DNA from: Psammoneis japonica
Taxonomy: Eukaryota
Length of the DNA: 64,000 nucleotides
NCBI GenBank assembly: GCA_008632985.1
Contig: QPGO01000002.1
Coordinates: 186,001-250,000, forward strand
Direction of reading: 5' to 3'
Positions 1 through 64,000 of this stretch are shown here, in pieces; the stretch's first letter is position 1; every line of letters starts with the position of its first letter. Made by a program: the position numbers and the translations under genes. The notes beneath the pieces were generated by a model, which saw only the letters and a program-made list of their open reading frames with translations, had not been told where the DNA came from and did no database searches.

Positions 1-3000
1 CAATGATTGAAATTTTTTGACACGCGTGCTGATTGCATCCACAGATCTTCAACACACACAATTGCCAATTTTGTTTCTCAGTGGTCATTGAGCCACAAAC
101 AAACAAATCTTTTTTGTTTGTTTTGAGCTACCTGCGTGGCTCATTCTGTCCACATTTCAAACACTTGTCAAGAACAGTTTCTTTTTTTTTTCTTCCACAT
201 GTCCGATCTCTGCCTTTGTTTTAAGTTGCATGTGTGGCTCACATGAGTGTTCTCTCTGTGTGCTGCAGTTTGCTGGTTCATTCTGTTGTGGCAAAGGGAA
301 GTGAGCTTGGCAACATGTTTCTGAAAGGCGCACTTGAGCAAGCTTTGCACAGTGCGTCAGTTGACAAGACTTTTGAGACACAGCACCTTGTGACTTTGCT
401 CTTTGAAAAAGCTGTTCTCATCATTGCAGCAATGGTTTCCAGTGCTTGGAGCCTGGCAGAGAGAACTGCCTGTGCACTTGCCAAGCCCTGGATCAAGGGT
501 GGCACCAACTGTGCTTGTTGACTCTTGCTGTTGCTCATGCTCTCAACGTCCTTCTGTGCAGCAGATGCTTCCTGGACCATTGCACAGAGTGCTCAGTCTG
601 CATCATTGACAAACTGCACTTCAATCTGTGCATGCAAAATGATGAAAGTGGGTGTCCAACAGAAGGGTTCTGGCCAGCTGTTGTCATCTGACTGTTGCTG
701 GCAGCATTTTCTGCAGTTTGGCTCCAATCTTGGAATCATTGGCCACTTGAAAATGCCTCTTTACAGACAACATCAACAAATTGAGTGGTGCTCCAAACTG
801 GCATGTTCACAGGATCCGATGTCCAACTGCCTGTGGCTCCTCAGGAACTTGCAAGAATTTTTGACACCTGCCAAAACTGCCCCAGGATGGTCCCCTCAAG
901 TCACAGAGGGTGGTGTTTGGGCCACTGGTTGAAACTTTTGGATGAAAGGACATTGAGCCAATTTGGTTGTTGCAGATGATCATGACAAGCAAGCATTGCC
1001 ACACTTGCTTTTGTTTGTGCATGGAAAACACTGCCAAAGAAGAAAGAGCTTGTGCCTTTCCTTTCATCTTCATCAAACATGTCATCCAAGGCATGGGCAC
1101 CCACACAATGCACTCCACTTTGGACCTGAAAAGCATTTGCTGAAGTGTTGAATGCAAAAGAAACAAAGAAATTGAGTGAAAAGCTTGGATGATGATCAAA
1201 GGCATTGAATGAAGATGGCTTTCTTTGGGACACACACCTTGTGATCACAATGGTGTTCCAACATGCTCTCCAGGCATTTCTTGCACTTGGTGTTGAATGT
1301 TGCCACCACAGCAACCAATCCCATGGTCAACTTGAGTTCTGTTGTGTGCCTGCATTGTGGAAAGAAAAAGAATTGATTTCATGGGTTGTGGGCATTTTTG
1401 TCAAAAATCACAGCAATGGCCATGCGGACGTGGCCCAAAAGCACCATGTTGGGTCACCTGCTGTGTGGCTCATTTTGTCTTCATTTTGAATTTGTGTCAA
1501 GAAAAGCTTCATTTGTTTTTTTGCCTCCATTTGTCAGATCTCTGCTTTTGTTTTTTAGCCACCTGTGTGGCTCATTTTGTTCTCATTTTAAACCTCTCAA
1601 GAACAGCTTTGCTCATTTGTCTCCTTTTCCTTCCATTTTGTCAGCTCTCTGTCTTTGTTTTGCTCTGTCTCTGCTGCACCTGTCCTTTTTTCCTGCTGGA
1701 CGCTGCACAACTCATCCTCCGATCTGACACCCACCAACAACAATGGCATGCCCCTGTCACAATCCACTTTGTTGTCCAGGTCAGACATGCAACAATGACA
1801 AGCAACAACAACAAACATGCTCTCCAAAGACACCCTCATCTCCAGTGCTCTTCTTTCTCCATTTTGGCCCACACCCTGACAATGACTTTGGGAGAAGCAC
1901 ACCCCCAGTGCTGCAGGAAGAGAAGAGCACTGGGAACAGCAAAAAGAGCAGCTTAGATTTCAACTTGCCAAGGCATGGTCTTTGCATCTCATGAAGTGAG
2001 CAATGGTGCCACTGCTTGGAAAGCCACTGCCAGATGACAGAGGCAACTGGAAAGATTGTCTCATCTTCTTCCCTGTTGCCATTGCCTCAAATGAAGACAA
2101 TGGCCAGAGTTTGTCAGCCACACATCCTCAGCTCCAAGGGGTTTGTTCTGGTGTTGAGTTTGATGACATGTGTTGGGGACTCCAATTGGAGCAACAGGCT
2201 TGCCGGGTGGATGGCGCATGATGCACAGGCCAAAAACACTTGAGAAGATAAAATGGAGCAAACGGTGGTGCCCCCATGTCCCAGCAAACATTTTCCAAAT
2301 GCCAAGCCAGATCATTGTCATCACCACAAATGCACATTGGCTTGAGTTGCTGCTGCCTGCATGATGCTCACCACCCCAAATGCATTCAGTCTGCATTTGT
2401 TGAGTGGGTTGGCCCAGCTGTGGTGACTTTGCACTTTTGATTTGGGAAGCTGCCAGCCTTGTCTTGGGCAGCAGAAGCCCCTTGCATGATTCCTCCGCAA
2501 ACAAGAAGATGCCCAGCTGCACAAGGTGTGGAAGCATGAGGCCCACAGATGCAGCAAAGGAGATGTGCAGTTGTCTCACGATGGCATTGGAGGACTCCAG
2601 TGGGTCACCAGGGACACTCCAGCAGCCTTGGTTGGGGAGCAAATGCCTTGTCTTGTGTCAATGCAGCACCTTGTCTCTGTGACATGACTGGCTTTGGCCC
2701 ACAGCCAGAGCCAGCCTGTGAGGGCTGGAAAACCATCTGTGCAACTGCACAAGTGCTCCGTTGTCTTGGGATGGCATTGGATGACTCCATTGGGTCTCAG
2801 AAGATGCAATGACAACAATGGTTGGGAAGCAAAGGCCTTGTCTTGTGTCAACACAGCACCCTGTCTCTTTGACATGACTGGGTTCTTTGGCCCAGCCACT
2901 CCACCTGCAAGGACAAAAAAAACATCTGCGCAACAGCGCAAGTGCTTGGTCATTTTGGGATGGCTTTGGTGACTCCATTGGGTCCCTGAGGAGCCAACAA

Positions 3001-6000
3001 CAACAATGGTTGGGAAGCAAAGGCCTTGTCTTGTGTCAATGCAGACCTTTGTCTCTCTGGCATGACTGGGTTTGGCTTTGGTGCCACCCCACCTTCAGAG
3101 ACAAGAAAAACATCTGTGTGCTCAGTTGTCTTGGGATGGCTTTTGGTGACTCCATTGGATCTTAGAGGATGCAACAACAACAATGGCTGGGAAGCAAAGG
3201 CCATGTCTTGTGTCAGTGCAGCACCTTGTCCCTCTGACATCATGGCTGGGTTTGTTGGCTCAGCCAAGAACCAACTTGCAAGAAAGACAAGGGAGCCATC
3301 TGTGTGACAGCACAAGCTCTCAGCTGTGTTGAGATGGGCACAAGAGACTCCATTGGGTTCCCTGAGGAGGCAAGAACAACAATGGTTGGGAAGGAAAAGC
3401 CTGATCTTGGGCCAATGCAGCCACTTTTGTTTCTGATGTGATTGGCTTGCTTTGGCCCAGCCACCCACCTGCAGAGACAAGGGAGCTTTCTACACCCATG
3501 TTGCAGCACAAGTGCCCAGTTGTCTTTGGATGGCATTGGGTGCCTCCATTGTGTCCCAGGGGAGCCAACAACATCCAGCGCAGGGAGTCAGTGAATGGAA
3601 ATTCATGGTGTGGTTCCCTGTCTCTTGTTTTTGTGAAAAACCAAGAGAGAACAGAAGAGAATGACCCGCCATCAAGTTGCCCACTTTCTTTTGTGGAGGT
3701 CACTTCTGTGACACACTGGAGTCATTGTGACTCCAAAATTGTCACTTCACTGGCATGAAGGGTCTCCTGTTTCTGAGCTTTCTGGAAGAGGCGATTGTCT
3801 TTTGTTGGCAGCAGCATCACACCAAATGGCAAAAAGGTGTTGATTGAATGAAGTCCAGGAGCTGGGAGTGTGCAGTTTGAGTGTGAAAATTTCAAGAACA
3901 ACAAGAGCGCATCAATGTGACAAAAACAAACTTGTTGATTGCACGTGTGTGACATTGATGAGTGAATGATTCATTTGGGTTGTTTCAAACCATTCAAACC
4001 ATCATCATGTTGCAATGAAATCTTTGATTTTTAGAACAAAGTTGTTGCTGAAGAAGAGATGCTGATGGGAATCAACTGATGGTCAGGCTCACATTTTGGC
4101 CAAAAACACGAACTGTGGCTCCCTCACAAGAGACACGAAAAAATGCAAACTCAATGTCTGACAATGAGAGCAGTGGGGACAGGCAACAGCTGCTGGCAGG
4201 CTGAGGAACAGGAGCAAAATGCATGGAGATGGGCAATGATGGCCGACAGGGGCACACAATGAGCTGCAAAGAGGCAAGGAAGGCAGGTGGCAGAGAGGAT
4301 GAGGGTCTTAAGAAACACAAGACATGCACAAAACCTGGTCATTGGCACAAAGTTTCTCTTGTTGCGGGTGATGGTTTGGCCTGCCAAACAAAGAAGTTCA
4401 AGACAGATGTCATTGTGGAACAATGTTGTTGCCTGGTGTGGACAATCACGGAGAGAGCAAGAGTGGCTGCAAGGGAGGACACAAGGACTGAAACATCACA
4501 CCCATCATGTGGGGACTGCAAAGTGCTGCAGGAGCTGGTGGAGTGCAGGAGATGAACAAAAACAGGAAAAAAGGAGCATTGTTTGGTGCGCAGTGCAGAA
4601 ATGACAAAACAGACAAGTCAGACAATGAGCAGCACACAGCCAACGTGCGGTTGGGTTGACAAGACAATTGAACATCATTGTCAGAAAGTTGTTGCAAACA
4701 CGCGGTTGTTGAGACAGAAACAAGTGCAAGTGATGAGGTGGCAGGGTGATGGATTGGCCGCAGATCTGCTCAGTGCCATTTGGGCCGCAAGCAGCCAAAT
4801 CTTCCAGCATTGGATGCAGTTGAAAATTCACAGCAATGTCTGTCAATCTGTGGCATCCAAAGATTTGACTCTTGCTGTGCATTTGGCAGCAGCAACGCAA
4901 AGTTTGTCGTTGTTGACAACATGCCGGTGTGGCAGCAATGCCAAGGTTCATGTTGGGATTGCAGCTGCACAAAGCATGCATGCTTTTTGTGCTTTAAAAT
5001 CTTGATTTTCCCACACCCACGTGTTCTGCACAATTGCCACATTCAAACAAAATTTTCAATTGCAAAGAACACCAAAACAAATGACAAAGCTCTTCCGTTC
5101 AAACAAGTGCAAACAAATGCGAGCTGTTTTGACTGTGGAAGTTTTGTCCAATTGCGTTGCAAGCCCCAGGACAGCTTGGGGACAACTGCAAAGAGATTTG
5201 TGCCTCGTGCAAACTGGGGCGACATGTCTGAACAGACCAGGGCACCAACAGGGTGCAAAAAAGTTGTGGACAGATGCGCGCATGCTGGGGATGTGTGTGG
5301 AAACCATGGAAGAGCAACTTTTGGCAACAATTTCTAAAATTTCCATCCCATTGAAAGTTTTGCATCGTGCATGGGTTTTGTCAGCAGGGGTGTGCACATC
5401 ATCAATTCATCCGTGTCTAAAGTGGCAAATGTCTGTGGGTCAACATGTGTTGAGCTGAGTCACTCTTCTAAAGTTGCTGACAAAGAGAAATGCCAACATT
5501 TTGTGCTGAAACCATGCAACAATTTTGCACCGAGAAATGTGTGATCAAATGCAAAAATGATGATCATGAAACTTGCAGCTGCACTTGAGTTGAATGGGAA
5601 AAATGCTGGGACAATTTTTTTTGTCCAGCTGGCATGGAAAAAGTCAAATGTGTGGAGCTTGACAACTGGTCAAGGTGTTTTCTGGTTCTCAGTGAGCTGG
5701 TGCTTTGATGAACTTCAGATTGACAGCAGCAGCAATGGAGGAGAGCAACAGATTGAAGATGTTGAGCACATGTGAGATGAATCATGGGTTGCAGTGGCCA
5801 CAAGGCATCTGACAAACTCTCCACATGTGCGCTCCAGTGCAAACTCACAACACCCTCCACGTGCGCAGTCCTGTGCAAACTCACAAAACCCTCCCCCATT
5901 GCAGCCGGCCAATTTTGCTTTTCAGATCAACTGGGGACCTGCCAACTGCAATGCCCCAAGAATGAGAAGACCCCTTGCAGACTGCAAATCCATGTGAAGT

Positions 6001-7810
6001 GTTGCCACAGAGTCCAGATGCAAGAGAGAGTGGGGATGGCCACTTGTCGTCACTTCCTTGCATTTCATTTTGGTGTGGCATTTTTCATTTCATTTTTTCT
6101 GGAGATTGAAAGACATGCTGAGAAATGCTGGATCTGAGTGAATGCAGCCCAGCTCAACAGCCACAGCACCCCCTTTTGTGCTTGGACCTTCCCACACCCA
6201 GTTGACATGGCAGGTCAAGCCTCATCTGACATGCCACAGTGAGCCAAAGAGGCCAAACTTGTGCATTCTTACAAGCAACACATTCCAGCCCTGGGCTGGA
6301 CTCGTGTGGCACTGGGCTCACAGAATTCCATGTGCAAGCACATCTTCAAAATCAAATGAACGACCAAGTTTGTGGTGCAATTTTGTGTCTCTTGATGCTT
6401 GCATTTTTGAAAATCTGGCTGCCTGCCATTCTCAAGACATTTGAGAATGGCGCAGAAGAAAAAATGTCAAAAGGTGTTGAATGGATCACCCAACAATTGC
6501 GCTACAAAATGACACAAAAATTCCACCAAGGCAGTGCGAGGTTCCACCCGGAGCCATTTGTTGAGAAAGACAAGCAACTGGGCAAGCCGCCATCACACAG
6601 CTGTCTTTCCAGCATGGCAAATGCTTGTTCAGCACAGCAGATGAGAGTGGTGTCCTCTGCAGAAAACCACCAATTTGAAGGATGTTCTTCTCTTCCAAGC
6701 ACTGTTGTGGATGCCACGGAAGGTGTGCAAAGCAATGCACACAATGGGAAAAGTGATGCACAGGAACCAGAAAAATTCAAGTCTGAAGCACAAAAAACAT
6801 GCCAGGATCTGCATCAGATCCAACACAGAAAAGGATTGAGCTCACACAAATTTTGTGCCTGTCCAACATGTGTCACTTTCATGTTGCATTTCACATGCAC
6901 AATTTGTCACAGCCTCAGCAGAAAACACTTGTCAATGGAAAAACTTGTGACCTGGAAAAGCCAGCATTGTTTGACACAGATTTGACAAAATTGCAGCAAT
7001 CTCCAGCTCAGTGACACCACGTGTTTGACACAAAGAAAGACACACCAGTTTTTGCTGAGACAGAGCAAGAACAACAACATCAATTTCTGCATGTGTGCGA
7101 GCATCAGCAGCGCTGTTGACACATTTGTCATTTCACTGAAGCAAACCTCCCAACAGGACAGGTTCTCTTTCAGGAATTGACCAACGCGCTCATTGAGTGC
7201 ACAGGTCTGACTGGTCTCCTTCTTTGAATGATGATGACACAGCTCGTCAAAAGAAGCCAGGGCTCTGTGGGTGTCAGGCATTGCTTTGCCAAAAGCAGCT
7301 GCATTGTGGGACAACTCTGGAAAAGCACATCCACATGTTCTTTCCCCAGGGTTTTGTTCATCATGTTTCAAAGCCAGAGGGGCAAGCTGAGAAGCACAAG
7401 CAGACGGGTCTTGCTCAGCTCACCATTTTGGGTCCATGTGCCCAATCTTCCAAGTGGAGACTGGCAGTGGGAATGAAGAAGGCTGCAAGCAAATTTGAAG
7501 TCCACCAGGGACTCATGTTTGCTTTGTGTGTTTCTTGATGTTTTTGACAGTGACACTCTTGTCAAAGATGAAAGATGTCGTTGTGAGCACGTTGATGAAA
7601 GTGGCTTCAAACTTGTGGGAGCATCAAGACACCTTGTCCATGGTGTGGTGGCAACAAAAGCACAGTGTGGCAGGAAATTTGTGGAGCCGGTTGTGCCAAG
7701 GAGATGCCTGGGCAAAGAGACCTCGGCTGGTGCGAGTGCTCAGCAAAGACATGATTTCGGGTCTTTCCCATGCCGACGCTGCCCCATGGCTGGAAGCCAC
7801 AGGAGCTCAA
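1..7810. mobile_element. Degenerate repeat/transposon-derived block, CpG- and TpA-depleted (family not identifiable)
   Basis: TG/CA-saturated sequence; overlapping short ORFs in all frames rich in C/H/Q and almost without Tyr; internal repeats (about 130-250 vs 1455-1620; 2560-3560). Confidence 0.6.
2560..3560. repeat. Diverged tandem repeat, unit about 175-200 bp, about 6 copies
   Basis: Recurring ATGGCATTGG..GACTCCATTGGGT..ACAATGGTTGGGAAGCAAAGGCCTTGTCTTGTGTCA near 2581, 2771, 2960, 3135, 3333, 3529. Confidence 0.85.
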
Positions 7811-7811
7811 C

Positions 7812-8209
7812 TGACGCGTTCCAGACGTAGGTGGGAATCCGTGTGACATTGGGCCCGTAGACTTCTACGTGCGAGCTCCGTAGTAAAATTATACGGTAAT
7901 TAAAATGTCAATGATCGCCAACAGAAAATGAGGCAATTTTGCGAACGCACAAACTCGCCCATGATTGAAGTACATCATTTTTTACTTAGCCAGTTACATT
8001 CTTCAGACATTGAAGAATGTAACTGGCCTGTTATTGTTTCTATAAATTTGTTATATAAAACGTCTGGGGCTTCGCAAGACAGCGAGTCTGGACAATTTTT
8101 TTTTAACATCACACGTAGAAATGTACGTGCAAAATATACGACGGATGATAAAAATGATTTGTGTCACACGTCAGTACTACGAGCTCCCACCTAGGGCTGG
8201 AACGCGTCA
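7812..8209. repeat. Inverted-repeat-bounded AT-rich island (MITE-like, or abutting ends of two elements)
   Basis: 7812-7836 TGACGCGTTCCAGACGTAGGTGGGA is the reverse complement of 8185-8209 at 23/25; further inner inverted motif pairs. Confidence 0.6.
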
Positions 8210-8699
8210 ACTCCACAACACCAAACCAGAGCACCACAAAGCATTGCCTGTCATGGTCCAAATTCTCAGGAACAGGAGGCATCTTTTCCACAAGTAAAAA
8301 TTGGCATCACGAATGAATTGTCATTGTTGTCAACGAATGTCATTTGCAGCATGTTCGAAGCCAAGAAGGCGCGATGTGAGTGGCTTTTTTTTAAATTGCC
8401 TCGGAAGGCAAAAAGCGATGCACAATGGGAGGCATCTTTTCCACATCGTTCAGTCTTGGCACCAGAACCCGGGACTGAATCCCTGGTTTTTGAAATGTGG
8501 GTTTGAACCCCAAAATGAAAACACGGGATTGAAACCCGGGTTTTCATTCACACAGCTTGCAGTGCTTTTTCTGCGTAATTTTGCCATTTCTTAGAACCCA
8601 ACGTGACTTGGCTTCCCAGTTCTTGTGGAAAACAGATCACTTGATCCACTGCATGGCTGCTGCTGCTTGCAATGTTGAACAAAGAATTTGACATTTTAT

Positions 8700-10500
8700 G
8701 TGGTGTTGCTGTCCTGCTGTTCAATGAGACTTTTGATGTGATTTTTGCATTCTGTCTCTTCACCAGATTGATGGTGGTGTCCAATCAGTCTTGCGTTTGT
8801 TTGAAAACAGCTGAGTGTCTTCCCTGCCAAGCCCATGCAACAGTGCATCATGACAGTCAAGGAAACAGGTCTTCTTGCCGTTTGCGCCTGGTTGGCAGGG
8901 AAGTGCAATGGTTTCCCACAGGTTGCAACTCGAGTGCGAGTCCACCCCGCACCAAACACAGACCCTTGGATGCTTGTGGCTGGTGGACACCACATCAAAG
9001 TGACAACGCAAGTGTGCAGACGAGATTCATTTCCACCCTGCTGAGCATGTTGGCATTGTTCCAATGTCACAAAATTGCGAGTCATTGTCGTTTGTTCCGA
9101 AGCCGCTCTTCGTTGATGGTTTTGTTGTGCTGCAACCCGCATCACAGAGTCACCATGGCACAAACGTGCTTCAGGTGATGCTGCAGCATCTGTCTTGAGA
9201 GTTGTTCTCGGAACTCCCAGTGACCCGTTGGACTGTTGTCTTTCCAAGACAAGTCCAACCCGCCCTCCGCCACTTCCAAATGCATGTCATGCGCAATGAC
9301 GACAGCCATGGCCTTGCCGTGGTTCATGCAGAATGCCAATGCTTCCAAGAGCAATGGAACATCTTTGCATTTTTGATGTGATGATCCATTGAATCAATTC
9401 GTGAGCAAGTTGAAAGATGCAGATCACGGGCTTCATGTCATCTCGATTGCCCAGTGTCGCTTGCTCTCATTTCTGCCTCTTTCCTGACGCCTCGCACATT
9501 TGTTGCACTCATTGGGGGCATTCACAGCAGCAATGTTGCACGACGAGGTTGACTAAAATGAGCAAAGCACATGCTGGCATCCCTCAGTGCTGCATGTGGG
9601 TGCCACAGTCTTGACAGCAACACCGGATGATCAAACCTTGCTGCTTTCGATCTTGCATTGGATGGCGTTTGTTTTTTCTGAAAGTGCTTCCCTGGCACAC
9701 CTGAAGGCAGCCGATCCCTTCAACGTGCAAATGTGGCCAAGTGGCCATTTCTCCAATCCAGTCTGAACTGCAGTCATCATCAAAGCAGTTGTCACATGTT
9801 GTGTGTGGCTTTCCTTGGAATGTCTTCTTGGGTCCGGCGTCGTCACCCATTCTGCCAAAATCCGCCATTTGCCTGCTTGTTCCAAGATCATGCAGATTTC
9901 CATCGGGCCCATGGCACCCCATCCATCTGTCCTTGGGTGCAATTTGTGTCGGCGAACATGAGCCCGAGGTCGGATCCGGTGTGCATCTGACGCGATCGCT
10001 GTCTGACCGCCCTTGGTGATGCCGGGCTTTCCAACTGTGCGACCGTCAATCCCGCTGCCAGCTTCCCACAACCCGCATGGCCCCAGGTGGTTTTGTCACC
10101 ACATTGATCCAATTCTGCATGGTGTGTCATCGCATTGACATTGTGAGCTGTTGTTGCGTGTGTCATGTCACACTTGCAGGCCGGGTTGCACCCAGCTTCT
10201 CCTCTTCTGGGGGATGTCATGTTGTTGCACAGCTTCAGCACTCGCTTTGTTTGAAGCCAAAGTGAATGATTGATTGACGAGGATGTGTCTGAGTCGCAGT
10301 GGATCCACCAGCCATCCACCTGCGGTGAATGGCTCCGTCGCTGCCACCCTTGACGCCGTCTTGGACAGTTGCTCCATCAAATCTGAAAAGCTCTGGATGC
10401 TCACAAGTTTGAACTGGTGTCCATGCAAAGAGCACAGCTTCAACTCTCCCGCGGCGTGCAAGTTTGAATCTGTTTCTACTTCGCTGTAGAACGACTTTCT
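8700..10500 (-). mobile_element. Degenerate piggyBac-like DDE transposase
   Basis: Frameshifted minus-strand fragments ELDQCGDKTTWGH, KPGITKGGQ..SDAHRIRPRAHVRRHKLH, KPHTTCDNCF, NHGKAMAVVIAHDMHLEVAEG, WEFREQLSRQML and a Cys-rich C-terminus resemble piggyBac-type transposases (recognised from memory, no search run). Confidence 0.7.
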
Positions 10501-10791
10501 GGGGTCTGAGTTGACACCCGACCGTGTGGTTCACACATTGGCAGAATCAATTGACAGAAAAACAAAGCATCCCGATTTTTCATCCGTTGTTTGAAGGGTA
10601 AACAGTCATTGACATCCCGACTAAAACCTCTGAGNTAATCATCAATGATTATTGGATCTTTCCGTTGAACGGCTGACGGCTACGGTGGTGGAAAAGCCTN
10701 GGACTGAATCCAGGGTTTTTCGGGCGCCCAGACATGAAACTTGGTAACGAATGATGTAAGTAAAATTGCGTGATGGAATGGCACTTTCAAA

Positions 10792-11057
10792 NNNNNNNNN
10801 NNNNNNNNNNNNNNNNNNNNNNNNNNNNNNNNNNNNNNNNNNNNNNNNNNNNNNNNNNNNNNNNNNNNNNNNNNNNNNNNNNNNNNNNNNNNNNNNNNNN
10901 NNNNNNNNNNNNNNNNNNNNNNNNNNNNNNNNNNNNNNNNNNNNNNNNNNNNNNNNNNNNNNNNNNNNNNNNNNNNNNNNNNNNNNNNNNNNNNNNNNNN
11001 NNNNNNNNNNNNNNNNNNNNNNNNNNNNNNNNNNNNNNNNNNNNNNNNNNNNNNNNN
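10792..11057. other. Assembly gap (N run)
   Basis: Continuous Ns. Confidence 1.
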
Positions 11058-12499
11058 CTGAAATCACGTAGAGGTTTTGGCCGCGGTGGGACTGTTGTTT
11101 TTCACTTTTTTTGGGGTGTATTTTGTGTTTTCTCGGTCGATCGCATTGATGAAGCACTGAAGTGAGCACGCGACAACAGATTTTGACGAAAAGTTGGATT
11201 TTCATTCATTATGGAGGATTAGCACGGGGTTTTTAACACGGTGAAGCACGGGGGGACGATTTTTTCACCAGATTTGCAAGATCCTGTATCCCATCCAATT
11301 CGCATGCGTAATATTAGTGGATTGATGTATTTTTTATACGCAAGAAGCGCAATAACGTCGATATACCCGACATGATAGACTTCCCGTGCTGTTGTCGTAA
11401 TGAAGTGAAATCTTGTTGTGTTCGGTGCGTAGAGTCTAGTACTATTTGTCCGTATGTAGACGAGTACTGCGCACCGCACTTTTGGAAAGTACGCCACTCC
11501 ATTGAAAAACGCAGGCCAGCGCAAAGATTTGGCCACATCAGGATTCGTCGTCTCGTGATCTTCTGCACGACGTTTTTCGTCTCACTTCTTCTGCATCGAC
11601 CGCCCTCTCTGCACGTTAGTAAGGTTGCGGCGCTCTGCAAGACAAGAAGAAGTGCTAACCCCTTCTAACGATGCCAAACTGGCTGAGTTATACCTTCTTC
11701 CTTCTCATGTAGGTTCAAGCTTCTTACAATTGCTGGCACTGACGAGTGTCTCGGTAGGACGACCGCCTGTTGCGGGTGATGCACAGAGAGTGTCCCATTC
11801 TCTGCACCCTCAGGAAACCCCACTCGAGACGAAACTCGATGTTAACAACTAAAACGGCGAGGTTAGGAAAGCACCTCGATAAAAAGACAAGCCCAGAACC
11901 TTGGCTGGGCGCCAAGCAAACAACAGGCCCCCTTGGTTAGGAAAGCACCAAGTTAAGAAAGCCCCTAGTTTTTCATGTTAATCGTAAAAAAACATTGAAC
12001 ATGGCTGTTGTAAGAGCTGACGGGCTAATAACAACCTGCACGCCCCCCCCCCCCCAAGGGTACCACAGGCAGCAGCACTCCTTCTTGTTGACGACCGTGC
12101 CGTGGTGAGGGAGCATGAGTCATCAGACCGCAAATCTGATGGGGACTAGCAGTCAACACATCTTGTTTTAGTTTAGTTTAGTTAAATATTTGTTCCATGC
12201 GCATTTCAACGGATGGCGAGATCACGTTAATCTCGTGATTCGCTGAAGACTTTTCCTCGTTACGTGTAGCAATTTTCGCTTCCAATGAATTCACGGTCCC
12301 AAGGGCCTCATTCTTTTCAGCTATAGTCAAAAGTTGCAAGCGCCCTTTGAGCCAATTGCGTACCTACATATAGCAGTCTCTTTTGGAGTTAGAAAGCTCC
12401 TCGGGGTGTTTCCTTTGACTGTTCGGCATTGCGAGATTGATTGCAGATATATAGACAGGTGTTGTGTATAAGTTGAGAAGTACAACATAGACGTCATTT

Positions 12500-13675
12500 T
12501 GAATACTCTCAAAGCAACCCACCACTGATTGATCTTTCTTCCTTCTTTCTGATGATCACAGTGACGAACACTCTTGGAACCCGCCAAGTCTACCAAGTTC
12601 AGAGTAGAGATACGAATCGCACCGTTATCTTTGCCTTCGTGGTTCTCCTTATCACTCGATGCATCCTCATAAATCTTGATCTGTCTTCCACTGACTCTCG
12701 ACGGTGATACGGAAAATGGTATGAGATTGGGAAGACTGTTCATTCATGCTGGTAGATGCTACCGCCCGGTACTTCTCTCCAGTAAATAGCACCTCCATGA
12801 TGCGATCAAAATCGGTAACATTCTCCTCGTGGCTTTTCACAAAACCTCCACGTCGAGTGTCTTCTAGTACTTGAAGCTCATCGTTTCTCCGAGCAACTCC
12901 CACACTTCCTCGTTGAAGACCTCAAAGAAGGACGTTCGAACCAAGAACGCCCGGTCTGGTGTCTCGGCAATGTGATTAATTGCATCCTTGGTAGTCATAT
13001 GTACAACGCCTCCACCGGTAGATTGTAGCCTTCTTAAATAGACCCGGAACCCTGCGTCGTGTAGGTCTTACCACTAGAGATTTGTCCGTATACAAAGATG
13101 GTTGCATTGATTTCCCAAACGACTCCTTGAGCGATGTTCTTGCCTGTACTGTACCACCATCAACTTGCGGTGTAGTAGTTTCTTCTCCAAAGGTTCTGTC
13201 AAAGCTGAAAAAGGCTCGGCCAATAATTGGTTTGATCAATCGACTATCGACTTGTACTGCGGAACTTTCCGTAGGTGGCTAGCTGTATTCGACGTGATTC
13301 CTTGGAGCTCAATGGGTGTATACGAATGGCAACTAAACAAAAATAGAGAAATATACGTGGCGTCATACAGTGAGAAGTGAGACGCGTCAAACAAAGCACA
13401 CCGTTTGAACACCATGTTGTAGTTGCTGACATAGCCGCAGCAGCGTCCGTAGACGATTCTTTTGCTGAAGTAGTCGTAGCAGTAGCACCGCCCACGGAGG
13501 CTTCCGTCTGCCCCGGTGTGCCGGCAGTGAATCTTAAGTGTTTTCCGCATTCCGTTCCTCCAATCGCGCTTGCTATCGTTTTTCGACGTTCTTCCTCCTT
13601 TTTAATCACTCGAGCTTTGGCATTCCTAAATGAAGGAGGTGACACAATATGATCCATACCAACCCATTCGTTCAT
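12500..13675 (-). pseudogene. Kinesin motor domain (kinesin-7/CENP-E-like) pseudogene
   Basis: Motifs spread over several frames: FSFDRTF, YGQISSGKTYT (P-loop), RTSFFEVFNEEV, TSMNEQSSQSHTIFRI (altered switch I), LNLVDLAGSKS (altered switch II); many frameshifts, truncated. Confidence 0.85.
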
Positions 13676-14183
13676 ACCGTACGTCGATTGAAGTAGCGGT
13701 AATGCACATGATAACGCTACTTATCACCGACAGCGACATGATAAATAGCCGTGAGGATGATGTGCTCGGATACTGTGCCCATTGCCGGCTCGTCCGTCGA
13801 CTGTAGTAACATCATCATCCTCATTTTCCCAGAGATCCACGAGCAAACGGATGTGCATCAACCACCAACGGTATCGGAGTGCAAGGCTGCGGTGGACTAG
13901 ACGTTGATTGTTTGCTCTTGGTGGAAGCCTTTGTCTTGTTTGCTTGCCTTCACGAGAAGAATCATTTCGTGGAGACGCAGACGACGCCTTATTGCTCTTA
14001 TCCTCCACCTCCATGCCGTCTGTTTCTGGCTTATTGCAACCCGTGATGGGAGCGAGTAATCTAAAAACGTATTTTCTTGCCACTTACGATGAATCAAGCA
14101 GTTTCTTCCTTGAAGATTACGCCATGGGCCATGGTGTGGCGTGTTTTTTTTTTGCCGTTCATGCGAAAATGTACCATTGCGTA

Positions 14184-14292
14184 AAATTCCCTCCAACGCA
14201 GTCCGTGTGTCGCCCGAAACTCCCTCCGACACTGTCCGTATGTCGCCCGAAACTCCCTCCGACACGTAAGTCTCCCGAAATTCCCTCCGACA
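14184..14292. repeat. Minisatellite, about 33 bp unit, 3-4 copies
   Basis: GTCGCCCGAAACTCCCTCCGACAC repeated. Confidence 0.85.
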
Positions 14293-16020
14293 TGCGCAGA
14301 CCGCTCTTGCATGAGCAGATAGAATGTTTGTTCACACCGCGGTGCTTCATACCTCATTAAAAACACGAGAAACTGGAGCAATGGGCACTGACAGTCAAAT
14401 CAGAACGATCATCCGCTGCAGTTGGCGCACAAGGAAGTAAAATGCTTCTAACCTGATGCTTCGTGCCAGCCACATGCGCTCCTTGAAATGGCTGTGATTT
14501 TCTCTTTTTATCGATGCAACGAGACAACTGGCAACTGCTTCAATTTGTCCACAAGCGATTGTTTTCATGCAAGAAATTGATTGCAGTCATTTGGTTGGTT
14601 GAAACGTGTCTTTGTTGATGCAACGCAGTTGAAACATGTTCACACGTCTCGCTCGAATGCGACAACAATAAACACCAAGTTATCATGAAGTTCCATAGGC
14701 TGCTTCGACACAAGAACATTCTCATTCCGACGATGATGCCACGAATTCTTACAGTGATCATCACGCTGACGGCAAGAACGAAACAAGCAATAAGACAGAT
14801 GGTGACTCAACCTCGACAAAGCACCAGCCTGCCGCGGTTGCGATAAATCCAGATGGACGATCCGAGCTTGATGGTTGTAGCAGCGCTGTAGACTCCTCGG
14901 AGCGATCCTTTCGTATTCGAAAGAGCACCTGATCCCGTGTGGTTCTTGGCAAACTGATGTCACAATGCCGCCGTCGTCCATCATCATTGGGTGTGCCTGA
15001 CCGAAGAAAGATGAGATCTCTTTAAAAAAACGAATGTCGCTGTGGGCATCGGCTGCCGTAGATCCCCTTCTAAGACTTCCGACTTAAGGGAGGCATGCAA
15101 TGTATTCCAACAAGGCGGTAACTGAGTGTCCCACTCCGGCAAAGTGGAAGCTCTCTGCTTGCCAAACCAAACTACATCATTTCCAATGTGGGGTATCGAG
15201 GAGGTTGTTTCTCCTGTATCCAAACCTGAATCGCTCGAAACTTCACCGATGGAAGTAGCGCTGGGGAATTCCAAGATTCTCATCTCGACATTATTTGTGT
15301 TCTTGACAGAACCGGAATTGGTTCAATCGGCGTCTTCAGCTGTTTCCACCAAGTGGTCTGACGCATCAACTGAAGCGTATGCCTCTCTCATACTCATTAG
15401 TGTCGGTTGCTCCGAGCTCTTTGATGAGGGGAGATAAGATGATGATGATTAGGCTGAAATTGACGACAGTGTCGAAGATTGCGAGCGCGAAGAGCAAGGC
15501 CGCGATAGTTACGCAGCTTCGTCTATAGCACGGTCCATGGAGAAGCCTTGCGGGGATTTCTTAACAAGCAAGTTTCCATGGGGCTTTCAAAAGCGTTTAC
15601 AAAGTCTTCAATGCTTCCATTCAAGCCTATGAGGCGGCACCCTTTATGTAAGTTTTGAAGAGCAGACTAGTGCCATTTGCGTTTCTCTGTGAATCGTTTC
15701 TTACATGATTTACTTGTGCATCAAAAGGGATATAAATAAAAGCGACTCATTGGGACAGAAGCAAGTGGTGGGGGCAGAGTTAGCGGTTTCAGTGATGCTG
15801 TCTTCCTTAAAGCGCCAAAACGTCTGTCCTAACTTGTTTCATTACCCGAGGTGCCTTCACTTGTTTGACGACTGACGACGTTGCACAACTGTTGCAACGT
15901 TCCTGAAGAGCCGGACCTTTGAACGCAATCATTGAGATCCACTCCCAAGCACGGATTCGAAAGTGTGGGACCCCGCAGACAATGATTCTGTCGCTGACTT
16001 CACGTCGTTTCCGGATGATG

Positions 16021-16250
16021 AGCGTATGTACAAGAGGAGCTAGTTCGGACTCGAACGCTCATGTTGATGAGTGTGGATTTGTGAAGCTGGTAAGAACGGC
16101 CGCTATGGATATGGTTCCTCCATGTATGGCCCCAGAGCGTATGTACAAGAGGAGCTAGTTCGGACTCGAACGCTCATGTTGATGAGTGTGGATTTGTGAA
16201 GCTGGTAAGAACGGCCGCTATGGATATGATTCCTCCATGTATGGCCCCAG
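16021..16250. repeat. 115-bp tandem duplication, near-identical
   Basis: 16021-16135 repeated at 16136-16250 with one visible mismatch (ATGGTTCC/ATGATTCC). Confidence 0.95.
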
Positions 16251-17662
16251 ATTGTCAACAGTGCTACCAACCGGGACGATTTCGTCCCGTCAGAAGTCAA
16301 GAGAAGGATGCCACCGGCTCGAACGATATGAAGCGCAGTGCAGCAAAAATGCTTGGCTCCGCAATGTACGGTTCTCATAATATAGATGAGAAGGAGGTTG
16401 AGGCAGAGGTGAGGTTTACGTTTGTTTGCCGTATGTATAATAGCATCTTTCCAATGCTGCACCTGTCTCACACAGTTTGTTCAAACCCATTTATCCCGGC
16501 ACAGATGCTGAGGGCAAAACGCCGACCGAAAGCAATCTTCATGGCTCCGCACAGTTGCTTCTGCTCTCCGCAGCATTCATCAGTCCCAATCAGACAGATA
16601 GCTCGCCTTACCTTTATGATTCAGTAATGATTACGTGGCTAATGACCTGGTTGGAGCATACGAAGACGTTCAGTCAGAAGGCCCCGCACTGATGGGCTCA
16701 TTGATATCGATCGAAATAGAAGCATCATCAATGCACGAGATCGATTCCTCGCTGCCCATGATGAAGCCAATTTCCTCCATTTTTGCTCATAGACTTTCTT
16801 CTTCCTTTATGCCTGAAGTCAGTGGTCCTTAGATGTCATGCAAGCGGGCAAGATTCTTTTTGGAGAGAAGAGAGCTCGACAGTGGTCATTTTTTACAGAT
16901 AGTTTTGGCCTTCGTGGACATGCGGCTTATGGAGAAATGACGGAGGCGCTGTCGGAATGGAAAAGTGACGTTGAAAGAACCTCTGCTCTACTTAGAGCCC
17001 TGTCATCTTAGCAGCTGGTTTTTGAATTCCTTATCGGGCTTCTCGCAATCATTCACCTGAACACTTCTTTCAGCTTTTATTGAAATATTTTGCAATCCTT
17101 TGAAAGTTCGAAAACCCGTCAACGCCGAGCGAAACTAACGCACTCGCCCCTAAAGAAGCCTTTACGTGAACAGATGATAAACTTTTCGGAAACGATACAT
17201 GAAAGAGTCGCGACGAGTAGCCCCATATTATGGATACCGAGGACGGGGCTTGAAGCGAGTGTGGAATCGAGCACGGGCACCCTTTTCGAGAGTGTGTTGT
17301 ATCGCGGTAATTTCTAAAGTGAAAACCATTGTACTTACAATGCAGTAGCAATTTACCTTCCGTGGTTCCGGAGGATAAAGGATAGACTACAGTGAATCGC
17401 TAATGATAACAATGTTAATCTGGACGATTGCGCCTACATTAATACTTCTAGATGGAAAGTATCGTTTGTGTATATAGTTCTAACGTTGCATTGTCTACTG
17501 TAATTCTGAACATTGTCTCTCGCTCCCTCGTCCCTGCAAATTTTCGGTGTCAACGTGTTGTATCAGCTACTCGATGGCTTTTTGCTTACTCAGATAAAGT
17601 GGCACCACCACAACGAGTCGGGTACCAGAAGATACCCGCTGACCGCAGGTTCTCCCAAATCT

Positions 17663-18733
17663 TTACAGTTTCAAGGCCTGCATCTTCTGCACGAGCTCAA
17701 GCACCTTGGTTTCCATTTCCTTGGTGGTCTTCTTTTTCTGGACGTGGTTTCGAAATGCATGCTGGATCTTTTTCGACGCGACTTCCCTGAGTCCATGAGG
17801 GCGCCCATCGACAGCACGTTCAAGAAACTTGCTCAACGTCTCGCAAATGGCGTCCTTGCGCTCTTGATGGCTTTCAGCCTTTTCATGAGTCCACTTTCCA
17901 TAGATGTCTTCGCGATACTTGTGGTAACGGTACATCAAAGCAACGGATCTCTCATGTTGTAAATCCTCGAGTTTCCGTTCGCCGTAGGGTTGGTGTTTGG
18001 TCGAGTCTTCGACAACGTTGGCCAAAAAGAGATCCAACGTATTGCGAGTTTCACGTTGGAGCTTGAGACGATTCACCATTCCTTGAAGCGAAGTGCCGCC
18101 ATACTGTCGTAGTTCCTCCTGGAGCTTGAGGTGGCGATTCAATGATTCGATTTTGCGTTCACGTTGGAGCTTGAGACGATTCACCATTCCTTGAAGCGAA
18201 GTGCTGCCATACTGTCGTAGTTCCTCCTGGAGCTTGAGGTGACGATTCAATAATTCGATTTTGCGTTCACGTTGGAGCTTGAGACGATTCACCATTCCTT
18301 GAAGCGAAGTGCTGCCATACTGTCGTAGTTCCTCCTGGAGCTTGAGGTGGCGATTCAATAATTCGATTTTGCGTTCACGTTGGAGCTTGGTCGCAAGAGT
18401 CTCTTTCAAAAACCAACCTCGGATGACGGCATAAACGGTAAAAAGGACGGGAAGGCGAATGGTCGCACGAGTCATTTTCAAAAACCAAACTCGGATGACA
18501 GCATGAAGGGTAGAAAGGAAGGGAAGGCGAATGGATAGACCCTTCATGAAGAACGCTTTTACTTTTGAGATTTTCGAAACGACGCGTCGGCAAATCGAGA
18601 AAACAAGGACGGCCAAGCTCTTCGTCAAAACGAAGACGCAGAACAAAGCAAGAGGGATTTCCATGCCAATGGAAGCAACAAGAACAGCCATAATGGCGAG
18701 CTTGAGCATAGCGAAGAGAAGGTAAGCAGTCAT
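17663..18733 (-). CDS. Hypothetical membrane-anchored coiled-coil protein with 39-aa tandem repeats
   Basis: Open frame of about 356 aa from the first ATG; hydrophobic N-terminus; KLQRERKIELLNRHLKLQEELRQYGSTSLQGMVNRL-type unit x3 (117 bp). Confidence 0.6.
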   Translation of the reverse strand: MTAYLLFAMLKLAIMAVLVASIGMEIPLALFCVFVLTKSLAVLVFSICRRVVSKISKVKAFFMKGLSIRLPFLSTLHAVIRVWFLKMTRATIRLPVLFTVYAVIRGWFLKETLATKLQRERKIELLNRHLKLQEELRQYGSTSLQGMVNRLKLQRERKIELLNRHLKLQEELRQYGSTSLQGMVNRLKLQRERKIESLNRHLKLQEELRQYGGTSLQGMVNRLKLQRETRNTLDLFLANVVEDSTKHQPYGERKLEDLQHERSVALMYRYHKYREDIYGKWTHEKAESHQERKDAICETLSKFLERAVDGRPHGLREVASKKIQHAFRNHVQKKKTTKEMETKVLELVQKMQALKL

Positions 18734-19337
18734 GGTGACAATACTTGCTCTATCGATCACAACAACAGAGAAAGTGAGACGATTTTGTTCTGATCAGCGT
18801 GGATCGAACAGGAGAATCCGTGTTCGTTTGACGTCCGTTCTATTTTAAAAAACATATGTGCATGAATATAGTTAATTTCCTGTGTCTAAACCATGCTCAT
18901 TGGCCACGATTGCTCTCAGTTTGCCGAAAATTGAGAATACTAATATTCACGAGCTTATACATATATTGAACTAAAAAACTACACTCTTCTGATACCTGGG
19001 ACTCAGTTCCTTCGATTTTGGTCGGATGAGTCAAAAGTCGGAGAGGTTGCGGCGATCTAATGATGATGTGGATGAGGAGCCCCGACTTCAATCTTCCAGA
19101 CAAGGGTTGATGGAGAACATGGCGACGAATTGTCTAAGCCAGTACTAGTCAACGAAACGAAAAAGACAGAATACCTTCTCCTCGCGTGTCAGCGTCCATG
19201 ACCAAAACGTCAGATCATCACGACTCGCTGTTAAAGGCTCACCGTGGTCCACCACCGCACAACGATCCGCGTCGTTGATAAAGCCGGAAACAGACCTTTT
19301 GGACAAGTGGCAATTCATATCTTCTTCTTCTTTCAGT

Positions 19338-20724
19338 ATGCCAGTACCACCGCGGCAGCAACCGGGGCCATACTCAATACCGTCAGCCGCAGCAAGCATG
19401 GCAGCGAGAGCAGAATCAGTGTCAATGACAACAACCCAAAAACAGCAGCAGCAGCAGCAACCGCAGGGACATCTATCACAACGGCGACCAGCCACAAGCT
19501 TCAAGCTCGTCCAATGCCGCAGCAACGGCAACATCCACAGCATCACCACCCTCAACAGATGGATCAACGTCGCTACCGACAGCGACAATGTGTTCAACAG
19601 CAACTCGATGCTCGCCAAAAGCGGATAAACCAACATGGAAAGCATTATGGAACCGTGTAGAGCAGGGGTTGGACGAGTTGGTCAATTTAGGATTGGGATA
19701 CTTACCTCACAATGCAAAACGCTTGCTTGCGCCGTCGTCATTGATGATTTCAAAGAGCGCTACAAGCAAGATGAAGAGAAAGCAAGAGCCGCCACGAGCA
19801 ACGAATTGTGCTGTAGATCCAAATACGAAGAATTGGAATGATCTCATGGCTGTTACAAAGAATGTGAATCGGGCTAGTGCATCGTCCCCTCCGCCCTTGC
19901 ACCAGCATTCTCCACCCTCCGCGGCGCCTCTCAATCAAGACGCAACACCCAAGCCACGTCCATACCCAAGTATTCAATCTACTACTGAGCAGCCCAGTAA
20001 TATGGCTGTTGGGGGCCAGCTTGAAGACTGGCCTACGAGACCCAGAGACGCAAGTCAGGGTATGGCGGGATCAACCCAGCAGCAGCAGCAGCAGCAGCAG
20101 CAGACGCCAAATGCTCTCAAACTTTCGAGTCAGCAGTCGGATCGCAGACCAATTTCCTCTGCCATTGATATGGTTGGTCTACTTCACTGACACTTCACGT
20201 AGTACCTTTTCGTATGATTCTGACTCTCCAGAGTTCTTTTCAAAAATCATCGGAGACATTCCGTCTCCTATGCGACTCTTCAAGAGACGGTCGTCTTCGT
20301 CTCTTGCCGCTGACGCTTGGAAGGATAGAGATGAAGTCGACATATTGGCATCATTGGATCCAAGTAGTATCAAAGCAAAGTGGCGAGAACGTCTGCTCCC
20401 ATCTAGTGGGAAAGCATACGAGTACGGAGCACACCGAAACGACGACCGTGGAAAGCACTACATGTGCACCCGAAAAAAGTCATCAACAACAATGACGGAA
20501 CCCTTGCAAGAAGCTTTGAGTCTATAACAATGGCAAAGAAGGAAGCCTATCGCTCTTATCCACGCAAGAGCTCGTTGCAGAGCGTCTTTTTGGACGGGTT
20601 GACAGATTCATGGGCGCCATTTGCTTTGATTGCGGCGTTTCTTGTATTTGCCAACAACTTTAACAACGGAATTCGCAGATTCAGAGGGTGGCTTCCGAGG
20701 CTGGTGACTCGTCAAGGGATTTGA
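19338..20724 (+). CDS. Hypothetical Gln/Pro/Ser-rich protein, fragmented over several frames
   Basis: Consecutive overlapping plus-strand ORFs with polyQ tracts and a C-terminal hydrophobic segment; structure uncertain. Confidence 0.35.
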
Positions 20725-21274
20725 CGTCATACAACAGTGCTTCATGCAAAGCGTAAAGAAGCTTCCTACACGTTTCCCTCCTCGAGATGAACGCCCAGTC
20801 AATCGAGTATCGCAAAGTGAAAGATCCGACTGAACCCCAAGGGACCGATGGAAACAAAAAGATACCGAAGGATAGTCTACAAGAAGATTCTCTGTCGTAA
20901 GGCGCTCTAGAGCCGACGGCAGGTGTCGATGATTAGCGCAGGTATTTTTATTGGGCTCAGGTCGGCAGTCGACTCTGTGGACGTTATTGGGCCGCGGAGT
21001 TTTAAAGGGAGGAGGGAGGCAAAGTGCATGCTCGGAAAGAAGTGATTAGGCGCAATGACTAGATCAAAAGGAAAAAGAGCTAGGTAGACTTCATATGATG
21101 ACAGTGTGCGATCCCTCCGAGCGGATCCCGATTCCGTTGCTGTAGCTGTTCGTGGACGCTATTACTTTAACCCGAAGACCATACCAACCGCACAGTGGCG
21201 GACACAGCAGTCAACATAGAAAACAGTTGCGAACTCTTGCATCAAGGAGGGATTCCGCCGTATCGCGTCACGGT

Positions 21275-21720
21275 GGTCCGCGACGGTCAATCAATTGAAA
21301 AACCTATCGCAACAGAGATGGTCCATCAAGGAGAAACCTATTATTGCGCAACGGTCGACCGTGACTGTTTATCAATTGAGAAGCCTGTTACGACCTAAAC
21401 GTGTCATTGGGAGAGTCACTTTCGTCCCGGTCGATCGTGCCGGGGTATATCCATGAAGAAACCCCGACCGTGACGGTCTATCAATTGTGAAACTTTCCGG
21501 CATCGTAACGTGTCATTGGTGGCGTCACGGTCCACCGTGACTGTTTGTCAATTGAGAAACATGGTGTCAATGTCAACCGCGATGGTCTATCAATTGAGAA
21601 ACCCATCGCGAACTTAACGCGGCGTTGTCAAGGGCGATACGCTCGACCGTGACGGTCTATCAATTGAGAAACCTAATATCGAGTCTCTGTCGATCATGAC
21701 GGTTTATCAATTAAGAGACT
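21275..21720. repeat. Interspaced repeat array, about 28-bp core x7-8
   Basis: Core (G/C)ACCGTGACGGTCTATCAATTGAGAAACC near 21278, 21357, 21467, 21533, 21576, 21646, 21693 with spacers of variable length. Confidence 0.85.
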
Positions 21721-22325
21721 GTAGAGCGTGTTGCTATCGAGAACAATATCTTCCTTTTTGACCGATTTTGTGAGATGAGGCCTGAGTCATCATACTGTCG
21801 CTCTCTACCGGTATTAGCGAAAGCCTTATCTAAAAGATCTTGTCATGCAGATAGAAGTAGGCTAGAGAAACTGCGAATACACTCATCACCATTCACGTTT
21901 TCAAAGCACAAGACTACACATTCGGTGCAAAAATGGCGGCACTAAGACTTTTCAAAAAGGAAGACAGTGTCATTGTCCCCTTGGATAGCCAAGAAATTGT
22001 TGCTATACCACTAGTACTCAGTACCTTGCGATACACTGCCAAGACAAAAAAGTGGATAACCATGCTTCAACATTAGACATTCGATAGACGAGCAGCACGC
22101 AGGCACTTCGAAGCTTGCACTCCATCATAGGTTCTCCGGCTTTTTCGCAGTGTTGAACAATGAACCCCTGTCGCAGAAGGTGCCCCAATTATCAGCGACC
22201 GCTTGTGTCATACAGTATTTCAAAAAATGCCGAGCACTTCCAATTCACAGCATCGGGAATCCGAAGCCGATATGTTGCATAACCAACTTTCCGTCGCCGT
22301 GCGTGGAGCAATAACTTGGCCCGCT

Positions 22326-23621
22326 CTACGTGCCCAAGCTTTCCGTGTCAGATAATTCCTTGATACGGTCCAATCGAGAGACACTCGTGGCCTGTGATAT
22401 TTCGCTAAAGTCCTCGTCAAAATTGCTCTCATCCTGCTTGACGGCATGCGACACCAGCAGTCCTTTTGGACGAAACAATGCATAGAAGGAATACATGACA
22501 ATAACACCAAAGACAAAAGGAAGAAGCAAGGTGCAAAGAATGATGGCCCACATCCGAAGAAATTGTGCTACTACATCTGAGCTGCCATTTTGATCATGCC
22601 AATCTGCAAAATGAACGGCCATCTTGAGGGTAGAAATGGTTGGGAAGGTAAACGATGCCCATGCACCTGAGTATCCGCCTTGCAAAATGTACTTTCGCCG
22701 CCTTGTAATGGAATAAAGCGTTATGAGGAACAGCGTCATACTTGTTGAAAAGAGTATAAAAGAAAAAAGGTCGTCATTGTCCACCCACTTTGATCCGCCC
22801 ATGGCAAACTAAGAAATACCGAGAAAGGAGACTGGTGCCTGGAGAATGTTAATGGTCGGATTGGTAGCAACCAATAAAGTAGGATACCTCAGAACGCGAT
22901 ACAACACGACGGGTAGGATCACAATTGTCAGTAAAACGCCACTCCAAAAGGAACACTCCATCAAGGAACGTGGCATGTCTACCGTAGAGCCCGTCAAGGA
23001 AACGATTGCAATAGAGACTGTAACTGGAAACCAAAACGGCTCAGGCGCATACTTGCGGATCCAACACGTGTAGAGGAATACAACCAGCAACATTAACTGC
23101 ATCACACCCGCACTGTATATACCCACAAGTCCAAAGTACCACGTGCCGTCTCCTTGCCGTCGTGACATTGTGGCGACCATGGCTTCAAACAATAAGCTCA
23201 TTGCCATTAGGAATGCTCCATACGATGCGGCAGACGGAGGATTTAAAATCTCATTCAAAATCATTTTTGAGCTGCATGATTCCAGAACGATTCGCGTCCA
23301 CATGACCAGCACATAAATTGCCTAAAGGATATAAAATGGAATTGCAAAGCACTCCAAGACGCCGCTTCTTGAGTTTGCTTTTTGGTCCAGAAAGATCTCT
23401 CCAAGGAATCGAATAATAGCAGCGAAACCCACAGAACCTAGAGCTATACCTCCTATACTGGGTGGCAGCTCCAGAATTCTTGATTTGATCCAGCTAATGG
23501 AGAATTTTTTTGAATGTGTCGTTCTCGGGCTGCTCTCACTACTACTAGTATTGCCTTCTTCATTGTCGCACCCTACTCCTAATCGGCACGTTGTGGTGCA
23601 ATCATCATCATCATCGCTCAT
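22326..23621 (-). CDS. TDT/SLAC1-family (C4-dicarboxylate/tellurite-resistance-like) transporter with two in-frame TAG codons
   Basis: Three ORFs in one frame; about 10 hydrophobic segments; LPPSIGGIALG, PFWFPVTVSIA, QAPVSF, WASFTFP motifs. Confidence 0.75.
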
Positions 23622-24890
23622 GCTTTTATGGTGTCAAATTTGACAAGCAGAATAAAATAGACCTTGACATGTCTTGACGGCCCCGTCCGAATCATTAATA
23701 GGAGAGTCGGTGACGACGATACAACATCATGACAACCGCTACTGTTGTTTCAGAACTGTAAAAACTGCTTGAGCATCATTGTCGAGAACATAGCAGAACT
23801 CGATATCGCGAGTTCAACGACACAAAGATATGGGAATGGAATTTGGAATCCGCAACGACTTCCAAATTCCATTCCCCGTCTCGCATGCGATGCGCGATGA
23901 TGCTCACTTTTTTCGCGAATTCGGAGTCGGGATCTCCGAAAACAGACGCATCTTTGTTGGCTGCTGTCCCCACCTGAAGGGGCTGGTGAAATGCACGTGT
24001 GCTGACTTCACCGATGAAGCTGTCCTTTCTCTTGTTGGCTCCACCATTGTTGGAAAGCCATGGGAATTTATGGGTGCAAATGCTGATGTTACTTCCGACG
24101 GGACTCGGTTCATCATAGCATGCGTAACTCGCTGCTGGACCGCCACATCTCCACGGAATGTCCTTGATGAATTCTACATCTCTAGAGTAGCTCGGACTAC
24201 AAGTGCTTCAAGATCAAAACAGAAAGGGACAGAAGAAATGTGCTAGGTGAAATATCGAGCACGCTGATGATACGACCAGTGTTTTCATTCTTGTGGCGGA
24301 GGCACTCGACTTGAGATTGCTCTCGATTTGGCAGCTAAATATGCCCAATCAGGCATGGACGTAGACACGAACGTCTCAGTATAGAACAAAGATGCAAGCG
24401 ACAAGTCTCTGGTGCGCTCTGAAAGCCTAACGGAAAATACAAATGAAATTGCTCTAAGCAACACATTATAGAACACTAAAGTAGAATGAATCGCTCGACC
24501 GAAACTGAAGTATGATCGTGTTTAGCGGCGTTCTTATCGCTTGGACAAGAGCTTGTTCCGTAGCCGCGAATCAATTGTTCTCTTTGAGCTGCATAACTAT
24601 AAACGATTTGACAAGCGATACCGTGAAGTATTATCAAAAAATATGCGTCGTGTCTACTTAGGTTAAATCGGTCTAATGTGAGCGGTCAAACCCCGAGATG
24701 AATGTAGGCGACCAAGCCATCAGCGGTGTTGTAAACTGTGGAAGCTAATGCAAGCTTTCTGTATCTTATCACAATAGCGGTTCTTTCTATCATATTATGT
24801 GTATTCTAATCGCTAGCAAATTCTATTCAACTGATTCTTGCATCTACCCGGCCGTTCCGGCAAGAGCAAAATGCATTCGGAGAAGATCCA

Positions 24891-25676
24891 TCAACAAGCG
24901 GCTTCCTGTTCCGTAGTCGCGTGTGTATCTTCAAGAACTCCAACAAAGTGCGTAACGATACCATGGTCATTAATAAGCGGAGCAACGCGAATGTAATTCT
25001 CAAAGAACTCGCCGTCTCGGTTACGATTCGTAAGATAGGTCGCAACGGGTTGATTGGACCGCAGCTTTTGTTCCATGCTCTCGAGCGACGGCCCTTGTGT
25101 AAAGGAGCCTTGAATACCAAGAGACGAAAAGGTCTCTCCTCGAGCTTCTTGCTGAGAATATCCGCATAAGTCTTCCCAGCAGTGATTGACCCTCACGATC
25201 GTGAATGGATAATCGGCTTGGGTCACAACCACAGCATTCGAAAAGCCCCATTCATGCTCATCCTTCATGGCTTCCATGGCTTCCTCTACTGATCTGGGAA
25301 AGGACGAAAAGTCGCCGATATCGGAAGTGAATTTGTCGTGGAAACGAGCACGAATACGAATGCGGGCGCCTTCAAGTAAAGAATTATCAGGCTCCCTTTT
25401 CATGGTGTAGCCAGCCATTGCAATGTTGCTACCCGCACTAGCCATGGATGCGACAGAATACTTCTTGACCACTGAATCGTGAAGTCGGCGTCGTGCGGCA
25501 TCTAAGTTTGTCTTGGCTGGGATGAATGATGCGGCAATAGAATGCTTTTCGTGTTTGGGTTGCTCCATGACGCTCACAGTAGGAAACTTGGCTTTGAATC
25601 CTGCTCGCAGACGAAGACGAGCGGCTTCCAGAGCCGCCGACTGCTTCATAAGTCGAGATGTCATGCAAGTCATCAT
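24891..25676 (-). CDS. PAS (LOV-like) domain protein
   Basis: C-terminal AVVVT..PFTIVRVN..WEDLCGYS..E..G..LTNRNRDGEFFENYIRVAPL..VTHFVGVL; lacks the NCRFLQ cysteine. Confidence 0.85.
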   Translation of the reverse strand: MMTCMTSRLMKQSAALEAARLRLRAGFKAKFPTVSVMEQPKHEKHSIAASFIPAKTNLDAARRRLHDSVVKKYSVASMASAGSNIAMAGYTMKREPDNSLLEGARIRIRARFHDKFTSDIGDFSSFPRSVEEAMEAMKDEHEWGFSNAVVVTQADYPFTIVRVNHCWEDLCGYSQQEARGETFSSLGIQGSFTQGPSLESMEQKLRSNQPVATYLTNRNRDGEFFENYIRVAPLINDHGIVTHFVGVLEDTHATTEQEAAC

Positions 25677-25971
25677 TGTCTTTTCCGCTGTGTTGCCACG
25701 AATTATGAGAAGAATAGTGTCAGTCGGTTCGAATAGCGGAGAGGAAGGATGGTGTCAAAAAGTGACGCCTGGTGTCATTGCGGTTTTCGTTTTTGATATT
25801 TTTAGTCGTGGATGAAATGCCACCAAAGTCGACAGACAAACAAACACCGAAACTTGCCGCCGACGAAGAAAAAGTACGTCACCGCAAACAACCAACAACA
25901 TGCCATGAAGCGAACGGCAAAACAATCAGGTGTTGTTTAGTTCAACTCGCACTGCACAGTAGAAAAGTGTC

Positions 25972-27737
25972 ATGCCGTCCAAGCCGAAAAAGATCATCAA
26001 CGATCCAGCCGATTCTGTCGATGAATTTATTGCTGGTCTACTTTTGCAATATCCGACTCGCCTCGTGAAATTGAAAAATCATCATGTTGTGCTCAAGAGC
26101 AACTTGAAGGCTGGAACGGGCGTTCAGATTCTCAGTGGCGGCGGTAGCGGACATGAACCGAGTCATGCAGGATGGATAGGTGACGGTATGCTCAGTGGAG
26201 CCATTCTAGGAGGAATCTTTGCGTCTCCCTCTGTCGCCGCCGTCTTGGCTGCAATTCGTGCCGCTTCGTGTGGGAAAACAAATCCCGTTCTGCTAGTGGT
26301 GAAGAATTACACGGGCGACCGTTTGAACTTTGGAATGGCATGTGAGCGAGCCAATTCGGAAGGCATTTCCTGCCAAATGGTGGTCGTAGCCGACGATACG
26401 GCCTTGGAGAGAACCAAGGGTATCACTGGAGCTCGAGGCGTTGCCGGAACCGTTCTTGTTCACAAGATTGCAGGAGCGGCGGCTGCCGAAGGGAAATCTT
26501 TACAGGACGTGGCAAACTTGGCTACGTTGACTGCAAAGCATATGGAACGTTGGGTGTGGCACTTGATGCAGTCACGGTGCCTGGTGCAGCGGCGGTCAAC
26601 GATCGTCTGGACGATGATAACACGATTGAAATTGGTCTCGGAATTCATGGCGAAGCTGGAATGAAGCAGTCCGCGCTTTTGACGAGCAACGAACTTGCAA
26701 AGGAAATGATTGATACGATTCACAAGTATGGACGTGTCGATGAATCGGAAGCAGTCGTTCCCATGTTTGAAAAAGGAGACGATCTCTGTGTCCTCGTCAA
26801 CAATTTGGGTGGGACGTCTAATTTCGAAATTTCAATCTTGACCAACTCCGTTTTGGACTATCTGGAAACGCAACATGGTTGCACAGTGACTCGTATTTTT
26901 GTAGGTAGCTACATGACTTCATTTGATATGCATGGTGCGTCCGTCACAGTCTTGAATCTGTCCTCATCAAACGTCACGGAGCTACTTGATGCCGATACCA
27001 CAGCTTTGGCGTGGTCGCCGTGTGATGTCTGGAACAAAAATAGCGCTCGTCCGTCCTTGACGGAGCTTCCCGAAGTTTCGATTGATGTCACAGTAGAAAC
27101 CAGTGAGTTGCCGCCCATTGAGATTGACAATTTTGAAGCAACCGCCTCTGCAATGGTTACAGCCGCGGCTAAGGCACTAGTGGAGTCGGAGCCGCTCTTG
27201 ACCAAATACGATACTATTGTCGGCGACGGTGACTGCGGCATTACAATGAAACGAGGTGCTATGCAGCTCTTGGAAGGATTAGAAGCCAACACTCTGAATA
27301 CTACGCATCCAGTTCTACTATTTAGTTCCATGGGGGACGCTGTCTCCGCCAGCATGGGAGGGACATCAGGTGTATTGTTGGAACTTATGCTGCGAAAGAT
27401 CAGCTCAACCCTTGCCAGATCTGTCAAGATTGATTTGGATACCATGTGTCAAGCGTTTTATGAAGGTGTTCAAGTGGTATCGCTTTACGGAGGGGCGACT
27501 ATTGGTTCTCGTACAATGCTTGATTCCATGATGCCCGCCGCTGACGCCTTGGTGGAGACCAAGTCCCTGGTCTCCGCAGCAACCAAAGCACGACAAGGCG
27601 CTGATGGAACTGCCAAAATGGGTGTTGCGAATGCCGGGCGGTCAAATTATCTTTCGGAAGAAACCCTTGCAGGCACGCCTGATCCGGGAGCTGTAGCCGC
27701 GGCTGTCGTGCTGGAAGCCTTGAGCAAAGCATTGTAA
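25972..27737 (+). CDS. DAK: Dihydroxyacetone kinase / triokinase (Dak1+Dak2)
   Basis: SGGGSGHEP, VKNYTGDRLNFG, GLGIHGEAG, GDGDCG, MGGTSG, GRSNY, PDPGA; one frameshift near 26548 (probably a missing G). Confidence 0.95.
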
Positions 27738-27879
27738 GAAATTTGCCTTAAAAGTTGACGTTACTAATCATTACAAGCTACACTCCGTCTCTTGTCGTTA
27801 CTTTGTCGCCACCGCTTTCTACACATCCTTGTAATTGCACTTCTTCCTCATCCGAAACCCCTTTTTCTATGCTTTCCAC

Positions 27880-30130
27880 GCGTGCCCAGCCGTGTTTCTG
27901 TCTTGAAACCAGGCTTCAAGAGTTCACGCTGCAGTTTGCACTGTGTGGTCCATCCATTGGCTCCAATGGATGAAGTGGGCAGCACAGCTTCAACCCAATG
28001 CCAGGGTCTTGATGGGTTGTGTTTGAAGTTGACCTGAGAATGATCCACACAACACTGGTGGAAATGAGGGCAAGCGCATGACAAGACATGTCAGTTTGGT
28101 CTTCTGTGCAGATTGTGACCCAAAGCACTGTTTGAACAACATGATGTGTGGCACCCAACGAAGGGGTCATGGCTGGTCATGTGTGAAGCTGGTCACCCAC
28201 ATTTGACATGAGAGCATTGACAGACATCAAGCTGGGGAGTGGTGGAAATGAGTGCAGGTGCAACAGATTTGTCAATGCAGCCTCGCACTCACATCAAAAA
28301 TGTTTTGTCATGAGAAAATTTTGTGTGTGTGGCTGGGGCCAATTGGAGAAATTGGGCACTTGCACAACATGAGAATGATGCACACAAGAAACTTGGGTTT
28401 GGCAAAAATCAGAGCATCAGAGTCTCAGAGAAGTGAGGGGTGTGATGCCATCAAGGAAATCTTGTGTGGCAGCTTGAGTGTGTGCTTCCAGACGGTTGAG
28501 CAGCAACAGCTGTCAGCAGCAAATGCAAACAAAATGTTTGAAGTGGACCCTCTGGATGTGTGCACAGGTTGGTTGGTTTGCAGACAAAATGCTTTGATTG
28601 CTGCAATGGTTGCTCTGGTTGCTCCTGCTGCTGACTGGCTTTTTTGCTTGTTTGAGCCCTTTGGCTTGGGTGAGCGAGTGCCCCCCCTTTGCACAAAGCT
28701 CTGCTCCTGTCCTCTGCTTCTTCCTTGCTCCCATGGAGGTTTTTTCATGTGCTCTCTCTTTCCCTTCCTGGTTCTGCACTTGACCACTTTGCCCTCTCAT
28801 TTCCCCAGGCATTTTTGACCTGCTCTCTTGCATCTTTTTGTCTTGGTTGGCCACTTGGCCAGCTCTCATCATGGGATTTCTTCCAACGACCCCAGCTGGA
28901 GTTCTCCAGTGCTCAACAGACTGAAGGCTCTTTGTTGTTTGCAACAGTGAGCTTGCTTGTGCCAACCCTGTCATCCAACCACTTCTGCTGGGCACAAGCA
29001 GAAAAGAGGCAACATGTCCTCAGGTGTCATCTGCGCGCAGCAAACATGTGCAGGGCGGGAAGGTGGTTGGCAGATGGCTGCAGCATGTGCGTGCAGCCAG
29101 CACACCATCATTCTCTTGTCAACTCATCTGTCCATGGAGCTCAGCAGGTTTGCTCACATTGCACCCTGTTCATTGTCACATGGCCAAAAATGTGCGCTCA
29201 AGTGGCGCAGCCTTGCTGTGCTGCTTGCTTGGTTGAAGAATGGCTGTCCGCAGCAAGTGCAAAGACAAAAAATGTCATTTGAGGTGGACCTTCCAAATGT
29301 GCGGGCAGACCCATTGACTTGCAAACAAAACACTTCAACTGCTGTGGTGGTCACCCTGGTTGCTCCTGCTGCTGCCTTCAGCTGGTGACTTGGAGCCCCT
29401 TGGGTGAGAGAGAGAGAGAGAGAGAGAGACAAGAGAGAGAGAGAGAAAGCCTGCACCCACCCCCACAACATGCTGCCATGCTTTGGCTGCAACAGCAACA
29501 AGCTGCAGTCATCAGACACATGACGTGTCTTGCCTTTTCAAATGATTCAGAAAAAACAGGTGGCGAGCAACAAAGCAGTCCAAAACAATGCAGGGATCAA
29601 CACACACAACACCTTCTTGTTGCTCTGTTGCCTGGTCAAGGTCTTGTGTCTCCTCCTGATTGCTTGGCTTGCTGGCGTGTCATTTTTTGGGATGCTTCTT
29701 TGCATCTCTGTCCATCCCTTCCTTGCTCCCATGTTTGTTTCTCCATGTGCTCTCTCTCTCTCTCTCTGCCTTCCCAGCTCTGTGCTTGAACACTTTGTCT
29801 TTGCTGTTTTCCCCAAGGCGCTCTTGACCTGCTCACATCACTGGCTTGCCCCTGGCTTGGCCAACTCTCTCACTGCAAAGTTTGTTTTCTTCCCAGCGAC
29901 CCCAGTTCTTGTTCTCCAGCACCAACAGACAACAGACCAAAGGCCCATTGTCTCGCTTGCAGCGCGCGCGCAAGACATCCTTCTCTCGTCTATCCGTCTG
30001 TCCACGGGGTTCGGGTTCGCTCACATCACACCGTTCATCGCACCGAACGTGCGTTCGAGTGTCGAGGGCATGCACTCGCATTGCACACAAAAATACAAAA
30101 CGCTTGACACGTTGACAAGACCGGAGAAGC
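27880..30130. mobile_element. TpA/CpG-depleted repeat-derived insert with an internal duplication
   Basis: TG/CA-rich; 28530-28900 resembles 29270-29400 plus 29640-29920; (GA)n at about 29405-29446. Confidence 0.55.
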
Positions 30131-30367
30131 ATCACGCTTGCTGCTATCAACACCAACCTAAACCGACAAAGCTCGTACATTCATTCACTTACGCACCACT
30201 CTATTGAACAAGAGAGTCTTACTGTCGCCCTATTCATTTGGAAACAACCAAAGAAACAAAGTACCGCTACTGTTCGTCTAAACTGCTTCTTTTCCCCAGA
30301 ATCGAATCGTAAACGCTCCCCGAAACTTTCAAATACAACACCAACTCGACAACCGTAATCAATCACC

Positions 30368-30919
30368 ATGGCAGAGACTGTTGTACGTACAGCTACAGCG
30401 GAATACGATGCACTTCAGGAACGGATCGACCGGGCCGCTCGGGTCGACGCTGCTTCTCGTCGTGCGGTTGAATTGGTACAGCATTACAGCGAAATCGATC
30501 CTCGCGACGGAGACGAAAACAATCCATGGCGCAATCCTCAGCAGATTTTCGATGAGCTCCATCAAGCTCGTCAAGATATTGTAGATGCTTGGGCCTCTGG
30601 CGGCCAACACAAGAGTAGCGGCGATCATGTTCCTCATCATCACGCAGCTGATAGGGGTTCGGATGAGAGCTTTCGTGCTATTTACATTGGTATGATTACG
30701 GATGCATTTGCCGAGGAGCTCGAAGCTATGAGGAATGAAGGTGGCCAGGAGATTGATGTCGACGTTCTCGTTGAATGTCTCCAATCCGGAATGGAGCTCT
30801 TAGACAGGGATGAGCGAGAGCTTCTGAAGCTCGATCACGACGAGGCATCAAAGCAGGGTCTCGACAAGGGTCTTTCGCCGCATGAGCTTCGCCAGAGGCA
30901 GCTAGGCTTTCATTTCTGA
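30368..30919 (+). CDS. Hypothetical protein with an RSA3-like (ribosome assembly protein 3) C-terminal motif
   Basis: 183-aa ORF; FRAIYIGMITDAFAEELEAMR..DVLVECLQSG resembles the RSA3 motif (from memory). Confidence 0.6.
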   Translation: MAETVVRTATAEYDALQERIDRAARVDAASRRAVELVQHYSEIDPRDGDENNPWRNPQQIFDELHQARQDIVDAWASGGQHKSSGDHVPHHHAADRGSDESFRAIYIGMITDAFAEELEAMRNEGGQEIDVDVLVECLQSGMELLDRDERELLKLDHDEASKQGLDKGLSPHELRQRQLGFHF

Positions 30920-31049
30920 ATGATTCATTCTCAGTATTCTGAATTTTCTGTGTAAGTTTGGTTCTACTTTTAAGTTTGTAGCGTTGGGATTGCTCGTCAC
31001 CCTCCATAAGAGGTGTAGTTCGTAGTCCCATTGCCCCATATTGTTTCAA

Positions 31050-31710
31050 AAGTATTTATCATAATGGTAACATGGCATATCATAGTAGTCGGCTTTGCTA
31101 CTCTGCACCGTTAGTCAAAAAAGCCTATAACTACGAATTGTCCGCGTCGGCGAGGAACCGGGCGGTGGTTTGCTGGCTCGAAACAGCCACACGACGTAGC
31201 CTGATGCAATGGGGGAAAGGAAGAATCAAACAGTCATATCTATCCGTGACTTTCTTACCAGAGTCTTTAAGATAATGGTTTGGTTCGTACCAGTTGATGG
31301 ATCATTCATGACCACAGCGCGACACTAGACAAAACAGTTTGAAAATAATTTTATAGTGTGAGGGCGGAAAATCAATGCTGGATGGTTGAGAGTGATAAAA
31401 AGCAACCCAATTCTCTTGCTTGGGGTGCAGCATGTCAGCAAATACTTGAAGGTATGCCCGCCTCTGCCCAACCCAAATCAAACAAGCCTGAAACCCAGAG
31501 AAAACTGCATCAGAACAAGCAAGCTGGTTTTGGCAAATGCTGTGCGGTCACATTGAAAGCATGAAAAGGCCACCCAATTCACTCATCTGGGTGGCACATC
31601 AACTGCTCAAGCTGTGCCACCTCCATTAAACCCAAATGCAATGAGGGCACTCACATCACTGAAAGAAACTTGCCAAATGCCCAAATGGTGGTCGCACACA
31701 AATGTTCAAT
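31050..31710. repeat. Diverged direct duplicate of 39060-39705
   Basis: Shared blocks GCCTGATGCAATGGGG, GATGGATCATTCATGACCA, AACCCAATTCTCTT, GTCACATTGAAA, CAAATGTTC. Confidence 0.85.
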
Positions 31711-34180
31711 GAGCACAGTCCACAAGGGAGGGGGGCGGCAGAATGTTTTGTGGCTCTGTCTCAGGGAGCCAACCCTTGCTTGCCTTGCAAAGCTTCCAGT
31801 GACATTCACCATTCAATCATGTCAGAAAGAGTGCAGAATTTGATGGCTGCACCCCTGAGGAAGGCCACACAATATTCAAAAAAGCACTCTGACAAGACAG
31901 GCGAAGCACTCCATGATGCTCTTGCAGAGGACATCTGCACCATGAAGGGTGCAACCGCCAAGGACAAAGTGGCAGCACCAATGCCAGCAAAGTCAGCTTT
32001 TCATGAAAAAATGCATGGCAATGGACATGCATGATGGGCACAACTGACAGTTCTTGAAGAGCACAACAAAAACTTGGCTCAAAAGGAGCCAGGCCAGTGC
32101 AAGAGCCTGCAATGTCGGAAATGTCGCAAATTGTCATGGAAGTGTGCACTCACTGCCAAAGAACATTGTGGACATTGCAAGCAACTCCAGAGTCCATGAG
32201 GGGCATTGGATCTGCTCATGAGCTGCTCAACATGCAGAGGACAGTGGCACACCTGACACTCTTTTGGGGAATTTGGTGCTTGCAACATGTCAAGCATCTG
32301 GGTTCTGTTGCATTTAATGGTTGCTGGCTTGTCTCTGTTTCATGCCTGTGTTGAGCAGGTTGCACGAACAACAAGGGCGGTCATGAGAATGGACCCAGCA
32401 AGTCACGCCTGGTGCGCACACATTGTTGTCGGAGAGCAACCAAGTTTGGTGACCTCATGTGTCTTGGTGGCAGGGGGGCAATGTCAAAATGGGCTCTTGT
32501 CAGCTTGCAAAGTCAATTGCTTGCAAAAGGAGGGCACTGAAGATTCATTGCATGGCAATGCAAAATTGCATTTGAGAGATGACACATGGTTCTCATGACA
32601 AAATCCACTGACTGGCAAGCAACCTCCAATGTTGAGAGCAGATGACACTCTTCCAGATCTGTTGAATGATTGTGCATCCACAACAGACTTGAAAAGGCTG
32701 TCAACCAAGGAGGCAAAGGCTCATGACATCAGTCTTTTGCATGACAAAGCAAAGCACAAGAGCCCATCTGCTGAAAGAGAGAGACAATCCATGGCGTGCA
32801 ACAATGACAGTGTGGCAAATTGTGTGCAAGCAACACAAGTGGCTCTAGAGCCAACACCCTCATCATCAACCATTGGCCCAGTCAGAATGGCATCTGACAT
32901 TTGACACACACCAAGAGCACAGCATCTCCCAAAGAGCACAGGGCAGATGTCATTGCCATCAAAGCAATTTTTTCCCATTCTTTGGTTTCAACCCTTTCAA
33001 ATTGCTTCATCCAAAGGGTGGCGCCAACAGAGTCGAGGGGAAAAAGATGCCAATTGGACCTGCATCATGTCTTGATCATTTTGAGAACAGCAGTCACCCC
33101 GGTGCTCTTGTCCATTCTTGTGAACAGCCCAAGGAGGAGGAGATGGCAAAAAACGGATTTGGAAAAAGTCAATTGCGCCAAATGCACAAATTGCCAAATG
33201 ATGGGAATCGAACCAGCACGGAGCACCTGGAGCTGGAACAGGCCTGCAATGGACAGCCCAAGGAGGTGATGTCATGGCAGCTGGAGTCCATGCAAGCAAA
33301 ACAGCCTGACAATTGTGGCCAAGGGAGCATGAGGGCAGAAAACTCAGATGAGGTCCCACAAAGAAATGGACGTTGCCCATTGTCAGAAGCAGGGGATTCA
33401 TGTGCAATTGTCAAAAAAACAAAATGACCACATGAGCAATCTGCAACCACCAGCGATGCCCAGCCAAAAAGAAAGCCAGGATGCATTGTTGTCACAAACA
33501 GCACTGCAACAACAACACAAATTGCAATGGCTTGTGTGAAGCATGTGGTGCATCTGATGCACTCTGGTGCAGGACAGTCTGCCTGCATTTTGTGGATCAC
33601 TTGCCAGTGCTTCCTGGCAATCCAAGTGCCAACCATTTAAAAACTCATGTGGAAAAAAGCAGTGGGTTCATTGGGAGACTGCTGATCATCTTGGGTTTTG
33701 AATGGTCAGGTGCTGGACTGATCACCTTGCACAACCTTGACTGCGTTGCAATCAGCACAAAATGGAGCACATGAAGCCAGCAACTCTTGATGTGATGGCA
33801 CCAACATCTGATGGAACGACAGCAATGGAAAAGGTGGCAGTTGACCCCTTGTTGGCTCCTGCAACTCTTGGTGCTTTGAGTTTCAATGCACTGACAAAGG
33901 GCACTCACATGTCCAGCAGAAATGGTGCAGAGCGCGAAAAGCTTTGTTGATGCTGCAATCCCAGATTTCTCTTGTAAAGGAGCAGCTTCTGGAATCATGC
34001 AACTGGCTAAAAAGTTCAAAGCTCAGTGTGTGGGGATGAGACGAGCGCATCCAAGCCACCCAAAATCGATTTGCTCAATTTGAGCCCAATTGAAGTCAAA
34101 TGATGGACTGGATTTGGAAGACTTAAAGTGCCTGTTGTGCTGCAGCATCATTTGTTGTGAGGGCAACTTTGACGAGATGG
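31380..34180. mobile_element. TpA/CpG-depleted degenerate block
   Basis: Same composition as 1-7810; Tyr-poor spurious ORFs. Confidence 0.5.
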
Positions 34181-34200
34181 CAGAGACTAATACAACTAAC

Positions 34201-37182
34201 TTATTCTAGAGACGACTGGTTGGATGGTTTGTCAAGAAGCATGTCCAGCTGCTCTCTCGCTTCTTCATACAGCAACTTCTCTTTGCGCATAAAACGAAGC
34301 ATGTTTAGCTCAGTCCGTGAAAGTGACTCAAGGGGAACTTCATTGCGCATCCCCAACCTGTGCTTGCCAAGAACTTCATGCCGGTGGATCCTTTCGTCAA
34401 GAAACTTCCTGAGCAGATCGTAACCATCTACAACATCTCTGCTTTCATCTTGTGCTTTCTCCATCTCTGCCTTGATTATGAGGAATTTGGCAACCTTGTC
34501 GAGCGAGTCGCCATGGATGCCCCCAATACAGAAAGAAGGACTTAGAGAGTCGACGTCGATCTCCGAAAGTCGTTTCAAACAATCTTCTGTTTCATTTTGC
34601 GAGAGAATCAACGTTGGAATCGATAAGCTGTCGACAAGCGCGCAATCATAACTGTTGTTCTCCAACAGGAAGCCGTGATGTGTCATATACACGTAGTTTG
34701 ACTGCGCGTAGTTTTCCTCGACGCGGTCTCCTTCGTTAAAGCTACGTGGGGCCGTCGACACACTCGCCGTTCCTTCATCGTTCAGCTTCACGTCGTGCTC
34801 CCACATGAGTTCCCCGTCGTCATTGGGACGCTCATCGCAATTGATGTTATCAACCAGGGGATGCAAGTGCGATTCGACGTTCAAGGGGATTCCACGCGTA
34901 CGGTGAATATTGAAAGCCCAAATATATTTCTCCATATCAAGCATGATAGAAGGTCCCATAGCTTCAACTAGATCCACGTTCGTGGACAACATCTCGAAGA
35001 TATCACGAGCATGCTTCTGGCGATTCAACATGTAGCCTCGAGTATCAGATCCGGCTAGCATCTCCAATTGCTCCTTTCTTAAGAAGAACGGATACATCAC
35101 TTTCACTTCTTCCGGCGATGGAATCAAGTTTAGATATGGCCACCACCGACTCTCCTCCCGTAAAACAAAGTACTCATACATCAGAAATATCTCTAAGCAG
35201 TGCTCACAATCGTTCTCTCGATCCATCGTTTGCACCACAGCCTCAAGCGCTGGGTTTTTTGGAAAGGATAGATGATGTCGACTTACAGTACCGGAGATGG
35301 GGTATGAGAAGTAAACCTCACCTTGCTTGATTTTCTCCTTGGCAACAACTCCAGCCCTCATACCACTGTCGCCAATAAACCTCACTTCGACTTTTGACAC
35401 ATTTGGAGAAAACGATTCAATAAACGAGTTGAAAGAATCAATATCGGTTTGAGTGAGGCGTCTTGGAGAACCATCTTCGACAGGAACAGTACGACAAAAC
35501 CCTGTTTCGCTCCCACTACATTGGTCGATCGAATCTTCTTCATTGTCCGCCGCTGAGAAACCTTTAGCCAGTAGAGTGAGAACGTGCTTGTCAATAATGC
35601 GTAATTGGATTGCAACGTTTGCTCGCTCAATACTAACCCCTTCAGGTATCCAGGTGGAAAGGGAAGCGAAGTACTCAATGTCCTGTTCCAAAATTGTTTT
35701 CGCCGAGTCCAGCAGCCTTCTCGCTGCTCCCTGCAGCATTTTGTGCACTCGTTCCTCCGCGCCTTGATATCGAGTACATAGCGCTCGCACCAGCTCACGG
35801 TCGGGTTCTTCATGGTCAAGGGCCTCAAAGCACGGTCTATCCGGCCCATCGTCGTCACGTAACATTGCTATCATGGCCAAGCGACCCGCATCGCGATTGC
35901 TTGACAAAGTTCCATCCGCCCGAACCCAAACATGTTCGGGTACGAAATCGTCGCGAGTTGCGTTCCTGAGATAGTAATTGCTTGAGTCCTTCTCTCCATC
36001 CCATAAGTATGACGTTGGAATAGTTACGTAGTGGTGTTGGGTAATGTAGGGGCCTTCTGGATCCGTGTATTCGTCAGGAATGAATCCACCAGTTTCCACA
36101 AAATGACCAACAAGAACGGGGCCGTAGTCTTCAAAGATTTGCTGGTTCGGTAGCACCGGGCGATCTGCACGAACGTTGTAGACCGTGTTGTCCTCATTAA
36201 AGTTGTGATAGAGCCCAAACGGACCATGGTAGTATATGTTACCGTCTTTTGTCAGAGAGCCGGCTGGAGGTGATGGCGAGTGGTTCAGCAGGTCTGCCAT
36301 GGGCATCATCACGTGCACCGGGCCTCCATCCATGCTCATGACGCGAGACTCCACAATGGCGAAAAAGTGGTGGAAGTCCAACCAAACAAAAGAGCAAAAG
36401 ACACCATCCATGGGTATGTTCTGTTCATTTTCCCTGTCCAGGTTAGCCCTTCCCTTTGTGAGTACATCCCACAACCCTAGAGCTTCAATTTCAGAGAAAG
36501 CCGACCTTAGTACCTCCTTTCGATCAACAACTGTCTGCTTCATGTAAGAAAACGTGTCAATGTTTTCAAGCAGAAGAGAATCCCATTCGAGTTCGCTAAA
36601 CGTGTCAAACCTCGGAGCCAATGTCTGCGGGAGAATATCCAAGTAGGGAGCAAAGTCAGAAGTAGAATGAAAGCACTGCTCAATCATCAATCGAATAGCC
36701 AAGATGATGTTTTGCTGGGTTTCTTGTTCCAGAGCGGATAAGATGCTACCGAACTTGTCAATAATTGTTTCATTCGATGAAGATTCCGGCGTATCTTGAA
36801 CTTCTTTTTCGTTCGATGCTTCGATCCATTTCTCGAATGCTTCAACTGTTTCGTTGGCGTGCACAAAGAGCTTCTCGGGGACTGATAATAGAACGTCTAG
36901 CTGCTGGATTGCCGACGTTTGACTCCTATTCTTCTCTGCGCCCGGAATCGTCGGTTTTGCCACCAACCCCAAGCCATTGTAGTCTTTCAGAGCTTCAATG
37001 CCAACCGACGGAGAGATGAGTCCTCCGTTTCCCTCAAACCAATAGCGAAAGATATCTACCTTCTCTTCCACTGATGTGCCGGATGCATCGCCTTCAGCTA
37101 AAGCAACGGAGGATACACCGAAGAACGCGAGGCACAGAAAGAGGCAGAAGAAGAATGGACTCATTGGTTTTGATACAAGCAT
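34201..37182 (-). CDS. Secretory-pathway tandem SET-domain (Rubisco LSMT/SETD3-like) lysine methyltransferase
   Basis: Intact ORF; signal peptide-like MLVSKPMSPFFFCLFLCLAFFGVSSVALA; SET1 GLGLVA..FAPYLDILP..MPMADLLNHS..IFEDYG; SET2 MRAGVVA..SRWWPYLNLIP..PLVDNINC..ENYAQSNYVYMTHHGF. The ORF track extends to a non-ATG start at 37305. Confidence 0.9.
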   Translation of the reverse strand: MLVSKPMSPFFFCLFLCLAFFGVSSVALAEGDASGTSVEEKVDIFRYWFEGNGGLISPSVGIEALKDYNGLGLVAKPTIPGAEKNRSQTSAIQQLDVLLSVPEKLFVHANETVEAFEKWIEASNEKEVQDTPESSSNETIIDKFGSILSALEQETQQNIILAIRLMIEQCFHSTSDFAPYLDILPQTLAPRFDTFSELEWDSLLLENIDTFSYMKQTVVDRKEVLRSAFSEIEALGLWDVLTKGRANLDRENEQNIPMDGVFCSFVWLDFHHFFAIVESRVMSMDGGPVHVMMPMADLLNHSPSPPAGSLTKDGNIYYHGPFGLYHNFNEDNTVYNVRADRPVLPNQQIFEDYGPVLVGHFVETGGFIPDEYTDPEGPYITQHHYVTIPTSYLWDGEKDSSNYYLRNATRDDFVPEHVWVRADGTLSSNRDAGRLAMIAMLRDDDGPDRPCFEALDHEEPDRELVRALCTRYQGAEERVHKMLQGAARRLLDSAKTILEQDIEYFASLSTWIPEGVSIERANVAIQLRIIDKHVLTLLAKGFSAADNEEDSIDQCSGSETGFCRTVPVEDGSPRRLTQTDIDSFNSFIESFSPNVSKVEVRFIGDSGMRAGVVAKEKIKQGEVYFSYPISGTVSRHHLSFPKNPALEAVVQTMDRENDCEHCLEIFLMYEYFVLREESRWWPYLNLIPSPEEVKVMYPFFLRKEQLEMLAGSDTRGYMLNRQKHARDIFEMLSTNVDLVEAMGPSIMLDMEKYIWAFNIHRTRGIPLNVESHLHPLVDNINCDERPNDDGELMWEHDVKLNDEGTASVSTAPRSFNEGDRVEENYAQSNYVYMTHHGFLLENNSYDCALVDSLSIPTLILSQNETEDCLKRLSEIDVDSLSPSFCIGGIHGDSLDKVAKFLIIKAEMEKAQDESRDVVDGYDLLRKFLDERIHRHEVLGKHRLGMRNEVPLESLSRTELNMLRFMRKEKLLYEEAREQLDMLLDKPSNQSSLE

Positions 37183-37353
37183 TTTGTTTATATGGTTTTT
37201 ATGTTGCTTGTTCTCTCTCTCTCCACTCTCCGCCCGCCACTCAATAACAACGATTGACATCATTCCTGCCATGTATAAAAATTTGCATCTACTGCTTTCG
37301 TCCAATTTGAATTGATGGGACGAAGTGGGAGAGAATGGCTCTGCCTAATGGAC

Positions 37354-37580
37354 TCAACGGAAAACATGTTTATAAGAATATTTCCGTTGTAACGAGTTCC
37401 TTATCTAATTCCGTAAGAGCGGTGATAATTATCTATATATTCGTATAGTATGTATACATGTTTAAAAAAGAAGTAGTATCAAATAAAAATCTTTCAACGG
37501 AAATTATGCTTTTTATAAAAATGAATATTACTTAGAATTGCAAGAGAAGAAAGATACAGTAATAGGCCATTCAACGGAAA
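37354..37580. promoter_or_regulatory. AT-rich divergent promoter with four CAACGGAAA motifs (MSA/MYB-like)
   Basis: TCAACGGAAA at 37354, 37494 and 37571; reverse TTTCCGTTG at 37381. Confidence 0.6.
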
Positions 37581-37712
37581 CTTTGTTCTTGTTAAAAATC
37601 TAAAATTTTTTGGTGTGCGCATGAATCAGAATCTGATCGTCCTTTCACAGTTGCCGCACCTCTTGCCACAAAAACACAAACTTGCAACCTTCAAGCAGTC
37701 TCCGTCGCAAGC

Positions 37713-38661
37713 ATGAAAATCGCCGCCATACTTGTTCTCATTGCCTCCCTCGCTGTGGCGTCTGCGTCGAAACTTCGTTTCGGAAAGCCTGGTGGTGACG
37801 TGACCGACGAAGCCGAGAACCATGTGAGTCTTTTTGGCACCGTGCGCGACGAGGTCGAGAGGAAGTCATTTGCTGGTTTTTTGGCAGTGCTCTCAATTTC
37901 ATTTCGTCCCACTTTTCTTGTGTTCCCGCCAGGCATCTCATCATCGTGTTTTGCAAGCACACGGTGGCAGCAGTAGAAGCAAGGGCAAGGGCGGAAGCAG
38001 CATGATGGGCTATGGCGGCAGCACCAAGGGCAGCATGGGTGGCTATTACTACGGCAGCAAGGGCATGGGCTATGGCGGCAGCACCAAGGGCAGCATGGGT
38101 GGCTATTACTACGGCAGCAAGGGCATGGGCTATGGCGGCAGCACCAAGGGCAGCATGGGTGGCTATTACTACGGCAGCAAGGGCATGGGCTATGGCGGCT
38201 ATTACTACGGCAGCAAGGGCATGGGCTATGGCGGCAGCACCAAGGGCAGCATGGGTGGCTATTACTACGGCAGCAAGGGCATGGGCTATGGCGGCTATTA
38301 CTACGGCAGCAAGGGCATGGGCTATGGCGGCAGCACCAAGGGCAGCATGGGTGGCTATTACTACGGCAGCAAGGGCATGGGCTATGGCGGCTATTACTAC
38401 GGCAGCAAGGGCATGGGCTATGGCGGCAGCACCAAGGGCAGCATGGGTGGCTATTACTACGGCAGCAAGGGCATGGGCTATGGCGGCAGCAAGGGCATGG
38501 GCTATGGCGGCAGCACCAAGGGCAGCATGGGTGGCTATTACTACGGCTCCTACAAGGGCAAGGGCAGCAAGGGTGGCTATTACCACAGCTACTCCAAGTC
38601 CACCAAGGTAAATCGTGAACTAGATGCCGATAACTCTGTCGAGGAAGACCACGAGTGGTAG
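37713..38661 (+). CDS. Secreted Gly/Tyr/Ser/Lys/Met-repeat protein, cingulin/silaffin-like biosilica protein (279 aa spliced)
   Basis: Signal peptide MKIAAILVLIASLAVASA; phase-0 intron 37824-37932 (GTGAGT..CAG); RVL and REL (RXL) sites flank GYGGSTKGSMGGYYYGSKGM repeats; acidic tail. Confidence 0.85.
38005..38548 (+). repeat. Coding tandem repeat, 60-bp and 36-bp units
   Basis: Near-perfect GGCTATGGCGGCAGCACCAAGGGCAGCATGGGTGGCTATTACTACGGCAGCAAGGGCATG units. Confidence 0.95.
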
Positions 38662-39059
38662 TTGCTCCTCTTTTCAAGAGCGTCACACGCTCAACTGCGG
38701 CATTTGGTAGTGCTGAGGGTCGAGGGATGGTTTATATGTTTTTTAAATAGCAACCACTGGTTTGGCGATGGGAGGCTTGCCATAGAGGAATATCATGTTT
38801 GTATAATAATTGCATTTGCATCTTCCAGTTCTACTGTAGCTTATTGCTTTGCCTCTGCAAGTTTCCATGCTCGACATTGTCTACGAGGTAGCCATAACCA
38901 ACACAGAGACGTACGATGTGAATAAACGAAAGTATTTTTGCATGAAAGGCATGCATTTGCTTTGATGACACATTGTGTTTCTTGATGCGATCAAGCAGTG
39001 TTTGGTGCATAGAGTTTCACCAACACCCGATGCCTCGTGTCGTTTCAAAAGGGTAGTTG

Positions 39060-39705
39060 AAAGTAGTCATGATAATGGTAACAGATTATAACGCTCGAGT
39101 TTTTGCTTTGACGGTGAGTCAAAACAGTCTCTAACTGCGACTCCGTGACGGCGAAGAACGGGACTTTGGTTGGCTGGCTCGCAACAGCAACAGGACGCAG
39201 CCTGATGCAATGGGGAAGGAGGAATTTCTCACAGGAGAGTCTGAACGATGATGGCTTGGGTCGCACAAGCAGATGGATCATTCATGACCATAGCGCGACA
39301 CTCTAGAGAAATCAGGTCGAAAAATGCAGCAAGCGGGCGGAAAATATATACTAGACGCTTGAGAGTGGCAAAACGTAACCCAATTCTCTTACTTGGGTGT
39401 ATTTCAGCAAGCGCTTGAAGCATGCCCACATCTGCCAAACCCAAATCCGTCGAGAGTACTCGCATTCGTGCCGTGAAATATGCATGAAACCGAGAGAAAA
39501 AATCACAAGGATAGAGGGCTGGTTGACATAAGTGCTGTAGTCACATTGAAAACATTAAAAGCCCATCCAATTCACTTATCTGGGTACCACAGAAAATATT
39601 AAAGCCATGCCTCCTCCATCAAACCCTAATGCAAAGAGGGTACCCCCATCTCCGAAGAGAACTCGTTATTCGTCCAAACGGTGGTCGTGCGCAAATGTTC
39701 CAGCT
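39060..39705. repeat. Unmutated paralogue of 31050-31710 (possibly a decayed minus-strand coding segment)
   Basis: See 31050-31710; retains TpA and CpG. Confidence 0.8.
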
Positions 39706-40634
39706 CGGGAAATACAATAGACACGACGAGACATTGAAACACCAAGGAATGTGAGTATCATTTTCATTATGTACGAGACGGATACACCTTAAATCAGAGG
39801 TAATCTTGCCTTCAAACTTCAAAGCGCTCCTCCGCCCCCCAACTCTGCTTTTAGCGTCGCTCCGCAAAAATGTGGACCGTAGCGGATGACGTTCCGGCCC
39901 TGGAAAACACCTGGACAGCAAGGTGTCATAGAATTATTGTCTGTGTGTATCATTTATAGTTTTTTCAAGGAGGGTGTGATTCTTAACTTTCGCTCGCCTG
40001 CGCTGTTGTGGCAATAATGAGGGAAGATGGTGTCGTGAGTCAGAAGACGACAATTGTTTGTACAAACAACGTATTGAAGACAGTCAAAATGAAACGCGTG
40101 CCCCACACACACTGAACACACACACGCGCTGTGCTTTCATATCCTAAAAGGAGCGGGGAGATACTCCTTCTACCTTTAACAGGCGATTCGAACGTTGCAT
40201 TCACCCGTCGAGCTGCTGACAGCTGACAGCTGACAGCAAAAATAGAGCAGTAATGTCGAATTTCGCCAGCAGTCAGAAAATGCCAAATAGGGATTTGACA
40301 CTGACCTTTTTCTCCATCGATTGGTTGTTGATGATTTCCATTGCCTGTGGATTACGACGCGACGACAATGCGTGCAGGGACCGCAACGGGAGGACTCCAT
40401 GGTGGCGACAGCTTCCTCGCCCCAATGAAACTGCGGCCAGCGCCATACTGAATGTACGTGTTTCTACGCCAGTTTGAAATTTTTCATTTCCAAATATCTT
40501 TTATTAGAGTATGTAGGTGATAATTTTGCGACGGCGGTGGGTAATCACAACGCGCGTTGAATACAACGCGCTAGCTCATACTCTCATCATCTCTGCCCTA
40601 TCTGCCTCCGACACACATTGCGAAATTGCACACC

Positions 40635-43600
40635 ATGGCAGACTCTACGGCTTCTGTCGAGCTTGATGAGTCTGGCGGACAAGTACAGTCAGTTTCCGAC
40701 AGCTTGGTGGCAACCGGTAATAACGAGCCCGAGACTTACGACGAGACGACTCCAGCTTCAAATACAAACAATGGCCCAAGCCAACAGGACGACTTGACGG
40801 TCGGATCATCGTCGTCGCCTTTTTCTGCTCTAACTGTTCATGACCACTACAGCGTCAAGATCCCATCCAGTGCACTCCGACTCCGTTCAAGCGTTGTGCA
40901 CGTATATGAACAGCGCAACAAACAGATTCATCTCGAACAGCGTTCCAAAGACATGATGACAGTGAAGAATGTCAGACAAACATCCACCTTTGGTCTGTAC
41001 GCGCTCCGTGCGACATATACCATGGTGGCCTTGTTAATGAGCGGATTCATGTTTGTCTTTTGCTTTCAGATTATTCTCTATCTCTTTTCCGATTTGGCAG
41101 TGGCAACGGGAACAACCGCTGCAGAAACAAGCGCAAAGGTTTGGGAGTTTATTGGGACAGTACTCGCGGTTCCTCTCTATGTATATGGATTGGCCAGTGC
41201 CATGTTGTTGGCCTTTTCCTTTTGTTATGAAGTATGGGGTGGTGGAGAAGAATACATTAAACCATTCTGTCTAGCGTTTCTGGGAATCAAGAGCGGAAAC
41301 AAGAGTGTCGTTGCAGAATGGATCTTCTTCTGGGTATTTCTAGGAATACCGGCGATTGTTGTATTTGTAACTCTGTTTGCCAAGCTCGATGATTGGTGGA
41401 CCATCTCGGCCATGGTCTGGTGCGGTTTGGTGTTGCTACTTTACGTTTTCTTTTGTTTCTCAGTTATCTACTACGAAACAACGTCTTGTCTCAAGTTGGT
41501 GCAAGCCTCAACTGCTTTGGACGACGGCAACGACGAGAAGAATGAGGACGACAATGCTGAAAAGCCAAGTGTTGCCTCGTATTGGAGCCTCCTGTGCCGT
41601 CTGATTCTCATTCGTCAAGTTATTTTTCTGTCAGGTGTCCGGAAGAGCATGTATTTTGTGAACGGCACAGTCAATGACGATATACTCGAGCAAGACGAGG
41701 CAAGAGAAGTACCGTCCCAAGACGACGTCAACGACACTGTGTCGTCCGAGCGCAAAACTCCCAAGAGGAGAAATGCAATTCGAAACTCGGCGGGTCTGTG
41801 CACTCGCCTCACCTTACTTTTGGCAAGAATGAAATGTCGATGCACTCGATGGTGTGGCTTCTACACCAAGTTGGATCCGCCCAGTCGTCTCTACACTTTG
41901 GAAGAGGTGCTTGGAACCAAGTCGTACGTCACGGTGAACTCGTGGTCCTTGGATAAGATTTATTGCCAAATGGGACAAAAGTCTGTCATGGTGCTGGCAG
42001 GTCCATCCGCCTTGCTACCAAACCAAATCAAGTCCAGTTTCATCTGTGCGTTACTTGCTAACTTGTTTGGGCTACTGATTATCATAAGTCTTTTGGTATG
42101 GCTAGACTTTGCTGCTGGAGCCATTATTATCATTGCGCTTTTGGTTGCGGCGTGTATGTTTCCCGGCATACGGACATTTGTGGTAATGTATCGTCTCTAT
42201 CGAGATGTGCAAGGAGAAATTGGCGGACAAGCTAGCGATCAAGATGATGAAGTGGACCTTGTCGCAATGGAAGATCTTGAAAAAGAAGGAGGCGAGTCCG
42301 AAGACAAGCAAGATGGACAGCGGTATCCGCGCCACGGTAAGGAAGACGAAGATGAGGGAATACAACAAATTTGGGAAACGTACCGCGTCACGCGTGCCAC
42401 AAATTCCTTCTGCTGGATCATGTTTATTGTTGGAGTCTTTCTCTTTTTTGCGTGGCCGTTGGTCTCGTTGTTCATAATCGGAAACCATGCCGTGGCATCG
42501 CTTTTTGTCGTTACAGGATTTCTTTCTGCTTTGCAGATTTACATGGATCCTTCTGTCATACTCGCAGAGATTGGATCCTTGGAAAAGAATGCGCGCATGG
42601 GTCAACAAACCGAGGAAGAGGAATGGAAGACAAAATCGCGACTAACCCAGATTCTGGCAGCATCAACCAGAAACGATCGCGCCGAGCCTGGGCGATTGTG
42701 TTTGCGTTCCTTATTCTTGTTTTCCTTGTCATGTGCATCGTCGCAGTTAACCAACACACAGACAACGAGCTATTGGTTCTGATTCTGTGCTTCTCGAGGA
42801 TTTTGAGTACCAACCACTTCCAGATATGAGGTACCCAACCTGCAATCTCAAGAAAGGTCTGGGGATACCCACCGACGTCGAGTCAACTTCAGCGGGTGTG
42901 GATCTAATCGACTATGTATTCCTTGCAAACGTTGCATATCTGAGCCCTTCAGTGACACAGTCATTTCTTGATGGATGGTTCGGGCCAGGATTCGCCAAAG
43001 ATGAACAAGACATCGTAAATGAGTTCAAGAAAGTTGCGACGGACGGCTCGACTAGCGTTACTTACAAACTTATTTCATTTCCTGGACTTTCCCCGGAGTT
43101 TGGAGTCGTCGCTATTCGAGGTTCAGTTGCGATGGCCGACTGGTACGTAGAGTCCCACCGCTAGAGCCCTTGCTTCGAGCATTTCACTCATTGACAGTGT
43201 ATGACCTCTTCACCTTATGCGCTTATAGGTTTGTGAATGCGCAGCTTTGGAGTGCCGCTGCACTTGCGCAAGTAATCCGCGCCTTGCTGCCGCTTGGGCA
43301 ATTGTTCTGGACCCCCATCTTGCACCTTCTTATACGAGGAGCAACTTTTGTTGGTCATTATAGTCTTGATCAAGTTTCATATTACAAAGAGACGACCAAA
43401 TTTGTTGAAAGCTTACAAGGAAGTTCCGAGTTTTCGTTGGTGCATGTCACTGGTCAATCTCTTGGCGGTGGGTTGACCATTATTACCGGTGCGCAAACTG
43501 GGGCACCCGCTATTGCCGTTTCCGGGCCAAACGCTATGCTTTCGCGCCTAACGTTTGAACCAGAGTTGAGCGAAGATGAACTCAACAGGTTGGTCATGAA

Positions 43601-43844
43601 TGTGGTCCCCAATCGGGACATTGTTCCAATGGTAGACGACCTTGCAAATCTGTACCAACGTATCGAATGCCGCGCACCTGAGAATGCACTTTTTGGTTGC
43701 CATGCAGCAAAGCGCTCTCTATGCGAGACTATCTTCACTTGTGGCACCGATTTACGACCTGCCCTGTGTTTCTGCAGTAAAGAATATGGGTATCCCGAGC
43801 CGATACCGACAGGGAACAGAACATTTCAAGATGCCTGCCCTTAA
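40635..43844 (+). CDS. Polytopic membrane protein with C-terminal class-3 lipase domain
   Basis: Many TM segments; VVAIRGS, VHVTGQSLGGG nucleophile motif, DIVPMVD, CH; intron about 43143-43228; frameshifts near 42680 and 42780. Confidence 0.85.
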
Positions 43845-44719
43845 AGAGCATCATCACTTAGTAAGAGCGTGGTCACTTAGTACGTGTTAAAATACTTGTG
43901 GTAGACTAGAAAGCACCGTGCAGAAGGTTCAGTATCCTGACTCATCATGGTAAGTGCCGGCGGATATTCAATTTGTAGCCGGTTTGTTAAAGATTTGCGT
44001 TTGGGCTGGTATGGTCGATGAATGCGCTGCCATCATGTCGTTTGGAGCATTGTTTCGACAGTTTCTGTTTTGATGCTGGATTACACCACGGAGCAAGACA
44101 TCTGCTGTACATACTGTAACATGAATTTCCTTGGTTATTTTATTCCTGTTGCCTTCTCAATATCCATTTGGTCAGAATGGAAAGGAGCTGCAAGTTTATC
44201 TTTCTTCATTAAACAGCCATTTGGAAAACGGAAGCCTGAGACTTGCATCGGATCCATACCCGAGGTTCGCTGGATTTCCTTAATGAAGGGCAAGTGCCAC
44301 AATTAGGAGAAGCGTTGTGGTACCGAGGAATAGCTTTCACAAGTTTAACAAAAGCTGACAAGTGCTACTGACTGAGGCCGGACCTTCTCCTACCATTTCA
44401 GGATATGCAAGAGCAGGAAAGAATAATCATCGCTTCTTGATATCAGCTGCAAACTTCAAACGAACACGTCATGTCCGCGGTGCATCAATCGGGCTCGCAA
44501 TACGTTGCTACTAGGGCTAAATTGTCCTGATAAAGTTTCCTACTAGGCCGTTGGCAATTTTATCCATCTGTTGTCGGTTTCAGACCGTCGTCTACAGATT
44601 ATTTATCCTACCAAGTAAACAAATTTCAACACACGGCAGCCCCTAAATTTGCGACACCCTTTCATATTGACTGGGCCACAATAGAAGTGTACGACCCCAA
44701 GTTACACCTACCCTCTCCC

Positions 44720-45671
44720 CTAGAATCCATCTCCAACGACATATGGATACTTATTGTAGAGTTTCTGATTCTTGAGTGCCCCCAAGGTGAATCCAGCGAG
44801 ATCAACATACGTAACAGGAATTGGACCTGGTTGCTGCAATAATAGAACGAGAAGCGAACATGATTGTCAGTGAACAAACTAGATATACCACAAGTTTGAC
44901 ACGCCAAGTTCAATTTGGAAGACTACCGTACTATATGCAGAGTTCTCTGGCATACTGTACAACAACATTTGCACAAATGACAGTCGTACGTACCGACTTG
45001 GACGCAAAAAGCTGCTTCTTGGATGGTCCTTCCCTACAGAGACCAGGTCGAGTCACGACAAAATTGAAACGTTTGTCCTTTTCGCGCTTCTTTGTTACAT
45101 ACTTTATCACTTCATTGTTATCTTTGACCTTGAGGTTTGGGCCCATGAATACTTGCGAAGCTCTGTTCGTGACGTTGCTCAACATCGGAAGGATTCCACG
45201 TCCATCTATCGACAAAGATGTGGCCTTTAGGAGGGAAAAGATGAACAGGAGGTATTAGAAACGTAAGCATTTTTTTTTAACAAAAACCATACAGTAGCGG
45301 CACACCGATGCTCGTCTCACCTGATACAAAAACAAATAAGGATGGTATTCTCTCATGATTGGATAAAGCAGCTTCACAAACTCAGCCATGAATCCCTCCT
45401 TATACTCTTTTTTCTTTAGAGTGTCACTCGCCATACAAACAACATAATGTGCATCGCAAATAACTTCGTCTATCGCCTCCTCGTCCTTGTAGTCGCCTTC
45501 AATAACAACGAGTTTATCATTCTCGACCTGAATCTCATTGGCTTTGGCGACGAGTACTCTTACAGTGTAACCTGCATCCAGAGCTAGTTTTAAAAACTCC
45601 TTTCCAGTTGGGCTCGTTGCGCCAAACAAGCCGATCATTTCTTCTCCGCTGTCAGAGTCCAGCATTGTCAT
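44720..45671 (-). CDS. NAD(P)-binding Rossmann protein (flavin reductase/BLVRB-like)
   Basis: IGLFGATSPTG, VIEGDY, VVTRPG, VTYVDLA; introns 45320-45225 and 44993-44834; one G-run frameshift in the last exon. Confidence 0.85.
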
Positions 45672-45839
45672 CGTCACGCGTCAAGCTGGGAGGTGTGTTG
45701 TGTTGGCGATGTCAGAAAAAAATGTGGACAAGACCAACGGTCACTTCGCACCTTAAAGAAGCTGACGTCGACGGGACATTCTGGGTCGCGCACAATGTCA
45801 TTGTTCTACGAGACTCATCTCCGACTCCGAGCTTCGATT

Positions 45840-47400
45840 GATTTCCATGTCATTGGCGATGTCAACCCATGCCGCTCACTCGGTGTTTGCCATTCAGCTT
45901 TTAGCAGAAGTGCATTCTCAAACAGCAGCTTTCATAAGCTCCATAAGCTCTGTGGCATGGGGTGACAAACAAACGGCTTCCACGAGGCACTCATCACCAA
46001 CACTTCCCTCCACAGCATGGTGCAGGTGGCTTTGAGGGTGCAAGCACTGGCGAAATGCCGGGCTCCAATGAAGATGACTGTGCCAACACCATCCAGTCCT
46101 TTCTTTAAAAAAAAGCTGCTGTGCTCATGCAACGCAAGTGGAAATCGATCCAGCCATGTGAGCGAGCAAGATGCAAAAGAAAACAAAACAGAGCAAGTGC
46201 GAGAGTGCCTTTTTTAAACACCGGCGCAAAGCCATGTTGGCCAGCAGAAATGTGGAGGAAGAGTTACAAGACACAAAGGGTCAAGCCTGTCCTCACAGAA
46301 TGAGCAGGTGCTGCATGTGCAATCAAGAAAATTCATGCACCAGGCAAATGTTGCTGATTGCCATTTTGGCGCCACCTCAATCGCTTCCTTTTTGGCAATC
46401 ACAAGCCAACATAAATGCCGCAGCTGGTTGTGGCTTTGTGATGGGGCATTGGGTGCTTTCAGCCAATCTGGATGAATCCTGATTCGCCCATCTCTGTGTC
46501 TTCAGGCTGCACTTCTTTTTGAACCGTGCCTGTTTGACAACAATTTTGTCAAGGCAAAGGCAGGCATGATGCAGAGTGTCTGCCAAGAGCTCATGGTCTT
46601 TGAGGCCAATTTCACATTGAGTGCATTGGCAGCAAACTGAGTCAGCACAGAGTTGAGATTCTTTGTCAACTCATTCAACTGTTTTTTTCCAAATCAGAAC
46701 CTGCTCCACTTTCAAACTTCTTGGTGCACTTGTTGCAACCAAGACAAGGGATTTGAATTTGTGCTGGAGATTCATGGTTCATGCTAACAGTGCTGCTGCA
46801 ATCAAGTCTTCTTCCCCTGAAAAAGGGAGCACAGATTGTTGGTGAAACGTCAACAATGTGCTTTGCCACCAGCCTTGCAAGAAAGTGGCTTTCAAAGCCC
46901 CAGGGGAAGGCAGTCATCAATTTGTGGCAGATTTGGACAACCACTGGCATCCTGGAAAGTTTCTCATCATGCTTGCATTGACAAACTTTTGTGTCGCTGC
47001 TTGCCAAATGGCAAATCCTCTGAGCTTTTGTGGTGGGTGCAATGAGTGGCCACCTGAGCATTTGTTTCATTGTTGTTCCAGTGGCAACACAACTGGGCAC
47101 AATGCTTCCAGTGCTGCAGGCATGCCTTCACATGTGGAGCTGAGGGTGTGCAAGGCTGCAAGGCTGTGCATTCCTGCTTGCCAATGGCACTGATGCAGTC
47201 ATGCCTTACAAACTTGACCACATCAACTGCAGATGCCAACTTGAGCATCAATTTTGCCAACAATGGTCTCTTGCCAATTTTCCCAGCACTTGGGATTGAA
47301 TGCCTTTTTCATGCTTTTTGCTGCTGTGCCTCTGCTGCCATTTTTGGCAGCAGCCCAAAGCCCCAAAGAGGACAAAGGGGGGAGATGAAGTCCCCAAGCC
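45840..47400. mobile_element. TpA/CpG-depleted degenerate block
   Basis: Abrupt compositional switch near 45840. Confidence 0.45.
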
Positions 47401-47410
47401 CTCTCCAGAT

Positions 47411-48780
47411 GCTCTCCTGTTGAGCTCCATTTTGCCATCGTCATCAAGCAAAGATGGAAACTGTCACAAATTCCTTTGAAGATTGAGAACAAAATGCACA
47501 ACAATGTGATCAAGAAGTTTCACCACAGAAGCAATCACAGGCCACAGGCATGGCTGGTCGCATCAATGCCAGCATGCGCACACCCTGAGAAACATTCCAA
47601 GAAGGAACAATGAAGTGCAAAATGACATCGAGTGTCGACTTCCTGTTGTTCAGCATTCTGAGCCTTTTTGGTCACATCAGAGCATCCACTCTTGCAGCAA
47701 GGACCAATGACAGCTGATGATCAGACAGTGACCCATCACTTGTGCAACCGCCTGTGCTCACCTGAGAACTGCCACTGGCTGCTCAGGATGCAATGACCCT
47801 CATTCCTTGTTTTCTCCTCTCTTGATGAAGTCCCAAAGCCCTGGGTCATGCTCCAGGAATCCAACAAAAATGCAAGCAATGCTCTCCTGTTGAGCTCCAT
47901 TTTGTCGTCATCATCAAGCGAAGACTGCAACTGTCGCGGATTCCTTTGAAGATTGAGAATGAAATGAACGACAATGCAAGCAAGAAGTTTCACCGCAGAA
48001 GCAATCAGGCCACGGGTGCGGCCAGTTGCATTGGTGCCAGCATGCGTGCCCCGAGAAACATTCCAAGAAGGAACAATGAAGTGCAACATACAATGTCGAG
48101 CATCGACTTCCCATTGTTCAGCATTCTGAGCCTTTGCGGTCACATCAGAGCATCCACTCTTGCAGCAAGGACCAACAACAGCTGACAATCAGACAGCAAC
48201 CCAACACTTGTGCATCTGCCTGCGCTAAAACCTGAGAACTGCCACTGGCTGCTCAGGATGTGATGATGCTCATTCCTTGTTTACTTCCGTCTTGACGAAG
48301 TCCCAAAGTCCTCCAGAGGTCATGCTCCATGAATCCAACAAAAATGCAAGCAATGCTCTCCTGTTGAGCTCCTTGTCGTCTTCGTCATCGAGCAAAGACG
48401 GCAACTGTCATGGTGTCCTTTGAAGATTGAGAACAAAATACAAGAGGATGCAATGAAGGAGTTTCATCAAAGAAGCAATCAGGCCACGGGTGTGGCTGGT
48501 CGCATCAATGCCAGCATGCGTGCCCCGAGAAATGTGCCAAGACAGAAAAACAATGCACAGCGTCACATCAAGTGTCAACGTCCCATTGTTCACATTGTTT
48601 GGAGCCTTTGTGGGCATCTCAGAATGTCCCCTCTCACAGCAAGGGCCAACGACAGACAACAATCAGACAGTGCTGTAGCCTGAAACTTGCACGTCTGCCA
48701 GGCTCACATGAGAACTGCCACTGACTGCTCAGGATGCAATGATCCTCATTCCTTGTTTTCTCCTGTCCTGATGAATTGCG
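47411..48780. repeat. Tandem repeat, about 470 bp x3, overlapping the 3' end of the LRR gene
   Basis: GCTCTCCTGTTGAGCTCC at 47411, 47881 and 48355; CTCATTCCTTGTTT near 47799, 48269 and 48745. Confidence 0.9.
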
Positions 48781-50088
48781 GATTGTTCATCAAGAACCAA
48801 AACATGAAGTTCTCATTGCTGCGCGGACCTGCCAAGACGTGCGGCCAAAGAGCTGCAGGTGCGTCGTGGCGATGCAGCAAGTGTCTTCCTGCTTTGTTCA
48901 TTTGAATGCAGCAATCTACTTCAGCTTGCATCTTGTCTTGCGGCTTCTTGCGCATCGGCACAACAGCACGTTCAATGGAGTGCAACGCATCTCCAATGTC
49001 CTTGGGTGTGGTTGTGAGCGACGAACAACCATCCAAGTCTAGATGACAAAGACTCGGAAGCTCAAGAATTTCTTTTAGAGTTGCAGTCAACTGCTCGCAC
49101 CAAAGTTCCAAGTGCTCCAACTTTGTGAGCAATCCCAGCTTGGGAGGCAGCTCAACCACTTCGAAACACGAGGTGACATCTGACGCAGTGAGATTGACCA
49201 GATTGCTCACGGCGTTTTGCAAGAATTCATCCAAGCCGTGGACGCGGTTTGGAAGTGTGAGTTCTTGCAGCTGTGTCAGCTTCCCAATCTCAATCGGCAG
49301 TTTTGTGAGTTTCTCGCAATGTCTGAGATTGAGTTCCTCAAGTTGCTGTAACTTTCCAATTTCAGGGGACAAGTGAGTGAGGGAGTTGCACTCACGCAAA
49401 TGCAGCTCCTCCACCAAGTTTGTCAATTGCCCCCATTGATCTGGAACCTGTCCAAGAATTTTGCACTCTGGAGTGTGGTGTCTCAGTTGCTGCAGCTCTC
49501 AGATCCCCACTGTTGGCAACTCTTCGAGGCTTTCGCATTCGAAAATGATCAGGAGTCTGAGTTGTGTCAACCACCCAATTCCCGCGGGCAAACTTTTGAA
49601 AGCCCTGCAAGTTTGCAAGTTTAGCTCCTTCAACTTTGTCAAACTGCACATTTCGTCGGGCAGTGTAACAAGGGTGTTCGTGTCACATAAATTGAGTGCT
49701 TTAAGTTGCTGCAGCTGCCCGATTTCAGGTGGGACCCACTCAAGCCCGATGCAGCAGTCCAAGGTCAAAACGACAAGTCGATGCAACAAGCCAATTTTGC
49801 GCGGAAGCTCAGCCACAATGCCCGAGCTCAAACTCAGTTTTCTTGCATTGACACACTTTTTGTGACCTTGTTCATGATCACCGTAAGAGACACAATCGCG
49901 GTTTTCTGACAACGACCGCTTTGACTCTCCCGTGGCTTGTGTCAACGCAGCGAATGTTCGGTCGGAAAGACGATCGTCGTCGTCGTCCACATTGTTGTTG
50001 TCTTGTTCCCTTGGAAACGCATTGTGAGAGCAAGGCACCCACTTAAAGCGAGCGTGTTGATAAAAGAAAAGCGACGATTTCAAATGCC
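48746..50088 (-). pseudogene. Leucine-rich-repeat protein, frameshifted and hypermutated
   Basis: LPxEIGxLxxLxxLxLxxC repeats in two frames; C-terminal MNKAGRHLL..LWPHVL motif; no Tyr in the last 226 aa. Confidence 0.85.
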
Positions 50089-50432
50089 ATTCACCGACCG
50101 CTGTGGGCCATCGTCGACAGCGATGAAATCACTGTTGTACCGGCTACTCTCTAGCAGTAGAGTATTTGGAACATAAAAGAAGCTGACGTCGATTGGACCT
50201 TCTGGGTCTCGTAACATCTTACGTACATGTACAGTACTGTATCCTACTGTACTGTACCGTACTGTACAAGACGCCTCATCGCCGACTCGTTGGACCGATT
50301 CGATTCGATTCGTTTGATTTGACATTCGACTGCGCCGCAACTGCTGCTGAATACTGAATACAGTAGCTAGAGTCTAGCCCTACTCCTCAATGCTGTAGAG
50401 TGCGATCTAATAAAAGTTAATATAGCTCTCCT

Positions 50433-51852
50433 CTAGTCATGTCTCCTTTTATCTCTCGAACGCTTCTTGATTCCCTTTTTATTGTCAATTACGACATAGT
50501 CGTCCATGTTTCGCCCATCACCTCCCCCAGCTCGTTGGTCCATGTGCTGACGACAATTGAATTTCGTAGACAGCCAGCCTTGTTCATCCTTTTCACTGTC
50601 GCTATCGTCCAAGACTTGACCATGATAAGTCGGCAGGTCTCGCTGCTCTTTGCCGTTTTCTTCTTGTAGACGTTGTCGCTTTGCCATTCTCGATGCCAAC
50701 GAGTGGTCCTGAATGTCGTCTTTAGACGCTTTCTTTTTTTGCGAGCTTTGCGTTCGTACCTTGCCTTGAAAAGCCAACAGCTTGGCCATGGTTTCCTCTT
50801 CACGCTGCTTCTTGCTCTTTGATGAAGCCTGTTGATATTTTAATCGTCTCGCTTCCACTGCGCTTGGTACGGACGGCGACTTTTTCTTTTCCTTTTTTTG
50901 ACGAGACTGGGCGTCAGACTGGATGTTGCCCTCGATCACTTTGCTCTCGATAGCCTTGCTCTCGACTTGTGTCTCTATTTTCTTATACACTGGACCAAGG
51001 TTCGGGGGTTCTTTCTCATTTTGCGCGACATCATGTTTTTCATCAACCTCTTTTTCTTTTGCCAGACTAGTGTTTCTCTTTTTCTTTTTCCTCCCATCCT
51101 CGTCTCCAACAATATCGTGACTGCTTTTCATACCCGCTCCATCGACTTGATCTAGCTCGTCGTCCCCACCAAAGCTCAATACATTCACGTCCCGTTTGCC
51201 TTTGCGTTGCTTCTTTTTTTTCTTTGGCGCAGCTTCGTTTGCTTTGGTTGCTTTCCAAGGCAAAAAGTTTCCGGGATACAGTGTGGACGGTTCTTCCAAC
51301 TCATATGAAACAACTTTGGTTGTCTTGATTCGTGGTGCATCGTCCATATCGAGTGGCTGTCCCTGGTCATTAACATTGGTGACACTACCAATGCGCAACG
51401 CGTTAAAGACGGTGGGACCACTGGCTACTGTACCAAAGACCAAGTGCTTTTCATTCAAATAGGGTGCTTCATCTAGCGTAATAAAGAACTGTGGTTCGAG
51501 CAAGACGTCGCTCTCGTTGAATGGTAACGCCATGGCGACTTGTCCTCGATGATTGAACTTGATGCGAGAATGCCGTTCCAAACTGCGTCTCTCCAAATAC
51601 TGTTCCGCTAGCGTTGAATTCTGTTGTTTCCATGCAACCCAATCAGTTTCACGAAGACCCGTTTGAATCAGAAAATTATTGATAATGCGGTGAAATACCA
51701 AGCCATCGTAGTAACCGTCCAATGCCAATTGCAAAAGAGTCGAACCGTTGCCGGCATTCACGACACCACAAGTGAATCTCAATAGGACCATGGGTCGTTT
51801 CAAGCAAGACTCGTCCTGACGTGGAAGGTTCTGTGGCATAAACTTGACTCAT
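50433..51852 (-). CDS. CWC27: Spliceosome-associated cyclophilin CWC27
   Basis: MSQVYATEPSTSGRVLLETTHGPIEIHLW, LDGYYDGLVFHRII, HSRIKFNHRGQVAMA, QFFITLD, NVLSFG, REEETMAKLLAF; frameshift near 51745. Confidence 0.9.
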
Positions 51853-52209
51853 ACTGAGATGTGGTATAGTAGGGTTTGCATCAAGTGGCTGATGGTGCTG
51901 TTGGTATGGTACTTGCAGAGTAGGAGAGAGTGCGAAGTGCGACCTATTTCGTTGTTCGTTGCGTTGGTTTTTGCGGGCTCTCCCACTCCCAACTCCCAAC
52001 ATCAGCATGCATTTTGCTTGCTGATAATCTCACCGTCTGTCTGTTGCAAAATTCCAAAATTTCAAAATAAAGCTTCGTGTATGAAGGAAATATATACCCG
52101 TCTGTCGTCGCAAAATTCCAAAAGGTTCTATCCTCGCGATAGATCTCGAAAGATTTCGTGGACGGCAATAAGCCGACAAGGCATTTCTCAAAGAAACACT
52201 GTTGCAACC

Positions 52210-54097
52210 ATGACGACCGCAGACGAGGTAAGCAAATGGCGTTGCTGTTGTAATGAGGTCGCTAAGCTATGTGATTGTATAGCTTATGACTGTAGATGAT
52301 TTATAGATGCATGCCGCGTGAACTGCGTTTATGTGAGTACAGCTGACTCAACCCCTTTTGACTCCCGTATCCACACACACACACACACACACAGTACAAG
52401 GCAAAAGGAAACGCCGCCTTACAGGCCGGTAAATTGTCGGAAGCGATTGAGCAGTACACGCTGGCCATTAACACGGACGGAGCAAATCACGTGTACTTTT
52501 CCAATCGGTCCGCCGCCTATCTGAAAAAGGGCGACGCACACAACGCTCTGGAGGATGCCAATTCCTGTATCGGTTTGAATCCCGACTTTGCAAAGGGATA
52601 CTCCCGCAAGGGTGCAGCTCTTCATGCGCTGAAACGATACAATGATAGCATTGCGGCCTATCAGGAAGGACTTGCCAAGTTTCCAGACGATACGGGACTT
52701 AAAAAGGGCCTTGCCGATGTCGAGCGTGAAAAGGATGGGCCACCACCCGGAGCGGCGGCTGGGGCTGGAGGAGCGAGTAGTCCCTTTGCGGGTCTCTTTG
52801 GACCACAAGCCATGACCATGATTGCCACCAATCCAAAGCTACGACACCTCTTGAATGATGACGACTTTATGAAGAAAATGAAGATGCTGGAGAAGAATCC
52901 AAACTTGTTTCCCACCATGATGCAAGACCCGAATATGATGCTCTACCTCAATACCGTCATGGGTGGAGCTGAAGTAGATGAATCGGAGGCTCCCTCTGCT
53001 CCAGTACCGAAAAAGAAGGAAGAAGCCAAGAAACCGGAACCCGAACCTGAACCGGTAGAGGTCGAGGAGGACTGGTCTAATCTGTCTCCGGAGGAACGCA
53101 AAGTCAAGGAAACCCAAAAGGCGGCTCAAGACAAAAAGAAGGAGGGTAATGATCTGTACAAGGCCAAAAAGTTTGACGAGGCATTGGCCGCGTACGATCA
53201 AGCGATTGAGATTGATCCTACCAACATGACCTTTTACAGCAACAAGGCGGCCGTCTACTTCACTTCCAAACGTTACGATGAGTGCATTGAAGCATGCGAC
53301 AAGGCTGTCGAAGTGGGCAAGGCCAACATGGCCCCGTTGAGGACCGAGCAAAGGCACTCACGCGATGTGCCAAAGCCTATCAGAAAAAGGGAGACCTCGA
53401 CAAGGCGATTGAAATGTGCAAAGCGGCGCAGTTGGAATCGTACGACAAGCAGACGCAACGTTTGATGAAAACCATGGAGTTGGAAAAGAAAAAGGCAGAC
53501 ACCTTGGCATACCAGGACGATGATCTTGCCGAAGAGGCAAAGCAGCGTGGTAACGACCACTTTCGCAAAAAGGAATGGTCCGAAGCTGTCAAGGAGTACG
53601 AGGAAGCAGTCAAACGTGCGCCGAAGAACGCAGCCATTCGAAACAACTTGAGTGCGGCGCTATGTAAGATTATGGATTTCAATGGTGCCAAGCGCCACGT
53701 CGAGGTTGCCCTGGAGCTCGATCCTCAGTACACAAAGGCGTGGGCTCGCAAAGGCGACATTGAAGTGATGATGAAGGAGTATCACAAGGCGCTCGAAAGT
53801 TACAAGGCGGGATTGGAAACGGACTCAACCAATGCGGCCTGTAGAGAAGGACTGCGAAAGGTAACGGGACTAATCAACTATGGCAATTCTAAAATGTCCG
53901 AGGAGGAAAAGAAAGAACGGGCAGAGCATGCAATGGCAGACCCGGAAATCCAAGCCATTTTGAATGACCCAGTTATTCAGCAGATTCTCAAGGACTTTAA
54001 CGAGAACCCCAACGCGGCTCAGCAAGCTCTTCAGAATGCCACTGTACGCGCCAAGATTGAAAAGCTGATTGCTTCCGGCATTATCGAAACAAGGTAG
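52210..54097 (+). CDS. STI1: Hsp70-Hsp90 organizing protein STI1/HOP
   Basis: Exon 1 MTTADE, intron 52228-52394; TPR1-DP1-TPR2A-TPR2B-DP2 (AMADPEIQAILNDP..KLIASGII); frameshift near 53336. Confidence 0.95.
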
Positions 54098-54619
54098 GTC
54101 AAGAAAACCATTGGAATGAGAGGGAGCCAGAAAGGCAGGGAGCTGCAATATATATAGGAAAGTAGGAGCTGAGTAGGGATGGCCAGTACTATAGGGTACC
54201 CTCGTTTTACCCAACAGTGTCACTGTGTTTCCCAGCATTATTAAGATTTTTCCTGGACACATTTTCAACCACAAGCACCCAATCAGTCTAGAGAGTGGCT
54301 AATCCGTGAGAAATAGTTCAGCGCATATAAATGACAAGCACTGAGCATGCCATAACGAATACCCTCTAGTGTGGACCCCATTTAAGCAAGAGAGCAGAGA
54401 GCGGTGTGGTACAAAAAAAATTTAAAAAAAAAAAACAGAAACGACGGCATCAAAGTAGACTACGCAATAATACATCGCAAGAGCTACAACCGTCATCGAG
54501 CCCATTGACCTACGTGCGGAAGCAAATTACACACAGACAAAGATTGCCATGTCGTAGAATCCATTGGGAACAATGATCCACAGCACCAGATCTAGCTGGT
54601 TAGATCTGTCCTCCATCCT

Positions 54620-57600
54620 CACTCGGTCACCAGTCTGTCACTCACTGTTCTGCTTTGACCCAGCCCATGACGTGCTCACCAGCCAGCACTGGCATTCTCT
54701 CATTGCTTGGCTTGGAGTCCAGGCTCCAGCAGCAAGCTCCTGGACCAGTCCTGCTCGAATCCAAGGGGTGCAATTTGGGGCACAAGAACTTTGGGGTGCA
54801 AAAACAGGCATCCTGCCTGAGACCAACACGCAATTTTCCTGCATTGAGTGCGCCAAAACTGCAACTCATTTGTTGCAAGCCTTTGACACACAAAGGTTGG
54901 TGCAATGATGATGATGATGTGTTTGCCAGAGCAATGCAGCCGATGGTGAGGTTGTCACCAAGGATCCTGACAACCATGGCAATTGGATTTGCTGCATCAA
55001 TTGTGCCAGCTCGCATCCTCTTTTGTGCGCCAATGATCTTCTCCAAGGCTTTGATCTGGGCTCCAACAGCCCTGCCTTTTTTTGGTGTGAGCACTCGCAT
55101 CCCAGAAAAGGAGTCCAGAAATTGACAACTGGCACTTTGAGTTGCTGGTCACCATTCCTTTGTCTTCTTCAAAGACTTGCTTGCAAATGAGTTGGCCAAA
55201 GCCACACAATTTGACAAGTTCTTTTTGGGTGCAGATGTCACAGCTCCAGATGACAAACCTGCCATGTTGCACACACCTGCGGCACACCCCTTGTTTGTGA
55301 AATTGAAAGAAGAAGGTGATGATGGCTTTGTGCTGCATCTGTGGGTGCAAGCATGGCATGGACACTTTGATCTCAGTGGCACAAAGCAGTCGCCTGATCA
55401 AGTGTGGCTTGATGCACACATCTTCTGCCCTCCTTTCAATGCTTCCTGTGGATGCCACGCTTGCTTCATGGCAATGTCGTCCAAGAAAGAAAATCATCAA
55501 ATCATGGAAACAATTTTAAGAGCTTCCATTTCCTTCTCCCCTGACATCTTCTGCAAAGCCTTGCTTCAAGCACGGTGTTGACTGCCACTTGCTGCTGTGC
55601 TCATTCCATCTGGCTGCACCACATGATGAGTGCACCCCAGCCAGTTCTCCAGGTCTTGTCCATTGCTGTGCAACTGTCCAACAATGCAGAGGAAGCAGCA
55701 AGAGCAATTCATCACACCCATGGCAATGCATCTGGGGAAAATCTGGGTGTCACAGCCTTCCTGTCCTTGTTTTTGTGAGACAGCAACTGGCGCATTGGCA
55801 AGAGCTTCTCCACTCCATTTTCCCCTGACATGCCATTTGTTGCTGTGCCAATTTTGTCTGGCCGCACAACACAATGAGGGTGTCCCAGCCAGTTCTCCAG
55901 ATCTTGTCATTGAGAACCAATCAGCGGAATGTCACCGGCAAATGGGCTGGCAGCCCCACTTGTCCGCTGCTGCACAACCATCTGATGGCACAGAGGCAAT
56001 GGCAAGAACAATGCACCACACCCACAGCAATGCATCTGGGAAGAAAACCCAATTGCTGCCACCTTCCTGCTCTTGTTCTTGTGAGACAGCATGAGAGTGG
56101 CAATGCATGCAACAGCAAAGTTTGACAACAACAATGTCAGTGTGGTGTTGTTCTTTCTTGTGTTCTGGAAACAATCAATTGCCGCACACAAATTTCAGAA
56201 ACAGGCCACATTTTTGTGTTTAAAAAATTTGTTGAATGCAGAATTGCTGTCTTGTCAAAATTTTGGATTCCTGTGCTGCTGACTCACAACATTGTGCGAC
56301 GCACACTGCACAAACATTGTGACAACACGCCATCATCACAAACACCTGCCATTGCACGACAAAGCAGTTGTTGTGTCCATCTGGTGTTGTTTTCAGCACG
56401 GATGATTTTGTGGATGAATGATGCACGCAATGAGGCAGAGCAGCAAATGTGCTCTCTGTCCACAGCAGTGCAAAAAACGCACAGCACGTGAGTGCCATGC
56501 TCATGCTGCTGGCAGTGCATTGTGCTGCTGCTTGCCAGACTCAACCATCTCAGCCATCTGAAATGTGGGGCCAAGCACCAAGAAAAATGGTGAGCAAGCA
56601 CAGCAGCTCTGTGGCAGAGTGCACCATTGATTGGACATGTCTCATGCTGTTGCTTGTCATGCAAAGGCCAAGGAGGTGGTCAGCCCTGGGTGCAAATGAA
56701 AAAGTGACAACCATTGGGCACCATTGTTGTGCTGCCACTTGCCAGACTCAACCACCCCCATGGTGAGATCACATTGTCCTGTGGCTTGCTGTGCAATTGA
56801 TTGGACATGCCTCACACTGTTGATTGTTGTGCAAAGGCCAATGAGTTGTTGGCTGCCACTGGCACAAATGCAAGGTGAGAGCCTTGCGAGCACTCCAGTT
56901 TGGCATTGTTGACTTGCTCTGATGCTGCTGGGCATCATTGTGTTGCTTCTTGGCAGACTCAACCAGCCAACCCCTCCAAGCTGTTGCTGGATCAAGTGCC
57001 AAGGAAAATGGCTGGAGTGCACAATGCAGCCATGCAAGTTGTGCGCTGTTTGTTGGAAACACTTCTCACATTGTTTGTTCATTGTGGCAAAGAAAAAGAC
57101 AGTGAAAAAACATTGCAACAAAACTGCAACCCTTGCTGCAGCCAATGAAGCAAGTGCTTGCCACTCCCAGGGAGATTTGCACATTTGTGTTTTGGTGCAC
57201 CTTGTGTCATCTTGTGCTTGTGCACTGACCGGTTGTTTGTTTCTGCACACACAGTGCAGGTGGTGCAAGGCAGGAAGCTCACTTGATCCACGCCTTGGTC
57301 CACCAAGATGACGGCAAACATTTCACTCAAGCTTGCCTGGACACAAACCCTGTCTTCCCAACACAGTGCTGTGGCCTCAAGTGTGTTGTTGCACTTTTGG
57401 ATCAAGCAGCTGCAAGGTGCTGGAAAAGAAAAAGCCAGTGTGTGGGTTGGCAAAAATGCACTGAGTGCAATTGCCAGTTTTTGAACTGTGTCACGAGTGC
57501 TGTCAAAAGGCTGATTTGTCATCTGGAGTTAATTGAAGCACAGCTTCTCATGGAAATGAAAGTTGTTCAGAGCACTGTGGCTTCTCATTGTTCAGAGTTG

Positions 57601-60600
57601 TGCTCCAATTAAAAATGGACGTGCTGCATTGGGCACCCAAACATTGTTCAGAGTTGTGCTCTGATTGAATGGACACAATTGCAGCAGTGCTCTGAATGTC
57701 AGCACAGTGCTCCAATTTGCAAATTCATGCTCTGAGTGCAATGCTTTGAGCACATCTCCAGAGCTTTGAATGAAAAAATTTGCTCTGATTGTGCTCTGTG
57801 CAGGCATTGTCATCTCAGTTGACTGTGTCATTTGCCCCAAATGTCCCACACTGTGACAGGACAAATTCAAGCAAAGCTTTGCTCAGAACAAAACATTTCA
57901 ACCATGAATGAAGTGATTCTCACTTGCAGCGATGATGCTGAGTTGTGTTTGTCTTGCTTTCTTGTGACTGTGCTGATGCAGTGGGGGGGGGGGGGGGGGG
58001 CTGTCTTTGTTTTTCAGAAAAGCAGCAGCTTTGGTGTTGCAGGGTGGGCTTTTTCTTGTTGTTCTGTGAGCTTCAGCAATTGTGAAGCCACAGCATTGTT
58101 TGCTTGTGCCCACATGAGATGGGTTGGATGACAGCTCTGAAACACTGAGCAGCTGCAAAGTGGCACCTCACAGACAGCAGAGCAATGACAAGGTTGTTTT
58201 TTGCTTCTTCTTTTTGAAGATTTTGACATGGCCCCATTGGTTTCTTGCCACTGGGGCTGGACCAAGTGCACTGGAAATGACCTGACAGTGCCAACAAAGT
58301 TGAGAAGGGGGGACTTGCATGTTGTTTGCACTGTCAATTGTCAGCTTTCAAACTCAGGCAAAGTTTTGTAGTGTGCTTCATGCTGCAGGTGCTGCAGTGC
58401 ACAACCAAGTTGCTTGGAAGTGCAAGCAAATTTTTGAAGCTGATGTGAGTGGGTGTGGAGGGGGCACTGGCAGCTGTCTGTGGCAACTTGCTTTTCAATG
58501 CTGTGGCAACTCTCTCTCTTCCATTGTCTGCAAGACAAAGATTGCACTGCAACCCATTCCACATTTTCCCCAGATTCACCATGGCATTCAAGTGAGGTTG
58601 TTTGCAGTGTTTGTTTTTGAGTGCAAAAATGTTTGCACTCACACCCAGCTGCCAACAAAGTGAGAACATCAGGCACCATGACAGAAGCATGGATGACAGC
58701 AATCTGGCCAACATGTCTCCAAAATGCAGCAGACCATCCTCAAACATCTGATGTGTGTGTGACCTTTGACATGCAACAAACACAAAACAAATGAGAGTTG
58801 ACAGACAAGCCACCTCCATCATGGACTTGCTGCTTGATGACTTTGCTGGGGTGAAGCACAGTGAAATCAAGGAAAGCCATGCAAAGTCATGCAAAGTCAC
58901 AAGCTGTTTGGCCAAAGAACTTGACCAAAAAAAGCAGCAATGACCTCCCATTAAATTTGTCTCAAGAATGGTGTGGGGCAGGTGGATGTTCAACAACTTT
59001 GAGTGCAGACAGCTGCAAATGCACCACAAACTTGCACAGAGTCCCGCCTGGTGCTGGAATGCACCGACTGCAGATTGCCTTGCAACAGAAGCAAATGAAG
59101 GTGCAAAGCTGGCAAAAGCTTTTCACAGCTTCTTCCATGGCAAAGAGAGCCATCTCCAAGTGCATCACACAGCAGATTTTGGAGCCTTTCAATGCCACCA
59201 TTTCTCCATCTGTTGGGTCAGCTGGTGTTTTTTTTTGGACTTTGAAAATGTGTGCTGAGAGTTTCAGTTTGGTGCCCAACAACAGCAGCCTTGCAGAGCA
59301 TCCATGACAGGGCAGCTCAATGTGGGCAGATTTGTGGAGAAAAAACTGTGCTGTGACTCAAGACAGCCTGTTGACTTGTCTGTTGTGTGATCACATCTGG
59401 GTCCAAGCAGATTCGTGCTGGTTCATTGTTCAAGTCAGAGTTGAAAGGAGACTGTCAACAAGAAGCAAATTGTGGATGGGTTTTGGTTGGCACAGGAATG
59501 TGCAGCCAGAGGAGAGAAAGCATGTGTGGTTCTGATCACATCTGACAGCAGTGATTGTGGTCATGCTGTGACATGTCTGTGGGACACTGGCATGCCCATC
59601 ATGATTTGTTGCCCTGGTGTGGCTGCAAAAGCCCCAGCTGACAATGCCAATTTCATCATGTCTTGAAACTTTGATGTTCTTCTTGGTGGCCACCAGGGAG
59701 CCTTGATCAGGAGGATGACAGCATTCAGCGCAATCAGCTGAGCAAAGGTGCGCAGCTCAGCTGCCAAAAAGAAAGGTCATGACAAGCCCAAAGTGGTTTT
59801 AAAGCAGTCGGACCTTCAAGCTCATGGGAAGTTTCCCTTGTTTGGCAGAGTTGTGCTGAACACTCAGTGCTGCAGCATGGCAGAAAGAATTGATGGTCTG
59901 GTCCAGCTGGGCTGACAAGGTGAACATGGCACACAATTTTTGTGAGAAGGTCACAGCAAAAGATCACAAGAGCCACCAGGATGTCTGCACCTTGGCAACA
60001 CAGAGAAACTTCACAGAGTGGGGAGAACACAAACTCTCAATGCTGGACAAGCCTGTGATCAAAGTTGAGAATCAGAAGGATGGAGCCACAGCTTTGTCAT
60101 GCAAATCTTGTGCACAATTGACTTGCTGCCAAAAAAGGGGCTGGATGACTGTGTTGCCTGCAAGGTTCTAGAACAAGCTGATGATGCATCAGGAAACAGG
60201 CAACACTTCTGTTGCTTCCTCTTCATTGGGCAGAAATGGCATTGGGGACAATCACCACAATGGCAAATCATTTGATTGTGGCCAATTGCAGCACAAGGTC
60301 TCACTTCAAATGGTCTGGGCCACCAATCTCAGCACACATCAGCATGTGGGGTCATGGCTTTGAGTTTGTCTTCCCCAAGAACCCATGTGATGCCAACAGG
60401 AGTGCTTTGCCATTTTGTTTTCACCCAGCTTGGGACACTCCCAAGCACTTGTCTGTTCATCAAACCCTTGGGGCTGTCAGATGGCTGAAGAGGGAAAAAC
60501 CAATGTCATTTGCCAAAAGGCACTCTCTCATCTCAAAAGGAACAAGCCAAAACTTTCCAAGAAATGCTGACAAGTGGCATTTGATGGGCTGCAACAACCC

Positions 60601-61600
60601 CGTTGGCAGCTGCTCAGCCAAACATTGTGCACCCACTCACCCAATCAAATGAAACCTGCTGGCAGTGTGGCGGCTTTCCACACTCCAGAAATCAAAGCTT
60701 GCGAGCTGGCCAAAACAGCCTTGGCATCAGATCAAGAAAATGCAAAGACAAATGAAAGAAACCTGAGGAACTTGGAAAAGATTGACCTCTGGGCATCTCC
60801 AGGGTTCCTTTTGCATGACCTGCACATGACTCAAGCCTCTTTGCTGACCTTCAGCAATCACCTGCTCACGTTGGCATTGAAGGCAACAAAAACAAAAATG
60901 ATCTTACACAAATCTTTGTCATGAGCAAGTTCTGTTGTCAAATCAAATCACACAACCTGTCTTGCCAACAACTTTGAAAACATTCCTCAAACAATGAGAG
61001 CACATGTGGCAAATTGCCACAATCTCTGCTGATGACAGAGACCGTCATGATGGCTCTTGCTGCAGCAAGAGTGCAAAGTCAAGCTTCAAGCAGTGGCCTC
61101 TTCTCCCACAACCACCTGTCTGCCTCTTTCAAGATAGAGACCAAATTGTCAAGACTTTTGTAAAAAATTGCCACGAAAAATGCTGTGTGTCATTTTGACA
61201 AACTGCCTCTGCTGCAGTGCTTGTGCGGATGCTGCGGCCCACATCTTGATGTCCTGTCCTGGCACTTTCCCTGTCTGCTTTCATCTTTGTCTTTCCATTG
61301 ACACTCTGAGAATTGATGGTTGCAGCAGTGCCACCCAACTCAGCAAATTTGACCTCTGGTGGATCCACCACACCACTCATTTTGACAAATGTCCAAGCAG
61401 CCAACAGTGTGTCAAATCCAATCTTGCCAAAGCCCTTGCTGCCTGCAAGAAAAAGAACAAGAAACCTGCAACAAATGGCAAATGGCTGGTTCTCTCAATC
61501 CACCAATCTTGGACATGGTGGAAACAGGCGAACTCACAAACAACAACTAGCCACACCTCATCTTCTCCATCAAAAAAGCAAGACCACAAACAACAAAGTG
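54620..61600. mobile_element. Large TpA/CpG-depleted degenerate block with internal duplications
   Basis: TG/CA-saturated; duplicated units at about 55580-55790 / 55830-56090 and 56490-57050. Confidence 0.55.
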
Positions 61601-63299
61601 CAGCCAGCAGTGAGGGTGTCATAGACTCCAGCCGCGACACCCACCTGTGGGTTTCACATCTTTAGACACAGGCATAAAAACTGGCCACGGTCATTGTCCA
61701 AGCATTCTGTCATGTCTGCTCTCTAGTCTCGCGACCTGACAAAGTTCGACCTCCATCGCTGGGAACTTACATTGGAGAACAGTGCGATACATCCAGGTTT
61801 TTCAAAATGTTCGAGGATCCGTAAATGCCCGTCCTCACATCGTCTCTAGAGAGAAAGAGTAGAAGCTCTCTACTAGAGAGTAGACGAGCCATGTAGACTA
61901 GCTAGTTGCCTTACAAAATCGTCGAGTACATGTCATGCGCTGATGTCGTTTCCTTGGATGCGTAGTTAAGGCTGCCTCGAAGCAGTCTCTAGGCGCGTAA
62001 GTATGGTCGCTTCCTCCCTCCGAAGTTGGATCGCATTATTTGCGACGATTGATAAGTTGCCGAGCGAACTACTAGTATGACTAAGATCTACTTCACAGGA
62101 TGGAAGTGAACTTTATCTAGTTCAACGCAGCTGTTAGTAATGTCGGTACATTGAATTTGTTTTGATGGAATCTGAAGGCACTTTGTATTACAGCATTGAT
62201 TGCCCAAAGGCGGTGCTACTATGTTTTCCGTATATTAATAGAAGCGCGTCACAAGACAAAAAAACACCACAACAGCAGAGTCCCGTCCACGCAGCTTCAT
62301 CCGTCATTCATTGTTTCATTCAATCGGAGTCCGAATACGAGAGGACTGCAATAAGGCACTCCTCGGAGCCGCTTGGTGGTACGGCAGAGCCTATTCAAAC
62401 TTCTGTCTGCAATTTTGGAGGTTGTTACTTCACCGGGAATCTGACGAAGCACTGGGGCTGCAGTTGTGCCATCCGACTCTCTCGTCACGTTTTCTTGTTT
62501 CATGTCAGTGTCTTATGGTAGCGGGGTCCGAAGGTCGAGACGAATCGTACCAGAGCCATCCGATTCCGCTTTGGAAACATTTGTGATTTGGCATGGCCGG
62601 ATTTATTAAAAGTGGAGTCGACTTGCTGAACAGAGAGCGAGTCATCTGCCTCAAACATTGTCGCTTCAGTCACGTTTGCCAAGTCTGAGCTTTCACTGTC
62701 GACGCCAGATTCATTCGACGGTTCAAGAGCGGTTGTCGTAGCGGCAGGCATAGAAACGTTTGGAATAGTTCTTGGCTTGCTACTATCATCGTTCTGGTTA
62801 CTTCGATCTTCTAGGAGTGTATCGTAAAAGTAGCGCTTGTCAATCATTGGTCGCTGCCGTTTTTCGTTCGCATATCCGCCACAACCAAATGAAAGTAGGC
62901 GGCTAAGAGTCTCGTCACGTTCCACTAACGAATTCTTCTTCTCGCCCGACATTACAGCGGGCGTATCCGCAGATTCTGCCCCATTTTCCTTGCTGTCAAC
63001 GTTTTTAGCAAAATGTAGCATACCAGGCTTGCGGCTCCTCCGCGTCGCAAGTGGAGCTCGCCTTCACAAGCATTCTTCCTTTTCGCTGTCACTAGCATCT
63101 GCGCCAAACGCCCTGTCAGTCTTAGGAATACATGGCTCATTTTATATACATACTGTTCTCCTCTGAATCGCTGAGTAGGTCAATCAAGGGGATATTGGTA
63201 GGAGTACCACTACTATCGAGGGTCTGGTATTTGTGGGCCATCTGGCCCGTTCAGTCTTCACTTCAGCAATTTCACTGGGTTGTGCGACGGCTGCTGCAC

Positions 63300-63760
63300 A
63301 CCGTAGGACTCTCTTTTCTGCCTTCAGCTCCATGCATCAATAAACATCCGGGACGATTGAGAACAGGTTTGAGCTTGGCATAAGCGTCCAAAAAGGGTTT
63401 GGACTTTTTGAAGCGGTTCAAGGCCCGGAAGAGAATCGTCTGCAGTTATGTTTGGCGGACGTGAATGACAGTTTGCTGCATGAACGAAAGGGCTTTTTTC
63501 AGAGCGGAATTATCACGTCGGTGCACAAAGTGCGATAATTTGTCGTGCAATACATTCGATTGCTTTTCTTGATTATGTTTGGCGATCGCAGTTGCATCAA
63601 ACGCCATTCCTTTCTTGATGGGCTTAGCAAACTCATTTTCAAAGGCCGATGATTCCTTGCCCAAACAGCCAGGGCGCACCCAAGAGGCCATGTGATAGTA
63701 CTCAAGTATGTTGTTCAGAAATGGCGTCCCGGTGAGCCGATGCAGCTCTTCATCTTGATC
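63300..63760 (-). pseudogene. SNF2-family ATPase fragment (ATRX/RAD54L2-like)
   Basis: LTGTPFLNNILEYYHMASWVRPGCLG..FENEFAKPIKKG..VLHDKLSHFVHRRD; in-frame TAA at 63446 and broken flanks. ORF 62500-63021 may be a downstream remnant. Confidence 0.8.
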
Positions 63761-64000
63761 GCTTACAATCAGGTCCAGGAGATTGGAGCTGGAGGCGCCG
63801 ATGCATTCAGAATCGTTAGCATGAGTATATCAATTACCCCTGTACGCTTTACAATGCGACGCTGCACAAAAGCTTACCCTCCTTGACATCTTCTTCCGAT
63901 GACTGAACTATTCCCAAATAGAGCGTATTCGTCACCTGGCATGGAATAATCACATTCGTGAGAAGAACACAGACAAGAAAGGTTTCAAAGCAGACAGAGT

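Follow-up and report, generated by a model that had tools for sequence, protein, structure and literature searches.

The 64,000-nucleotide stretch of DNA analysed here (the window; Psammoneis japonica, GCA_008632985.1, contig QPGO01000002.1, positions 186,001 to 250,000) carries a leucine-rich repeat (LRR) gene that has lost almost all of its tyrosine codons and most of its TA dinucleotides. How did a gene of host type come to look like this, and does the responsible process diversify such genes or destroy them? A first-pass annotation, made from the sequence alone, had suggested that a mutational process spreads into the gene from an adjacent repeat. We lean towards another reading, namely that the gene lies within a 4.4-kb domain under region-targeted TpA mutation and, as one copy among many in its family, is now dead or dying and not diversifying.

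The gene is read from the minus strand, and its upstream part follows an inferred model.

48746-50041, minus strand: LRR gene body, putative exon 2, used for translation, Pfam scores and composition
48749-49012, minus strand: C-terminal module of 88 aa (P0241), containing the DCC, GRH, DAP and LWPH positions
49499-49501, minus strand: in-frame TGA, within the LRR unit ..LPTVGI*ELQQL..
50042-50094, minus strand: putative intron of 53 nt (GT..AG), with normal TA density
50095-50217, minus strand: putative exon 1 of 41 codons, with 2 Tyr and the sole available ATG

Putative exon 2 is a single frame of 431 codons and a stop, in which about 12 LRR units are followed by the C-terminal module. The 226-aa open reading frame (ORF) described at first (48746-49426, minus strand) is the lower part of a 445-codon frame (48749-50083, minus strand) that is split by the TGA and has no in-frame ATG within its first 144 codons. 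This frame scores above the Pfam gathering thresholds for leucine-rich repeat proteins, with an LRR_14 match of 50.2 bits (cutoff 40) at 49502-50083 and an LRR_8 match of 33.2 bits (cutoff 27) at 48746-49426. A protein search with the full frame gave 334 matches at E<=1e-3; the best named matches come from a diatom (34-38% identity), and proteins of Bigelowiella natans are absent among the matches. At the DNA level, no second LRR copy was found within the window. As the LRR periodicity runs on across 49499-49501, the TGA is a nonsense codon; an intron reading fails, the only GT..AG piece available there being 21 nt long and its removal disrupting the LRR register. Most simply, this TGA would have arisen from CGA through a CpG process that accompanies the loss of TA.

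The 226-aa ORF indeed lacks tyrosine, as does its 250-aa stop-to-stop frame, and the peptides that had been singled out (DCCIQMNKAGRHLL, LWPHVL and LTTTPKDIG) are all found in the translation with the codons cited for them (TGC after T and after C, CAC after A and after G, and ACA at the first and third Thr). Across exon 2, only one of 431 codons encodes Tyr (reference 2.92%, P=4e-5), and 9 TA are present at 48749-50041 where 42.3 are expected (Poisson P=6e-10), while CG is only mildly low (59 vs 78 expected, P=0.014); the expected TA count derives from eight genes of normal composition elsewhere in the window. TA-containing codons are reduced to 16.2 per 1000 from 59.1 (p=5e-5), and the codons that TA mutation would produce are raised to 281 per 1000 from 184 (p=4e-6); ACA, for example, accounts for 14 of the 26 Thr codons, compared with a 25% share in the reference genes. 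The depletion hits all codon positions, and only 2 TA span codon junctions where about 17 are expected. The TA arm of the process would be about 80% complete in the gene, with Tyr codons lost and ATA/GTA/CTA-type codons rewritten to ACA/ATG, GCA/GTG and CCA/CTG, and the CpG arm, the probable source of the in-frame TGA, would be about 25% complete.

With its 1.3 kb the gene occupies the right end of a 4.4-kb block (45600-50040), and the following parts can be distinguished to the left of the gene.

45600-46135: zone of transition on the left side (TA 11.2 per kb and CG 50.4 per kb), which starts where an NmrA-like gene on the minus strand (45258-45680) has its 5' end
46136-47408: block core, TA 3.9 per kb, CG 9.4 per kb, with no recognisable coding sequence
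47409-48775: tandem repeat, period 474, 2.9 copies, 81% matches; a local triplication whose right end overlaps the last ~10 codons of the gene

Six such blocks, together 24,356 bp, make up 38% of the window. Their observed/expected ratio (o/e) for TA is 0.03-0.07, as against 0.62 in the normal DNA of the window, TG and CA stand at 1.6-1.85, and CG is at 0.16 in the fully erased blocks. The base composition is nevertheless the same in blocks and normal DNA (A 0.262 vs 0.261), and the pooled gain of TG (+41.96 per 1000) is almost exactly that predicted from half of the TA and CG losses (42.05). The neighbouring bases are biased as well, Y_TG_Y outnumbering Y_CA_Y by 917 to 581 in the blocks (680/631 in normal DNA; p=7e-7); on the 3' side of the edited A a pyrimidine is favoured, in the order T>=C>G>A. 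The proposed flank logic, with TAY>TGY changes preferred, holds across the blocks, as does the asymmetry behind the claim that Cys arises after pyrimidines and His after purines; over the whole gene, that claim fails (Cys after 10 pyrimidines and 8 purines, His after 8 and 10; Fisher p=0.74).

None of the 159 block ORFs (44 of at least 130 aa and 115 of 75-129 aa) matched Pfam at the curated cut-off, and at E<=1 the matches of the class-II segment 8379-10436 did not rise above chance. Elsewhere in the window, a PAS/LOV ORF (24894-25754) was noted, with no bZIP domain and no match to a solved structure annotated as an aureochrome.

Four comparisons (between tandem copies, within a dispersed pair of repeats, with paralogous contigs and between apparent alleles) show mutation and not native composition. 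Alignment of the three copies of the tandem repeat gives 120 variable columns, of which 63 fall in 40 dinucleotide sites that swap TG, CA, CG and TA (21 CA-vs-TG, 9 CA/CG, 7 CG/TG, 2 three-state and 1 TA/TG). Comparison of the dispersed repeats 31049-31707 / 39060-39700 shows that the portion within a block retains none of the 8 TA sites of the normal copy, 5 of them having become TG or CA, and has also lost 5 of its 6 CG sites. At 48860-61 the window has TG and four paralogous contigs have CA, giving GCA (Ala) in the window vs GTG (Val) in the paralogues; the corresponding homologue column has Val in 31 of 56 proteins and Ala in none. Finally, contigs from the same locus visibly differ from the window at three places, TA/TG at 49077 and TG/CG at 49082 and 46680; all three concern target dinucleotides, and they are the only hint as to de novo change. 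These contigs are Logan assemblies from the same run(s) as the window and offer no evidence independent of its original reads; three sequencing runs are listed, all of DNA and from one sample. TpA>TpG/CpA changes are present on both strands and are confined to discrete regions. The claim that a strand-symmetric process covers a host-type LRR gene and alters its residues is borne out, by the change of Val to Ala (GTA>GCA) and by the loss of Tyr.

The residue-by-residue reading of the C-terminus had relied on an expected motif, DYY..AGRYLL..LWPYVL, in which Tyr would have been replaced by Cys or His. The module is common to LRR_6 proteins bearing a precomputed PF27087, and the repeats upstream differ, being of the LRR_14/LRR_8 type in the window gene vs LRR_6 in these homologues. 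A phmmer search with the module gave 10 matches at E<=1e-3, 9 of them genuine (E 1e-5 to 1e-3), and a profile search gave 53, with PF27087 in 42 of the 53. The top phmmer match, P0242, is a repeat protein and spurious; it was left out, together with P0250, before the columns were counted in 56 homologues. The consensus is 'LN.aGR..L...vP.aLWP.vL....D.lfFFL..kP', alignment A1 has invariant columns N39, G42, R43, P52, L55, W56, F73 and P78, and the window protein joins this family by a significant tail match and by the presence of the invariant columns. The column counts contradict the expected motif: the LWP-x column contains R19 H18 L11 Y1 and the GR-x column R25 K11 M5 Y4 H2. By the refuting condition that the first-pass annotation had itself set, LWPH and GRH were misread as mutated Tyr and LWPH is native, since homologues with normal Tyr have His (18/56) and Arg/Lys (36/56) in these columns, and for GRH, which falls in the Arg/Lys column, CGC>CAC is likelier than a loss of Tyr. 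The two Cys columns hold H21 F11 Y10 R8 and L27 Y13 W6, with no Cys; derivation of Cys-Cys from Tyr-Tyr is plausible, and is the sole inference from the motif left standing. A reversion test on the module, in which TG/CA were turned back to TA/CG, improved the fit to the family in 11 of 43 non-synonymous cases, compared with 10 of 65 control transitions (p=0.22), no more than a trend. The possibility that the repeat truncated the C-terminus was rejected, because the loose ends of the paralogues and the homologues suggest that the ..PQFI(R/K).. tail is native. A search of the ESM Atlas with the module tail returned unrelated viral clusters only (scores <=0.82), alignment A1 proved too variable throughout to yield a query for metagenome loci, and a HOP protein scan of metagenomes matched 565 pattern stretches, with no relatives among them.

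According to the reading we favour, from about 50040 leftwards A would have been changed to G at TpA strand-symmetrically (a change of TA>TG that reads as TA>CA on the complementary strand), accompanied by a slower CpG>TpG/CpA decay. The domain would consist of silenced chromatin, probably cytosine-methylated, and the strata of CG loss (CG in core < tandem repeat < gene) would record the time each element has spent in it. The TA arm may be an enzymatic deamination of adenine in DNA, as proposed for B. natans, with a pyrimidine preferred 3' of the edited A. The in-frame TGA and the multi-copy family suggest that the gene is probably a pseudogene and not a diversifying gene, and radical residues in its conserved columns point the same way. 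Of the earlier suggestion that the process could "diversify or kill" LRR families, the killing thus fits and the diversification is unsupported. Since the gene is multi-copy and its paralogues are apparently mutated too, it may itself be a direct target of the process.

The closest known system comes from B. natans, where integrated viral DNA is hypermutated at TpA (Mettrop et al. 2026, bioRxiv 10.64898/2026.01.13.699255) and de novo TpA>TpG/CpA changes occur in mutation-accumulation lines at ~1000-fold background in defined regions. The two are alike in several ways: TpA alone is hit and becomes TpG on one strand and CpA on the other, the changes are restricted to defined regions, the signature left in the long term is TpA depletion with CpA+TpG enrichment in clusters of 1-kb windows, and some of the affected B. 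natans coding sequences bear host-like Pfams. The differences are that depletion in the window is near total (o/e 0.03, vs Rho 0.45 reported for their NCLDV region), that the window also loses CpG, a word absent from that preprint, that it shows the 3'-pyrimidine preference, and that the lineage is another one. Moreover, its targets carry no viral or transposon domain detectable in the block ORFs at the curated cut-off, where heavy mutation may mask their origin, and its single recognisable victim is a host-type LRR gene. A literature search on TpA hypermutation in diatoms, in stramenopiles and in RIP-like processes found this preprint only; its supplements may list host-type, possibly LRR, coding sequences as TpA-depleted.

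The strongest competitor is that the gene was mutated for being repeated, by a homology-triggered, RIP-like targeting that halts where homology halts. The depth of Logan contigs is ~608 over 48689-48905 vs ~59 for single-copy DNA, which is about 10-fold over the C-terminal module, and 94-182 over the remaining gene. Paralogous pieces align up to ~50087, near the TA boundary, and have CA or TG at 50044 and 50049 where the window retains TA or CG. The tandem array would have formed before it was mutated, the 40 swap sites being close to the ~45 TA+CG sites expected per unit, and, in the dispersed pair, TA<->TG/CA differences run in both directions outside the blocks as well, with only 2 TA sites shared out of 13 in one copy and 14 in the other. 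The depletion edge (~50040) lies near the end of the paralogue alignment (~50087-50207), and so fits such targeting as well as it fits a chromatin domain. Against this, parts of the same block are single-copy in depth (45000-46300 and 46953-47169, at >=80% likeness), the block sequences do not match one another within the window, and the high depth of the module may merely mirror a conserved domain in a large family. The main hypermutated region of B. natans is single-copy (Mettrop et al. 2026). We regard homology-triggered targeting as unlikely, if worth serious attention.

The original proposal, in which a gradient leaks from the repeat at 47411-48780 into a functional single-copy host gene and diversifies LRR families without creating stops, appears distinctly improbable. 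It is supported by CG, which climbs stepwise from the core (9.4 per kb) through the tandem repeat (24.9) to the gene (46.6; 45.6, near normal, for 48746-50041), by the genetic code, under which TA>TG/CA cannot make an in-frame stop, and by an LRR frame that is open save for one codon. However, that codon is a TGA, so that the absence of new stops is true of the TA arm alone; the gene is multi-copy; and DNA free of TA keeps its frames open by default. TA is flat and evenly low over exon 2 (1, 2, 1, 0, 4 and 1 per successive 200 bp; 7.0 per kb) and then jumps from 7.1 to 38-57 per kb across 50040, reaching 56.9 per kb in putative exon 1. Beyond this edge, which coincides with the 3' end of the putative intron, CG is normal as well. 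The recovery noted near 50050 is thus real, both dinucleotides being normal just past 50040; it is a step and not a gradient of TA, only CG being stratified, and a spread from the repeat is not borne out. Each of five further block edges examined is sharp within 250 bp, and in the gene, as in the segment 8379-10436, the loss of CG trails that of TA.

ADARs favour a 5' U and a 3' G next to the edited adenosine, and exon 2 might be imagined as a retrocopy of double-stranded RNA edited by such an enzyme and then reverse-transcribed, the depletion edge lying at the putative junction of intron and exon 2. The 5' U preference is also stated in the B. natans preprint (Mettrop et al. 2026). This origin is very improbable and already disfavoured: besides the gene, the block holds 3 kb of sequence outside genes, and its tandem array was mutated in place once the duplication had occurred; the paralogous contigs extend into the putative intron, the 3' preference in the window is for a pyrimidine and not G, and de novo events in B. 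natans fall in resident DNA (Mettrop et al. 2026). Just as improbable is the absence of any mutational process, for although TA is under-represented throughout the window, even in its normal DNA, and LRR proteins, being rich in Leu, can contain little Tyr, a Tyr content of <0.7% occurs in just 4 of the 56 module homologues (their Y/F columns in the module hold 23 and 16 Tyr), cross-codon TA is depleted too, the pattern continues into non-coding flanks, and, against an assembly or sequencing artefact, Logan record 7 reproduces the sequence with 5 differences over 48875-51500, a comparison within the same run(s) and thus not an independent one.

Fungal RIP changes C to T, mainly at CpA, thereby making TpA, raising the AT content and creating many stop codons, and genes beside repeats can be mutated or killed by it. 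The window resembles it in having dinucleotide-specific transitions in repeats and adjacent DNA, with tandem and dispersed copies diverging at the target sites; it differs in that TpA is destroyed, composition is unchanged and stops are possible from the CpG arm only, so that the signature is not that of RIP. The decay of 5-methylcytosine at CpG is similar in its strand-symmetric CG>TG/CA changes and in the CG/TG/CA polymorphism among repeat copies, but accounts for just half of the TG/CA gain in the window. ADAR/ADAT-type adenosine deaminases and the WA-motif mutagenesis of polymerase eta change A to G with T or U immediately 5'; the deaminases share A>G after a 5' T with the window and differ in the base preferred on the 3' side. 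AA is not depleted in the blocks (o/e 1.27 vs 1.14), which argues against the polymerase-eta signature.

We may tentatively speculate, as a rather unlikely possibility, that a GC-neutral, RIP-like genome defence operates in this diatom-like alga, converting TpA and CpG, the two self-complementary dinucleotides of pyrimidine and purine, to TpG/CpA within sharply bounded domains by one dual A/C deaminase system or by an adenine deaminase at methylated chromatin, and engulfing multi-copy LRR (immune-type) genes. If so, TpA hypermutation would extend beyond one chlorarachniophyte and may represent a wider protist genome-defence system. Because the loss of TA is coupled to that of CpG, base composition stays constant, and scans based on GC content or RIP indices would miss the process. 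Host genes would be damaged by a route in which codons for Tyr, Ile, Val and Leu are changed with no stop arising, until the CpG arm adds a nonsense codon, and hypermutation of this kind would drive the birth-and-death turnover of multi-copy LRR families. TGA is also the sole stop left in TA-free DNA, which therefore contains many long spurious ORFs (44 of at least 130 aa in 24 kb, none matching Pfam at the curated cut-off), and some Tyr-free, Cys/His-rich "proteins" in the databases may be translations of erased DNA, with a corresponding risk of mis-annotation by gene callers.

The LRR gene on the minus strand is, on translation, one 445-codon frame (50083-48749) broken once, by a TGA at 49499-49501. 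The 226-aa ORF (48746-49426) singled out by the first-pass annotation exists, but it is the lower part of this frame. Pfam recognises LRR repeats in both halves of the frame (LRR_14, 50.2 bits, cutoff 40; LRR_8, 33.2 bits, cutoff 27), and the read-through protein, searched with the stop entered as X, has 334 generic LRR matches, the top one 39% identical across 51% of the query. The 88 C-terminal residues (P0241) are non-LRR sequence and matched 10 proteins at E<=1e-3 in a phmmer search of 1.84 billion representatives. Two of the matches were rejected: P0242 is a spurious hit to a repeat protein, and P0250 is similar through LRR-like sequence only. A profile built from the alignment of homologous tails (A1) retrieved 53 proteins, 42 of which carry the precomputed domain PF27087, mostly downstream of LRR_6 repeats. 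The Pfam LRR matches and the PF27087-type module of the homologues identify the gene as a host-type family member, in which LRR repeats are followed by a C-terminal module that is conserved. Codons 1-144 of the long frame lack an ATG, and a plausible model places before it a putative ATG exon (50217-50095, 41 codons) and a 53-nt GT..AG intron (50094-50042).

The putative exon 2 (48749-50041) was compared with eight normal genes of the window (4011 codons; TA 32.7/kb, CG 60.6/kb, Tyr 2.92%). It contains 9 TA against 42.3 expected (P=6e-10), 59 CG against 78 expected (P=0.014), and a single Tyr codon in 431 against the 2.92% of the reference (P=4e-5). Only 2 TA span codon boundaries, where about 17 are expected; codons containing TA number 16 per 1000 against 59 per 1000 (p=5e-5), and TG/CA “product” codons 281 per 1000 against 184 per 1000 (p=4e-6). 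ACA accounts for 14 of the 26 Thr codons, against 25% in the reference. The first-pass annotation was right that the 226-aa ORF lacks Tyr, and the motif strings and codons that it named are all present in the sequence. The depletion is real and highly non-random; it acts on the dinucleotide, whatever the codon position, and does not reflect an amino-acid preference.

The gene forms the right end of one of six blocks, totalling 24,356 bp or 38% of the 64-kb window, in which TA, and mostly also CG, is replaced by TG/CA.

Erased blocks, by dinucleotide composition
1-7684, erased block
8379-10436, erased block
27980-29976, erased block
31555-33991, erased block
45600-50040, erased block ending in the LRR gene
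54712-61524, erased block

In fully erased blocks, the observed/expected ratio is 0.03 for TA, 0.16 for CG and 1.85 for CA/TG, and base composition is like that of normal DNA (A 0.261 vs 0.262). The TG/CA gain in blocks is +41.96 per 1000, against 42.05 for half of the summed loss of TA and CG. The blocks occupy the intergenic space separating normal genes. Their ORFs are long because TAA and TAG cannot occur there, and none of 159 stop-to-stop ORFs reached the curated Pfam cut-off (0/44 at >=130 aa; 0/115 at 75-129 aa). One Tyr-free ORF in a fully erased block (58855-59304, plus strand) matches RTP801_C below threshold (E 9.3e-6, 26.1 bits, cutoff 27) and may be what remains of another host gene that this process destroyed. 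The first block also contains a degenerate tandem array (2568-3586; ~190-bp spacing, ~72% identity).

The first-pass annotation had read the region as a gradient of mutation spreading from the repeat at 47411-48780. TA counts per 200 bp across exon 2 are 1, 2, 1, 0, 4 and 1, and past 50000 they are 8 and 18; TA recovers in a step near 50040, where the putative intron ends. The supposed source is a locally triplicated sequence, and the last ~10 codons of the LRR gene itself are part of it. At five other block edges examined, TA and CG change together, sharply within 250 bp. Here CG climbs in strata that match sequence elements.

CG per kb across the right part of block 45600-50040
46136-47408, core: 9.4
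47409-48775, tandem repeat: 24.9
48776-50040, LRR gene: 46.6
beyond the block: 64-76

Such strata would arise if TA loss is fast and saturating, CpG decay is slow, and the elements have been exposed for unequal times. Two TA-erased segments retain most of their CG, the LRR gene and 8379-10436. The latter has almost no TA (5 in 2058 bp), near-normal CG (73) and no recognisable Pfam domain, and it too may have been engulfed recently; immediately to the right of it the assembly has a gap (N run 10792-11057).

Four independent comparisons show that the erasure is mutation. First, the three copies of the 474-bp tandem repeat (47409-48775) vary at 120 ungapped columns, and 63 of these belong to 40 dinucleotide sites at which the copies alternate between TG, CA, CG and TA (CA against TG 21, CA/CG 9, CG/TG 7, three-state 2, TA/TG 1), as would be expected of ancestral TA or CG resolving independently after triplication. 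Second, a dispersed repeat pair (31049-31707 / 39060-39700; 68% identity) straddles a block edge. At the 8 TA sites of the normal copy, the in-block copy has CA (3), TG (2) or other (3), and at the 6 CG sites it has TG (4), CA (1) or CG (1). In the stretch beyond the block edge, the copies differ reciprocally in TA (only 2 shared, from 13 in one copy and 14 in the other) while keeping 10 of 19 CG sites, and in repeats generally TA sites appear to be hypermutable. Third, among source-run contigs aligned to the window at >=80% likeness, paralogous contigs pile up on the LRR gene to a depth of ~608 over 48689-48905, against ~59 for single copy. Four paralogous contigs have CA at 48860-61 where the window has TG, giving GCA (Ala) in the window and GTG (Val) in the paralogue. 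The homologue column has Val in 31 of 56 and Ala in none, and most parsimoniously an ancestral GTA would have been resolved in two directions. Fourth, the same-locus (Logan) contigs show three visible differences, TA/TG at 49077 and TG/CG at 49082 and 46680, in a small, selected sample that counts only the best-supported ones. These may be allelic, and as all fall at TA/TG or TG/CG sites, they hint that both processes are recent.

Cys had been said to arise after pyrimidines and His after purines. Gene-wide, the preceding base shows no association (p=0.74), native residues diluting any signal, but the logic holds across the blocks. Between pyrimidines TG exceeds CA (917 and 581; normal DNA 680 vs 631; p=7e-7), and between purines CA exceeds TG (964 and 595; normal DNA 741 vs 654; p=2e-6). 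The TAs left in blocks are mostly in TTAA, with ATAN, NTAT and GTAC nearly gone. This fits a preference of the edited A for a 3' pyrimidine, the counts behind which include inseparable CpG-derived events. A polymerase-eta WA signature is unsupported because AA is intact in the blocks, with no depletion. ADAR-type enzymes prefer a 3' G, a preference not seen in the blocks.

Three Tyr losses proposed from motifs were judged by the residues of 56 homologues (P0242 and P0250 removed first), and two of them fail by the first-pass annotation's own standard for refutation. The column of the His after GR is an Arg/Lys column (R25 K11 M5 Y4 Q3 S3 H2), for which CGC>CAC, through CpG loss, is the better one-step source, and the His of LWPH is native, being shared by 18 of the 56 (R19 H18 L11 Y1). 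For DCC, neither the first column (H21 F11 Y10 R8 L3) nor the second (L27 Y13 W6 F3) contains Cys; an origin of both from Tyr (TAC>TGC) is plausible, Tyr being, besides Arg, the sole one-step source among the common residues. Undoing TG/CA in the tail brings 11 of 43 non-synonymous cases closer to the family, compared with 10 of 65 control transitions, a trend only (p=0.22); the strongest reversions are Ala to Val, Met to Ile, Cys to Tyr (twice) and His to Arg.

The process had also been expected to create no stop codons. The in-frame TGA falls within a regular LRR unit and would derive most simply from CGA>TGA, which under the genetic code is the only in-frame stop route open to a TA or CpG process. 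Conserved positions carry radical residues: Ala for Val, Cys-Cys, Thr (ACA) at a Leu/Ile/Val position before Pro, and the Pro (CCA) of LRHHTPEC. The gene is probably a pseudogene, and adaptive diversification has no support. The mutational process of the earlier interpretation stands, whereas two motif calls, the absence of stops and the gradient do not. The locus holds one copy of a host LRR gene that exists in multiple copies; a domain of TpA (+CpG) to TpG/CpA hypermutation has either engulfed this copy or targeted it directly, and it is probably dead. We lean towards a chromatin domain as the basis of targeting; guidance by sequence homology seems less likely.

Fungal RIP is analogous in logic and opposite in chemistry, because RIP creates TpA. 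Our search of the literature on TpA hypermutation (diatoms, stramenopiles, RIP-like processes) found nothing beyond the 2026 Bigelowiella natans preprint of Mettrop et al., the closest known case. According to that preprint, two integrated viral regions acquired 231 mutations in mutation-accumulation lines, of which 230 were A>G or T>C, all of these on TpA at ~1000x the background rate; clusters elsewhere in the genome are TpA-poor and CpA+TpG-rich, and an ADAT2-like DNA deaminase is proposed (bioRxiv 10.64898/2026.01.13.699255). The words CpG, diatom, leucine and tetranucleotide do not occur in the preprint text. The window is not B. natans DNA: its conserved CWC27 has no match above 50% identity (the only named match, a diatom, is at 38%) and its genes have long intron-free ORFs.

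Several other features of the window were observed. An ORF at 24894-25754 (minus strand) encodes a LOV-like PAS domain (PAS_9, E 2.3e-10) with no bZIP domain detected in it; of the solved structures, bacterial LOV histidine kinases match it best. The region 37694-38731 is a TA-rich tandem repeat (TA observed/expected 1.27; self-matches of 76-88% identity between 37997 and 38589), with long ORFs of extreme Tyr or Cys content in several frames, a composition opposite to that of the erased blocks. A 232-bp direct repeat at 18050-18389 (108-bp offset, 98% identity) sits in an ORF of 376 aa whose composition is normal (17666-18793, minus strand).
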